In this document: in pieces, positions 1 to 64,000 of the stretch | Layout: every line of letters starts with the position of its first letter | Position numbering within the stretch: position 1 is the first letter of the stretch | Assembly: GCA_965649765.1 (NCBI GenBank) | Contig: OZ287758.1 | Coordinates: forward strand, 34,410,001 to 34,474,000 | From: Bispira polyomma | Taxonomy: Eukaryota | DNA length: 64,000 nt | Reading direction: 5' to 3' | Made by a program: the position numbers and the translations under genes | Notes under the pieces: model-generated | What the model was told of the DNA's origin: nothing | What the model saw: the letters and a program-made list of their open reading frames with translations, nothing else | The model's database searches: none

Positions 1-520
1 ATTAAATAAAGTAAATAGTAACTGAGGAAGTTTATAAGTAAAGTTAAGTAAAATAAATAGCGAATTCCAAGAACTCAGTAAATTAAATGATTACTTAAAA
101 GAACTCACTGACTACATCAATTGGTAACTTCTAGGAAGTCAGTAAGTAAATAATGACTTCTGGGATCTTTGGAAGTAAACTAAATAGTCAGTCCTAGGAA
201 GTCGGTCAGAAGACTATAAAATCTCAGGAAAGGGTTAATTAGTGCTCTGCATACCAGATAAAGGTAGATATATACACTGAGTATAAATCTGAATACAAAA
301 TACAAAGTCATTTTGTGGCATTATGTAAGTTATAAAACAACCCTTTTTATACAATCACTGAGTAACAAATTGTTACTTCTTGTAAATAAGTACTAAATTA
401 GTCATTTAAAAAATAGCTAGTCCTTTGTTAGTCAATTCTAGATAATAAACAATAAGTACTACATGAAATCTTTTAGGAAGACAGGTATCACTGAAATGGT
501 CACTTGTTGGCAGTCTGTAT

Positions 521-889
521 TAGTGGGAAAATTGTTTGTCAATATCGACATATTTATCGTTTGGGCTTTTGGGTGCCAATATTGACGTGTAATACAAACA
601 TATCAATGTTATAATTGACACATATTACACCTTGGTACAATATTTATACAACAATTTTATTATTATTTATAAGGTTAATAGCTGTTGATTAAATAATGAA
701 AGATGACCATTTTAAGCCCATTTTTACTTGTAAACATATTTAGCGGTTTGCACTTCCGGTTTCGTTCAGGCATATTTGTTTCATTTTGAAGAGACGTTCC
801 AGTTTCTTGGTATGTCCCGATATCAGCCGATATTGAATTAATTTTACATTTGATATCGATGTCCATCAACCTAAACGATGTACCCACTA
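521..889. mobile_element. hAT-type MITE, copy 1
   Basis: TAGTGGG..AT.GTTT / TAAACGAT.TACCCACTA terminal inverted repeats; degenerate 8-bp TSD GTCTGTAT/ATGTGTAT; homologous to 4362-4726. Confidence 0.75.
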
Positions 890-1079
890 ATGTGTATGTA
901 ATATGCTTTTACACTCATATTTAGTGGACTGTATATATTGTACAATTTTATTTTAAGAATTACTTTATTATTTAGGTCACTATAATGCATATATTGATTG
1001 TTGTTGTTGTTTTTCTGTAAGAGCAACATGTTGACTATAGATTTTTGTACATGTTGCATATGTATCTTTGTTTTATTAG

Positions 1080-1157
1080 GTACATAGACATCCTCACAAA
1101 GCACAAGCCTAAATTAGACTGGAACTCAGAATTTAAGGAACATGTGATGAAGTACAA
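1080..1157 (+). CDS. CHID1: Chitinase domain-containing protein 1, penultimate coding exon
   Basis: ttattag|G ... AA|gtgagt splice sites; encodes YIDILTKHKPKLDWNSEFKEHVMKYK; phase joins the 2637 exon; resembles the CHID1 C-terminal region. Confidence 0.85.
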
Positions 1158-1386
1158 GTGAGTTATTCATTGACTGTTCATTGATATATCTTTTGTTATT
1201 TCTGCCTAACCAGTTCTTTTTTTTTCATATGCGGGTAGCCATTTATCTGGTTTAGATAGAAAACTAGCACACTCGTTATGTTTACTTCACGTAAGCAAAG
1301 ACTGCGACCATAAGACCCCTCCAAAAATAGCAAATATATAAAACAAAACTTTATTTTAATGAAAATACAATCAGTTTAGATGGTGG

Positions 1387-1637
1387 GTTTGAATTTGGAT
1401 ATTTAACGTCCACCCTAGTACTTGTTTAGGTTATGTTGGGACGGGTAGTTGGAAATGCTGGAGGAAACACTGCATACAGTTGATCAAGGTTCTGCACTGA
1501 AACCAGCGGCCCACAGTAAGGAACTATCACCTTTTCCACATAGGCATCGACGGGATTCGAACTCACGCCACCCAGAGGTGAGAGACCAGTGATTGTGAAG
1601 CGCAATGCTTGCTAACCACTAGGCCACTGCGGCCCCT
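1387..1637 (-). mobile_element. tRNA-derived SINE, in the CHID1 intron
   Basis: Minus strand GGGGCCGCAGTGGCCTAGTGG (A box) and GTTCGAATCC (B box), (CAAATT)n tail, 14-bp TSD AGTTTAGATGGTGG at 1373 and 1638; copies at 40565 and 50731. Confidence 0.9.
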
Positions 1638-2636
1638 AGTTTAGATGGTGGCAAAGATATTTGGACTTGGTAATGCAGACCGCATACTTCGTGGAAAATA
1701 AACAATGTTTTTATCAGATAGTCTATTTATAAAACCTGTCTTTTTTTGTGAAACAATAAGAAGAAAGAAATTGATTTCATATAATGGTGAAATATTTTGG
1801 AAAACAATGAATCACATAAAAGATGAAAACACACCATTGTCATCAGGGACTTACTTGGTCTAGTCAAAGTGGTCACTTTGGTCCGTTTGACTGTAGATGT
1901 CCTGGAGGAATTTGACAGCGTAAACGAGGCTTGGATGACCAGACGGTCGTCTTGTGGTTCCGGTTCAAACCATAACTATTGGTACAAAATAAAATAAGTC
2001 TTCCATGTTGGTCTGATGATTAGAAGGTCTCTGGTTTGACTCTTTAGAACTCCTTTTAGCTCTATTGGTGATGGGATAATGATATCCTTTATACAAGATG
2101 TGAACATGGCATTACCTACTGATGTCGACCTAGGTTATGTTGCAGGACTATTCCTTTGATATAATGAGCATGTTAGAGAGGATGAAATATCAATGTGGCA
2201 GGATAATGATATCCTTGGACAACATGTGAACATAACTTTGCCTACTGATGTCGACCAAAATTAAGCTGTAGGACTACTCATTTTAGAGGATGATACACCA
2301 ATATGGCGTTATAGAAATACTAAGTTGTAGGTGTTATATCTTTTAGACAACAGGTGCCCTTAGACGATGCATTGTCATCAGTTTGCAGTTTGGTGCTTTC
2401 TGTTTTTTTTTAAATGTTTTAATTTTTTGCAAATATTTCTTATTTTTTGAATTTTTTTAAATTTTTTTTTGACAAATTCCTCATAAAAATTGCTTTTCCC
2501 GCCATTTTTGGCAGCCATCAAAATACATTTAACGTCACACAATGCCTCATTAGGACGCTTTGTTTTTGCTGTGCAAAAACACTTTCCTTTCATTTGCAAA
2601 GCAGTACTCTAGTTGTTGTTTGTTTCTATTTCACAG

Positions 2637-2778
2637 AATGGGTATAGGGAACCATGTAGTGTACTACCCCACCCTCCAGTCTCTCCATGACAGAATTCAG
2701 CTGGCCAAAGATCTGGGTACTGGTATCTCTATATGGGAAATTGGACAGGGACTAGATTACTTCTACGACTTATTATAA
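2637..2778 (+). CDS. CHID1: Chitinase domain-containing protein 1, last coding exon
   Basis: tttcacag acceptor; [41 protein letters not shown] is the characteristic CHID1 C-terminus; AATAAA signals near 2850 and 2882. Confidence 0.92.
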
Positions 2779-3636
2779 AAACTGGACATTGTATAGGAAT
2801 GATTGTATGGTTTAGGGCAGCTTTCAATTCTAATTACCGTAATCTCTGTAATAAACGCCTTTTATTTACTATAATTTCTGTAATAAATGAATCCGTAAAA
2901 AAGGCCTGGTGAAAAAAAAGACCTAGCGGAAAAAAGGCCTGGTGTGTTTTTTTTTACATTAAGAAAAACTTTAAACAGGTTTTACATCCAGAAGTGCATT
3001 ATAACTTTTTGTAATTAAGAGAACCCAAGTACATTTGAAAGGCTCTACCTTCTCTACCAATTCAATGGTGTTTCTTATACTATAAGGCGCCCTGCAGAGA
3101 AAACAGGGGTGAGCCCACCAACAAAGAGAGTAAGAAAGACCACCAAAAACTTACAGAAGCAGCTATCTTATTATATCTGGGGTCAAGCCAGAAGAAATGG
3201 GGGAAAAAGTCTGTTAAAGATTTTCAGCACCAGAGGCGGTATTCACAGAAGGGCTAACTCTAGAGATTGTCCAAAATCTAGCACAAAATGTTGGCTTTGC
3301 CTTTTTGTGAATACTGCCCAAGGCCTTTTTGCCAATTTTTTCAAAACAGAGCAGGCTTTTTTTCCACCAGGCATTTTTTCCGTGCTTATGTTGAGGTGTA
3401 AAATGGTGCTAAAAAATCACAGTACAGTAGAAAAACTACACTGACTGCCCATTCGCTCTTGTATTTTGATCAAGATTCACGTTATCACTTTTAAGGCTAT
3501 GCCCTTGGACTATACGATTTGATTATTGATTCTGCTATTGCGCTTTAGAAGATGCCTAGCATCAATAAAGCGCGTTAAAAATTCATAATAATAATAATAA
3601 TCGTAAGCATGTTTTGCTTCCAAATTCAGCAAGGTA

Positions 3637-4011
3637 CAGTAGAACCTTTATTATCCAAACTTATTTGGCGAGCAAGATTTTCTTTGTACAATAGAAGGTT
3701 TATAAAATGGAAGGAGCACTTTAGTAGTATAAAATAGTAGTAAACTATAAATTTGAGAGAGTGAAACTATGTTCTTAAAATTGAATATTTGAATACCAGA
3801 AGTTTGTATAATAAAGGTTCTACTCTACTTAACATACAGTACACTAGAAGCTCTATTATCTGACCATATTGGGAGAGTGAGAATTTATTTGGATAATAGA
3901 AGGTCCGTAAAATAGAAGGGGTATTTCAGTATGAAACAAAAGCAGAAAAACATTTGGAAGAGTGAAATTGAGTCTGTAAAATTTAATATTCGGATCATAG
4001 AGGTTCTACTG
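3637..4011. mobile_element. Two adjacent Tc1/mariner-like MITEs (3637-3825, 3842-4011)
   Basis: TA-flanked CAGTAGAACCT..ATTATC / GATAATAGAGGTTCTACTG inverted termini; further copies at 6691-6889, 8581-8774 and about 48970-49090. Confidence 0.7.
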
Positions 4012-4361
4012 TACTACTGAACTGTCTGCAGAATCTCTTGATGCTTAACCATGGATAGGTCAATGTAGTTTCCATGCTGACCTGCATAATCATACAATTA
4101 TCTAACAGACAAGTCAGTATTTTTTTCATTTTTAACAACTGCCTGAAGAAGAGATGTGTGTAACAGTGTCTCATATTTTTGGTTTAAACATATTCTATTT
4201 ACAATGAGGCAACAATCGCAAAAATGCAATTATACAAAGCCTTCTTGCAATGAGATATTTACCAAATAAAGACAATAGATAAAAAACACTGACAAGAATG
4301 AATAATGATCATATTGTAGTAGAGTACCTGCTGGAATACTGGCATTTAATGATGTAAATAT

Positions 4362-4726
4362 TAGTGGGTAAATTGTTTATCAATATCGGCAATATTTATG
4401 GTTTGGGCTTTCGCGTGCCGATATTGATGTACAATAACCACACATCGATATCATAAATTACACTGACAACGTTTATTCAACCATTTTAATGATATTTTAT
4501 GGTTATTACCTTTTCAACAATAAATTATAACCATTTTATATCCATTTTTACTTGTAAACATATTTAGCGGTTCTCACTTCCGGTTTTATTCGGGCAGGTT
4601 TTTTTTTTTTATCGAGATACATTCCAGTTTGTTCTCATACTTTTTGCTACCTCCCGATATCGGCCGATATTGAAGTTATTTTAATTTTGATATCGATCTC
4701 CACCAACCTAAACGATTTAACCACTA
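4362..4726. mobile_element. hAT-type MITE, copy 2
   Basis: TIR TAGTGGGTAAATTGTTTA / TAAACGATTTAACCACTA with perfect 8-bp TSD GTAAATAT (4354-4361, 4727-4734). Confidence 0.85.
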
Positions 4727-5051
4727 GTAAATATATCTTTCAAAAGGGAAAGAAGGGCTATAAATAGGTAGGTGCTCTTTATTACAGAAAATACGGTATT
4801 TTAAATATTACAAATTGTCTAAAAGCATCCATTCCATGTTGTTGACATATTAATGTTTACAGGTCTTGATTATGCTGTTATTATTAGTGTTGTTTTTTCA
4901 TTTGTTAGATTTTAGTTGTGGAATTTACAAAAATAATGTCATTGTCAGTTTTTTTTTTTTTTTCTCTTGGAGAAAAAGTATATATAAAAAAGTAAGCAAT
5001 GACTATGATGTTACAGAATATATTATGTCTTATGATTTTAAAAACTAGTAA

Positions 5052-6688
5052 TTATTAAGCGTCCCTGGAAAAGGGCGCTTATTTGGTTTCACCCCTGGTT
5101 TCCTTGCCGCCGCCGCATGGTCTTCCTTGAATATCTCCTTCAATATTATCTGTATCAAAATTATTTTTGGCAGTTCTCTTAACCAGGAGTGGGAAATTTT
5201 TTTGATATTCTTGGCTTTGAACTTTGGCCTACTTAAATGTCAGGTGACCCTGGGGGTGTAAAAGTGCTTGTCACTAGGTTTTCTCAAAATGTATTTATCA
5301 TAGCTTAATGAAAATTGGTATGTACCTTGGTAAGGCAATTTTCAGGACGGGAGACGCTGATGAGATTAATCAGATGATAATTGACCGATTGATTTTTATT
5401 GAAATGTGAAAAATCGGTTTTTGCTATCTCAGAAACTATTGGGATTTTGGCTTTTTCTTGGTATAAGTTATTCATCTACTTTTTGATTTTATGTATGATG
5501 TAAAAATCTCACAATTCTAAGTCCAGTACTCAATGAGTACTGAGTATTTCAAATGAGTATTTTGCTCTATTTTGCTCTATCTTGCACTTTTATCAACTTT
5601 TCTTTTGAAGTACTTGTCATAGTTCAATGAATGAATGGCATGCACATTGCAAATACCAAAGCATAGATGTCCGTAAATTTTTAGATCAATCTGGTGATAA
5701 TTGACTGATTGACAGGGTCGATCAATCATACAAAATGGGGAAAAAAATGTGTTGATGGGTGCTTTTTTGAGCGTGTGAGGATTTTTTTTTATTTTTAATT
5801 TTAGACCAGCACATGCAGCGCATAACTTTTAAAGAATAGCCTGAATTTTTATTTGTTTTTTACCCCATCCAAAAATATGCGATCCTTACTGATATAAAAC
5901 GATTTTAATTTCAAAAATTTTAAAAATTAAGGTTTTTTTTTTAAATGTCCGTTATCTCTGAAACGGTGCTAGATAGAGCGTTTTCGAGCTCATTTTCGAC
6001 CCACAAGGTTGATTTTGCTTATACATAAACTTTTAAAAAATTTTCAATTTTGGCGGCCATCTTGAATTTCTGCGTCTTTTTCGAAAATGTCAGTTATCTC
6101 GGAAACGGTGCTAGATAGAGCGATTTTGAGCTCATTTTCGATCCACAGGGTTGATTTTACTTATATGTAATCTTTCAAAAAAATTTTCATTTTGGCGGCC
6201 ATCTTGAATTTCTGGGACTTTTTCGAAAATGTCATTTATCTTGGAAACGGTGCTAGATAGACCGATTTCGAGCTCATTTTCAATCCATAGGGTTGATTTT
6301 GCTTATATTTAAACTTTTAAAAAAATGTTACATTTTGGCGGCCATCTTGAATTTCTGTGTCTTTTTCGAAAATGTTCTTTATCTCAGAAATGGTGCTAGA
6401 TAGAGCGATTTCAAGCTCCTTTTCGACTCATAGGGCTGATTTTTCTTTTATGTAAATTTTTATAGTAATTTTTGATTTGGGCAACCATCTTCAATTTCTG
6501 CGTCTTTTTAGAAAACGTCTGTTATCTCGGAAATGGTGATCCTTTTCGAGCTTACATTGACCAAAAGTGCTGATTCTGCTTATATGTCAACTTTTAAACA
6601 ATATCAAACCTTGTACACTAAACAATTTCATTATTATTTCAACTTTAGGGACGCTTCGTTTTTGTTATCAAAAACCGTTTTCTAGTTT
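5052..6688 (+). mobile_element. Non-autonomous Helentron (HINE/DINE-like) element with internal satellite
   Basis: 5' subTIR AAGCGTCCCT (5057) with adjacent IR AGGGCGCTT, GCC microsatellite, 3' subTIR AGGGACGCTT (6647), 3' hairpin CGTTTTTG-TTAT-CAAAAACCG, ends CTAGTTT. Confidence 0.75.
5945..6595. repeat. Tandem repeat of about 142-143 bp, about 4.5 copies
   Basis: TTATCTC.GAAACGGTGCTAGATAGAGCG recurs at about 5951, 6093, 6236, 6378 and 6521. Confidence 0.9.
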
Positions 6689-7005
6689 TAAAGTAGAACC
6701 CCTATTATCTAAACATCTTGGAAGAGAAAAAAGTCTTGATAATAGAAAGTTCATAAAATAGGAAGATACTTTTTTATACAAAACAATAGGAAAAATTTTA
6801 ATTTTAGAGAAAGTTAAAGTGTAAGTGTGTTACAACATAAAATTAAATATATTTAAATAATAGAAGTTCAGATAATAGAGGTTCTACTGTAATAATCTAG
6901 TTCTACTGTTTTTGGTTTTTGTAAAGTTTAAGGTGCTAGTGTATGAGGGATTCTTTGTATTGTATGTTAATATATTATCTCCTGTAGACTACACACGTCT
7001 GGCGT

Positions 7006-7320
7006 CAAAGAGAAACTCTGTTACTTATAGTGATGATTAGGACACTTAAATTACACAAAGAGAAACTCTGTGTTACTTATAGTGATGATTAGGACACTTA
7101 AATTACATCAAAGAGAAACTTTGTGTTACTTATAGTGATGATTAGGACACTTAAATTACATCAAAGAGAAACTCTGTGTTACTTATAGTGATGATTAGGA
7201 CACTTAAATTACATCAAAGAGAAACTCTGTGTTACTTATAGTGATGATTAGGACACTTAAATTACATCAAAGAGAAACTCTGTGTTACTTATAGTGATGA
7301 TTAGGACTCTTAAATTACAT
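7006..7320. repeat. 53-bp minisatellite, 6 copies
   Basis: CAAAGAGAAACTCTGTGTTACTTATAGTGATGATTAGGACACTTAAATTACAT, nearly perfect tandem copies. Confidence 0.95.
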
Positions 7321-7439
7321 CCCTTTTCAAAAACAAGTAATTGTATAGTAAACAGGGTTTTGTATCTGTTGTGGTTTGTATATCTTTCTTTTCAGCAGGT
7401 GCCATAAATTGATAATATAAATAAAATAAAACTACCTAT

Positions 7440-7933
7440 GCAGGGTAATTTTTCATCAGGGTGGTCGCTCAGATGTCACTCCTTACCGCAAAAAAGACAC
7501 TGGCTGCCCAGTCACTTACAAATTTTGTTTAAAATGTACGATACCACTTTTAAAGCTGTAGTTTTTCACCCAACAGCCCTCCTACCTCGCTTCCTTCTCT
7601 CTTTCAGTAACCTGAAGTGAGGCAACGGACTCTTTCTTTGGTTAGACCCATCATGAAGGCAGGATTCAGAGCTTTCTTCATCGCAGCCCCCTATGTGTGG
7701 AACAGTCTCCCAGTTGACCACGGATCAGTAGATACACATTGGTTTTTAGGCAAAGGCTCCAAATCTATCTTTTTAACCTTGCATACCCACCTTAGTTTCC
7801 CTCCTGTACGTCCCCACATCTTTCCTTACAACCTTGCTATGCCCATTGACTTTATGATTGGATTACTGAGTCTGCTATTGAGCTTTAGAAGATGCTTAGC
7901 ATCAATAAAGAGTGTCAAAAATCCACAATAATT
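7440..7933 (+). mobile_element. Degenerate 3' fragment of an L2/CR1-group LINE
   Basis: HWLP...F.....P..WNSLP motifs; homologous to 57478-58140 and to a 3' UTR fragment at about 3450-3601. Confidence 0.75.
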
Positions 7934-9075
7934 AAAGTAATCATGTTGATAATTCTTTGACACCAGCTGTGAACGTTCCGTCTTCTAGAAACCTGAAAAT
8001 TTTGTTTAAAAGTATGATGTTTAATACGTGTCAACAACTTGTTTTAAGAATATATAGATAAAGGAATAATAAGTCAAGTCAGGATTACATTTCGTTCTTC
8101 AGTCATAAGCTTTTACGTTTACCACAACACTGCTTTAGGAAAAGAATTTTGAAAGAAAATAGGTTAAATTTTTTTAAAAATATCGAAGGAAAGTTTTTAA
8201 AAAGCAACTTCATGTATTGGTCATTCTTGTTAGAGAAGATATTTTTGTATTCACCGTTTCCAATAGTTATAGAATGCAGATTTTTTTGTGAATGTTATTT
8301 TAATATTGTTTAAATTATGATGTTAGATTTGTTTATTTTTACAGTGTGCCTAATAGGTCAAGGTCAGTGTTTTTGTGAGGGGGTGTTAACTTTTGATAAA
8401 ATCTCTAAATCCAATCTATTACGTCTATACTGTAATTGTAATTAGACTTTTATTGCGCTTAATCTCCCCTTACCAAAGGGGACTCTAAGGCGCACCAGCA
8501 CAAAAGACAGTTATCCAATTTCCAAAATCAAGGGACAGAAAAAGGGTCAGCAACATAGAGCGCGCCGGGGGGAACGCGCCCTGTAGAACCTCGATTATCC
8601 GACCTTCTATTATCTAAATATTTTATTTTATGATCTCCCTTCAATTCTCTTAAATTTTTGTTTTATAAATTATAAATAGTATTATAGGGAAATGCTGCTT
8701 CTTTTATCTAAACCTTCTATTATCCAAACAAAATCTAGCTCTCTCAATATGTTCGGATAATAGAGGTTCTACTGTGTTAAGGACATTTGTGTGTGGAGGG
8801 ATATTATTTAAACAGCTGTTTGTAACTTGATACCTGTATATATAGGAAGAATTGACAGCATATTATTAAAGATTAAATAGATATTTTTCCTAAAAGTTAG
8901 TATTAATTTTGAAATTTACAGTTCTAGACACTGGTTTTTATTACTATATATAGTTCAATGTAGTGTCTTCCATGTATTAAAAACCTCCAATGAAGATATA
9001 AACTTAAAAATTATAACATTAGGTGTGAGTTGTGACAATTCATTTTAATGGAGTTTTCAGATTGTGAGGATCGCC

Positions 9076-11316
9076 CTACTCCCCAACCCAAAGACCCCAC
9101 GACTTTTCCTTGTTCAATTTAGCCCCAGACGCAAAACCATAAAGCTCACATATATTCAAAATTTTAACAACCGACAACAAATTCATAATTACAAAAGTAC
9201 AGTCATCCGCATATTGACTAATCCTGCACTCAACTTTACTCCCCAGAATCTTAAAACCTGTGATATGAGTATCCCCTCTAATGACATTTGCAAATGGTTC
9301 TATACATAATACATATAACAAAGGTGATAAACTGCAACCTTGCCTAACACTTCTAGTAACATCAAAAGCTTCTGTGAAAAACCCATTAACTAAAACTGTA
9401 CTTTTAATACCAAAATATAACAAATTTACCCACTTAATAATTTCCGGACCAAACCCAAATTTCTGTAAAACTTTAAACATAAAATTATGATCCACCCTGT
9501 CGAAAGCCTTTGATTGATCTAAAGATAACATTATACATTTAATATTCTTCTGCCCAGAGTAATTTAAAATATTTCTTAGTAAATGAACATTATCTTGAAC
9601 TGACCTCCCCACAACTGCTGATGTCTGATCAATATTAACAATACTCCCCATTACCCTTTTAAACCTATTTGTCAAACATTTACTAATTATTTTGTAGTCA
9701 CAGCATAATAATGAAATCGGTCTCCAATAACTTAATAAATCAGCCTTTTCAGAATTTTTACACACTAAAGTAATTATTCCCAATTTTTGAGTATCAGATA
9801 AAGTTCCCTCTTCATAACATGTATTGGCCATATTTACAAAATAATCCCCTAAAATATCCCAATTTACTTCATAAAACTCCTTTGGCAATCCATCAAACCC
9901 AGGTGACTTTCCATTTTTCATATATTTTAAAGCCTCATAACACTCAAATTTGGACAAACTACCTTCACATTTCACCCTATCGACATCAGTTAAACTTGGT
10001 AAATCTTTTAGGAAATAATCTATTAAATTTTGATCAATTTCTTCTTTTGTAAATAAATCTTTATAAAATTGTCTAACATGTTTTAAAATATCTTCCCTCT
10101 GAGTGACAAAATTACCATCCCCAACATCAAGTTTCTCTATAAGTTTCTTTTCAGCTCTTTTATTTTCCAAATGCAGAAAATACTTGGAGGGCTTTTCATC
10201 ATTTTCCAGACCTTTAACTTTTGACCTTACCTTTGACCCCTCCTGGTAAGAATTTAACAAATTATTAGTTTCAATTTCAACCCTTTTAACATCTTTATCA
10301 TACTTATTAGAATTCATTCTAGATAAATTTCGAAATTTAAAAAATTCTTTTTGCAAATCTTTATATTTGGATCTGAAAACCTGATTTAACCTCTTAGAAT
10401 GTGCCACAATTATTATTTTACATTTTACTTTAAAGCTATCCCACAATTCCGGCATAACTCTAACTACACCCTTAAATTCACTTTCACAAAGATCTTTTAA
10501 GTCCAATCTTAAATCAATATCATTTAAAATAGAAGTGTTACATTTCCAATACCCTGGCCCCAAAACTTCTGAAAACCCATTTAAATCAAAACACACCTTA
10601 ACAATACTGTGATCAGAAATACTAAAAGGAACAGAAATGTGTGAAGTTGAAACAACAGATTTTAACAGCTTTCTTGACACATAGACCCTATCCAACCTAC
10701 ATAACACCTTTCTCCCCCCACCATTCCCCTCCCAAGTAAATTCCCTTTGTCCTTTGTGTAAATGTCTAAAACAATCTGTCAAGCCAAATTCACGCCTCAA
10801 TTGTGAAAATTCCTCCTTACCAATATCCCCAACTTCCATATTACCTCCTTTCTTATCCAAAGAAATACTTTCCACAAAATTAAAGTCACCACCCAATATT
10901 ACAAACTTTTTAGTCACCAAAAACCCTGACAAATTAATAAAATCCCTTCTTTCTGACGCATTATTAGGCAAATAAACATTAATCAATCTGTACTCAATCC
11001 CATTTATTTCCACATCTAAAATGAAATACCTCCCCTGAAAATCAAAATCAAAATTTAAGATTTTATATTTAAGATTAGACCCTAACAAAATCCCTACACC
11101 ACTTGAATGTCTATCCCCAAAAGACCAGAAACCTTTACCCCTATAACAACAAGCCCAATTTCTACCCTCTGAAATATTGACACAATGGGTCTCTTGAACA
11201 AACACAATATCCAAATCTTCTAAATTTACAATATTGAACACATTAAACCGCTTATCAGAACTTCTAAACCCCCTTACATTTAAAGACCCTACCCTCAGAT
11301 TAGTATTAAAACCCAT
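9076..11316 (-). CDS. ORF2 family A: AP endonuclease plus reverse transcriptase (C-terminus missing)
   Basis: SLNVRG, QETH, GGDFN, RLDR, SDH (APE); KSPGFDGLP, WRPISLL, LDQSKAFD, RQGCSLSP, QYADD (RT). Confidence 0.93.
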   Translation of the reverse strand: MGFNTNLRVGSLNVRGFRSSDKRFNVFNIVNLEDLDIVFVQETHCVNISEGRNWACCYRGKGFWSFGDRHSSGVGILLGSNLKYKILNFDFDFQGRYFILDVEINGIEYRLINVYLPNNASERRDFINLSGFLVTKKFVILGGDFNFVESISLDKKGGNMEVGDIGKEEFSQLRREFGLTDCFRHLHKGQREFTWEGNGGGRKVLCRLDRVYVSRKLLKSVVSTSHISVPFSISDHSIVKVCFDLNGFSEVLGPGYWKCNTSILNDIDLRLDLKDLCESEFKGVVRVMPELWDSFKVKCKIIIVAHSKRLNQVFRSKYKDLQKEFFKFRNLSRMNSNKYDKDVKRVEIETNNLLNSYQEGSKVRSKVKGLENDEKPSKYFLHLENKRAEKKLIEKLDVGDGNFVTQREDILKHVRQFYKDLFTKEEIDQNLIDYFLKDLPSLTDVDRVKCEGSLSKFECYEALKYMKNGKSPGFDGLPKEFYEVNWDILGDYFVNMANTCYEEGTLSDTQKLGIITLVCKNSEKADLLSYWRPISLLCCDYKIISKCLTNRFKRVMGSIVNIDQTSAVVGRSVQDNVHLLRNILNYSGQKNIKCIMLSLDQSKAFDRVDHNFMFKVLQKFGFGPEIIKWVNLLYFGIKSTVLVNGFFTEAFDVTRSVRQGCSLSPLLYVLCIEPFANVIRGDTHITGFKILGSKVECRISQYADDCTFVIMNLLSVVKILNICELYGFASGAKLNKEKSWGLWVGE

Positions 11317-11634
11317 AATTACATATATAAAAGAACTTTACAATATTAACTAAAAATAGCGTAAAAAAGTCATACTTCTATATAAATCTAAATACAAATC
11401 CTAATACATGCATTTACTCCTATACATATACAAACATATATATATACAAATATATACATATTAAAAAAGAACTGATCTGATCACAAAATACAATATCCAT
11501 CACTGTAAAAAACCAAAACAACATGTCCAAAACACAAGTCCAAAAAATCATAATCCAACTCCGTAAGCCAGGTCACATCCATCTGTTCTGTCCATGCCGT
11601 ATCCAATCTGACCATCAAAACACCACATCAGTTC

Positions 11635-21362: not shown

Positions 21363-24300
21363 TTACAAACAAATATCCAGACTATTATCAACTGTAACAT
21401 GACATAAATAGTTATTACCCTCCCATAACTTCTTAAACTTTGATAAAGAAAGACGCTTGAAGTCAGCTAAGATTCGTAACCTAATATTAGTAATAAATGT
21501 AAACTTAATATAATTATAATCTACATTCTTTTCTTTAAATTTATGCTTATTTCTGGCTACCCAAATAGCCCATCTACCCTCAGCTAACAAAATGATGAAC
21601 AAAATATTAAACTTAGAAAATTTTGACTTCTGAAAGACATTAAAAACAATATTTTTAGCAGTAACCTTAACAGTCTGCCCGGACACTTTAGATAATATAC
21701 CTTCTATAAAATTCCATAAGGATATAACAATTGGACAATTAAAAAATAGATGATCAACAGTTTCTACATGAAAATTACACAATACACATTTAGGACTCTT
21801 GACAATTTTATTGAGATGATATAAATAGGCATTAACCGGAACAATATGGTAAGTCGATAAGTGATGTTTTGACCTTCAGACAATAACAAAGAAATGGAAT
21901 TATTAGCAAAAGCTTCATCAAAATTAATATTAGGATATACCCCCCAGATACGAGGTAAAACATAATTCTTTTCCATCAAAATATCATAAACCTTCTTAAC
22001 AGTGAGCTGACTAAAATCAATATTGGGTTGTAACAGCACAAAATCCTTAAAATTGTCTAAAGCTTGTTGATAAAAATATGGCTTTTCAAAACTGCAAGGT
22101 AAAGTATTATCATAAACACAATCAAAAAGATATTTTCTCAAATCCATCCGAAGCCAAAACATAGCAAAATCTTTCCATTTCCTATAAAGACCATACAATA
22201 AACTACTAATATGAATGATAGAAAAAGCTTTAAGCTTGGTTTCAATATGAGATAAATCCAGACCACCCTTTAAAACAGTATTATATAATACTTCCCTCTT
22301 TAAAGCTTCAATCCTATCTGACCATACAAAATTAAACATTTTTGATTTAAACTTTCTTAGATAACATTCTGGCAAAGGAAAAACTACCCCAGTATACCAC
22401 AACTTACTCAGACCCAAACACTTTAATAATACAGACTTGCCATTCAAAGTTAGATTCCTTAACTTATTCAAATTAATAACTTTCTCAAATTGTGACCAAA
22501 CTGTACCCCACGTTTCTAACATACAATCACCATTACCCAACTGAACTCCACAAACTTTTAAAGAACTATACGACCACTGTAACCCCAAAAGATTCCTATT
22601 TGGATCACCCTAATTACCTATCCATAACCCCCAAGACTTTTCTTTATTCAACTTAGCTCCTGATACAAACCCATGCTATTCACAAATATTTAAAATCTTA
22701 GAAATTGACAATGTATTCATAACAACAAAAGTGCAGTCATCTGCATATTGCGATATCCGACAATCCACACCAGAACCAGGGATCCGAAATCCCTGGATAT
22801 GAGCATTAGCCCTAATAACATTACCAAAAGGTTCTATACACAAGACATACAATAATGGTGACAAACTACATCCCTGTCTGACACTACGCTTCACCGGAAA
22901 CAGATCTGTAAAAAAAACCATTAACTAATACGGTACTCTTAATGTCAAAATATAAAAGACGAACCCAATTAACAAAATCCGGTTCAAAACCAAATTTAGA
23001 CAAAACTTTAAACATATAATCATGATCAACACGATCAAAGGCTTTTGATTGATCTAAGGACAACAAAATACACTTCACTTCTTTCTGATGAGAATAATCT
23101 ATAATATTGCGCATTAAATGTATATTATCTTGTATTGATCTTCCAGGTACTGCTGCTGTTTGGTCCAAACTGATTAAATTACCCATAACTTTCTTTAAAC
23201 GATTAGTCAAAACCTTACTAATTACTTTGTAATCAACACACAAAAGTGAAATAGGCCTCCAATAATTAAGAAGATCAGATTTTTCAGAATTCTTACATAT
23301 CAATGTGACAACCCCTAACTTTCGAGTTTCAGACAAAGATTGATTTTTAAAACAAGAATTTGCAATATTAATAAAAGTATCCCCCAAGAAATCCCAAAAA
23401 GTACAATAAAATTCTTTAGGCAGCCCATCTATGCCAGGTGACTTATTATTTTTCATATCAAACAAAGCTTTATGACACTCCTGCTTAGTTAATAAACCCT
23501 CACACAAAATATTTTGTTCTTGATTTAAACACTTTAAGTCTTTTAAAAAATAATCGACAAGACTGATCAATTTCCTCTTTTTCAAATAATTCAATATAAA
23601 ATTGTCTAACATGCTTTAAAATATCATTCTTATCAGTAACACAAAATCCCTCCCCAATATTTAACCTATCAATAACTTTCCGTTCAGCCCTCTTTTTCTC
23701 CTTATTCAAGAAATACCGTGATGGTTTCTCAACAAAACTTAAACTATTAATTTTGGACCTAACCTTACAACCCTGGGAAAAACTATCTAAAACTTTATTT
23801 ATTTCAGTTTCTATTTCTTGAAGCTTACTTTTATAAAGGCCAAGAGTATTTTTATTTAAAGTCTGAAATTTCAAAAAATCACGCCGAAGTTCTTTATATT
23901 TAAACCTATGTGCACTATTAATTCTTTTAGAGTGAAGCTGAATGACATGCTTGCAATCAAATTTAAATTTGTCCCAAATAGCTGATGTAATTTCATCCAC
24001 CCCCTGTAAAATCTATCCCACAAAGCTTTAATATCACCTTGCAAATACGGGTCTTGAAGCACTGAAGTATTACATTTTCAAAATTCCGGCCCCATGCCAC
24101 CAGAAAGTTTGTTTAAATTCAATTTTAAGGAAACACAAGCATGGTCAGAAATACTGTTTATAATTGGCAAATGATCAAGAACTACAAAAGACCGCTTAAT
24201 AGATGTAGAAGTATAAAACCTGTCCAACCTACACAATACCCTACCCCGAGAACTTGTCCCCTCCCAAGTAAAAAGCCTCTTTGTTTTATATAACTCCCTA

Positions 24301-24929
24301 AATGGATCACATCAAGAAAAATCACTAACTAAACACTTCATTTCCCTACTACCAATATCCCCAGCTAAAACATCCCCACCTTTCTTGTCCAAGGCTAAGT
24401 CATCTACAAAATTAAAATCCCCACCTAAAAGTAATTTTCTTTTTGTAACCAAATATTTTGATAAATTTGAAATAAAGAGTTTTCTATCAACATTATTATT
24501 CGGAACATAAACATTAATCAAACGAAATTCCACATTATCAATATTTAAATCCAAAATTAAAAGCCTACCTTCAAAATCAAAATCATAAACATTAATCAAA
24601 CGAAATTCCACATTATCAATATTTAAATCCAAAATTAAAAGCCTACCTTCAAAATCAAAATCAAAACTGACTACATCATAACCTAAGGCTGAACTTAACA
24701 AGATTCCTACACCGCATGAATGTTTTTGTACAACAGACCAGAAAACTTTCCCCTCAAAAGTATTGTCCCAGTATTTAGCCTCCTTAATATTTGTACAATG
24801 CGTCTCTTGAATGAATAAAATGTCCCACCCTTCTAAAGAAAACATATTAAACAAATTCTGCCTCTTACCAATATCCCTAAACCCCCTTACATTTAAACTT
24901 GCTATATTTAACCCCCTATGACTTGACAT
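21363..24929 (-). pseudogene. ORF2 family C (APE, RT, zinc finger), multiple frameshifts
   Basis: Collinear ORF pieces with SLNVRG, GGDFN, KSPGIDGLP, QYADD, ETVDHLFFNC; in-frame 78-bp tandem duplication in the APE. Confidence 0.88.
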
Positions 24930-25279
24930 ATTTTCATAATAAAAATGTGTATATATACATATATATATATAAAAACAGACCTGCTAACAGTATACAATAT
25001 TCCAAAAATATAAAACCAAGTATAATGTCCAAAACCAAGTCCAAAATCATGTCCAAAATCCATCATCCAAGTCCAATCCATCAGTTCTGCCAAGGCCATA
25101 TCCACAAATCAAATCCGAAAGAAAAAACAAAGTCCGACAATCCAAAGAAAAACACAGACCGATAAACAAAGTCCAAGTCCGAAAATCATAGTCCATAAGC
25201 CGTATCCAAGGTCATAATTCAAAAATCAGAGTCCTGACCATAATCCAAAAAAACACAATCCTCAAACAGCTCCAGGTCG

Positions 25280-26413
25280 TCACTTAATAGTCTTTGAAGA
25301 TAGCTTGTCCTTCCGCCTCTTCTTCTTTGCCCTCTGGTCTTTAACCGTGTCATCCGTAGCCGTGCTGTCCTCGTCAATTACCAGATGCGAATCACTATCT
25401 GTCCCACCATCCGACACATCACCCTCATAATCATCTCTGCCTGGATGGGAATCATACAAGTCACTGGCCACGGTGCCGTCTTCAGCCGTATCCCCCTTAA
25501 CTTCCGCTGAAAAATCAGGACTGTTACCCATCTGACTGGCCCCATTGCCTTCTTTCTCAGCCATATTTGTCTGCCTTAAAATACTTTCATCACCTTGGTA
25601 ATTAACATCATCCCCCGGAAAATCACAACTCATAGCTGCCTCAGTCACTACCTTCCTGTTAGGGTCTGTCCTGGATGCAAAGGTATCCTCTTGACTCGGA
25701 CAATCTTTTTTAATGTGGCCAATGCCCTTACAGGCAAAACACACCGGCCCTCTCCCAGGAACCGTAACCAAGACTGAATACGAAGTCCCGCCGTACCAAA
25801 TACTGTCTAGACTAGGTAATATAACACCCTCTTCAGGCTCTAAAATAACACTTCTTACACTTGTCTTGACATGGTGACAACCATCAATGTTAGAGTAATC
25901 CCAGAAAAAACTCTTGACTAATCCAAACATAGAAAAATATGCAATCACATGCGCCCATGGCACAAACGCAGGCAACCAATGCAACTGCACCTTCACCAAT
26001 TCCTTGGATAAAGATATCAGTCTCGCCTTGTGATCCCTAATGATCAAATTGGCACTCAAAAGTGAAGCAGCCGAATCCTCAGACGTGAAAGATGCCAACC
26101 AAACATGATTTGAGTTCACCGGCCCAAAAGCCTCCAAAGTATCCATGTCTACATGTCGCCTCAAGGAATCCAACACATGATTTCTCAAATAGGGGTTTCC
26201 CTCCTTCGGCAATATTATCTTCACTGTGTAATCCCTTGAAGGCGGGTGGCTGTCCATACACACCAACAAATTCCTCAAAGACTGACTTTCCAAAGCCAAT
26301 TTTGCTGTCGCCAAAGTTTTCTCGAAAGAGTCCATATCATATCTGGAATACCTAATTTTGTAATCCACAAAAGAATCATTCATTGCTCTTGTAATAAAAT
26401 CATCATCTGCCAT
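25280..26413 (-). CDS. ORF1 family C: single zinc-knuckle protein
   Basis: LHWLP, PGRGPVCFACKGIGHIKKDC, basic C-terminus; lacks the second knuckle of A and B. Confidence 0.85.
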   Translation of the reverse strand: MADDDFITRAMNDSFVDYKIRYSRYDMDSFEKTLATAKLALESQSLRNLLVCMDSHPPSRDYTVKIILPKEGNPYLRNHVLDSLRRHVDMDTLEAFGPVNSNHVWLASFTSEDSAASLLSANLIIRDHKARLISLSKELVKVQLHWLPAFVPWAHVIAYFSMFGLVKSFFWDYSNIDGCHHVKTSVRSVILEPEEGVILPSLDSIWYGGTSYSVLVTVPGRGPVCFACKGIGHIKKDCPSQEDTFASRTDPNRKVVTEAAMSCDFPGDDVNYQGDESILRQTNMAEKEGNGASQMGNSPDFSAEVKGDTAEDGTVASDLYDSHPGRDDYEGDVSDGGTDSDSHLVIDEDSTATDDTVKDQRAKKKRRKDKLSSKTIK

Positions 26414-26510
26414 TTTGCAACAAAAAGAAAACCTCAACTCGAAAAACAACGAAAGATTCCTTAACTTAGAAATCGCAAATAAACCAGGCCAAGAGACTAC
26501 TTTGTAATCG

Positions 26511-26533
26511 TAGCCAAAAGGCCGAGAAGCGAC
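26511..26533 (-). ncRNA. RNU2: U2 snRNA 5' fragment (nt 1-23)
   Basis: GTCGCTTCTCGGCCTTTTGGCTA downstream of the PSE-like element. Confidence 0.9.
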
Positions 26534-27651
26534 GCCCTCAATTCAGTTCCAAGGACTTTTAGAGTCCAAGTGAACTGCTCAACTATGGTTGGTACTGTCT
26601 GAATAAAACTGTGAAACTGTCGTGGCGTGTCGCGCGGTTTGGGCCTTTCTCATGTGTGTCAGTGGCTGGTGGTCTGTGGCCAAGCTTTAGTGGCACTTTT
26701 AGTGCCACACTAGAAATGCCAGATTATGCCCCACACCAACACTGTGGCAGACTGCAGCACACTGGGCTGGCAGTCATGTGGAGTGTTGTCTGTCCTGCAT
26801 GGACGTTTTTAGGATAAAAATGCACTAAAAACAGTGGGAGAGATCACAGAGGACAAAAATACATTAAAAAACCCATGGTTCATCACTCAACTGACTGTTG
26901 GGGGGCAGAGTTAATTACAGGCGTGGGTGTGAGGCCAGACTGCCCGACATTCGGGTATGTTGAGGCCATGAGGCAGGCAGTCGGGCAGCAAGTATTCAGA
27001 AGCCATTAACCGTACGTGGGGCCAACTGTCAGGCTTTAAAAGGAGGCCCGGCTACTCGGTTGGGTTAGGGCTGTGGATCTCTCAGGATCTCTGAGGATCT
27101 GTGGGATCTGTCTTGAGTGGCTACTGTGCTCACAGGATGGATGTAGTGAGTGACTCAGTCAATGAATTAGTCAATCAATCAATCAAACAATTAACAACAC
27201 TCACTCGTCCCAATTGTGTAGTACACACACTTGTATGCACTGAGAAGTATTCTCCCCCTTTTCTGCTGCTGCTGCCATTCACAATATACATCTTCACACA
27301 GTCAGTAAGTTTTGATTCTATTTTCTAATAATCTATCAAGCAGTCGGTCAACCCAAATAAGAAAATAAATTGCCAATCAGTAACTGAGTACAAAAACCGA
27401 CATTGCCCACCAACAGTGAAATGAAATCAAAACACAGCACACATTTCAAACAAGTTTCTTTTATTTTCCTTTCTAGACATGCAGCCAGTCAGTCACCCAA
27501 TCACCCATGAAATGAAAACACCCAATTATTATTTTTTTTTTTTTTTTGCACTACTAGTTCTTTAAGCCTAATACACGACTAGATGGTCGCACACAGCAGC
27601 GCAAACTGAGTTGTGTTGGTTGTTCATTACTTTTTAAATCCCCAAGCTTGG

Positions 27652-27752
27652 GGGTGGGCCATTCCTGGAGGTACTGCAATACCAGGCCAACCCGTGGAGG
27701 GGTCGGAGCAAGCTCCTGCATCCCCTTCTAGTTCTAAAAATCAGTTTAATAT
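27652..27752 (-). pseudogene. RNU2: U2 snRNA 3' fragment (about nt 90-190)
   Basis: Sm site and stem-loops III/IV present; 5' half replaced by unrelated A-rich sequence. Confidence 0.92.
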
Positions 27753-28929
27753 TGATTAATATTTTTTTTACCTAATAATTGTACACTCCAACTTTTGAGG
27801 CACACTATTTTATCACCAGAGGGCTCAATGTGGGTCTAAAGGTTAAGCAAAGAACACTAAAAAGAGAATGAACAAACCAAAAGAACAGGCTTTTTAATAT
27901 GGTTTTACATAAACAAGGTACTATAAAGATGGTTTTTATTGATATATGATGCTAGATTTTGTTTCTTGTTTGTATTCTTCTTCTGTTGAGCTGATTCTAT
28001 TTTCTATTCTCCATTTCCTATTTTTCTTCTCCTTGTGTACTGTAGGTTTGGGATAGGCTTGCATATGTCGATTGATGTTTGGGCTGCCAGTCGATCCATG
28101 GTTAGGATTGATTGAGAGATTCCCTGCCACTGTGGTCTTGCTATGCTGAGAGAGCTAGAGGCCCTTAAAAGGCTTAGACATTTTCTTAATAAAAGAAAAA
28201 ACACTAGTTTGTTTGTTTGTTTTGTTTTATAGTCAAGACTTGTTTTGATTTCTATTTATCTATTATTGTTGTTTAAAATAAAGTAAATTGGCTAGTAGAA
28301 TTTTTTATTTTTAAAATAATTTAAGGTGATTTCTGTTTGGGACTGGCTTTTGCCATGTTATAGACGCATGGTGTCAAAGCCTGTCCAACCTTGAGAGGAA
28401 AATAATTTTTTTAGAAGATCTTAGCTATTTATAAACAATATATCACATATATTTGATATGTTTGTTCACTCACTAAACGTTTTACTTAAATCTTAAACAA
28501 GCTTGGTTATATAGTATTTGGTATTACATCAGTAGCTCAGCAAAAAGGTAGATTCAACGTCTCTTAAACCTTATAGTACTTGACCTTACATCCGTAACCC
28601 AGCAAGATGTAAGACCAAAATCTGTTAGGCCTGATGGGTGTAGAAATTAGCTTGCTTGTGTGGTACCTGGCCTTACATCAGTAACCTAGCATGAAGTTAA
28701 AGAGAGAGATATTTCTATGGGAAAGGGGGTGGTTTACTCGTTGCGTTACTTTTAGATTTCTTTACTTTATACTCAGTCTGTTAGGCTATTGCCGCAGAGT
28801 AGAGTATTTTACTTAATTGCTGTTACTGGGTTGTGCATTTTAATAGAGGTTTCATGATTGAACCAGTTGGTATTTTTTCTTTTTTTTAAATTCTATATTA
28901 AGGATAACACATTTTTAGCTGTTGTTCTA

Positions 28930-29448
28930 GGTTTTTTGTTCCAGGTTGGTTTAGGCCATCATTGTTGAAAAATTCTTTTTTGATAGTTGGTAGGTCCAAA
29001 GGATGTTGCTTATGTAGGAAGAATTTGACCTAGTTCCATGCAAGGTAGTGTCCTTTTTGTTTGTTTTTTGGTTGAGCCAATCTGTTAATTTTTTTATTTT
29101 TGGCCAAGACGATTCGTAATCTTTGGGTCTGGGTAGGATTGTGTTGAAGATTATTTTTAAATCTTTATTTTTTGTATGTGTCAGGTCTAAAAGCTCGACT
29201 ATGTCCATCTTTAAAGCAGAGTAGCTTTTCTGTTCAGTATCATTGGTTTCAATGTGTAGTATTAAGGTGTTGTAGCTGCTCAGATATGGGTTGTTATTTT
29301 GGAGTGTTTAAGTCAGTCGGGAAGTGGTACAACCTCTAAAACATTTCATTTCTGAGGTATATTCTTTACCTGCTTTTGTTGAATCCCACGATTGAACCCA
29401 TTTTATGATGCTGTCTCCTAAGATTAATATTTTGTGAGGGTCTGTCAT
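28930..29448 (-). pseudogene. SGNH/GDSL hydrolase-like ORF (one stop, one frameshift)
   Basis: MTDPHKILILGDSII...CFRGCT...LILHIETND...IIFNTILPRP...NDGLN match SGNH blocks I, II, III and V in degenerate form. Confidence 0.7.
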
Positions 29449-29756
29449 CTGGAATTACATAGAAGAGAAACCATTCATGTTTTAGTCTTAGGGTTTTTGT
29501 GTTCTCTAATCTGGTTTTGTTGGGCCTGGCTTGGTGTATTAATTTAGGGGTAAATTTTTTCCCAGTATCAGTTAGGCCATTTGTGCTGATTTCTGGTCAC
29601 ACCATTGATCTTAAATGCTACCTGATGGATGTTTTGGTATGTTTTTTACATCCTCTAGTTTATGGGGTTGAGCTAGGCTGTGGTTTGGATGTTTTAGGGG
29701 GTCGACACGATCACATTTTAATAATAGTCTGTTATATATATTTCTGATGGTGCATT

Positions 29757-29957
29757 TTAAGTTACACCAATTTCATATGAAATGGAGATCTTTTGATAGG
29801 TTAGGATTGTTCTTCTCATTAGTGGGTCTTTAGGTATTTTATGGAAAGAGTTTATCTGAGAAAAGCCATTTTTGAGATAGGGTTCTGTTTTTCGGCATGT
29901 GTTTAGTATATGATATTGAGTTTGAGGGGAGCCACATTTTGGGCAATTTTGCAAGGT
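29757..29957 (-). mobile_element. L1-clade ORF2 C-terminal CCHC fragment
   Basis: CPKCGSPQTQYHILNTC; appears to continue the fragment at 35438-35880. Confidence 0.55.
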
Positions 29958-30452
29958 AGCCACCCCGGGGCTAGTAAGGTCAGTGCTGTACCTTAAAAAC
30001 AATACTTACCTTAGTCAGATCACAGTGACCCCTCCTCTGATTGGCTGGCAGCTGGCCCACATATTAATTATTTCCCGTTAAAAGCATATAACCACCATTA
30101 AAATTTAAGAAACTGAAAGGGCAACACGCCATTTTAACTTATAAAATTTTTTGAATTTGTTATTGGATATTTTATACTTTACATCTTATTTACAAGTTTT
30201 AATTATTATTGTTGTGTGTGTGTACTGCCGAGAGGAGTCTCCGTCATACTGTGAAGGGAAAAGCTGGATTTCACTTCCATTATAGTCAATATTGGGCTTT
30301 GACATATGCGAATGCCGCTTCACTTTTGGAGCTACGGTTAAAGGGCTGTTCTCACTTCTATTCTGGTGTTAATTACATAAATTTACTAGTCAAATTCAAC
30401 AGCTCGGGATACGCATATATCAAAGCACAATTCTCCTTGTATATGATTTCAG

Positions 30453-31485
30453 ATGGCTCCGAGAAAAAAACTATTTATGTAACTCTTGCAATACCAAACA
30501 TGTAAAACCTATCAATGAAAATTGTCCCTATATTGAGGACGAGGAGACAGTTAGTGACAATGCTAGTGAAAGTAGTGACATTTCGGCAAAGGAAATAAAT
30601 TTACGGATTTTACAAGAACTTCAGCCATTGAATGGCCGTATGACGGCAGTGGAGAGTAAAGTGAACATTTCTGATCAATCTGCCTCGTTGGCAGCGTCTA
30701 GTGCTAACGTTAGCCTGTCTGGGGCGACTGCAAGACTATCAACTACCTCAGCGACAAGTCCTGGGCTACAGCAGCTGCCCAGTGGGATGGAAGATCTGTT
30801 GGTGCCATCCCTGACTACATTGAAGACGTCTGAGCATCTCCAAAGAGCTGTAGACTGCAGGTTGAAAGAACTGGCTCATTTAAACGACGCAGGTAACCAA
30901 AAGTCTCAGAGGGGTGGGTCAGAAACTGTTTGGGTAAAGAAAAATGTGCCCTGGCCACAAAACCACATTCTGGGGGGTCAAAATAAAAGCCGCTCATCGT
31001 ACGATAGTTTATCTATGGCCCAATGGGTCTCAGGGTTCTGTGCGATTATTAGGGATGAAAAAGATAATAATACCAAAGATTCAATGTTAGAATATGTGTA
31101 AGACCTCATGGAGGACGCGCACGATTTCTCCTGGAGTGCTGCAAAAGGCAGTCATGCAGTTCTGCTGTGCAGAATGGAGGAAGGGAAGGTAACTTGGCAG
31201 GACACTGCTAAAATTGATCGAATAAGAAGAGCTTATGCTCAGAAAATAGTTAGCAATGGCCACTCGGGTGCTTCCTCCACAAGATTTTCCACTAGCAAAT
31301 CTAGCGAAAAAGGGCTGCCTTGCAGATATTTCCAAAGGGGTGCTTGTACTAACAAAACAGATCATGAGACTAAAGGTCAATTGTACTTACATATATGCTC
31401 AGTTTGTCATACCAGTGGGAAATCATACCCCCACAGTGCTAGAGACTGTCACAAAAACAAGGCTAGTAATGCAAAAAATGAATGA
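30453..31485 (+). pseudogene. gag-like ORF of the YR retrotransposon
   Basis: N-terminal CNSCNTKHVKP...C motif, WPQ...YDSLSMAQWVSGF, C-terminal CRYFQRGAC...HICSVC...H...C. Confidence 0.7.
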
Positions 31486-32269
31486 GGCACTGCAAACAAG
31501 CAGTGCCTGAACCCCATGTTGATCAAGATTCTCGGGTTAAAGTAAACAAACCAAAATGTAAAAAGTTAACAAGAGAAAGGTGGTTTACAGAAAGAATTGT
31601 ATATAATTCCAAATGTGTGTCTAACTATATGTCTGGACAAGGGGGCTACCATAACTGGAGAGCAGATTTGGCAAAATATCAAAATAAAACTTATGCAGAA
31701 GTAGTACAAAAAAATCAAAATGTGGACATTGAAAACAAAAAAGTAAATAGGCTTGTTGCAAGTGTCAAAAGCACAGGCTCAGCTTATAGCCCCCTCGTCC
31801 AAAAAGAAATACTTTGTACAAATGTATATCATAACAATGACTCTGAAAGAAACGTGTAAAACCCAGAACAAACCAATTAGGCTTGTTCGACAAGGTGACA
31901 CCAAACTCGAGAGAACAAAGGCAAACTGCCACCTCCTGGGTAACAATAGGGTTACACAAAAGCGAAAGGGAACAATACCAGTGGTTGTGCGTGGTCAAGA
32001 AAGGGACATTCAATGTAACAATAGGTTTAACCCCCTTTTGGCCCTTACCGAAGTCGATCAAGTAGAACGACTAACTGACAACAGTGTTAATGACACTAGT
32101 AAAGCCCAAAAGTGTGTCAACAATACACGTGAGTTAAACTCAAATGTCAACGTGCCGGTGGAGGACAAATACCAATTAGAACTCCAAGTTAAAAAGAGGC
32201 ATAGGCAAACAGTTGAGTTAGCTAAAGACAACAAAACATTCCAAGCATGGAATGACCAGAATAAGGAAA

Positions 32270-33967
32270 AGTTTGGTTTTATACCTCTAGGAGATTTGTG
32301 TATACCTAGTACCATAAGCCATAACGTACCCATTGAGGCTCCACTGGCATTATATGAAAAAGTAAAAAGTCACAAAGTTCCAAATTATTTGGGTGCACAA
32401 ATTCCCGTACAATCTGAATTGAATGTAGCGAACTGGGAAAAGCTATTGCGAGACTACTGGGACAAACTTTGGTTTTCCATTAAATTTCGACAGAAAGAAT
32501 AACTTGCACCATACCGGGGATAACCATACATCGGCCACTCAATACGAGAGTGACGTAAAGGCATACTTAAAAGAGCAAAAAGACTTTGGTGCCATTATAG
32601 GCCCCTTTAAAAAACCTCCCATTGAAAAATTACATATATCACCCTTCATGACTAGGCCAAAGCCAGATGGGGATCTTAGAAGGGTAATTATCGACTTAAG
32701 TTTCCCTCACGGCCTAGCAGTGAACTCTTGCAATTGCAAGCAGTGAACACTTGCAATTGCAAGAGACACCTATTTGGGAACTCCCTTTCTGTTAACATTG
32801 CCAACTATTGATGATATTACCAAAAACATTGTTAAATTAGGAAAAGGAGCCTTATTATATAAGCTAGACATAAGTCGGGCATTCCGTCATGTGAAAATAG
32901 ACCCGGCAGACTATGAGCTATTAGGTTTAAAATTGGATGATATATATATCGATACATGCTTACCATTCGGCTATCGTCATGGAAGCGCGATTTTTCAGCG
33001 CCTAAGTGACGCCATACGCCATGACGTCACGTGGTTATGACGTCATCAACTATATTGATGACGTCATAGGTTTTGGCCAACAAGAAATAATACAAGAAGC
33101 CTTTAATACGTTAAAAACTTTATTTCAAGAGTTAGGTTTCACATTAAGCAAAAAGAAAATTGTAGACCCAAATACTAAGGTCATTTGCCTAGGTGTCCTT
33201 ATTGACACAGACACATTCACGGTCTCCATACCCGATGCAAAATTAAAATACAGGATATATGTAGTGCATGGAATAGAAACAAAACGTGTACAAAACGACA
33301 ATTGCAATCTTTGTTAGGCTCGTTACTATACATTTCCAAATGTGTAAAATCCTCTAGGGCATTTCTCAACAGAGTGTTAGACACATTGCGTTCAGCCGAC
33401 AATACAGCATGTATCAAATTGAATACTGTATTTTTTCAAGACCTAAATTGGTTTCAAAAGTTCTTACCTACGTTTAATGGAGTAGCTTTCTTTAACCATG
33501 CACCAATCACAGAGCAGGTCGAATTAGATGCATGTTTACAAGGGTTAGGCGCTAGATATGGGAACCAAGTATACACAAAACAAATTCCATTAGGATTTAG
33601 GGATTATACAATTGTACATTTAGAAATGATCAATATCTTAGTAGTCATACGAGTATGGAAACACCAATGGACGGGAAAAAAGTTGCTAGTCCATTGTGAC
33701 AATCAAGCGGTAGTGCATGTTTTGAATTCAGGCAAAACATATGATCTCACACTAGCAGCAATGGCAAGGAACATATTTATGGAAACAGCGCAATCAGACA
33801 TCGAGTTACGAACTGTCCATATATTAGAGAAAAATAGCTGTACAGCTGATTTGCTGTCCAGATGGCATTTGACAACCGATAATGTAGAAAAACTAAACAC
33901 ACTAATACCACGTCCAGAATGGCTATTAGTAAAAGATGATACTTTAGAATTGGACTGGTCAATATAA
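32270..33967 (+). pseudogene. RT and RNase H of the YR retrotransposon (frameshifted)
   Basis: RRVIIDLSFP, KLDISRAFRH, LPFG, NYIDD, LDACLQGLG, HLEM, HCDNQA, ADLLSR. Confidence 0.88.
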
Positions 33968-33980
33968 AATGTAATTTCAG

Positions 33981-34950
33981 GTCTGGATGGGTGGGTTGCA
34001 AAGGTAGCAGCCCAGGCAGCTCTTAGAACACAGCAAGCGTTTCGGCCTTCAACCAAAAAGTCCTACACAGTAATGTTTAGGGTCTTTCTTGCTTTTTGTT
34101 GCTTTGCAAATTTGGCTATGACGGCCATAACCACCCCGATACTCTTAGCCTTTTTGGAATGTTTAGTAGCAAACAACACAACCCACACTTCCATAGCAAA
34201 TTACCTTTCAGCAATAAAAGCAAATATGTCATTATATGGACTAGATATCTCAGCATTCAATGATCAGAGAGTCAAATACTTTCAAAAAGCTCTAGTGCTG
34301 CAAAAACCCTTCAGGGCTAAGATAAATGCAATAATTGACATTGATTTACTTGCGAAAATTAGCTTAGTCTGTGACTCCATGTATATGGGCCAAGTTTACA
34401 AGGCAGCATATCTGCTGGCCTTCTTATTTTTATATCAAACTTAGTTCCCCGTTCAGCTTCAGCATTTTCACCACTGCATCAGTTAGCCAGGGCTGACATA
34501 TTATTCGCCCCTCCTGGTGCTCATATCATAATTAAATGGACGAAAACACTACAGACAAGGGACAATGTAAAAGTTATTAAGATTCCAGTCCTCTCAAATT
34601 CACAGGTCTGCCCGGTGCAGGCCCTCCAAGTGCTTTTAGCAATCACACCTGGTTCCAAAAATAAACCTCTCTTTCAAATAAAGATAAATTCCAACTGGTG
34701 TCCGTTAACAGACACTAGAATTCGTAGAAATCTCAAAGCAATATTAGGTAGACTAGGATTGGAAGGTTCAAGTATCACATTCCATTCATTTAGACGATCC
34801 GGGGCCACCTTGGCCTTTAATTCACATGTGCCCATACAAGCAATCCAGAGCCAAGGCATCTGGTCATCAGACTGCATATGGCGATATATAACGCAAAATC
34901 ACGAAGCCTCGGACCAGGTTGCTCTTGCTTTCCAAGCACGTTTCTCTCCT
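33981..34950 (+). pseudogene. Tyrosine recombinase of the YR retrotransposon
   Basis: AFRPST...Y, SIANYLSAIK, KWTKT, CPV, HSFRRSGAT, IQSQGIWSSDCIWRY. Confidence 0.88.
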
Positions 34951-35437
34951 TCTACTACCCCCTATTTGGGCCTTGGTGCTCTTTCACTAGAATATATTTA
35001 CAGCATATTTTATACATCTATTCAAATTCTAAGGCCACCTTAAAATCAAATAACTTAATTTATGGTAACCTTAACTTCTGGTAAACTTAAATCAACTGAA
35101 TCTCAAAATCTAAGGTTACCTTATCTTCACTTTACTAAAAAACTGTTTTGTTTAAGGTTAACTTAATGTCAGTTTTCGTAAACTTAACTTAATTTATGGT
35201 AAACTTAAACTCTAAAGGTGGCCTTAAATTTTTAAAATTTTACAATCATTAATGTTTTATACAATCTGTACATAGCTTAGATTAGAAATTAAAATTCATA
35301 TCCCAACTGCTGGCTTTTCATTGCATAAAATCTTAGTAAACCTAATGTAAACCTAATACATAAATATCTTAAATCAACAATCAATTGGGTACGAGGCACT
35401 GAGTGAATTGTCACATATTTTTGTGTTCGTACAGCCA

Positions 35438-35880
35438 GCTTCTCGTAGGATGAGCATTGTTTTTATTCCTGTTTCTCTTAGTTTGGATATTGCTTGTGAT
35501 TGTAGGTTTCTCATATCATTCATGGTTGGGTCTTGTATGTCTAGGAGGTTGTTGTATATTTCTTTTACACTACTTGTTTTAAGGTTCATGTTAGATTGTA
35601 TATATTTCCTGATTTCTTTAATTTTGACGTTTTCTACTTGTCTATAACTTTGATTTCTTTGTGGTATTTTGTTGTTTAGGTTTGGGTATGGGCCAATTCT
35701 AGATCTTAGGATTATACTGTGGTGGGTGTTTGGGTTTGTTATTATTTCGGATACTTTTTGCCGATACAGGGCTTTTTGTCGAATGATATTATGTAATGAG
35801 ATTCCTCCAAATTTTTTGGGTCTTTCAAGTGTTGTTCTTTTGATAGTTTCTAAGGAAAAACAATGCTTGCGCATGTGCAA
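35438..35880 (-). mobile_element. L1-clade ORF2 post-RT fragment
   Basis: L.RPKKFGGISL.N and SVKEIYNNL motifs typical of the region between RT and the zinc finger. Confidence 0.55.
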
Positions 35881-37639
35881 CCGTCTGGTTAAAAATGTCT
35901 GTTTGTCGAGTTATTGATGAGGTGTATCACTTACGTAGCCTAAATTTCATCTTCCCAATATCGTTTTGATTGAATTTGTATAACTTCTAGTAAATCTGTA
36001 TTAAAACTGTTGCCAAATGTGGGCCAATTTGGCAGCTACACTTCAATATTGAAATGCCTGACCATGCAATCGAATGACGCTATGGAATGTGTCATGAATG
36101 GAGATATTTTGACCTTCTTTGACAATAACCGTGATTGGGAAAAATTACAATGTGCATTTAAATCAACCCAATATAGCAAGCATCATCATCACTGTTCTGC
36201 ACAAACCCAGTAATTGTAAGGAGAATCTTCAAACGCAATCTGATTTAAGCCCAGTTAAATGAGAGGATATACCCTACACAAAAGTTCCCAATCAACACAA
36301 AACATAAGCAACTATGAAAAAGTCTCAAATTGATAGATTCCAAAAGTTTAAGCATTTTTACATTGGCAATGTATTAAAAAGTGTCTTAATAGAATAAAAC
36401 TGTCATCTTCCTCCTACCAATGAACAACTACATAAGTATGACATATTTCAAAGTTGCCATCCCACTCCCTGCAAGAAATCTCAAATTGGTAAACCAATAT
36501 TAAGCAATCCCAATAGTTATGAACGTGTTAATATTATAAGTGCCATTACTTCTGCTGTTCTTAACAATTCACCCAAAACATGGACTGTCATAGGCTGTGA
36601 TGGGCCATCTTTCTTAATGTGCAAAAAACTCCAAAGACATAATCATCAGTGCAAATTGTGAAATCAAACATTTTACTCCCAAGATACTTTCAGTCATTTC
36701 AAGTCATGCCATTCCGAATCCAATTTCAATATCAACGAACACAAACTATTTCCTAATCCCCTGATTGTTGCAGGGTAAGACCATTATGAAATGAACACGG
36801 TGAAATGCATATTTAAATTAACATATAATGTTTTCTTGAAAGAAACAGCTCAGATTTTGGGCTTCAAAACTGAAAAAGCACTTCAGTATTGCACAAATGC
36901 TAGTGACCACCACAAGGTATGGCAAATCATCCAAATTACGCTTGAGAGTTTTTCTAAATACATGGTCCGCCCCTTTGTAGTGGAAGCTTTAGCAAACAAT
37001 GAAAATGTATCAACATCCAATTTCTTCACATGGTTAAACAAAGTCAAAAGTTAAAATTGCGTATTAATGCAAGAACTAGTGTGGTCTTATGTTTTGGCTT
37101 TAAATGTAGATGTATGAGAAGAAATTATTACCATGCAGTCCAATCATCTTTATCAAAATTTACACCATTATTTTATGGCACACACATGACTAAATCCATG
37201 GAAATCCATTACCATTACAACAGTAAAGTAAATTAAAATTAAGGTGTATAAACACTGTGACGTTATGCTACACCTAAAAACTTTATTACAATGTAATAAA
37301 TAATATATAAAACAAAACAAAATAACTAGACATACAAATGAAAGACAAAACAATGACTAGAATATAAAAACAAAAAAACAACAAAATGACTAGACATACA
37401 GATATATATATATATATATATATAAAAATACAAAACGATGAATAGAATATAAAGTATGTAATAAATAATATAAAGAACATCATTATAACAAATAAAAAAA
37501 AAAGCAATACTAACAAATAAACTACAAAACAATGACTACAAATACTAAAAACATTAAAAACCCACCCTGATGTATTTTGGCAGAACTCAGCACACAAAAG
37601 TCAATATGAAAGTCCAAGTACGTTTTCTTTCGCCCTCTC

Positions 37640-38620
37640 TAAAAATCATTATTCAGTCCAATTTTACAACACCCTCAGATTGCAAACCTTCGAATATTTG
37701 ATCATCTGCACATTCTTTGATATCTGGACATCTTATCAGTTCTTTCTTTCTATTCAAAGTATTGTGAGCGGTTACACGGATTGGTATTGAGTAGTCTATT
37801 GTTAAGTCCAATTTTGTTGTTTTCAAAAGTTTGTCACTTTGCTTTTCTTTATCTACCTCAACTAGAATATTTCCTGATCTTAGTTTCTTGATGTTGACAG
37901 GCTCAGTGCCTAAAACAGATAAAATTGCCTTATTAATCGCAAAAGGTGACAGCTTCAGGCGGGAATTATCTGTATCAGAACCTTACAAGAGTAATAACTG
38001 AGGCCAAGAACAAGCAGTGCCAGTTTCCAAAGTCATAATTCCTGGGTCATTCGTGGGTCTAGTCCTTTTCCTACCATATGTTTGATTTTGTGATGCCATG
38101 GTTAAATTATGTAATAATCACTGCAAATGCTCTCCACCCACCCTTCCGAGCCCAACAACGGGATACCCAATTGTGTGGGGCTAAGCCCAGCACACAGGTA
38201 CCAGAGATACATTAGCAGTATACTCAAAGCATACTAAAAGTGAACCTCAATTGACCTGTTAAGCAGCCGCTTTCTAAATACTCCAAACAAAAGCACAAAC
38301 CAGACGCCAACTAACAAGAACAACAGTATAAACCTTTACATTTAACAAATCATTACTAATTTGGAGCACTAGGGCTCGGCACTACCAGCCGATTGATTAA
38401 GACGAGCCATCTTAACCTTCCAACTGAGTGAAATTGAGGCCAAAGCTGTGTATTGCCTCCTCAATGACGCAACAAAGTAATGCCTCAACAGCCAGGACCC
38501 TCTCTTTCACTAACATGGATCTCAACCTACGGCAAACAGGTTGCCCCAATTAGTTGCCTCTTACGACATGCTGGAGGATACGTTGGGCCTATTCTACTTC
38601 CCCGGACCCACAGGGGAAAA
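37640..38620 (-). mobile_element. 5' fragment of an I/Nimb-like LINE (5' UTR plus start of ORF1)
   Basis: LKLSPFAINKAI...IKKLRSGNILVEV...VTAHNTLN.K..IRCPD resembles the I/Nimb ORF1 N-terminus. Confidence 0.7.
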
Positions 38621-40564
38621 TGTTGAGGTCACCAAGAACAATTGAGTTTGTATTGTCTGTTTGTATACTGTTTACCACAAAACTCAATCAAGAAATTGGA
38701 AAGAGTTCAAAATATAGCTGCCAAATCAGTACTTAACGGGACAAAATATGAAAGCTCGACTGAATCCAGAAAGCTACTTCACTGACTACCGATTGCTGCA
38801 AGGATTGAATTCAAAATTATGGTGCTTGTGTACAAATGCCTGCAAGGAAATGCTCCAGAATATTTCCAGATCCTGCTGACTCAAAAACCAGTGTTCAGAG
38901 AAGGACTCAGATCCTCGACAATCTTCATGTACCTACCCCCATTATTATAAAACCATAGAAAAGGGTGCTCTCTCTAATGTCCATGCACAGAACCTTACGT
39001 GGCTGCATTGCACAAATTGTAATTGTATTCAATAGCAATTGTAAACAATCTCAGGCTTAAGTGACTGGACAGTAAGAACAGGTATTTGGCTTGCATAAAC
39101 ATTGCACTAAACATGTATCCATTAAAAAATTTAGACATAAATGTTAAGCTTAAGACAAAGACTGTTTGTCAATATGGTCCCTGCTTTGTTAGTTGCACAC
39201 ACATTTAAAATGTTACTATAATTGGTAGTCCAATTATTTGAAGTGGCAGTCCATTAGAACATGTGACTAATTAAATCTTATCTGTCGAGATTTGTACATA
39301 TACAAAGTAGTATATGTTAGATCAACATAGTGTGTGTAACTGTTTTTCACATTTCTGTGTGTAAATGATACACCAATAGTTTCACTTAGGGAAAATACAA
39401 TTAATTTTAGTTATAAATAATAAGTTGACAGTTTCCTACCAAGGAATACGTTTTATTCACAATACGTAAATACATAAAAGCTACTTTTCATAAAACTTAT
39501 TGGCATATCATATTGCCCCATAATTGCTTGGATACAGACATCGGGCTGATGTAAGTCTCATTATAATTGCTGCAGCTTTGATGGTTATTCCCCGGTGCAC
39601 TTCATTATTGCCTTCTATATGTTGCTTTGTTGTTATGGGATTTGCAAAAGGCCTCATAAACACAGGTATAACTGCCTCATATTCTTTATATTGATTTGAC
39701 TTTGCTTCCTATGAGTGCAGGCTAAGTTGCTTATGTTTGTGTCTTCACCTTACCAACACAATTTGTTTTTCACTTAAGATGTATATATTTATTAGATTAT
39801 AGCTGATAAGCTGTCATTAAATGTCCACAAAACTAATTTTATTTTATTTAAGAACAGGCGTACCAAACTAATGAGCGAAATTAACTTATGCATAGACAAT
39901 ACAACAATACAACATTTATCATGGATTAATCATTTTAATGAGGTCCAAAACAAAATATCTAAAAATATTGATGTGATTTCTAGAGTACATAATACTCTTA
40001 TCACTGAGGAATTATATATCCTGTATTGCTTCTTAATGTTACCTGTCTAAATTACGGTAGTGTACTCTTAGGAAATAACTAGTTGCTAAAAAACATAATG
40101 TGAATTACTGCCTCTTTTTAAAAGTTTGAAAATATTAAGATTTACCAATTTAGTGTATGTGAACACTACAAATATGTACCAAATGTACAAAATAATAATA
40201 AATTAGTCCCAGAGATAATCTTATTAATGTTTAACCATTTCTGTCATGTTCACCATTATCAGACTAGACAATATGATAATTTTTATGTACCAAGAAATAA
40301 AACTGATGTCAAAAAATTCTCATTCAAAATTGTGGGATCCAAAATATGAAACTCTCTAAAAAATTATCTAAACTTATGCAGGACATTCAATACTTTTAAA
40401 TATAGATTAAAGAATTATATTATCACAAACCATTGAAGCATCATACAATTAAAAAAGATCTGAAGAAGTAGTGATATCAGAACTTTCATGTTTAACCTAT
40501 TTTGTTGTCAATATGTACATATCTTTCTTGTACACATGTGTAATTATTTATGTTTTTGTGTTTA

Positions 40565-40810
40565 TTTGAATTTGAAATGGGATATTTAACGTCCACTCTA
40601 ATACCTATTTAAGTAATATTGGAACGGGTAGTTGGAAACGCTAGAGGAAACACTGCATACAGTTGATCAAGGTTCTGCACTGAAACCAGTGGCCCACAGT
40701 AAGGAACTACCACATAGGCATCGACGGGATTCGAACTCACGCCACCCAGAGGTGAGAGACCAGTGATTGTGAAGCGCAATGCTTGCTAACCACTAGGCCA
40801 CCGCGGCCCC
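40565..40810 (-). mobile_element. tRNA-derived SINE, copy 2
   Basis: Near-identical to 1387-1637. Confidence 0.9.
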
Positions 40811-41379
40811 CCACTTCTATTCAATAGAATAGAATTTGTTGTGAAAACAGTGAAAGTATTTTACATATTTTTCAGTGTTCTGTTGTTAAAGAATTGTGGA
40901 AAAATATCAAATCTTGGATGGAATTAAAAATAGATGTGAATCTAGAATTGAATCAGGTCACACTTATATTGGGATACTGGTATTGAGATGAAATATATTG
41001 GCCTTTAAATTTTGTTTTAATAATTACAAGGCGATACACATTTACATTTGCCAACAATAACCACAATTTGAATAAATATCGATTACAAAGATAATAAAGG
41101 CTATCTAGAAGAAGAATATGTATCTAAAACAAACAACTCATTTGATTTTTTTTTTCAGAAAGAAATGGTCAATTTGGAAAAATATATTTTTAGACATCTA
41201 AATCATAATGGACAGAAAAGATGTAACAAAAAACCTATTAAAATGTACAATATTGTATTTTGTAAAGTCAAAGTATATTCCCCATGGTGTTAGACTATAT
41301 ATGAAAGATTTATGTTGTTGTTATTGGGATTTATGTAGATTACGAGTAGCTTAGTATTGATTTCTTTTTTAAAAATGTT

Positions 41380-44300
41380 CAAGAGAAACTTATAACTTAT
41401 AAATGTAACATTGCATGTCATTTTTACAGTACTGTAGCTTCATCAATATTGTCATGATACCCCGTGACACAGAGGACACTATGGTTTCCCTTGTCCAAGT
41501 CCCACCACGTATCATTACTGAAGGATTCATTATGATTTTGGACGTGTAAATATCCCTGACACATACCTGTATTACTCGCATTATATACACGTGTGCATAT
41601 ACCGAGTGCCTTTTCCTGTCTTCATATACGCGTTCACTATAATTAAAATACACTACGTGATTATTATAATATTTAGTGAGACAGAGGACATTATGGTGTT
41701 CTTCGTCCAACCCCCCATTGATAACCTGGTTCATTGAAGTTTCGTACGTGTGAGCCATTATGATTTAGTGGTGACTTTCATTATTATAAAATCTTTTGGA
41801 GCACATTATGATTTACTCTGACGTGTTCTGACCAAATACTGTTTGCTAATAATGCATTGGCATTATCAAGACAACCGACTTCAGAAGTAACCATTTGTTC
41901 ATCTGACATATTATAAGTACAAAAACACTCATCAAGGCTATCATATGAACATACGATACCTGACTTGTGGTTCCAGTATTGGTAACGATTAAGCGTTATA
42001 AACCGTATGCTTAAAATCCACTTCATTGTTTTTTAAAAGCGTGACAGCTGTGTTTTGTTTTGTCTTTATATACAATACTACTTTTGGGGGTAGCCACATG
42101 CTTTGGGATTCTATTAGTGTAACACTCGTGCCACATTTTAAGTCCCCCTTCAACAGAATGGGCAGCTGAACAGATACCATTGTTAGTAGAAGCGTTTATC
42201 AAATGATGATCCTAATATAGGCATATTTTGGACTTTGAATCTTTAGAACTCAACCAGTTTCCAACATATTTTTAATGTTAGTGGCTCCACTAATGGGTAT
42301 GGCATTTATTTATCATTCCACCAAATATTATGCCCATGATATGTATAGAAATATTTCATATATAATTTTTTCCTTCTGTCATTGGACTAAACCCAGAGAT
42401 CAAACTATGATCCTATTTGTGGCCAAGTAACAGTATATACACTGCTTGCATTTTTATACATTATGCCAAATATGGGCATTTTGTTTTACACTTGCAGAAG
42501 CAGGAGTCCTGGTTTTGGACAAACAATATTGGCAATTCAGTATTATAGAGAATATTATATGTTCATCAAGATGAGGTAATAAAGGCAAAAATGGACAAAA
42601 GTATGTGTATTCTAAAGAATTCTACTACATGTTATATTTAAACATAGCAAATTGCATTTAATGGCCGATTCATTTTGTCATTGTATATGTAAATGTCAGA
42701 GCCCAAATTACAATTTGGCCAATCTTAAGATGGACTACAGCCCAACTTAGGATCATATGTTTTACAGCCTATCTAATCTATCCTATAAAAGTGTACAAAG
42801 AAAAGCATAAACTAAAAGTGATGATAACTCATATAAAACAATTACCTTTTTTGATTAAGTACAATCAGGAACTGGTCAACACTTAATCTAGAAAGGCTCA
42901 TCACTTATTTGAAATAGTTTATTTTTCATCCATGGTTTTAAATGAGTATCTCTGCTTATATCTTATTTCTTAAGCTATTCAATAATCCCTGTACCGGGTA
43001 AACTTTGCCCCATTGATAACTGGTGATGTTTTTCAGCTGTCCAGTTTTCCTATATGATCTCTGTGGTCTAAAGAAGGTACTTTAGAAGTAACCAACTTGA
43101 ATTATAGGACACTGCAGATTTTAATTTATATAAACAGCACGAAGTCATAACTAAAATAAGCAATAATAATTCCATTTCTTTATTGGACTTCCCCCAATGC
43201 AGTACAAAAGCAATGTAAATTCAATTTACACCTACATGTATGTGTACATGGATTAAAAACTGTTTTAATCACACAATTCAAATTTGGCTGCCTATTATTA
43301 CTATCAGGAAGGAAGAAAATGGTTACTGACACTAAATCCAGTTAAACGAGTTAATCACACATCTAGTCTTCACAAACAAATTAATTAATCCATGGCTTCC
43401 CATTACTTGGTATCAAATTAATCTATGCAAAAGGCATATTGAAAGGAAAGGTGTATTGTGATCTTACAACAATTTAGGGCAATATTGAAAAAAATTACAC
43501 TCCAACAAAAGATGCATTATAAATGTAAGTTTATCAGTAAAACAAGTAATAACTGGAACATTCAATAATAAGCTTCAAACCTGTGATTACATTCAAACAA
43601 TTAACAATAATTCATCATCATGTGAATTAATTATTATACAATTCAAACATTTAAAATGTCTAGTTTTCAATTTTAATCCAATCTCAAGTTTAGCTAGTTT
43701 TCCCTACCAATCTAAGATGGGATAGCTCATCTTAAGATAGGCTGCCAAACTTATAAGTTGGGCTATAGCCCGTCTTAAGATTGGCCAATTGTAAGTTTGG
43801 CTCTGACTTTTACATAATACTCTGACAAAAATGAATAGTAGAATTCTTTAGAATACACATGTTTTGTCCATTTTTGCCTTTCTTTCCTCATCTAGATGTA
43901 CATATAATATTTCTTTTAATACTGAATTTACAATATTGTTTCTGCAAACCAGTACTCTTGTTTACACAAGTGTTAAACAAAATGTCCATATTTGGCATAG
44001 TGCAAAAAATGCAAGCAGTGTACCAATAAAGAGTTCACACTGTCACTTGGCCACAAATAGGATCACAGTTCGATCGCTGGGTTCAAGCCAATGACAGAAG
44101 GAAAATATTAAAAATAAATATTTCTATAATTATTTTGGGCATAATATTTGGTGGAATGATAAATAAATGCCATACCTATTAGTTAAGCCACTAACATTAA
44201 AAATATGTTGGAAACTGGTTGCGTTCTAAGTCCAAAATATGCCTAAATTAGGATCATCATTTGATAAACGCTTCTATTAGGCTACGTGGAGAACTGGCTG

Positions 44301-46647
44301 GAATCAAGTGGAAAAATAAACTTCCCCTCCATGAATATTGTTGCAAGATCTAGAGTTATTCTGCCAGTATAGGCATGTATGACGTGTGTCAGTATTTTCC
44401 AACATCATACCCACTCCATTTTCAGGGCCCTCTTTATTTTTCTCCATGCCACCCACATTACACCAACTATCCTTGAACTGGCCAGCATTAAAAGATCTAT
44501 ATTGATTAGCCCTACTATTCATAACCTGAGAATAAATGTTAACCCGTCCCACGATCAGTTCCACATGTGATTTCTCACTCGTCATAATAGTGTTTGGTAC
44601 TCTTCAGTAATATTGATTACATTATCTGCACCTTGAGACAGCTGATCACTAATCACGTGTTCAGATTTGTTTTGTATATTTAGACTACAAGGTACACAAG
44701 CAATATGAATTTGACTGCCCGCACCTTTACTCAGCTGATCATTATTCATGTAACCAGACCTTTTTTGTACATTGAAACACTCTTTGGGTTTAATATCATT
44801 ATTTACACGTTTGTATGATATTTGACTTGCCACAAAACGTCCTACGTGAGGCTTATGTACTAGTTTACATTTCCTTATAGGGGAAAAGACATCCCCGTTA
44901 CTATTTTCACTCCAACTATACTCAATCACTGTATTATTTACATTTTTATTTACTAAACTCGTGACTATATTATCAACAACACTACTGTTAGCCTCAACAT
45001 AACTACCATGATTTTATTTTCCAGGAATAAATGTTACTGCTAAGGGGTTCAATGTAAACCTGTGTAAACCGTATACTTTAGAATTGTAGCTGCTGTTCAA
45101 AGTAACTCTACCTTTCGCAGTCCTTGGTAGTATGGGTGTAAATCTGCTAGACCCTCTGTTCCTTAGTCTTCTGACTGTTACTATCACCCTTGAAATTGCC
45201 ACTGCCTGAACTTTTCTGTCTCGTACATTTAGTGAGGATACGTTTTCTGTGTTTCTTATAAACACTATGAACAACGTTTGTATAAAATACCATTGTGGGT
45301 GTGATCCCCTTCTTGCCTACAATGGCCCCTATAGTAATGCATACACGTCTGAGTACTCGAAGTTGTACTTGGCCTTGGGGTTTGGACAATTCTCTGGGTA
45401 TTTCGGTTTTTAACAGCTGCATGAGCTCTTCTTGTCGTGTTAACCGATAGTTTAATAGCATCTTGCATTAACAGGGTATAATAATGTAACATTATATCCC
45501 TAACCTTATTTTCTTTTTTCCTCAATCATGCAGTACAAAATGCCCTGAAACCACTGCTCACTGCTCATCTCATCATAGGTGGGCTGCTTGCCCCCGTAGT
45601 AGACTAATCTTGGGACCAACCGACCAGATTTTATATTTGAATTAGTTTTACCTTTTTCCTCCAGCAACCTGGAAGTATTCTCACACTCATGTATGTGTTT
45701 TTGGACTTTAGCCTGGACACTGGAGTTGACAGGCAGGGCCTCGAACGAGGGAAGCTTGGCAGGAACTTCTGGTTTAGTCTTGGCCATAGCCTGTGACGCA
45801 CACCTTCTGCAGCTTTGGGCGAACTCTCAGCTGAGGACACTAGTGAAAGTTCATTCATACTGACACGTTCCTCTTGTTTGCGCAGTCTCTCCTCTTGGCT
45901 TTGTAACTGTCCACCGATAGCTTTTACTACTTGCAAAAGTTCGTCGAATTTGTAATAACCAGAAGTCTCTTGCCGTGTTCCTCCCGCCTCAGCCCCTACG
46001 TCCTCATCACCATCCACATTAGCAGTAGCCATACTACTTTCAGGAACTATTTTACTGTTTTACTTTTGTCCTTTGCACTATTTTTAGTCTGTGTTTTAGG
46101 CTGCATTCTACCATATGAAATCACACACCGGCGGAATATCTGCTGGCTTGACTTTGAGAATTTGTTCTTTAATTTTAAAAAGATTTTTTACAAGTTTTAA
46201 ATCTTGTGCCAAGCTGGCAGTATCCAGCCAGCAATTTGTTCCCACACCCTCAGTTTCTACTTCACAAGCCCAAAGCGTCAGCATGTTTGGCTTTTATAAT
46301 TAAATTATTTGGCGGGAGAAGCTAGGTTAATAGAAATTGGGAGTAAATTCTATTCAAAACCCAGACTTTATAACTTCTTCAAATTTATGCAAACAAGTTG
46401 AGTGGTATGCAGTATCCACTCTGCCAAACTATTTTTAGGTTGCATAGGACACACTTTATGCAGTATTTACTGTTAACCTTTATAGGCCGAGCACTCTTAA
46501 ACGTCCACATAGGCCAGACTTCGTTGATTGTGTTATACGTTTCTTCCTCTGGAACTGAACAGTTGTGCTATAGCATACGCAGCACCCTGAACAAGAGAAA
46601 CTTCTGACAAATGTAACATTGCACGTCATTTTTACAGTACCGTAGCA
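41380..46647 (-). mobile_element. Second, highly degenerate YR-retrotransposon remnant
   Basis: gag-like pieces at 45147-46032 (IKSGR, PTYDEMSSEQWFQG, CMHYYRGHC..DH) homologous to 30628-31485; direct repeat of about 58 bp at 41380-41438 and 46592-46647. Confidence 0.55.
42187..44276. mobile_element. Foldback non-autonomous DNA transposon with TIRs of about 570 bp (Academ-like?)
   Basis: 42187 to about 42750 is the reverse complement of about 43730 to 44276; TAGAAGCG termini; 4-bp TSD TTAG. Confidence 0.8.
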
Positions 46648-47279
46648 ACAGTATTATTTATACCACATTTTTGCATACCACTGCACCTGTGTTGTATTCT
46701 AATAAAGAAAGTAAATGTTTGAAATAAGAAAAACAAATACCACAAAACAGCTACTGAAACTACAATTAGTCTGTGTTACTCTCATTATTCATCCTAATAT
46801 CAAATTATACAATTGTGTTCTGTGTTGTTTAACAAACATTTGCGTCATATTTAGTTTCATTTAAGTTTTGCCAGGAATATTTTTACCAAGAAGTCAGTAA
46901 ATAGTGCAAATTAATTTCCTGTTTTAATTTAATTTTGTGTTAACATTTGAAGAACAAAAAAAAGCTAATATTATTTTGAAAACAAAATCTGGGGAATTAT
47001 TTAGAAATCTATAAAATATAGAAATGTAATTCCCATCTAAAATTTCTACTTTTAATTCCCACCCTATTTGCTTATATCTATTTAATTTCCCTTTGTATTC
47101 CTTCCAGTGTTAGTAACCAAATTGCCATTTTTAGTCAAACTTCTGCCAAGGCCTTGTTTGTGTATAAATGATATAACTGGATGCATAATAGCTGTGTCTT
47201 TATGTGTGAGCAATTGTTTGTGTTGATCATTTGTACAATAAATAACAAAAGCACAACTTGTCCCTTGTAATACTTTTAA

Positions 47280-47520
47280 AGCTAGAGCAGTGCTAAAGCA
47301 AGTGGTTAAGCAATTAGGTTTTGATGCAAAAGCATATGGGTTTCATGCCTTTAGGCGTAGTGGAGCAGTACTAGCATTTGATAACAAAGTCCACTTAGAT
47401 AGCATAAAAATCCATGGAAACTGGTTTAGTGAAGCAATCTGGAGATACCTAAAAAAACCTTTAAATCATCAACCTTTTAAAATAATAAAAACTACTCCTA
47501 CAACTTTTTGGGGTTTGGCA
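47280..47520 (+). pseudogene. Tyrosine recombinase C-terminal fragment
   Basis: FHAFRRSGA...IKIHGNWFSEAIWRY, homologous to 34780-34890. Confidence 0.75.
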
Positions 47521-50500
47521 ATTTGCATAGTGTAATTTTAAACTGTCTGGGAGGAAAAGGGAAAATATCTCAGCACAACTTGGAAATTAGGTGAACTGTC
47601 TGGCAGTGAATTGTCTGGGTGTTAAAAACTCAGCCACAAGGCTTGGTTGAAAATAGCAAGGGATAGGGTCTATAAAAGCTGGAACTTGGGATTCACTCTT
47701 CAGTTACCAAAGATTGCTGCCACATGTGGGTTTAAGTTCCCACCCAATATCGCCCCCCCCCCCCTTTTTAATGGGTTTATAAAACAAAAAAATTCTTCTT
47801 TGGGAAAATTTTTTCTTTTAAATAAAACTTTATCTCATATGTCATCCCTACATACGGAATGGCAATTTGTATAGTGTAATTTTAAAAGCTTAGGTCATAT
47901 GGCTAAAAATCTATGGTTAGAATGGCTCACTTTCACATTTCGGAGTACTCGCCAGGCGGCGATACAGTCGAAAACTACATCCGCTAAGTGTAAAATGTAA
48001 ACAAGACGTACACAAACCAGGAAGTAGGAATTAAGGTTTAAAAAGTTTTAGTGATTTTTTAATGTTATTCACCCAAGTAAGTTGTTATAAATTATTCCAA
48101 ATGATAGAAAATTTGATATTTTATAGTTACCAATACTTTAAATTGAATGAGAGAACTATGTATAGCCGATTTAATTATGGTATCCCAATTATCGCCCATA
48201 TTCGCAACAATGGGTAAACAAGTACAGAGGGGTAACTGTATTTAAACTTAAATATCTCCGCCGTTTTTTAATGGATTTTCATGCAACAATAAGCACAGTA
48301 ATCGCAATGAGCTAAGCTTTCTAAACATATTCTTATTAAAAAATTTTCTTTGGTATTTTTTGAGTTATTAATAATAATCTGCATTTTTACACAGGCTTCC
48401 ACAATATAATGTGGATAAAATTTGGTATTTTATCGTAAGCAATACTTTATATTGAACAAGAGAACTATGTATATCTGGTAATAAAAAGCACAGTAATCAA
48501 TAAAGGCTTTGTTCCAATGGCTCACTTTCTTATATGGTTGTGCTCGCCAGGCGGAGATACCGTACGTGTACTGGCATCTCATAAACCAGGAAGTAAGAAT
48601 ATAGATTTGAAAACTGATTTTTCTATTTTAGTTGCAAGTTTAAATGAATTATTGTAAGTTAAAGCTCATATATTTTTTAAGGGTTCCCATTTCTTAATGG
48701 TTAAAAATGATTGACAGAACCATTTTTATCAGATTTATTAATTGATTAGTCGATTGGTACCCGGGCGTGAACTGGTCTTCTACCACTAAAAAGAGTAACC
48801 TGTATTTGAACTTAAATATCTCATGCATTTCTTAATGTATTTTGGTGCAACAAAAAGCACAGTATTCACAATGTAGTAAGCTTTCGCCACTTATTTTTTT
48901 GTTAAAATTTTTATGTTTAGTATTGTCTGATTGATTAATAAATAAGAACTCGCTTGCTCTGCAGATATACAGTAGTGAACCTCTTTTATCCGAATATTCA
49001 ATTGTATGAACACAGTTCTATTTTGACGAACATTCTATAATCCCAATCAAACCTTGCTCTTCCAACAGGTTTTGGATAATAAAGATTCCATTTTGTGAAT
49101 ATTTTATAAGTTTAATTCTGTGAGTTTCGATTTTTAGAGTTTAAGACACCTTTGATAATCGTAGAGTAAGGAATCAAAAATTTGCCACTCTAGAAAATGT
49201 TGTTTTGTTTGGTGGTAGAATTTTGGGTAATAATTTCCTGCAATTGAGATTTTTGTAACTATTGTACCTTACACTTACAATGACTAGTTATAGAATAATT
49301 CCCCAGATATTTTTTGAACATTAAGTTTTTGTAGGCGATTTCATTTGAAACTTCAGTAGACGTTTCTGTACAATTGTTACAGTACAAAATGTTATCTGGG
49401 TTCAAATCCTAGGGTAGATATTATTGTCTGCTAATGGTTGTGACAAATCCAAAGTGTAATTCAAAAATCCAATATGAAATGTCTACTTTCTGGGTTCTTT
49501 TATTTTAATCACCTTTACAAAATTCATAATTCTAGTTAGCTGACCATTTATTTCACTGTGATCCGACACCCAAATCGTTAACTCAGGCAATTTTTAGGGA
49601 GTTAAAATAATTATTATTCAACAAATCTGCATAGGTTGTACATTAGTAAGTCATTTTTTGTTACTGTGATATTTTACTTGCGTAACAGCCAACAAACAAC
49701 AAAGAGTGCACAAAACAGGACTATATTGAATGCATACTTTAACACCTTGCTAGTAAAAACTGACCGAGTAGCCCATGTAATTTTTTTTAACCCTTTTCAT
49801 GTCAACAGAAAACTATCGCCGAGAACTAAAGAAAATAAATAAATGTCCAACCCTTTTCAGTTTATTTTCCCTTTCTCATGTCATTGTGCATTAGCCTAGC
49901 CTCCCTTTACTTTTGACCTACGTTTTATTTCAAGGTCAAATTACTCATACTTAACTGGCATGTCTGCTAAGCGACAACCTAGAGGATCATTTGAATGGAC
50001 TAGTTCAGTTTAGAATAGGTTGAACATCACATTTAAAAACATATTTTGTGATATTTTGACAGACAGTTAACTGGTGAAATAAATCAAATAGGAAGATAGT
50101 TGCTTTAGGCTTTCTGCTCTGCAAAGCACAGCCTCCAGCAAGTCTACTGCCAACATTACTACATAGATTCTAGGAACAAGGTTCAAACCCACCACTGCAG
50201 TGGATTGAGGATAGCGTGTTACCGCTACACCAACGAAGTCCCTATTTTGGTTTAAACTACAAATGTATTTTTGTTTGACATTTTAATCATAATTTAACAA
50301 AAGTTTCAATTAATTTGGAAGAAATATGTTGTTCTTAAAAAGAGTATTTCCTTGTCAACTATATCAAAATATGTTTTGACAGAGTTGGCGTTTTTCAGTT
50401 ATTTTTTAAAATGACATTGTCAAATGTTTATTTTTTGTGGCAATGCACAAAAAAACTGATGTGACACGTCATCATTTTTTTTTTTAATATTTTTTTTTCA

Positions 50501-50730
50501 TATTTTACAAAAAAATTAAAAATTTACACAATTTTTTTTCCATGACAGACTGTATTTATATAAATATATATATATATATTGAGATAATATATGGAGGAGA
50601 ATTATGGGAATTATATTTTTATCAAATATAACACTGCAACCTTTTTAACTTTAGGGTTAGACTCTGGAGGCTAGGTTAGGGGTATTATAGTCAGGGTTAG
50701 GTGGTTAGATCAGGGGGGCCAGGATTAGAA

Positions 50731-50981
50731 TTTGAATTTGGATATTTAACATCCACTCTAGTACCTATTAGTAGGTTATATTGGGACAGGTATTTGAAAA
50801 CGTTGGAGGAAACACTGCATACAGTCGGTCAAGGTTCTGCAGAGAAACCAGCGGCCCACAGTAAGGAACTACCACCTTTCCCACATAGGCATCGACAGGA
50901 TTCGAACTCACGCCACCCAGAGGTGAGAGACCAGTGATTGTGAAGCACAATGCTTGCTAACCACTAGGCCACCACGGTCCC
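50731..50981 (-). mobile_element. tRNA-derived SINE, copy 3
   Basis: Same family; TSD GGC(C/T)AGGATTAGAA; inserted in a degenerate TTAGGG-rich repeat. Confidence 0.88.
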
Positions 50982-51484
50982 ACGGCTAGGATTAGAAAGC
51001 TAGGTTAGGGGTATTAGGGGCTAGGTTAGGGGTATTATAGTTAGGGGTTAGGGTTAGGTGGTTAGATCAGGGGAGCTAGGATTAGAAACTATGTTTTGTC
51101 AAATATCTATAGAATTTTTTTTTTTTTTTAATAATTTTTTTTTTTTACATGTTGACCTGTCGACCTACAAGTATACTATATTTTTCGTAACATCTTAACC
51201 TGTCAATCTATAATGATAATATATAGGGGAACTATATTTTGTCCAACATTTACATACATGAATTCCTACACAGGAGTGGGGAATATCAGACTTCTTCCGT
51301 AAATCCTATATTTGCCATTTTCCTTCAATAAACATGTGTATTTTATATCTCTTACATTACCAAATAATATTTTAACATCTTTAAATTAAAATTCAGCGCC
51401 AATTTTCACCAAAAAACGGTCTTTTTCAATGTAAAATAAGCCCATAAAAATGGTTAAAACTTAATTTTAAAAAGGTAAAAACCT

Positions 51485-51704
51485 TACTGCTCAGCCAGTG
51501 AATTTCGCCACCCACTAGCAAATTTCGCCAACTGAAATAAACCAGTTAAGAACCCGTTTTTCTGGAATTAAATGTATGTAAAATGTGGTTTTATGCATGA
51601 ATTATTGCTTTATGAATTCCAAATCACGAAATTACTGCCATATAGTGTCAAAAACGTCAAGTGGCGAAATTCACTGGCCGGCGAAATTCACTGGCTGAGC
51701 AATA
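51485..51704. mobile_element. MITE
   Basis: TIR TGCTCAGCCAGTGAATTTCGCC / GGCGAAATTCACTGGCTGAGCA with subterminal repeats. Confidence 0.75.
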
Positions 51705-54700
51705 TGCAATCTACGTAAAACATGGTCGATAATAGGGTGAATTTTACAAAAGTTCAATTGGAATATTGTCCTTTAACAATAAAATAAATATTTTTATAAT
51801 AGATCGATAGTTTTGCAAAGTATGTCAACATGTAAAGCTTTTGTTTTGAATAATAACTGGGAATGAATGATTTTTATATATTGGATATTTCAATACTAGT
51901 CGGTTTGTTTACTTTTTGAAGGACTTACCGAAAACAGTTAGAAGAATTCTAAATGCCGTAAATTTTATATCGTGAAAATGAGCCATTCAAGTAGTTATAC
52001 TTAGTTGAGTCTAAGACTTGTGAACCAAGATGTAACGCTCCAGCCTAACAGTAACTCTGGCTACACAGCTCAATGTCAAAGTGAGACAAGCTGTCATGTC
52101 ATTGTACATGTATGTATAGATGTAATCAGTGTGTAGTACAGTAACAATGTATAAAGTTAACATGAATGTTTAAACAAAACTAATTGTGTGTTTTAACTAA
52201 TAAAGCTTCACAGTGGAGATTAATGAGTTGTTGTCATACCTTTGTATTCACTAATGCTGTAAATAGGTTGTTTTTATGGGTTTTTTTGGTTATGTTGTCC
52301 TTTGTTGTTTGTTTCATTTATGTGGTAAATATCAAATTTAATTACATGTTCATATTGTACAACCTATAATTGTATCATTGTAATGCTAATAATAATGCAC
52401 GTAGTCCCATTCATATTCTGCTTTGATTTACCTCAGCTTTACCATAACATCATAAATTTACTGCAACCTTTGACCATGAATATTTTCATAGACATAAAGG
52501 ATTGAACATTGGGATCCAGACATTTTGATGCCCTTAGAACAGATCCAAACAGTGATGTATTAAAATTTGTGTTATTAGTTTATGATTTTGTGTCAGATAT
52601 CCCGTGACCTTAAGCCTATTTAACATTGTAACAACGGGAAACTGGCAAAGGGGTATATTAGTTTGTACTAGTATAAAAGAATATAACTTTTGTTACAATA
52701 TTACAAAGTTACGTTTTCATGTTTTGTAAGCCACCCTGTGAGGTGCAGTTATTTGTAAAGTCCTTGTGAGACGGTTGCAAACTCTCCCCTCTGCACAGGG
52801 TGTCTGAAAACCAATTTTAATAGGGGGAATAAACATAAAAAATATATTAGTTTATTCTATGTTAATCTAAAAATATATGTACACACTGGAGTCATAAGTT
52901 TAAGGCCACCTTACTGAGTTTAAGTTAACTTAACAGAGTTTGAGGAGAACGTAACTGAGTTTAAGGTTAAACTTTAGTATATATTTAAGATGCGATTACT
53001 TTAAGGTTTAACTTACGTACACCATTAAGTTATGATAAACTTATACCATTAAACTAAACATAACACATTAAGTTAAAGTCACCTTAACAAATATTTTAAA
53101 CTGATGAAAGGTATATATTGAAGACTGCCTACTTTTAATTTTAGTTTAAGAGCAAAGTTAACACAAAGCAAATATATTTTCTTACAGTTACTTGAGAGTT
53201 AGACCAACATTTTAGAAACCAAAAACTTAAGCTATAGACTAAGTTGGGACATTTTATAAATAAAATCCTGTTGTGCGTACCCATTGAAGTTCAAGTCCGA
53301 GGTGAAGAATTGATTGTGTCTGCCTATTAATATGTACACAACTGGTTCGATTCATACTTCAAGGTCAGGGAAGACGTACATATATCAATCTGTAAAAGGT
53401 GTACATAACAGGTTGTGACTGTTATATGCAAATATAGTGATGTAAAACTACAATAAAAAGGCAGTCGTGTTAGGGGGGAATTTTGTAAGGGTAAATATAG
53501 CTAATTTAACTACAAAGTTTTAGGAAAAAAACTTACAACCTATCTTTTCAAGCTGTCTTACCAGTATATTGGTTTGTGGTAAATTTGACAATATTAAATT
53601 TGTATGTATTATGGATTGTCTCAGTGACAAGTTGTTGCTCATAAACAAAATAACACTGCCTCAGCTGTGAGATAGCAACACATCGATCTTATACGGTCAT
53701 AGGTGTTAATCTCAACCATTGCAAGCTAATAGGTCATTTCTGTTGAAGACTCGTGGTTTTAAGAGCAGAACAACTTGCCTACTGTGATTTCATTCTGCAA
53801 CTGAAGTCCCCGTTGTGACATGGCAAAAGATGGTAACTCACAGTACTGAAGGGAATTCACGGTTAACAGGCTGCAGAAAGCTTGAGTCACCAAAACACAT
53901 ACCTCAGACAACTTTCAGCATTTTAAAATTGCCTCCCGTTTAATTATTTGAACCAAGAATTCTGAAGTGCTAACATGTTACTATTGTGTGGTACGAAAGG
54001 GATTAGACTAATAATATAGGTGTGTATGACTGCTTTCCGACAGACTTGGTATTAGCAAATACACTTCAGTGTCTGGACCGAGAGTTCTCTGCCGCCAAGA
54101 CAGTTTTGTTTTTATTGATGTGTGGCTGTTTTAGCCAGGTCACACCTATACGTGCTGGAGCTACGTGTGTGTCACGTTTTTAACTTTTTGAGAACCTAAT
54201 ATGAACGTAGTAGATGGTAATGCCAAATTGAGGATCCCTGGTGCATTCGTTCCGTGACGTTGCTTAACGGATGATATTGTTCCGGAAAAGTCTCCGTTTG
54301 ATCGGCTGTTTGAAATAATCGTGACAGAGCTCTCCGTTTCTCGAGGACGTCTCCACTCGTCTGTATAAGTAGCATAACATAGCACTAAGTAGTGAGACCG
54401 TCTCCACTCATTTATATTCGTCATGGAATGTTTCACGAGGTAGCAAAATGTAGCAGAACGCAGCCGTTTGTAGCATACAGTAGATCTACGTAGTAGTAGG
54501 TAGTGATATCCTACCAGTAAAGTCTCCGTTTTTTGCCCCCGCATCGTGTGTAAAAGTACCAACATCATCATGAAACGTCACAGAAACGTCACAATCGACT
54601 GCACTTTTATTACTATGACGTCACTTTGACACAGAACTACCACGTTTTAATTTATATGGCTTGGCTACGTTATGGGTCGATAGCATGTGTACGTGTAACT

Positions 54701-57477
54701 GGGTTATTAGTGACAGAGCGGTCAAGCAAAACTTCATAAATCTGACACGGCAATTCGCTTTATATTATAAAATGGGAAATATACGGAAATATGTTCAAAT
54801 ACTGATAATTATGTAAACAAATCCTTATAGGTTGGGCATAAGATATAATATTGTGTACTGCTATTGGATTAATCAACATACAACCACAGACTCTCACTGT
54901 GTCTCACTGTGTACTGTCAGTTAGTCAGAGCTTCGGCGAGGACAGAAAACTGAGTGTCATATTTATAAGGCTGTTAAAACCCAAACAAAACGCAACACAA
55001 ACAATTGGTAATAAGTGTACTTACTGTACTCAGATATATAAAGTTAATGTTTAGTTTAACATCACTTTCAATGGGTCTATTTGTATCACAACAGGTATTT
55101 GCCAAGTTGAATTCTTAAACAATTTTATATTCAGGCTTCAGCAAATCTAGTACTAACGTTCCCATATAAACCCCAAGGATGAGATTTGAATTCACAACTG
55201 CATATGTGGCAAGGGGAGGACGATTTTAAATAAGCAATATTTATAAGATCGAAGTAATTATGAAACAAATTTCTTCTAAATCTAATTGCTTCTAGGATGA
55301 GCCACTATAAAAACAATTATTCAACTCTGTATATTTTATACCACATGAGAATGTCAAACACCAAAACATAAATAATTCACATATATACAAGGAATCAGTG
55401 AGCTGGTGCTCACGTATCGGTGCTTTTAAAGTTATGGACAGTCTTGAGACGGTCTTGGGATGAAGTGACCACTGAAAAGAAGATGAGTTTTATTGCCCAA
55501 CTTAATTAAACAAAACATCATATATTTTCCCTCACAGCTTTTACTTCATTAAATATATATTACCCTAATTAAACAGTACTTTTACAAACTCCATTTTATT
55601 TCGTATTTTGACAACTTTATTACAGTCCACCATGGCTCATTTTGTTGACAGCAGAATGAGTAGAATCTTTATTTTTTTTAATTTTGACAAAAGTTTAATG
55701 GAAATGTCACCCAACAACAAAGTAAATATTTTTACAAAGAATAAATACTTTTGCATCTTCTGTCAAAATGTGAGCCAATTTTTTAGATTAATAACTGCGA
55801 AATAAGTATTTTATATCATTTGGTAGGTCACAGAAGTTGCTTTGTTTACCTACAACTCCATCTTGGTTGTTGAAGGTCAATGTCATTTTGTATGAAGGGA
55901 TTTCATCAGTTACGGTATTAGCGATTGTGATTGGCTGATCATACAAGTGATGCTTTATAATAATAAATATTGCGTAGTCAGGGAAGCACATGGAGATAAA
56001 GTAGCTGGGATATATGGAAAGCAAATTGAAGGGATTAATATATTTAAGTCATATAATTATAAGAAAACCTGTGTAAGCAGGCCTAATATACCTAAGGTAA
56101 ACATTACTTACATTTTATTTAAGGAAATCGCATCGAATTGTGAAGCCACGATCTTCATTTTTTTATAAAACAGTATTTCCGGCGATCAACAGAGCATCAT
56201 TTGTTACACATGAATTTCTTGGATTCAAACTGTTTGACAAAATAGGACAATCAAAGTTGTAAGTTGTTAAAAAAAAAAGTATTTTTAGACTCCTGTAAAA
56301 AGTCAAATGGAAAGTAAGCCCATATACTGGAAATTTAAACCTGTCTATAGTCATTTGTAATGTTAAATTTAATAATACATATATATATGTTACAGTAAAT
56401 ATGTAAAATCAGTAAATACGCGTATTTACTGAAAATTTCAGTAAATACGCGTACATTATAATTTGAAAGTAAATGATGGCTCTAGTATTGAAAAATTCCG
56501 AATTGAAAAAAGGTAGATTTAGAGATGAAAAAAGATTGTTTTCTGCGCAGAATTACAGTTGAAAAGTTAGATATTTTAAGTTGGTTTATTATAGATTTGG
56601 AGTTGAATTCCTATACAAAACAAGTGAAATATTTTCACTTGTTATAATCAAATTTTAATTTTTTAAGCATTTTGTTCATTAAGGATAACCACAAACTATA
56701 CTGTATTAGCACAGTTTTTGTATTTTTGCAGCATGTATATATCTGAAATGTACAACTCTATACAGTTATGTTAGTACTAGTAATACCTCAGGAGCACCTG
56801 TTAAAATTTAAGTCTTACAAGTTTAGGCTATTATGACAATATACAACATTACATACTACTTCATTTTATGTAAAACTATTCCTTGATATATATCACACTG
56901 ACATATATTAAAAACAATAAAAGTAAAAACAGATTTCTCAAGATATTACACATAAATTTAAAATTATAAATGCTTATCTTCAACAAAGATGTCTGCCAGG
57001 AAGTGTAACCGAGCTCACTAAGCATGTTCCAGTCAGATATTCAACCAAAAATCAACACTATTTCTAATCTAAAGGTGGCTACTTTTTCAAGTCAAGATAT
57101 TGACTTGAACTTAGTGTTGAAAATCCATTTATCAACATCAGAACCAATTTTTAACACTCAATCTACATCGTTTTCAAGTCATGTGCCTGCTGGGATGGGT
57201 TTTAGGAAAAAAATCCTTGTTGAATATACTAATGGTATCGAGTAATACAGTTTTGATCATTTTTTTGATATTCTAAAAATAGTTGAATGTATTTAGTGGC
57301 AATTTAAAATTTATTTTACTTTTTACCCAATCAGTTACCGTTTTCAAGAAAGACTGGATTGTTTCATAACTTCACAGTTATAAAATAGATGCATAATAGA
57401 TTCCTCAAAAGTATTACACAGTCTACATCTATCACAGTTTTCTAATGACATTCTTGGTCTTATAATACTATAAAACA

Positions 57478-58140
57478 TCTATCGCTCCTGCTATCACAAC
57501 ATACGCGACATCAAAAGAATAAGAAACCACCTGTCCATGGACACAGCGATAGCCGCCTCGACTACTGCAACTCTCTCTTGTACGAAGCAAACAAGTCACA
57601 CATTAAAAAGCTCCAGTCCATTCAAAACTACCTATGTAGGGTCATTTTTCGCCTGGGCTGTCGCACAGACATCACTCCTTACCTCAAAAAATTACACTGG
57701 CTGCTCATTAACTCTCGCATTTTGTTCAAGATTCACGTTACTACTTTTAAGGCTGTTGTCACTCAACAGCCCCCCTACCTTGCCTCCCTTCTTTCCTTCA
57801 GTAACCGCAAGAGAGGCAACAGACTCTCCGTCACTTCGGTCAGACTAATCAGAAAGGCGGGATTCAGAGCGTTCTCCACTGCAGCTCCACAATTATGGAA
57901 CAGTCTCCCAGTTGACCTCAGATCAGTTGACACACTTGTCGCTTTTAGGAAAAAGTTTAAAACCTATCTTTTTAATCTTGCCTACCCACCTTAGCTTCCC
58001 TCGTGCACGGTCCCACTTCCTTCCTTAGGACTTTGCAATGTCCATGGACTTAATGATTGGACCAATGATTCTGCTGGTGCACTTTAGATGATGCCTAGCA
58101 TCAATAAAGCGCGTTAAAAATTTATAATAATAATAATAAT
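57478..58140 (+). mobile_element. 5'-truncated L2/CR1-group LINE
   Basis: KLQSIQN...ITPYLKKLHWL...RAFSTAAPQLWNSLP...FKTYLF; (ATA)n tail. Confidence 0.85.
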
Positions 58141-58800
58141 ACATGGCTACAGACAGGCAAGGTAGTCCTTATGGGTAAATTTAAGATGGGAAATCATTCA
58201 AATTACGTCTTCAAGTTTGGAAATTAAAAAAGCCCAATGCAAAACAAAATACTATGTGTGGAGAGCTCATTGGTTGCCCTGGAGATGTGCCAAAAGAGTA
58301 CCAAATCAGAAAATTTTGGGAACCAAAAGAGGTTTGCTATAAAAAGGGTTGTTCAAAGGAATAACTAAGTTCTACTGCAAAATTGTAAATTTTTCTTAGC
58401 TTCTGCTTCCTCCTAAAAGATAAGATAGACATTGAAGTCTATTTAATAAAAACTACAACTAATACTATTAGCCCCACTAACCTCTTGCAGTTGTGGGATC
58501 GCCTGTACAATTGTTGTCAATAAAGTGTCAAACTGTTACTGTGTAGGAAAAGAAATCTAAGATTGCTTTTTGTTATCATAAAAAATTAAGCAGCTTGTTA
58601 CAGTAACATGTTTATGTTATATAAGTTTCTTTTTCTTCAGCTTGTTGCAGTTACATGTTTATGTGGTATAATTTTCTTTATTCCTTTGTCTCTTTAATGT
58701 CAAAGGATCTTGTATTCCTACCAGTTGTCAAATGAAATGTTAATAACAAAAAAATTATGTATAACCGCAAAGTAATAATTCTAATTCAGACAGCGACACA

Positions 58801-59447
58801 TGTAGTATTAAAGTGAACACTCACCTTATTGAGCTTGGTTGATGGCCAAAACGCCAACCACGCAACAAGACACCACTTTACTTGTTATAAGTTGTAATAT
58901 GGTCGATTTACCACTTTAAACTTCACTTATCTGAGATATGTGTTCTCTGTTCAAATATGGCGGTCGATCTGACCTTGGTTACATCTGGGACCTCCGCGCA
59001 TAGTTTCAGTGGCCAACCACACGCTAGCATCGTGTTTTCGCGACCGCCGCTCACCACATTCCCCTCTGTCATGTTTTTGGGGCTGGCTCCTATGGGAAAC
59101 AGAACTTGGCACAAATGTAATAACGTTTCTCAGGGTGTTACTGTTCCTCTGTTCAAAACTAATTCAATTTACGTCACTACTATTTCATATTTCCCATTTT
59201 TGGAAAGGGTGCATTTTATTTCTCTATGGTTTACATAATTAACGGTTCACTGTTCATTTATACAACATTTCAATGTTTCTTTTTCACCGTATTTCACTAT
59301 TGTTACCTTTCACATTTCGTTGTTCATTTTAATCATTTAACTAAATTGTTTATTTTAACTTTACTTTTTAATTGTTTATTTTAATTATTTAATGGAGATT
59401 ACTTTTTAATTGTTCATTTTAATTATTTACTTTTAACTTTACTTACA
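58801..59447 (-). mobile_element. Putative 3' LTR of the Gypsy element
   Basis: Minus strand begins TGTAAGTA right after the G-rich tract GGGTGGTGAGGGT (PPT-like, 59448-59460) and ends TACTACA; partner LTR is outside the window. Confidence 0.55.
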
Positions 59448-59525
59448 ACCCTCACCACCCATGTCGAACTTAACCGACACCAACTTACCCATATCGAATC
59501 CGATCGATACCCTATTCCTCCCCCA

Positions 59526-62500
59526 TCAGTTTGTTAGACCATAAAACTGATTGGCATTCTGCAAGTCAACTGTCACAACCTCTTCCACTGCCAACCCCTT
59601 TAGATCCGCGATCCTTTGGGCTATGCTCAGAATGCCATAAGGGGAATTGTAGTTACACCCCTGATGTTCATGAACCTTCAGGTGGGGAGAGTCAGTTTCC
59701 AACAAGATCTTCTCCAAAGGCAGTCCCTTTATTACTTCCTCTATCTCGGGATGACGTTCTGTTCTCATTATCAACCCGGTAAAGCCAAATTTAACATTCG
59801 GGAAAGTATCCTGCTATTTTTCTGTCTCTCTGACTCCCCCGTTGTAGCAATGCCTGTGTATCTTGTACCTTTCCTTTTCACAGGCAGGCAACTCGCTACG
59901 CATAACCTTCAAACACAGTTCAGTCGCATATGTGTCCTGGTTATAATCCCGGCAATGTATGACCAGGACTTTGGAGAAAAGTTGCTTTTTTACATAAAAT
60001 CCTAAAAGATCTTTGAGGACTGCCACTTGATGTTGCATCAGTGCTGAGTGACCTGAGGTGCGCTCAATCCCCATCTCTCCAATAGCAACGCATCGGGGTT
60101 GACTTTCCACCAAAAACTTCAATTCGTCTAGATGAACTTTGGTGGCTTTATGGGCTTCCTTTGGATGAACCCCGAATGCAAACCAAAGACGGCTGTTCGT
60201 CTTGGCCTCACGCAACTCCCTGTAGCTTGGCATGTCATCGCAAAAGTTTGCGACTGCAGCCTCTAGATGGGCACATAGATGAGGCTGAGGACCATTTCCA
60301 AGTATAGAATCCAGATGAAATTTCTTGCTTACCCTCCTGGTTCTATCTAAATGAAAATGGGAATCCGTGAAGGTCAGTTTTTGGTGCATTTTAAAATAAT
60401 TCTGCCTCCCTCTCCTGAATTCCCACTCTCTTTCCCCATATGGCGTGCCAACCTCCTCAAGCCCTTTTTGCCTCGTTGCTCTCGCGCTGATTGCCTTGGC
60501 CCGTACCAGCGCCTCTCTATAGGTTTTCTCCTCCTCTTTTTTCCTTTCTTGCTCAAATTCTGGCCCAATAGACAGATTTTGAATTACAGCTGAGGTTGAT
60601 GGTTTTCCCAGAGCCGCATCCATGTCGGCAATCAACTCACTTGTCGGCTCTGGTGATTTCATTTCAACATCTTAACTCTGTTCTGCCTCTGGGCTTAACT
60701 CCCCTTCTTCAATTTATTCCAATAATGGTCCAGACTCCCCTGCCTCAGTTTGAGCCGCTAATGGGCTTGTTGATACTTCCTCAGGGAGCGCATCATTTTG
60801 GGAGGTCTCAGCGCCTGGTTCCACTTTGGAAACTCTTCTCCTGGAGGGGGTATCAAATGATTCCTCCTCAACGTCCACCTGTAATGGAGGAAATTCTTCA
60901 TTAAATGCCGCCGTTCCAGCTTCTGGTATTACTGTGGAACCCTCAACATCTATTTTGAGAATAGGCATAGCTCTCTGAAAATGTTCCTCACCTACAATGT
61001 TTATCAGACAAGCCGCTACTCTCCAATGAATCAGGGATTCTACAACATTTGGTGGGTCAATGCTCAGGGTTCTGCAAAGGGATTGTCCCGTCCTCCAGAC
61101 GTGGAACTCATTCATCAATTCAAAATTCTCCTCACAGTTTTCGATAGTCATACCCCTGGTGTTCGGGTAGATATGATCCCTGATAACCCGCTGTAGAAGT
61201 TCTTCAGGGCTACTGACTCCTAATTCATGTGCAGCGCTCAACAAAAATTCCTCAGTAAAGATTATCCTGGTTTCCAGGTTTTCGTTCCAGAATCCAGTTG
61301 GCAGATGACTCGCTATAACGTGGCGCCTCATATAGCTTTGCGGGAGCCCACAGGTTTTGATTGGGCAAGCCGGTCGTTGTTTAGCTTTCTTTTTTGGCCT
61401 GACAATATTCTGCGACCTCTGACTTGGATACACAGGTGCGGCAGATCTACGGGCTTCAGCTTGAACTGCATCTCTTTGAGATTTTGACCCGTTACCTTGA
61501 GAGGACTTTTCTAATTTCTTACTGGCTTCAGGTTTATCTGAATCCTCATGCTTCTCTTGACGATCCTCTTTTTTGTTGGCTTTTTTAGATCCTTTTTGGT
61601 CAGCTTTTTTAGGTCCTTTTTTATGGGCGTCAGATTGATCTGACTCCCCTGAATAATGCCTTTTTTTTGCTACTCTTTTTGGCATCCTTCCTAGACCGTT
61701 TGACATAGGTCTCGGAGTCATCTGAATATCCGTGATGCTTTTTCTTTTTCGACCTCACCTCTCGCCACTCATATTCTCCAACGGTTTTACGCTGCTTTAT
61801 AGGCTTCGGACTAGTTTGCCTGGCAGCTCATTCTAGCCTGCTGCTCTTAATGGCTGCCCTCATCTCAGCCTCTTCCTCATTCACGCCATACACCCTTTTA
61901 GGTTTAACTGAGTGAGCTACAGATGTTTCCGGTGTAGTGCTACTTGTTTGAGCTGGTCCCGAAGTAGCAACTGACGCCTGTGCTGAACTGGCAACTGCAG
62001 GGGTAACACTTGAGGCTTGGCCACTCATCAGTAACCGGATGTCCCTCAGACATCATTCTAACAACAGAGCTTGGTCAAATGGCTCGCGTCAGTTACTGGG
62101 ATGAAAAACTCTTCCCCTTGCTATTTCAGGCCTCAAAATTTGAAATATGCCTATTAGTCCCCTGGACCCACCAGACTGGGAATCTGAGATATCGCATTGA
62201 GATTGCAACACTTCAGATTCCCGTCCGCTTTCCTTTGACCTACCAGCCTGAGAATCTGAGACATTGTCTTGCCCCTGCAACCTCTCAGATTCTCGTCCAC
62301 TTACACTGGGTCTACTTACCCGGGAATCTGGAGCATTGCCTGTACCATGCAACCCTCCAGAATTCCGTCTGTTACCTCCATGACCAGATCTCATATGTGG
62401 TGGTTGATAGTGGTTCCCACCACGGGGATGCCATCTTCCACCAATTGGTCTTGGCCAGGGTTGATCCTCAGCAGCCTGAGTCCCTCCCCGCCTTTTACCA

Positions 62501-62685
62501 TCATCGTCAACGCGACTCTGGGGTGGTACGAGATTTGGTCTCTCGGGTCCCTCATCACCATAGCGACGTGGACCCCGGAAAGACTGAGGTCCTCGATAGG
62601 GGCGACCGCCATGAAAACGACGCTGTCCCCCTCCTCTCCAGCCTCTCCGTCTACCCCTCTCATAGGGGTTACTACCATACGGCAT
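59526..62685 (-). pseudogene. Extra ORF in the env position: RG-rich N-terminus, C2H2-like finger, TatD DNase domain
   Basis: 61721-59526 is one frame broken by three stops; DSHFH, GVHP, GEMG, IHCR, RHCY, ETDSP TatD motifs; CPIKTC...HVIASH finger. Confidence 0.82.
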
Positions 62686-62801
62686 CTGAAAAACCACAAC
62701 ACAAAACATTTAACACCTCGTAAGAAAGTCAATATTATCTCATCATTACCACCACCTTAACAAAACCATGCAACCTAAAATTACTTAAGTAGAGTAATCA
62801 T

Positions 62802-64000
62802 TTAAATGCTTTGGTCTTCTCCTTTCACGCCCCGACCTCGTGGTTGGCATGACATCATCGGGTGAAGGGGTGTCTCTCTGAAAACATCATGCTGGGTAAC
62901 AAGATTTGGAACTAAAGGAACAACATTTTGACTTTCTAGATTGTTATCTTGATTAAAAGGAATAATATCTTGACTCTCTAAATTATCATTATCTTGACTA
63001 AAAGGAATAACATTTTGACTAAAAGGGGAAATATCTAAGTTAGTATCAGATTGACTAAATAACTTATCTAAGTCAAGGGAATCCATGTCAGTCAACCTCT
63101 CTTCAGTCAGGGTAGCGTCTTGATCTTCCGTTTGACTCAACAGTAGGTTCCTTTTCCGCCTCAGCCACAGAGGTACCTCCCTGTCCACACACAACTTCAA
63201 TCTGTCATGACGCACAACAGAACTTTTTTTCCTGTCACATATTCTAAGTAAGATAGGAGAAATTACTTGAGTTACTAAGAACGGACCCTTCCATACTTGT
63301 TGTAATTTAGGACTTTGACCTACTTTCTTTGCCGAATCCAACCTGTAGACTAAATCCCTGACTTTTGTAACATTGAACTTTTCGCCTCATATCATAATCA
63401 TTCTTCTGGCATATTTGAAAAGATAACAGATTCTCCCGAGCGATTTGATGGACTTGTCTGAGGATATTCTTCATCCTGATTACATACTCTGATGAAGTGA
63501 GACTAGATTCTTCTATACCTCCCATCATTACATCTAGTGGTAGAATAACTTCTCTCCCCAACATCATTAGATTTGGTGTGAAACCGGTGTTTCTGTTCAT
63601 TGTAGAACGGATAGCTCCAGCTAACTGTTGCAGATGTTCGTCCCAATGCTGTTGGTTACCCTTGAGGAAACATCTGGTTAGTTGAAGTAATGTTCGATTG
63701 TACCGCTCCACCTGCCCGTTGGAACATGGCCGATATGGTGTCGTTCTTGTTTTGGCTATTTGTAGCAACTCGCAGACAGAAGCAAATAGTCGACCATCAA
63801 AGTTTTTACCTTGGTTTGTATGTATTTCAACAGGGCATCCAAAACGGAAAATGAAACCATCCACGAGACATCTGGCCACTTGCTTTGCATTTTGAAGTGG
63901 TAGTGGAAAACACTCCAGCCATTTAGTGAACTGGTCCACAATCATAAGCACATATTGGTTCCCTTTGGCACTCGGTGTGAATGGCCTTAATATATCTACA
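62802..64000 (-). mobile_element. Ty3/Gypsy pol integrase and C-terminal domain (frameshifted, continues beyond the window)
   Basis: DILGP, VDQFTKW, HTNQGKNF, PCSNGQVER, TGFTP, WKGPF (GPY/F) motifs. Confidence 0.93.

What the first reader, a model, noticed from the sequence alone, without database searches (positions are those of the whole stretch)
9067..27752. U2 snRNA tandem array fully occupied by three different site-specific Tx1/Keno-like lineages
Seen: repeating unit of PSE, U2 5' end, retrotransposon, U2 3' part and a 1.0-1.1 kb spacer. Spacers are near-identical, while the three inserts are clearly divergent (ORF1 of about 490, 418 and 377 aa; two versus one zinc knuckles). Both visible 3' junctions are at U2 nt 36/37. 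Established: Keno (Tx1 clade, APE endonuclease) targets U2 genes; Utopia also targets U2 but uses a restriction-like endonuclease, which is not seen here. Inference: several old lineages coexist and compete for one target in one array, an R1/R2-in-rDNA-like ecosystem in a snRNA locus. No U2 in this window is intact.
Basis: partly seen in the sequence, partly recalled or inferred. Interest (0 to 1): 0.8.

Follow-up and report, generated by a model that had tools for sequence, protein, structure and literature searches.

The report
Keno-like LINEs splitting U2 snRNA genes
Three neighbouring U2 snRNA genes are each split by a different strain of a jumping gene that lands only in U2 genes, but the stretch is a rearranged copy of the edge of a much larger, mostly intact U2 array, so it is a good new example of a known kind of genome parasite, not a saturated array.

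Summary
Confirmed: on the minus strand of window 9068-27752, three U2 repeat units are each split at the same U2 position. The 3' flank starts at nt 36/37 of this species' 193-nt U2. The inserts are three different LINEs (A, B, C) with an APE endonuclease and a reverse transcriptase, 70-74% alike in DNA.

Not confirmed: that this is the U2 array, or that the array is full.
- The stretch, plus at least 30 kb of flank, is an inverted copy (95-98.5% identical) of the left edge of the real array, 4.9 Mb away on the same contig.
- That array has 162 intact and 17 interrupted units. The interrupted units lie towards its two ends.
- B and C are therefore copies of edge insertions. A ends at a rearrangement breakpoint (9067/9068).

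All 19 interrupted U2 genes in the genome share one insertion site. The typed inserts fall into at least 7 lineages. Relatives in five other assemblies sit at the same U2 site or at one fixed U1 site.

Verdict: these are Keno-like, U2-specific elements. Several old lineages do coexist, but occupancy is about 10%. The scan earlier noted sister Tx1 families in a dispersed repeat of this genome (s1-686119).

The parts
27649..27752 (-). Terminal U2 fragment, nt 90-193. It marks the outer boundary of the array edge.
   Evidence: The same fragment stands at C11:29494831-29494936 in the main array.
26534..27648 (-). Spacer 1, with the U2 upstream promoter region. A PSE-like block (TTATTC...CAACC, about -65 to -45) is also present in a related species.
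   Evidence: PSE function was not tested.
26484..26533 (-). U2 nt 1-23 (nt 1 is A>G) plus a 27-nt diverged U2-like leader shared with B.
20871..26483 (-). Element C. ORF1 is 25280-26413 (377 aa, one CCHC knuckle). ORF2 is in at least 5 pieces with 8 breaks. The element ends in AATAAATTTTATGAAAATGAAAAA.
   Evidence: A copy 97.6-97.9% identical lies at C11:29496091-29501591.
20773..20870 (-). U2 nt 36-133. Nt 134-193 were lost by a deletion between two AGCTTG repeats.
   Evidence: The same deletion is present in the main-array copy.
19692..20772 (-). Spacer 2.
19602..19691 (-). U2 nt 1-23 (one mismatch), the 27-nt diverged leader (19642-19668), and a U1 snRNA nt 8-53 fragment (19602-19646) inside B's 5' UTR.
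   Evidence: (95.7% identity, E 9e-16).
14378..19641 (-). Element B. ORF1 is 18257-19513 (418 aa, two knuckles). ORF2 is broken into 15927-18008 (APE plus RT start), 15140-15463 and 14550-15152 (zf-RVT). It lacks the canonical 3' motif.
   Evidence: Copies lie at C11:29502808-29508018 (97-98%) and 29788752-29794014 (97%).
14220..14377 (-). U2 nt 36-193, with 2 mismatches.
13205..14219 (-). Spacer 3, with the promoter region.
13157..13204 (-). Exact U2 nt 1-48, directly in front of element A.
   Evidence: The same junction is seen in the second A copy at C11:29802187-29802629.
9068..13156 (-). Element A, the 5' 4.09 kb only. ORF1 is 11635-13140 (501 aa, two knuckles). ORF2 is 9076-11316 (746 codons open, APE plus RT) and is cut off by the breakpoint.
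   Evidence: (98% copy at C11:29802372-29806470).
9067..9068 (.). Rearrangement breakpoint. Window 1-9067 is 98% identical to C11:34616055-34625335, and that homology stops exactly here. From 9068 on, the window is the inverted copy of the array edge.
27753..58700 (-). Copy of the left flank of the main U2 array (95-98.5% to C11:29468737-29494830). It is interrupted by a window-specific 5.4-kb insert at 29950-35401.

Best explanation
Window 9068-27752 is three units of a U2 snRNA tandem repeat. Each unit is disrupted at the same nucleotide by a different lineage (A, B, C) of a U2-site-specific, two-ORF non-LTR retrotransposon. The elements are of the L1/Tx1 type: ORF1 has CCHC knuckles and ORF2 has an APE endonuclease, a reverse transcriptase and zf-RVT. 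In other words they are Keno-like.

Inferred mechanism:
- The endonuclease nicks the bottom strand of U2 at nt 36/37, and target-primed reverse transcription starts there from a conserved 3' end (AATAAATTTTATGAAAA plus an A tail).
- The second nick falls near nt 47/48, giving an 11-13 bp duplication when the 5' end is simply joined (A, D).
- The element has no visible promoter of its own. It is most likely transcribed from the U2 promoter, so its RNA starts with a U2-derived leader.
- In B, C and E the 5' junction appears to form by homology between that leader and the target's U2 5' end.

The locus itself is not the genome's U2 array. It is an inverted copy, 95-98.5% identical and including at least 30 kb of flank, of the left edge of the main array at C11:29.495-29.85 Mb. 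It is joined at 9067/9068 to unrelated DNA. The main array has 162 intact and 17 interrupted units, with insertions of at least 7 lineages lying towards its two ends. So B and C were inherited by duplication, or are allelic, rather than newly inserted here.
For: Shown:
- Domain content.
- The closest solved protein is human L1 ORF2p, E 5e-64.
- Exact U2 pieces and junctions.
- 162+2 intact target sites and 19 interrupted U2 3' parts genome-wide. All the interrupted ones are on C11 and share one junction. None is found elsewhere even at 3 mismatches.
- Map of the main array.
- Window-to-array-edge collinearity, including the shared U2 90-193 fragment and the shared U2 36-133 deletion.
- Homology of window 1-9067 to another locus ends exactly at 9067.
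- Relatives at the same U2 site in three other assemblies.
- Deep lineages in the tree.
- D carries its own U2-like leader after a complete target U2 nt 1-47. B, C and D leaders share derived changes such as TAA>TAC.
- The 3' motif is conserved across lineages and species.

From the literature: Keno is the APE-type Tx1-clade family specific for U2, with a precise 3' and a variable 5' boundary (PMC4640811, PMC4494074).

Inferred, not shown: transcription from the U2 promoter, the positions of the nicks, and homology-mediated 5' joining.
Against: - No Tx1 or Keno reference sequence could be brought into a tree, so clade membership rests on architecture plus target.
- PMC4640811 gives nt 39 as the first U2 base after Utopia, and says Keno's 3' flank is identical. 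Here the flank starts 2-3 nt earlier in most copies, and at nt 40 (canonical 39) in one copy (C11:29508533).
- B in the window lacks the canonical 3' motif.
- No read or RNA data could be obtained, so neither the join at 9067 nor any transcript is verified.
- I assume that all 162 forward-strand intact sites lie in the C11 array. 110 were seen directly (98 listed, 110 by BLAST). The rest are inferred from strand and spacing.
Confidence: 0.85

Rival explanations
1. The window copy is not a second locus of the haploid genome. It is an unpurged alternative haplotype, for example the proximal breakpoint of a heterozygous inversion of about 4.9 Mb whose other end lies next to C11:34625335. The three units would then be the allelic left edge of the one U2 array.
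For: Two unrelated 'duplications' meet at 9067/9068 and both are about 98% identical to their partners. The reverse complement of the window reads left flank, C, B, A 5' part, then inverted X, which is exactly the junction such an inversion predicts.
Against: - There is no gap (N) in the window.
- Many structural differences separate the copies: a 410-bp inversion, a leader deletion and a 490-bp extra piece in the main-array B; a 5.4-kb insert in the window flank; and A versus D in the third unit.
- Divergent haplotypes could also show all of this, so the matter is unresolved because reads were unavailable.
Confidence: 0.45
2. One reading: an independent small U2 array into which three lineages inserted separately until it was full.
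For: All three units in the window are occupied, by three different elements.
Against: C and B, the U2 90-193 fragment, the U2 36-133 deletion and the flank are collinear and 97-98% identical with the main array's left edge. The genome's array is about 90% intact.
Confidence: 0.03
3. The join at 9067/9068 is a chimeric assembly error, and the three units simply belong to the main array.
For: The breakpoint lies inside a repeated element (A). Repeats are where assemblers mis-join.
Against: The copy differs from the main-array edge by 2-5% and by several indels over about 50 kb, so it is a distinct molecule. The other side also has its own 2%-diverged partner.
Confidence: 0.08
4. The inserts are ordinary, non-specific LINEs, or the RLE-type Utopia, that merely accumulated in a tolerant repeat.
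For: Sister families of the same clade do sit outside U2.
Against: All 19 interrupted U2 genes share one junction, whichever typed lineage (at least 7) is inserted, and the site is conserved in other species. ORF2 has an N-terminal APE domain and no restriction-like endonuclease.
Confidence: 0.02

Closest known systems
Keno (Tx1 clade, U2 snRNA-specific non-LTR retrotransposon; Kojima & Fujiwara 2004, as cited in PMC4640811 and PMC4494074)
   Same: APE plus RT in ORF2; two ORFs; strict insertion into U2 genes in the conserved region around nt 35-40; a precise 3' boundary and variable 5' boundaries; poly(A)-type tail.
   Different: Not placed by phylogeny against Keno references. Here at least 7 lineages share one array. 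The elements carry a U2-derived, partly mutated 5' leader, and B also carries a U1 fragment. Sister lineages in related assemblies target U1. The host is apparently outside the groups listed for Keno (vertebrates, lancelet, hydra), but I did not identify the organism.
Utopia (RLE-type, U2-specific; PMC4640811)
   Same: The same target gene and nearly the same site. In Phytophthora, different families are inserted in one U2 array, which is a precedent for coexisting lineages.
   Different: Utopia has one ORF with a C-terminal restriction-like endonuclease. The elements here have an N-terminal APE domain and a separate ORF1.
R1 and R2 in rDNA arrays
   Same: Site-specific LINEs in a tandem multigene family; only a fraction of units occupied; presumed co-transcription with the host gene; inserted units clustered; amplification of inserted units by unequal crossing-over (E x3, A' x5).
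   Different: The target is a Pol II snRNA gene array of about 180 units. The lineages all use one site rather than two sites. There is no evidence for a ribozyme or an IRES.
Tx1L in Tx1D, and crocodilian Tx1-Mar in Mariner-N4 (PMC4494074)
   Same: Sister families in this genome insert at one site of a dispersed repeat (earlier finding s1-686119).
   Different: Those families are not in the window. A, B and C are U2-specific.

Membership tests
Keno (U2-specific Tx1-clade LINE) | ORF2 with an N-terminal apurinic/apyrimidinic-like endonuclease followed by a reverse transcriptase | tested here: met
   Pfam Exo_endo_phos plus RVT_1 (plus zf-RVT) in A, B, C and D. Human L1 ORF2p is the best solved match.
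Keno (U2-specific Tx1-clade LINE) | Copies inserted specifically in U2 snRNA genes with one precise 3' junction | tested here: met
   All 19 interrupted U2 3' parts are on C11, with one junction (18 at nt 36/37, 1 at nt 39/40). None is found elsewhere at up to 3 mismatches. All copies at least 90% identical to A, B or C are in U2 units.
Keno (U2-specific Tx1-clade LINE) | The same nucleotide position as published Keno (3' flank identical to Utopia's, which starts at U2 nt 39) | tested here: inconclusive
   Here the flank starts at canonical nt 35/36 in most copies, and at canonical nt 39 in one (C11:29508533). The A tail and numbering differences leave 2-3 nt open. The figure in PMC4640811 is not held.
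Keno (U2-specific Tx1-clade LINE) | RT phylogeny inside the Tx1 clade, clustering with Keno references | not testable with these tools
   No named Tx1, Keno or L1-clade TE references were returned.
Utopia | A single ORF with a restriction-like (PD-(D/E)xK) endonuclease C-terminal to the RT | tested here: not met
   Two ORFs. APE lies at residues 19-246 of D's ORF2. The C-terminal part has only zf-RVT.
R1/R2-like 'array ecosystem' | Several lineages maintained in one tandem gene array, with most units left intact | tested here: met
   At least 7 lineages (A/A', B, C, C', D, E, F) in one array, with 17 interrupted and 162 intact units. The tree shows deep splits.
R1/R2-like 'array ecosystem' | Co-transcription with the host gene | not tested
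   Only indirect evidence: the ORF1 ATG lies 16-120 nt after a U2-derived leader, and D's own leader follows the target's U2 1-47. RNA data were unavailable.

The most novel reading that the evidence does not exclude
This clade of snRNA-gene-specific LINEs switches repeatedly between U2 and U1 genes, and it records its history in its 5' leader.
- Elements are transcribed from the host snRNA promoter and carry a copy of the snRNA 5' end.
- In B, C and D the U2-derived leader has mutated exactly across the target site, so the element's own leader can no longer be hit.
- B still carries U1 nt 8-53 behind its U2 leader. This could be a fossil of an earlier life in U1 genes.
- U1-specific branches occur in other assemblies (relatives P0002, P0004, P0006, P0021). 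I found no description of such elements in the searchable literature.
Probability: 0.35. Interest if true: 0.7.

Novelty: new member of a known kind. Interest (0 to 1): 0.5.

Why it matters
U2-targeting LINEs are known, but they are usually described from a few copies.

This chromosome-scale assembly shows a whole U2 array of about 180 units with its parasites in place:
- About 10% of units are occupied.
- Insertions lie towards the two ends of the array, and a central stretch of about 170 kb is clean.
- Inserted units have been amplified by unequal crossing-over.
- At least seven lineages share one nucleotide position.

That makes the locus a small, tractable counterpart of the R1/R2-rDNA system for studying how site-specific elements coexist in a limited niche.

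The leader data give a testable model of promoter hitch-hiking on a Pol II snRNA promoter. The U1-inserted relatives suggest that APE-type target specificity can be re-aimed between unrelated snRNA sites, which is of interest for targeted-integration tools.

For the scan, the practical lesson is that the window alone was misleading: the 'saturated array' is a duplicated or allelic array edge.

Tried and rejected
I did not try another route.
The right part of the array (29.68-29.85 Mb) and the dispersed copies are therefore known only as coordinates and short pattern matches. I did not walk along the genome with chained patterns to get round the cap.
- Clade naming: the big protein search, the Atlas and the cluster look-up returned no informative names, so there are no Tx1 or Keno references for a tree.
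- U1-specific copies in this genome: the pattern of the 3' motif followed by the U1 flank gave no match, so U1 targeting is seen only in other assemblies.
- Window 47786-64000 as a DNA query was swamped by a high-copy Gypsy repeat. A narrower query worked.
- The 'careful' tree did not finish in time. The quick trees under two models agree on the starred nodes I cite.
- B and C ORF2 were read through with X at each break, only to place them in the tree.
- The 490-bp piece between B and U2 in the main array has no extended match to anything held. Whether it is B's true 3' end or a nested 5'-truncated insert stays open.
Full report
**1. What is in the window**

Rfam finds four partial U2 matches, all on the minus strand, and no intact U2. 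I compared them with an intact 193-nt U2 of the same genome. This species has one extra A in the run at nt 29-31. Reading the minus strand from high to low coordinates, the layout is:
- U2 nt 90-193 (27752-27649)
- spacer
- U2 nt 1-23, a 27-nt diverged leader, then element C (26483-20871)
- U2 nt 36-133 (20870-20773)
- spacer
- U2 nt 1-23, the same 27-nt leader, then element B (19641-14378)
- U2 nt 36-193 (14377-14220)
- spacer
- an exact U2 nt 1-48 (13204-13157), then element A (13156-9068)

Each element has an ORF1 with CCHC knuckles. ORF1 is 501, 418 and 377 aa from the first ATG, with two knuckles in A and B and one in C. Each also has an ORF2 with Exo_endo_phos (APE) and RVT_1, and zf-RVT where the C-terminus is present.

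ORF2 is broken in B and C. In A it is open for 746 codons but cut off at 9068. The spacers are 93-96% alike and the elements 70-74% alike.

**2. The window is not the U2 array**

The window is G000:C11:34410001-34474000. A U2 search of the genome found a long array of intact U2 genes on the same contig, near 29.5-29.6 Mb, with a 1284-1296 bp period.

I fetched 200 kb of it. It holds 110 intact U2 genes and, at its left end, interrupted units.

A pattern spanning the insertion site matches 162 times on the forward strand and twice on the reverse strand. The two reverse matches are solitary U2 genes on C3 and C5.

A pattern for 'U2 nt 40 onward not preceded by U2' finds 19 sites at up to 3 mismatches:
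- 17 at C11:29.50-29.85 Mb: six between 29.5016 and 29.5428 Mb, and eleven between 29.7136 and 29.8483 Mb
- 2 in the window
- none anywhere else

Occupancy of the main array is therefore about 17 of 179 units (about 10%). Insertions lie towards both ends, and a central stretch of about 170 kb is clean.

**3. The window is a copy of the array's left edge**

BLAST of the window against the fetched region shows inverted collinearity from window 14379 up to at least 47785 with C11:29508048 down to 29480001, at 97-98.5% identity. A further search extends this to window 58700 and C11:29468737.

The two copies share:
- the terminal U2 fragment
- element C (97.6-97.9%)
- the U2 36-133 deletion between two AGCTTG repeats
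- element B (97-98%)

The main-array B additionally has a 410-bp inversion, a deletion of its leader and about 490 bp of extra sequence before U2. The window flank has a 5.4-kb insert of degenerate LTR-retroelement type.

In the third unit the window has A, whereas the main array has D, which is 72% identical to A in DNA. The closest copy of A (98%) lies near the right end of the array and has the same 5' junction.

Left of 9068, the window (1-9067) is 98% identical to C11:34616055-34625335, and that homology stops exactly at 9067. So 9067/9068 is a rearrangement breakpoint inside A's ORF2.

Two readings remain open:
- a real inverted segmental duplication
- an alternative haplotype kept in the assembly. 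The reverse complement of the window is exactly the junction expected from an inversion between the array and 34.625 Mb.

Either way, B and C are not fresh local insertions.

**4. Site specificity and lineages**

Eighteen of the 19 interrupted U2 genes have the element's tail directly followed by GTATCTG (nt 37 onward). One has the A tail followed by TCTG.

By DNA and protein searches the array holds these lineages:
- A, plus five A' copies at 14-kb spacing. A' is 93% identical to A in ORF2 only.
- B, in two copies
- C, plus an internally deleted copy
- C' (75% to C)
- D
- E, in three copies that differ at 5-8 of 5724 positions
- F, in tandem with B

D and E have both ORFs open. Several A' copies have no stop within the ORF2 match.

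All copies at least 90% identical to A, B or C lie in U2 units. More distant relatives lie on other contigs: B-like at 76-79% DNA identity, and D-like at 83-86% protein identity.
- They share the 3' motif AATAAATTTTATGAAAA but have other flanks.
- At least 9 are followed by GTTGCTGAAAT, which at several of these and other copies continues as ATACTGCCT, a dispersed repeat.
- The D-like copies have variable flanks.
- This agrees with earlier scan finding s1-686119 on the same contig.

**5. Relatives elsewhere**

The closest proteins in the public collection come from other assemblies.

| Target | Relatives | Context |
|---|---|---|
| U2 | P0001, P0003 (ERZ22147071) | interrupted U2 units in tandem |
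| U2 | P0005 (ERZ28496113) | U2-U6-U5 array |
| U2 | P0010 (ERZ25084518) | U2 |
| U1 | P0002, P0004 (ERZ22147071) | U1-5S arrays |
| U1 | P0021 (ERZ26696836) | U1 |
| U1 | P0006 (a Logan contig) | contig starts with U1 nt 5-32 |

- In all U2-inserted relatives the 3' flank starts at U2 nt 36, and the 5' flank ends at nt 31-51.
- In the U1-inserted relatives the 3' flank starts at U1 nt 35-39 where the junction is held (P0002, P0004, P0021). The 5' flank ends at nt 27 (P0002) or 63 (P0004).

Trees under two models give starred support for (A,B), for (C,E), and for D with the U1-specific P0002. They also support a clade of these with P0001 and P0003, then P0004, then P0005. At least 4 U1/U2 changes are needed among the 13 typed rows.

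The lineages in this array are therefore old relative to at least one species split.

**6. How it probably works**

Shown:
- D's 5' junction is the target's U2 nt 1-47, followed by the element's own U2-like stretch (about nt 8-27 with substitutions).
- The B, C and D leaders share derived changes relative to U2, for example TAA>TAC at nt 22-24. They are diverged precisely over nt 24-45, the target site.
- E has its own variant leader.
- A follows an exact U2 nt 1-48, with the ATG 16 nt later.
- The units keep the same upstream region as intact units, including a block conserved in a related species.

Inferred:
- Elements are transcribed from the U2 promoter as U2-leader fusions and are polyadenylated at the conserved AATAAA.
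- TPRT starts at a bottom-strand nick at nt 36/37.
- The 5' end is joined either at a top-strand nick near nt 47/48, giving an 11-13 bp duplication (A, D), or by homology between the cDNA's leader and the target's U2 5' end (B, C, E).

**7. Side observation**

B's 5' UTR contains U1 snRNA nt 8-53 (window 19646-19602; 95.7% to the U1 of a related assembly, E 9e-16). It may be a relic of a U1-resident ancestor or of a template switch onto U1 RNA.

**8. Comparison with what is known**

Keno is the APE-type Tx1-clade family specific for U2. It is reported from vertebrates, lancelet and hydra, and its 3' flank is identical to that of the RLE-type Utopia (PMC4640811, PMC4494074). Different Utopia families co-occupying one U2 array are described for Phytophthora (PMC4640811).

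The known Tx1-clade targets listed in PMC4494074 are U2, U5, 5S, satellites, microsatellites and transposons. I found no paper in the library on a U1-targeting non-LTR element. Absence from this library is weak evidence.

Architecture and target fit Keno. The closest solved protein is human L1 ORF2p. Utopia is excluded because the elements have an APE domain and no RLE. A phylogeny against named references could not be run.

**9. Verdict**

The feature is real and well supported. It is a new member, or rather a set of members, of a known kind.

The headline claim of a fully occupied array is wrong. The multi-lineage coexistence is right, and it is better seen in the main array. The leader structure and the U1-inserted relatives are the most novel leads.

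Noticed in passing
window 19602-19646 (-): The 5' UTR of element B contains U1 snRNA nt 8-53 (95.7% to the U1 of a related assembly, E 9e-16). It sits directly behind the diverged U2-like leader. The main-array copy of B has lost this stretch by deletion.
   Followed up: partly
L051:4509-10128, L055:3335-8175, L059, L057 (other assemblies): Close relatives (39-69% aa identity to D's ORF2) are inserted in U1 snRNA genes at one site. The 3' flank starts at U1 nt 35-39 where the junction is held (P0002, P0004, P0021). The 5' flank ends at nt 27 (P0002) or 63 (P0004). In one assembly the host is a U1-5S linked array. The tree needs at least 4 U1/U2 switches. I found no paper in the library on U1-targeting LINEs.
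   Followed up: partly
G000:C8:48486915, C11:11985549, C10:14182170, C2:29493859 and others: Sister families share the 3' motif AATAAATTTTATGAAAA. At least 9 copies are followed by GTTGCTGAAAT, which at several of these and other copies continues as ATACTGCCT, a dispersed repeat. This matches earlier finding s1-686119. D-like copies on C1, C5, C6, C12 and C13 have variable flanks.
   Followed up: partly
G000:C11:29709484-29781844: Five A' copies at about 14.3-kb spacing match A only from nt 1720 on (ORF2, 93-94%), not in the 5' UTR or ORF1. This suggests an ORF1 module swap between lineages, and amplification as a higher-order repeat together with 5-6 intact U2 units.
   Followed up: no
G000:C11:29508049-29508539 (L033) and C11:29794014-29794326: Both other copies of B carry 310-490 bp more sequence between B's end and U2. 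That extra sequence ends in the canonical 3' motif, which the window's B lacks. It is either B's true 3' end, lost in the window, or a nested 5'-truncated insertion made after the duplication.
   Followed up: partly
window 1-9067 versus G000:C11:34616055-34625335: A 98% direct copy lies 206 kb downstream, and its homology ends exactly at the A breakpoint. Together with the inverted array-edge copy, this fits either nested segmental duplications or a retained inversion haplotype.
   Followed up: partly
window 29950-35401: A 5.4-kb stretch absent from the main-array flank copy. It has a degenerate RT_RNaseH-like ORF (33302-33967), so it is probably an LTR-retroelement insertion specific to this copy.
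   Followed up: partly
G000:C11:29646, 29654 and 29672 kb (L047-L050): Three units of the otherwise uniform array have a period of 1734-1737 bp instead of 1284-1296 bp, that is, about 440 bp extra in the spacer.
   Followed up: no
L056 (ERZ28496113): In another assembly U2, U6 and U5 genes are linked in one repeat unit. In ERZ22147071, U1 is linked with two or three 5S genes per unit.
   Followed up: no

Follow-up and report, generated by a model that had tools for sequence, protein, structure and literature searches.

Keno-type retrotransposons at a U2 locus

The window, a 64,000-nt stretch of the Bispira polyomma genome (C11:34410001-34474000 of 1.04 Gb), contains three non-LTR retrotransposons (A, B and C), all on the minus strand and each preceded by a promoter unit of U2 snRNA. 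Rfam placed U2 pieces at 13097-13204, 14220-14408, 20711-20893 and 27649-27779. The window elements encode a CCHC knuckle in ORF1, and an APE endonuclease and reverse transcriptase (RT) in ORF2 (Pfam Exo_endo_phos, RVT_1 and zf-RVT). In window coordinates, the elements are arranged as follows.

13158..13204, minus: 5' segment of U2 snRNA (its nt 1-47), immediately preceding A; a PSE-like word lies upstream of it
11635..13107, minus: ORF1 of A, with CCHC knuckle, lysine-rich end and TAG stop
11317..11634, minus: ORF1-ORF2 spacer of A, 318 nt
9076..11316, minus: ORF2 of A (APE endonuclease and RT), 3'-truncated in the window copy
18257..19513, minus: ORF1 of B
17967..18256, minus: ORF1-ORF2 spacer of B, 290 nt
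14550..17966, minus: ORF2 of B (APE, RT and zf-RVT), broken by frameshifts
14220..14376, minus: U2 snRNA 3' segment, target flank of B
25280..26413, minus: ORF1 of C (Pfam zf-CCHC)
20870..24929, minus: ORF2 of C (broken), 3' UTR, AATAAA, A tail and end at the U2 target

Element A is 3'-truncated yet U2-headed, B adjoins U2 at the Keno target near 14376, and C ends in AATAAA and an A tail followed by the U2 target. The same fixed U2 site was found at the 3' end of B, C and 8 of 14 full-length loci; among the full-length loci examined, no U2 junction was seen at those of families c4, c5 and c7. Keno elements are Tx1-clade APE non-LTR elements that insert specifically into genes for U2 snRNA (Kojima and Fujiwara 2004, via PMC4494074 and PMC4640811). 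By domains and target site, the elements described here fit this U2-specific Tx1 lineage; the RT tree covers the families of this one genome. They share with Keno the APE-plus-RT ORF2, a gag-like CCHC ORF1, the AATAAA and A tail, and a 3' end that in the window adjoins U2 at the common Keno/Utopia site, and are new members of this known kind. They differ in that at least 12 spacer families coexist in one genome, with ORF1/ORF2 swaps, and in carrying a spacer motif, of which the accessible text of PMC4494074 and PMC4640811 gives no description.

Genome-wide, we distinguished 12 Keno-type spacer families (A, B, C, c3-c9, L091 and L095) and two subfamilies. Among 20 upstream clusters, c10 and c11 were taken as subfamilies of c8 and B, respectively, and c12-c19 as other LINE families; degenerate loci with no recognisable spacer (L096, L097 and L110-L115) were left uncounted. 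Many Keno-type families, several of them ORF-intact (c3, c6 and c8), sit in a second, large U2 array at C11:29.49-29.84 Mb. The ORF1 tree conflicts with that of ORF2: A and c3 are 93% identical in ORF2 and 61% in ORF1, and c4/c6 and B/c7 are sisters by ORF2 only (loci L118, L120, L122 and L127, and the window). B and C are distant in both ORFs despite a common variant U2-like head (19640-19691 and 26480-26532, minus), in which U2 nt 1-24 is followed by a shared altered sequence replacing the region that pairs with the branch point. Other families bear U2-like heads of their own (loci L123, L120, L118, L121 and L131), and L120 combines a full U2 5' segment with a second U2-like head. The window also holds a tandem duplication of about 78 nt in ORF2 of C (24506-24666), a DIRS-like element with matches to RNase H and tyrosine recombinase (30373-35043, plus), and LTR-retrotransposon-like integrase fragments followed by an ORF with a TatD DNase domain (59814-63999, minus).

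A conserved block in the ORF1-ORF2 spacers

A preliminary description of the window had singled out a gap-free 39-nt block in the three spacers, read as a hidden coding segment.

11568..11606, minus: conserved block of A, three DRACH words (A at 11591, 11586 and 11573) with the tandem core GGACA-GAACA
18154..18192, minus: conserved block of B, DRACH A at 18177, 18172 and 18160
18197-18199, minus: codon of B, GGA in the window copy and TGA in sister copies
25067..25105, minus: conserved block of C, DRACH A at 25085 and 25072

The block lies where described, matches at 30/39 (A/B), 30/39 (A/C) and 29/39 (B/C) positions, and has the three translations first given for it. The best gap-free 39-mers between spacers reach 30, 31 and 29 matches, compared with a mean of about 25 in shuffled spacers and maxima of 27-29 (mononucleotide) or 29-30 (6-nt block; 100 shuffles each), so that the block exceeds chance by a modest margin. 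Its surroundings, thought to be barely alignable, align at 71% over 175 nt (A-C) and 78% over 95 nt (B-C).

Three observations bear on the reading frame. In C, as originally noted, the block is in another frame than ORF1, within a 49-codon ATG ORF. The claim that the block frame is open from the ORF1 stop stands for the A and B window copies, and for B it stands for that copy only: the sister copies L002 and L003, the B-like L083 and sequencing runs X1-X3 carry TGA at codon 20, ahead of the block. The in-frame TGA is thus present in two of three genomic B copies and in all three runs, which agree on the same two base differences from the window copy (the runs represent two samples of one study and may include the source of the assembly). 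The supposed excess of synonymous change is weak: of the codon changes in the three block pairs, 8 are synonymous and 11 non-synonymous, and differences are distributed 6/8/12 by codon position.

The spacers are not constrained as coding sequence

A core word of the block, G(A/G)(C/T)AGAAC, occurs at nine places in 7 of 12 spacers examined, and in this larger family set its frame relative to ORF1 varies (frames 0/1/2 at 5/2/2 places). The ORF1 stop is followed by an open frame as far as the core word at two of the nine places, A and the window copy of B; an in-frame AUG upstream is lacking in two cases and otherwise lies 1-35 codons away. Indels ignore the frame, with lengths divisible by three in 3 of 31 cases (17 aligned pairs), and so does the spacing of neighbouring GGAC words (6/11/9 modulo 3, p=0.48). 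The peptide word of the block was found in none of 152 ORF1 homologues, whose ends are mostly K/R-rich; these came from protein searches and carry no DNA context.

Two results lean towards coding. Codon positions 1, 2 and 3 of the nine aligned words are conserved at 0.97/0.87/0.70, a result that is partly circular in that the anchor let positions 2 and 3 vary, and the ORF1 frame stays open for longer than expected, with a mean first stop at codon 18.5 compared with 12.9 in shuffled sequence (p=0.087; 10 families, using the open B copy). The second of these would suit stop-codon readthrough that gives ORF1p a Gly/aromatic tail, as would the 28 open codons in both A copies (the two genome copies on which A spacer variation is based) and the UGA-C stop context of C and c8, a context known to be leaky. 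No open, conserved frame past the stop extends across relatives, however: B normally has TGA before the block, 5 of 10 families meet their next stop after 1-6 codons, and C, c5 and the first c8 copy carry the word out of frame with ORF1. Together with its absence from the ORF1 homologues, this makes readthrough extremely improbable.

Translation of a third micro-ORF, starting at an AUG and encoding a (G/D)YG.DRT peptide, would account for the positional conservation and for synonymous GAC/GAT, AGA/AGG and TAC/TAT changes, and an in-frame AUG does lie 7-35 codons upstream in A, C and the second c8/c10 word. Such an AUG is missing for c5 and the first c8 word, c9 has TAA within the word, five of the 10 main families have no word at all, and flanks and ORF lengths are unrelated between families. 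Shared start and stop codons, frame-keeping indels and a synonymous excess were all lacking, and we regard the micro-ORF as very improbable. The apparent synonymy is in part explained by the motif itself: when the core is read as GAC-AGR-ACW, third codon positions are where DRACH leaves R and H free, which accounts for two wobble positions. Tandem DRACH words can therefore mimic synonymous codon change, a caution for similar analyses. The coding reading of the block fails.

DRACH words cluster behind the ORF1 stop

Conserved in the spacers is a nucleotide word, DRACH (the consensus for m6A methylation of RNA), at high density, beginning within 90 nt of the ORF1 stop and spread over 100-250 nt.

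11524..11634, minus: DRACH cluster of A, six sites (A at 11632, 11591, 11586, 11573, 11539 and 11526), up to 110 nt from the ORF1 stop
18113..18256, minus: DRACH cluster of B, seven sites, up to 145 nt from the ORF1 stop
25026..25279, minus: DRACH cluster of C, eleven sites, up to 255 nt from the ORF1 stop

Over the first 200 nt beyond ORF1 in each of the 12 families (2400 nt in total), 69 DRACH words were observed where 13.65 were expected, and 42 GGACH words where 1.66 were expected. The excess matches the consensus at its D, R, A and H positions, since single-position changes abolish it (observed/expected ratios of 0.4-1.5: DRCCH 8/5.4, DRGCH 18/15.0, DRTCH 12/28.1, DYACH 18/15.8, CRACH 1/1.3 and DRACG 2/4.3), and G follows RAC in 2/72 cases as against 21/127 for other C residues (p=0.0025). 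A DRACH count on the reverse complement (59) cannot serve as a control, given the A/C-rich composition of that strand.

C is scarce in the U/G-rich spacer strand, and many of its C residues share one context. In the first 200 nt of 10 families, the commonest AC-centred words were GGACU (19), GGACA (12) and GAACU (8); as a set, picked after inspection of the data, they occur 39 times, compared with 2.2 expected under mononucleotide and 10.2 under dinucleotide shuffling (maximum 20 in 1000 shuffles). DRACH as a whole also exceeds dinucleotide shuffles in these families (52 versus 36.5, maximum 50). Families found after the motif was chosen repeat the pattern (L091, 9 versus 0.37; L095, 3 versus 0.15). 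The enrichment is statistically strong within this genome, with p-values that overstate independence because the 12 families share ancestry and one genome.

Position is as distinctive as composition. Words of the three-word set (strong words) number 33 over the 1600 nt that follow the ORF1 stop, where 1.7 are expected (20.6 per kb). The distal spacer (478 nt) has 0, ORF2 has 1.9 per kb, and the 1200 nt that follow the ORF2 stop have 1 (0.8 per kb). Four other LINE families, drawn from six full-length loci, have 2 in 800 nt after ORF1 (2.5 per kb), and the U-rich 3' UTRs of the elements show no excess (2 versus 1.7). ORF1 itself is mildly enriched (52 versus 35 under synonymous shuffles).

Seen against this pattern, the 39-nt block is the best-conserved part of a non-coding DRACH cluster, whose words are mostly UGGACU, UGGACA and GAACU. 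Its core consists of two adjoining DRACH words, GGACA-GAACW, which are GGACA-GGACU in L091 and three in a row in c5. The third DRACH site of B is displaced by one base relative to A and C, so that the codon frame is lost and the motif intact.

The words are confined to the sense strand, with 33 TGGAC and 0 GTCCA (0.44 expected). This bears on the idea that they are transcription-factor sites in DNA which, with TA runs, make up an internal promoter from which an RNA of ORF2 alone is transcribed. TA dinucleotide runs do occur 8-140 nt ahead of the ORF2 AUG in all 10 spacers checked (for example, in the distal spacers at 11317-11460 and 24930-24975), and TGGACTTTG, which we take to resemble a nuclear-receptor (HNF4) site, appears four times as compared with 0.01 expected. 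Beyond the one-sided strand distribution, the TTTG tail is missing at most sites and the resemblance to the host U2 PSE is limited to a shared core; we consider an internal promoter quite improbable.

Constraint and turnover of the cluster

The AC of DRACH changed at 4/74 positions, against 39/233 for other A or C residues (p=0.012, Fisher test on six diverged pairs: the five most diverged of the 17 aligned, plus L088/L095). Swaps between GAAC and GGAC, which retain the motif, separate the A copies and also L088 from L095. There are 5-11 defined DRACH adenosines per family. Family c9 has one strong site, and c3, which is young and has intact ORFs and at least five near-identical copies, has a single DRACH site, so that the cluster is not needed in every lineage. 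The distal A spacer, U/A-rich with TA runs, resembles that of c3. As A and c3 share the distal spacer and not the proximal cluster, modules seem to have been exchanged inside the spacer.

A neutral origin, in which a short unit spread by slippage or duplication in an ancestral spacer and was then inherited, would be in keeping with the low complexity of the spacers, an internal duplication in c8/c10, the survival of c3 without a cluster and the relatedness of all 12 families. Against it, the words persist across families whose ORF2s are 48-62% identical while flanks and spacing turn over (neighbour spacings of 6-61 nt), AC cores change at a third of the rate of other A/C, and the U-rich 3' UTRs lack an excess. 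We therefore judge neutral inheritance improbable.

Folding, pairing and processing signals

The last option raised in the preliminary description, an RNA signal, is the one favoured by the data, although as neither a 39-nt element nor a fold; ORF2 reinitiation is a putative role of this signal. No stable, conserved fold of the kind expected for a structured IRES emerged from the first 160 nt of the 12 spacers (minimum free energy z of -0.9 to +2.9; 40 shuffles each). UGGGA, counted in the spacer 3' of the stop, is not enriched (3 versus 2.97), which speaks against TURBS-type or stop-start coupling.

Canonical poly(A) signals in the spacers are at expectation (2 versus 2.05), and no copy with an A tail inside a known spacer was seen among 54 loci (L064-L117, 17 of them without a match to the family queries). 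Two further candidates were rejected: antisense pairing with the U2 leader (mean duplex z of +0.47 over 12 families; the A spacer has a 9-nt antisense word with p=0.035 taken alone) and PSE-like repeats, which in all 10 spacers were no better than word-preserving shuffles.

The spacers of 227-350 nt are AUG-rich (4-15 each), and the last strong site lies 78-258 nt from the ORF2 AUG.

A proposed m6A platform and its rival, a protein-binding array

We propose that the DRACH cluster is, on balance, probably a platform behind the ORF1 stop that carries m6A and binds reader proteins; its most likely use would be in translating ORF2 or in stabilising the RNA. Among m6A contexts GGACU is the commonest, and IGF2BPs prefer UGGAC (both PMC11508745). 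The host METTL3/14 would methylate the DRACH sites on the intronless element RNA. As m6A is excluded close to exon junctions, thus favouring long exons (PMC13629450), an intronless LINE RNA should be accessible. Readers such as eIF3, IGF2BP-type or YTH proteins would then bind the methylated sites, and ribosomes would most likely be kept or recruited for ORF2. In the host genome, two loci match MT-A70 and three match YTH. The MT-A70 loci are presumably METTL14-like (L141) and METTL3-like (L144); the METTL3 catalytic DPPW motif is not in the MT-A70 exons retrieved.

Given methylation and reader binding, we rank ORF2 translation first, with RNA stability or escape from decay after an early stop nearly as probable and other roles a small remainder; the position of the cluster behind the first stop, rather than the second, points to the ORF1-to-ORF2 step. 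Human L1 offers precedents for both outcomes, in a 5' UTR m6A cluster that docks eIF3 (PMC7873242) and in the lower RNA stability and mobility that follow RRACH loss (PMC8324889). In addition, eIF3 has been implicated in retaining post-termination 40S subunits for reinitiation (PMC5972666), and use of the ATF4 start is tuned by m6A (PMC10275272). In its most specific form, the proposal would have a methylated GGACU cluster dock eIF3 and pass ribosomes to ORF2 over a long, unstructured, AUG-rich spacer; we judge this version rather unlikely. The number of spacer AUGs and the distance from site to AUG are awkward for simple scanning.

The main rival needs no methylation. Repeated UGGAY/UAUGG could be sites for an RNA-binding protein, either an IGF2BP/ZBP1-type KH protein or the zinc knuckle of ORF1p, that would load onto the RNA as soon as ORF1 translation terminates. 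UGGAC ranks first among 5-mers (28 versus 5.1). The spacers are unstructured, ORF1p has a CCHC knuckle, and such knuckles bind GG-rich single strands. GGAU is frequent too (35 versus 11.0 under mononucleotide and 24.7 under dinucleotide expectation; 10 families) and as conserved as the DRACH cores (3/38 changed), and TAYGG (28 versus 7.0) and RACTTTG (9 versus 0.34) are enriched, none of the three being an m6A context. These words, together with the single site of c3, the spacer AUGs and an oyster m6A motif reported as AGUGA*C rather than GGACU (PMC10787124), are what makes a methylation-independent protein the principal competitor. A protein that binds GGAY could fit equally. However, C is preferred over U after GGA far beyond composition (GGAC 32 versus 1.9, compared with the GGAU figures above), GAACU is enriched (8 versus 2.6), and RAC is seldom followed by G, in line with the methyltransferase consensus. 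We regard binding independent of methylation as unlikely, though a serious candidate.

Relatives in other organisms

Scans of other organisms returned three metagenomic loci, no viral locus and one weak prokaryotic match (L149). One metagenomic locus, L138, is a decayed tandem fragment. The other two, on contigs from another organism, are U2-headed and encode an ORF1 homologue of 31% identity (L139, 1-1767; L140, 1450-3215). L139 has AATAAA and an A tail 150 nt past the ORF1 stop and on that account resembles a non-autonomous Keno with ORF1 alone. A comparable tail is seen in L140, whose contig ends first, 117 nt after the ORF1 stop. No ORF2 was seen in either. Each keeps two GGACU words behind ORF1, a weak signal (strong words 2 versus 0.3, p about 0.03; DRACH not significant) that lends some added weight to RNA stability as the function of an m6A platform.

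Comparison with known systems and implications

The closest parallels are the m6A cluster of the human L1 5' UTR (A332/A495/A600, with eIF3 docking; PMC7873242) and the RRACH-rich young L1s (PMC8324889). Clustered DRACH, the hallmark of such 5' UTR elements, is present here, and in both systems the clusters lie outside the coding sequence of a bicistronic LINE RNA and are apparently selected. The spacer cluster differs in lying between ORF1 and ORF2, in consisting of predicted methylation sites, and in its density (20.6 strong words per kb, where ORF2 has 1.9) on a strand rich in U and G and poor in C; the term 'inter-ORF' does not occur in the main texts of the two L1 papers. It would be a new variant on the m6A clusters known from L1.

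Termination-reinitiation systems, namely the TURBS of calicivirus and influenza B, the UAAUG coupling of SART1 and the 63-nt spacer of human L1 (PMC5972666 and PMC10275272), share the problem of making a second protein such as ORF2p from a bicistronic RNA, and eIF3 is implicated there. Here, in contrast, stop and start do not overlap, the spacers are hundreds of nucleotides long, the signal is 3' of the stop, UGGGA is unenriched and a stable fold is lacking. The long intergenic regions of fish, frog and lizard L1s, for which an IRES has been proposed (PMC5381506 and PMC3894237), are similarly long and low in GC, with T-rich short repeats and no shared fold; the accessible portions of these papers name no DRACH motif, and the IRES there is an in-silico prediction. 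In the openly accessible literature we found no description of a DRACH cluster, readthrough or a micro-ORF in Tx1/Keno spacers.

How ORF2 is translated over spacers of hundreds of bases is treated as an open question in reviews (PMC3894237 and PMC5381506). The Bispira spacers offer a sharp and cheap test, with 5-11 defined adenosines per family and a natural near-null family in c3, whose ORF2 is 93% identical to that of A. If the sites are methylated, a retrotransposon would be using host m6A at a new position and outside mammals. If an m6A-driven translation signal is borne out, it would answer how ORF2 is produced in LINEs with long inter-ORF regions and would constitute a new way of controlling translation of a second gene.

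Follow-up and report, generated by a model that had tools for sequence, protein, structure and literature searches.

A Gypsy element with a nuclease gene behind pol

The window (the whole 64,000-nt stretch of DNA analyzed here) carries on its minus strand the 3′ end of a Gypsy pol, followed by a long reading frame (ORF3), a polypurine tract (PPT), and a putative 3′ long terminal repeat (LTR). The features are as follows, in the order of transcription.

62785..64000, minus strand: 3′ end of Gypsy pol, with integrase core, GPF-type C-terminal domain, acidic tail, and basic C-terminal motif
62686..62784, minus strand: pol-ORF3 spacer, 99 nt, T/G-rich, ending in the acceptor-like TTTTTCAG right before the ATG
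59526..62685, minus strand: ORF3, a nuclease fusion putatively derived from TATDN2; this copy is a pseudogene with six stops and one frameshift
62090..62685, minus strand: Arg/Gly-rich low-complexity N-terminus of ORF3, with 20 Arg in the first 100 residues
62030..62160, minus strand: short conserved block common to the nearest relatives, with two stops inside
61380..61830, minus strand: Lys-rich basic linker, containing the frameshift
60984..61382, minus strand: unnamed 130-residue domain, with a putative zinc site (CxxxxC-x9-H-x4-H) and, after it, a helical bundle
60378..60983, minus strand: acidic linker, poorly conserved (14-25% identity to five relatives), with two stops inside
59526..60377, minus strand: TatD domain of the HxH type (group II; Pfam PF01026), with one stop at 59816
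59069..59525, minus strand: 3′ untranslated stretch, A-rich (GC 0.315), with short repeats
59059..59068, minus strand: polypurine tract, seen in the sequence directly before the LTR start
58801..59058, minus strand: putative 3′ LTR, starting with TGTGGT at 59058, with a TATA-like site at 58889
58819..58827, minus strand: consensus splice donor AAG/GTGAGT, within the LTR under all three candidate LTR ends

The part of pol inside the window is the integrase. It ends with a stop at 62787-62785 and runs off the window edge at 64000. The integrase is matched by the Pfam family rve (63999-63310, minus strand, E 3.7e-12), and a match to Integrase_p58_C (E 1.7e-4) is under the cut-off of that family. 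The pol reading frame is broken by two frameshifts, placed near 63365 and near 62870 by tblastn pieces, and a motif scan shows a degraded catalytic motif near 63820. Nine full Gypsy pol proteins (P0173-P0181) are 71-77% identical to the integrase, and the nearest named integrases, from Mytilus, Saccostrea, and Haliotis, are 52-59% identical. We read the element as a defunct member of a Gypsy (Metaviridae) lineage found in marine invertebrates. The nine nearest pol relatives contain RNase H and then integrase as the last domain, with an RT motif too in five of them. All four RNase H motifs were found in eight of the nine by motif scan. Therefore, the ORF3 nuclease adds to RNase H, and the idea that it substitutes for a degenerate RNase H was rejected.

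ORF3 runs from an ATG at 62685 to a stop at 59528-59526 (3,160 nt, one more than 1,053 codons), which agrees with the preliminary description of an apparently intronless frame of about 1050 codons broken by a few stops and one frameshift. The few stops are six in-frame ones (62091, 62055, 61830, 60716, 60674, and 59816), and there is one net frameshift near 61670. ORF3 is colinear with the unbroken relative P0003 over residues 1 to 960 of the latter; tblastn gives this match as two segments, with their overlap at the frameshift. The ORF3 start codon is thus the conserved one, and there is no space for an intron; the relatives are taken to be intronless because they are long unnamed reading frames. 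ORF3 begins 99 nt after the pol stop, and 457 nt separate its own stop from the PPT. Its GC content is 0.475, compared with 0.403 for pol. With ORF3 located between the integrase and the PPT and LTR start, the earlier placement of a TatD gene in the env slot of a Gypsy element is borne out, and ORF3 very probably belongs to this element.

The putative LTR is identified from the PPT, the TG start, and base composition, because no second copy is present within the 64-kb window; the 5′ LTR, primer-binding site, gag, and target-site duplication would lie beyond it. There are three candidate CA ends, at 58801, 58758, and 58662. The end at 58662 gives a perfect 6-nt inverted repeat, with AATAAA at 58682, and it is the sole 6-of-6 match among 43 CA ends tested, next to three 5-of-6 matches. 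It falls in a tandem duplication with a 47-nt period (37/43 nt) that extends into the flank. The donor pattern AAG|GTGAGT was picked post hoc. Both strands of the window (128,001 nt) contain it 3 times, and one of these sites is the sense-strand one in the LTR. The acceptor directly before the ATG at 62685, pointed out previously, is present as well, and TTTCAG|ATG is rare, with 2 occurrences in these 128,001 nt, one of them at the ORF3 start. The env of errantiviruses is expressed from a spliced subgenomic RNA. The preliminary suggestion that ORF3 is expressed in the same way has gained a matching consensus donor in the LTR: a twin of this donor, in the 5′ LTR, could be joined by splicing to the putative acceptor at 62686.

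Domains of the ORF3 protein

All parts of the protein reported before were found: the RG-rich N-terminus, the basic region, the CxxxxC...H....H finger, and a TatD domain with all metal ligands. The first 100 residues of the unbroken relatives P0003, P0005, and P0007 contain 23-26 Arg, and the N-terminus of ORF3 is probably disordered and nucleic-acid binding. The N-terminal third matches P0005 with a BLASTP E of 3e-19, and the short conserved block is also seen by eye in the alignment of P0003, P0007, and P0012. The Lys-rich linker may contain a nuclear localization signal. The acidic linker ranges from 12 to 272 aa across the family.

The Cys and His residues of the finger lie at 61367-61305. 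The "finger" of the preliminary description does contain a Cys2His2 motif, but this motif is only the start of a folded domain of 130 residues, whose helical bundle has a conserved P-x-N...H-W motif. The four residues (C, C, H, H) are kept in 104, 105, 106, and 106 of 106 rows, respectively, and the site presumably binds zinc. An AlphaFold2 model of the domain has a pLDDT of 93.9 and a pTM of 0.87. No match to the domain was found in Pfam, or by Foldseek at an E of 0.001 or better in PDB or BFVD. The best VIA-align result over 48,161 chains has a Z of 3.4 (rmsd 3.7, 77 aligned), with no Z of 5 or more. We note that a missing structural match does not prove a new fold. A likeness of the calponin-homology type, read from the titles of weak top rows, was not counted as evidence. 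In the ESM Atlas, the domain falls near unnamed clusters (0.89-0.91), including one eukaryotic cluster of 4 records in which Cnidaria are commonest, and the TatD domain falls near generic TatD clusters (under 0.8); we treat both as leads only. A large unnamed protein, P0169, contains the unnamed domain five times, together with ankyrin repeats.

The TatD domain has the complete ligand set of group II (HxH, E, H, H, E, and D), with codons at about 60359, 60353, 60077, 59957, 59852, 59699, and 59693 on the minus strand. These ligands align to E91, H127, H152, E201, and D203 of E. coli TatD and to H7 and H9 of YcfH. The last stop of ORF3 is flanked by positions 1-163 and 170-253 of the Pfam TatD model.

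As described earlier, neither a signal peptide nor a membrane segment is evident in a hydropathy scan of ORF3. The 19-residue hydropathy maximum is 1.43 (1.19-1.43 in three intact relatives), and the N-termini of ORF3 and of these relatives are hydrophilic. ORF3 is not an envelope gene. No envelope family was found in ORF3 by Pfam, and no DEDDy family was matched in ORF3 or the scanned relatives.

ORF3 belongs to a multi-copy family

Three unbroken relatives of ORF3, P0003 (960 aa), P0005 (1,017 aa), and P0007 (821 aa), are found in clusters of 33-115 sequences. The clusters of the near relatives contain 115, 42, 33, 13, and 9 sequences, compared with 1-7 for named fish TATDN2 proteins. P0003, P0006, P0009, and P0012 are 79-96% identical and lie on four different contigs, and P0005, P0004, and P0011 are 90-95% identical and lie on three. 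The shorter copies in both groups are shortened or internally deleted, each differently. ORF3 is 55% identical to P0003 in the finger domain and 53% in the TatD domain, compared with 25% in each linker. The conserved finger and nuclease domains and the drifting linkers of a multi-copy family show that ORF3 is not a one-off retrocopy.

The wide family contains at least 128 clusters (at 50% identity) with both the finger/helical domain and the TatD domain. Its N-termini and lengths are very varied. Of 138 family rows, 8 are truncated and were excluded; among the other 130, in which the domain is near-complete, 123 retain all six ligands. Fusions to NADAR were found in 3 of 118 scanned proteins (P0073, P0124, and P0086) and are absent from the near clade.

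The TatD domain is related to TATDN2

The comparison with TATDN and bacterial TatD proteins called for earlier was made with trees in which TATDN1 and TATDN3 were left out. In a 57-row tree, the family and TATDN2 are set apart from 17 prokaryotic TatDs with a support of 100/100; seven rows count as TATDN2, and two of them (P0131 and P0168) are unnamed proteins to which the label was assigned in the present analysis. In this tree, 32 of the 33 sampled family rows form one clade (98/99), and the TatD domain of the window falls in an 8-row clade (100/98). A 170-row tree also places the TATDN2 grouping apart from prokaryotic TatD, YcfH, and YjjV (0.964).

Profile searches point in the same direction. 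With the TatD profile of the family, named TATDN2 proteins reach 180-197 bits and prokaryotic proteins 35-128, and the two-domain family profile gives an E of 4e-19 for the solved TATDN3 and 1e-12 for TATDN1, both below TATDN2. Judged by these sequence comparisons, the nearest characterized relative is TATDN2 and not TatD, TATDN1, or TATDN3. An origin from prokaryotes or phages was rejected by the trees, the profile scores, and a tblastn search of phages, which returned 19 records, none covering 80%, with 24-26% identity over the TatD domain in the best 10 of the 19. Among the matches listed in a scan of prokaryotic genomes (GTDB), there were 15 generic prokaryotic TatDs with 22-30% identity.

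ORF3 is not the host TATDN2 orthologue. Named TATDN2 proteins are 28-31% identical to ORF3, and the family forms the separate clade noted above. The finger domain is missing from every one of the 8 TATDN2-type rows that are named or database-only. The branches of the family are long relative to those of host TATDN2, so the substrate of ORF3 may differ from that of TATDN2.

Linkage to pol in other copies

The integrase of the window falls in a 10-row clade (FastTree 0.991) whose clusters contain 113, 98, 75, 27, and 18 sequences. The near clade of TatD resembles that of integrase in its size, its cluster sizes, and its source: the nine close pol proteins and the ten best TatD matches all lack names and all come from ENA. 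This parallel is only suggestive of linkage. No pol-TatD fusion was found among 927 long candidates, in which the one match is a host TATDN2. The finger and TatD domains are absent from all 120 pol proteins, and no RT, RNase H, or integrase family was matched in any of the 118 scanned proteins. When the TatD proteins and the 120 pol proteins were searched against each other by BLASTP and by profile, there were no matches, and no contig common to the ten best TatD matches and the 120 pol rows was recognized by eye. The gene is likely tied to Gypsy pol throughout the near clade, and for the wide family we lean slightly towards the same linkage.

Discussion

Enzymatic ORF3s in LTR elements have a precedent. 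The bdelloid rotifer elements Juno and Vesta carry a DEDDy 3′-5′ exonuclease as ORF3, and the account in PMC5408684 reports no demonstrated activity or advantage for the enzymatic ORF3s of bdelloids. Like the element described here, they are LTR elements in which pol is followed by an ORF3 that encodes an enzyme and not an envelope. Their ORF3 has intact catalytic residues and is described as a separate spliced unit of unproven function (PMC5408684). Unlike their RNase D-like DEDDy enzyme, ORF3 here is a TIM-barrel TatD of the TATDN2 clade; the main text of PMC5408684 does not contain TatD. Moreover, the enzyme here is the C-terminal part of a protein of 1,000 residues that also has an Arg-rich arm and the unnamed finger domain, in a family of at least 128 clusters. 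Because enzymatic ORF3s, including a 3′-5′ exonuclease, are known in LTR elements (PMC5408684), this kind of system is not new, contrary to the preliminary view that no characterized system of the kind was known, but the TATDN2-type enzyme and the fused domain appear to be new in an LTR element. We found no TatD-carrying retrotransposon in the open literature (PMC under CC licence, and bioRxiv), a search separate from Repbase, Dfam, GyDB, and subscription journals.

Other systems resemble the element in part. Plant Gypsy elements have also fixed captured host enzymes that act on nucleic acids: Tat elements a second RNase H (PMC4408406), and orchid elements an AlkB demethylase ORF (PMC9289625), in plant hosts and with other enzymes than here. 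The extra RNase H of Tat is an RNA:DNA nuclease added to an existing one, as proposed here for ORF3; it is described as making up a dual domain together with the RNase H already present (PMC4408406), whereas ORF3 is a separate ORF after pol. Errantiviruses (env-carrying Ty3/gypsy elements) likewise have a third ORF between integrase and 3′ LTR with splice signals, and TatD is absent from the text and the 7 supplementary files of PMC13524379. In contrast to errantivirus env, ORF3 shows no evident signal peptide, membrane segment, envelope family, or sign of infectivity. Animal TATDN2 shares with ORF3 a C-terminal HxH TatD domain behind a long low-complexity N-terminus, and the same Glu, Glu, and Asp (PMC10711561, PMC10085689); it differs in its identity of about 30% to ORF3, and in lacking the added finger/helical domain, the multiple copies, the fast evolution, and the location inside a retrotransposon seen here. 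QatD of the bacterial QatABCD anti-phage system is another HxH TatD nuclease in a genetic conflict (PMC13434339). It is bacterial and host-side, and the prokaryotic rows of our tree, which do not include QatD, fall outside the TATDN2 clade.

The preliminary description had regarded ORF3 as a DNase, since TatD proteins are 3′-5′ exonucleases and AP endonucleases. The HxH TatD domain stands, but human TATDN2 shows little DNase activity, its AP-endonuclease activity is very weak, and what it degrades is the RNA of R-loops and hairpins (PMC10711561), so the DNase label may be wrong. Its activity requires the two Glu residues that correspond to E91 and E201 of E. coli TatD (PMC10711561), both of which are present in ORF3. 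TATDN2 also requires its disordered N-terminus for R-loop binding (PMC10711561) and acts in primordial germ cells (PMC12709183).

Our tentative preference is for a spliced accessory nuclease that would remove RNA from three-stranded RNA:DNA structures of the element. Long ago, a retroelement may have captured the catalytic domain of an animal TATDN2 and fused it to the zinc-finger/helical domain, and the fusion would then have radiated into well over a hundred divergent families. ORF3 would be translated from a subgenomic RNA made, like that of env, by splicing from the 5′ LTR donor to the acceptor at the ATG. The protein would most likely work as TATDN2 does: the Arg-rich disordered N-terminus and the finger domain would attach to nucleic acid that is three-stranded or structured, and RNA would be trimmed from its 3′ end at the two-metal TatD site. 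The likeliest substrates would be RNA:DNA structures of the element itself, both R-loops at transcribed copies in germ cells and displaced-strand reverse-transcription intermediates, which the intact RNase H of the element may handle poorly. Clearing these structures would keep copies transcribed and cDNA synthesis going. Against this mechanism counts the minimal activity of TATDN2 on a plain RNA:DNA duplex (PMC10711561), which is the main reverse-transcription intermediate. In addition, the TatD active site alone does not discriminate RNA from DNA, and the NADAR fusions point towards DNA-damage reversal instead.

It is possible, if doubtful, that the enzyme instead counters silencing, by trimming piRNAs, siRNAs, or their precursors, or by removing cytoplasmic cDNA or hybrids detected by sensors. 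Arg/Gly-rich N-termini like that of ORF3 enter RNA granules, and the long branches of the family resemble those of arms races. However, long branches are usual for any retroelement gene, and the 3′ ends of mature piRNAs are protected. TATDN2 is a 3′ RNA exonuclease and hairpin endonuclease (PMC10711561), as this reading needs, and DEDD nuclease folds have been linked to piRNA factors in the discussion of bdelloid ORF3 (PMC5408684).

A 3′-5′ DNA exonuclease/AP endonuclease that polishes cDNA ends, or processes abasic or modified bases in the cDNA of the element, as put forward in the preliminary description, is a rather unlikely reading. Such activities are known from YcfH, a group II enzyme of E. 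coli, and from TATDN1 and TATDN3 (PMC10085689), and the HxH site of ORF3 is of the same group II. The few NADAR fusions also fit, as NADAR reverses guanine ADP-ribosylation (PMC11125620), but they are missing from the near clade. Furthermore, the nearest characterized relative has the weak DNA activities described above (PMC10711561), and an AP endonuclease would tend to cut cDNA.

We consider it improbable that ORF3 is a passenger, an ORF of another mobile element or virus that spreads the gene family, landed between pol and LTR in this copy or sub-lineage only. Its linkage to pol is known from one locus only, its GC content is above that of pol, the varied wide family may ride other elements, and bdelloid ORF3s have been swapped between unrelated retroelements (PMC5408684). 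On the other side, the 99-nt acceptor tract upstream and the 457 nt to the PPT leave no space for a nested element, nor is there a terminal repeat of one; the LTR contains a matching splice donor, the near clades of TatD and integrase run parallel, and the phage records are distant.

Least probable by far is a one-off processed retrocopy of a host TATDN gene, the case named against the element at the outset: the TatD domain is of the TATDN2 clade and without introns, but named TATDN2 proteins are distant and TATDN2-type rows lack the finger domain, and ORF3 sits deep within a clade of divergent families, with unbroken multi-copy relatives in large clusters and decayed copies on other contigs.

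The capture of a host enzyme that becomes fixed in an LTR retrotransposon is rare and hints at what limits the life cycle of the element. TATDN2, the kin of the captured enzyme, has only lately been tied to R-loop removal and germ-cell survival. This opens a long-standing question to testing: do R-loops or structured RNA act as a bottleneck for retrotransposons in the germ line, or as a trigger of their silencing? Unbroken natural relatives of ORF3 exist for an assay. The gene also adds a well-folded domain of 130 residues without a family name or structural match. For genome annotation, multi-copy intronless "TATDN2-like" genes of invertebrates may mark transposons rather than expansions of a host gene.

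A broader and rather speculative reading is that the whole family is the cargo of an old, widespread, and unrecognized radiation of invertebrate Gypsy elements, an eraser of R-loops or small RNAs that uses a new nucleic-acid-binding fold and helps these elements to evade germ-line silencing. If true, animals would have an anti-silencing nuclease that a mobile element encodes, and it would account for some stray "TATDN2-like" annotations in invertebrate genomes. That the relatives form so large a family without a name suggests that a tool of retrotransposons has been overlooked.

Architecture of the element

The integrase core of the Gypsy element starts at the window edge on the minus strand (three-frame translation; Pfam rve). 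Nine unnamed Gypsy pol proteins of full length match it at 71-77% identity, and the closest named integrases are molluscan (52-59% identity). The U2 snRNA genes in the window mark the host as an animal, and the molluscan matches make a marine invertebrate probable. Alignment to the nine nearest pol proteins shows that pol crosses two frameshifts and stops at 62785, where it shares the basic C-terminal motif of these relatives. The frameshifts in pol and the decay of one integrase catalytic motif (motif scan) show that this copy of the element is dead. The following features, read from the sequence, lie downstream of pol:

Minus strand, 99 nt: spacer from the pol end to the ORF3 ATG at 62685
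Minus strand, 457 nt: A-rich stretch from the ORF3 end to the polypurine tract
Minus strand, 59058: start of the putative LTR, at the TG after the polypurine tract

The preliminary description had placed a TatD ORF after the integrase and before the polypurine tract and LTR of a Gypsy element, and this order was borne out by translation, Pfam and the pol alignment. The 5' half of the element falls beyond the window. With no second LTR copy found within the 64-kb window, the LTR has three candidate ends (58801, 58758 or 58662).

More distant Gypsy pols of the same group (such as P0227, P0235, P0228 and P0254) carry a C-terminal PF07496 or PF00628, which we take to be the chromatin readers zf-CW and PHD; neither is listed for the nine nearest pols. 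About 700 nt past the LTR, a plus-strand LINE-like ORF2 C-terminal fragment (57449-57994) has no Pfam match and, by its look, is presumably of L2/CR1 type.

Other features of the window

A minus-strand stretch (9000-28000) contains three diverged non-LTR elements of Tx1/L1 type, with ORF1, endonuclease and RT, that repeat every 6.5-6.9 kb among four U2 snRNA matches:

13097-13204: U2 snRNA match
14220-14408: U2 snRNA match
20711-20893: U2 snRNA match
27649-27779: U2 snRNA match

This region looks like U2-targeting elements, presumably Keno-type, sitting in a U2 array. On the plus strand, 30373-35043 holds gag-like ORFs, tyrosine-recombinase fragments and a region resembling RNase H (Pfam matches weak), which we assume to be DIRS/Ngaro-like remains. 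Nested inverted repeats at 42184-44279 (~2.1 kb, 83-95% complementarity) are probably a foldback or MITE-type element, and tandem repeats with units of 142-143 nt and 53 nt occupy 5889-6538 and 7009-7320.

ORF3 belongs to a multi-copy gene family

From its ATG at 62685 to its end at 59526 on the minus strand, ORF3 spans 1,053 codons plus one base. The length and single frameshift first described hold, and the "few" stops number six. When the C-terminal 336 residues were used as query, 21 matches were found among 4,645 candidates, the ten best being unnamed ENA proteins (38-53% identity). The unbroken relative P0003 (960 aa) aligns with ORF3 from first to last residue, which shows that the start is conserved and that the window copy is intronless, as first proposed. 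Identity to P0003 is 53-55% in the two domains and 25% in the linkers. P0003 and two further unbroken relatives, P0005 and P0007, represent clusters of 42, 115 and 33 sequences. Shortened or deleted variants (79-96% identity) occur on other contigs, the pattern expected of an element whose many copies are decaying. These comparisons indicate that ORF3 represents a genuine gene family. An in-frame repeat of 72-nt period (62165-62354, 70% identity) also lies towards the ORF3 N-terminus.

Linkage of ORF3 to pol

Linkage is the least secure part of the reading, as pol and ORF3 were seen side by side at a single locus, the window copy. The window integrase falls in its own 10-row clade (0.991), and the integrase and TatD clades hold similar numbers of families, from a similar source, in clusters of similar size (113, 98, 75, 27, 18 and 115, 42, 33, 13, 9, respectively), which indirectly supports linkage. 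No pol-TatD fusions were found in a long-protein search, 120 pol proteins or 118 scanned family proteins; a separate ORF gives no fusions, so this is neither for nor against linkage. No contig common to the ten best TatD matches and the 120 pol rows was recognised, and a GTDB scan for ORF3 relatives gave generic TatDs alone among the matches listed.

Expression signals

The preliminary description had noted a splice acceptor directly before the ATG. The putative acceptor, TTTCAG/ATG at 62685, is present, and a predicted donor lies in the LTR; env-like splicing is our reading of these sites. The acceptor pattern occurs twice and the donor pattern (MAG/GTRAGT) three times in 128,001 nt of both window strands, both patterns having been picked after the sites were seen. 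One of each is in sense within the element, the donor ~65 nt past a TATA-like site. The 5' LTR should carry the same donor, as both LTRs are copies, and splicing from there to 62686 would yield a subgenomic RNA for ORF3. Hydropathy showed no signal peptide or membrane segment, in agreement with the first reading, and the ORF3 product is therefore not an envelope.

The nuclease domain is of TATDN2 type

The TatD domain is complete, as first described: its HxH aligns to H7/H9 of E. coli YcfH, and its E, H, H, E and D to E91, H127, H152, E201 and D203 of E. coli TatD, of which E91, E201 and D203 correspond to TATDN2 E593, E705 and D707 (PMC10711561). With eight truncated rows left out, 123/130 family rows retain all six ligands (HxH, E, H, H, D), and every one of the 130 has the further glutamate.

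A phylogeny including bacterial TatDs and TATDN1-3 had been proposed. A 57-row IQ-TREE separates the family together with TATDN2 from 17 prokaryotic TatDs (100/100) and places 32 of 33 family rows in one clade (98/99), with P0132 outside; the window TatD groups with P0003 (99/90) within an 8-row clade (100/98). A 170-row FastTree recovers the same main split (0.964), with a weakly supported family node (0.455). Neither tree includes TATDN1 and TATDN3, which were compared by profile: YcfH matched far better than the solved TATDN3 and TATDN1, and in a second profile comparison TATDN2 matched better than YcfH. Trees and match order together indicate that the ORF3 enzyme derives from the TATDN2 branch.

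A fused domain and a wide family

Upstream of TatD, the middle domain (61382-60984, minus strand) was predicted to form a short finger and, after it, seven helices (pLDDT 93.9, pTM 0.87; 62-row alignment). Of 106 rows, 104, 105, 106 and 106 retain the domain's C, C, H and H, respectively. Pfam has no family for the domain, and Foldseek found nothing similar in PDB or BFVD; the best structural Z among 48,161 chains was 3.4, and host TATDN2 lacks the domain. The motif and the basic stretch ahead of it suggest putative zinc and nucleic-acid binding.

A profile of nine relatives, searched against 1.84 billion cluster representatives, matched 1,247 proteins (E 1e-30 or better). Among the best 150 of these, 128 carry middle domain and TatD, 21 TatD only (many of them fragments) and one the middle domain only; by design the profile favours proteins of this kind, so that 128 is a minimum for the family and no frequency among TatDs. 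Other Gypsy lineages or other elements may carry the wide family.

Three members are fused to NADAR, N-terminally in two and C-terminally in one (P0073, P0124, P0086). A compact sub-group (P0014, P0015, P0017 and related members) has a second Cys-rich insert within the middle domain and a linker to TatD of merely 12-35 residues. The unnamed P0169 (2,942 aa) has five finger/helical domains alternating with ankyrin repeats and lacks TatD; it may be a host protein that took up the domain, or the domain's source. In a giant squid Hox cluster figure, one of the transposon-like ORFs is labelled 'putative deoxyribonuclease TATDN2' (PMC6962438) and might be a member of the family.

Precedents

An enzyme in the env slot is of a known kind. 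The nearest counterpart is the DEDDy exonuclease that bdelloid Juno and Vesta carry as ORF3 (PMC5408684); the extra RNase H of plant Tat elements parallels the added nuclease (PMC4408406), and the AlkB ORF of orchid elements is a parallel captured enzyme (PMC9289625). Among accessory domains, the accessible text of one review lists the chromodomain, a DnaQ-like exonuclease and a viral helicase (PMC6338049), and TatD is absent from the accessible parts of a survey of env-carrying elements, including seven supplements (PMC13524379). No paper on TatD in a retrotransposon was found among the matches listed from the open literature (Repbase, Dfam, GyDB and subscription journals being outside the scope). 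The enzyme family, the fused domain and the breadth of the family appear unreported so far.

Possible function

RNase H motifs are intact in 8/9 nearest pols; therefore ORF3 should add a function. TATDN2 degrades R-loop and hairpin RNA with little DNase activity, is minimally active on plain hybrids and requires its disordered N-terminus for binding (PMC10711561); it also protects primordial germ cells (PMC12709183). By analogy, we tentatively favor a TATDN2-like role, in which the ORF3 enzyme would clear RNA from R-loop-like structures of the element, either at transcribed copies in germ cells or during strand-displacement steps of reverse transcription. Counter-silencing, with small RNAs or sensed nucleic acids trimmed by the enzyme, is conceivable but rather doubtful. 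Repair or end-processing of cDNA seems slightly less probable still; it is helped by the NADAR fusions (3/118 scanned proteins), which pair two nucleic-acid damage enzymes. Set beside the indirect support for linkage to pol, the idea that ORF3 is a passenger from another element looks unlikely. A one-off retrocopy, the refuting case named at the outset, is very improbable, with multi-copy unbroken and decaying relatives on other contigs.

For the favored TATDN2-like role, the origin of the enzyme bears on its function: DNA is the substrate of TATDN1, TATDN3 and the E. coli enzymes, which act as 3' exonucleases and AP endonucleases (PMC10085689), whereas TATDN2 is an RNase.
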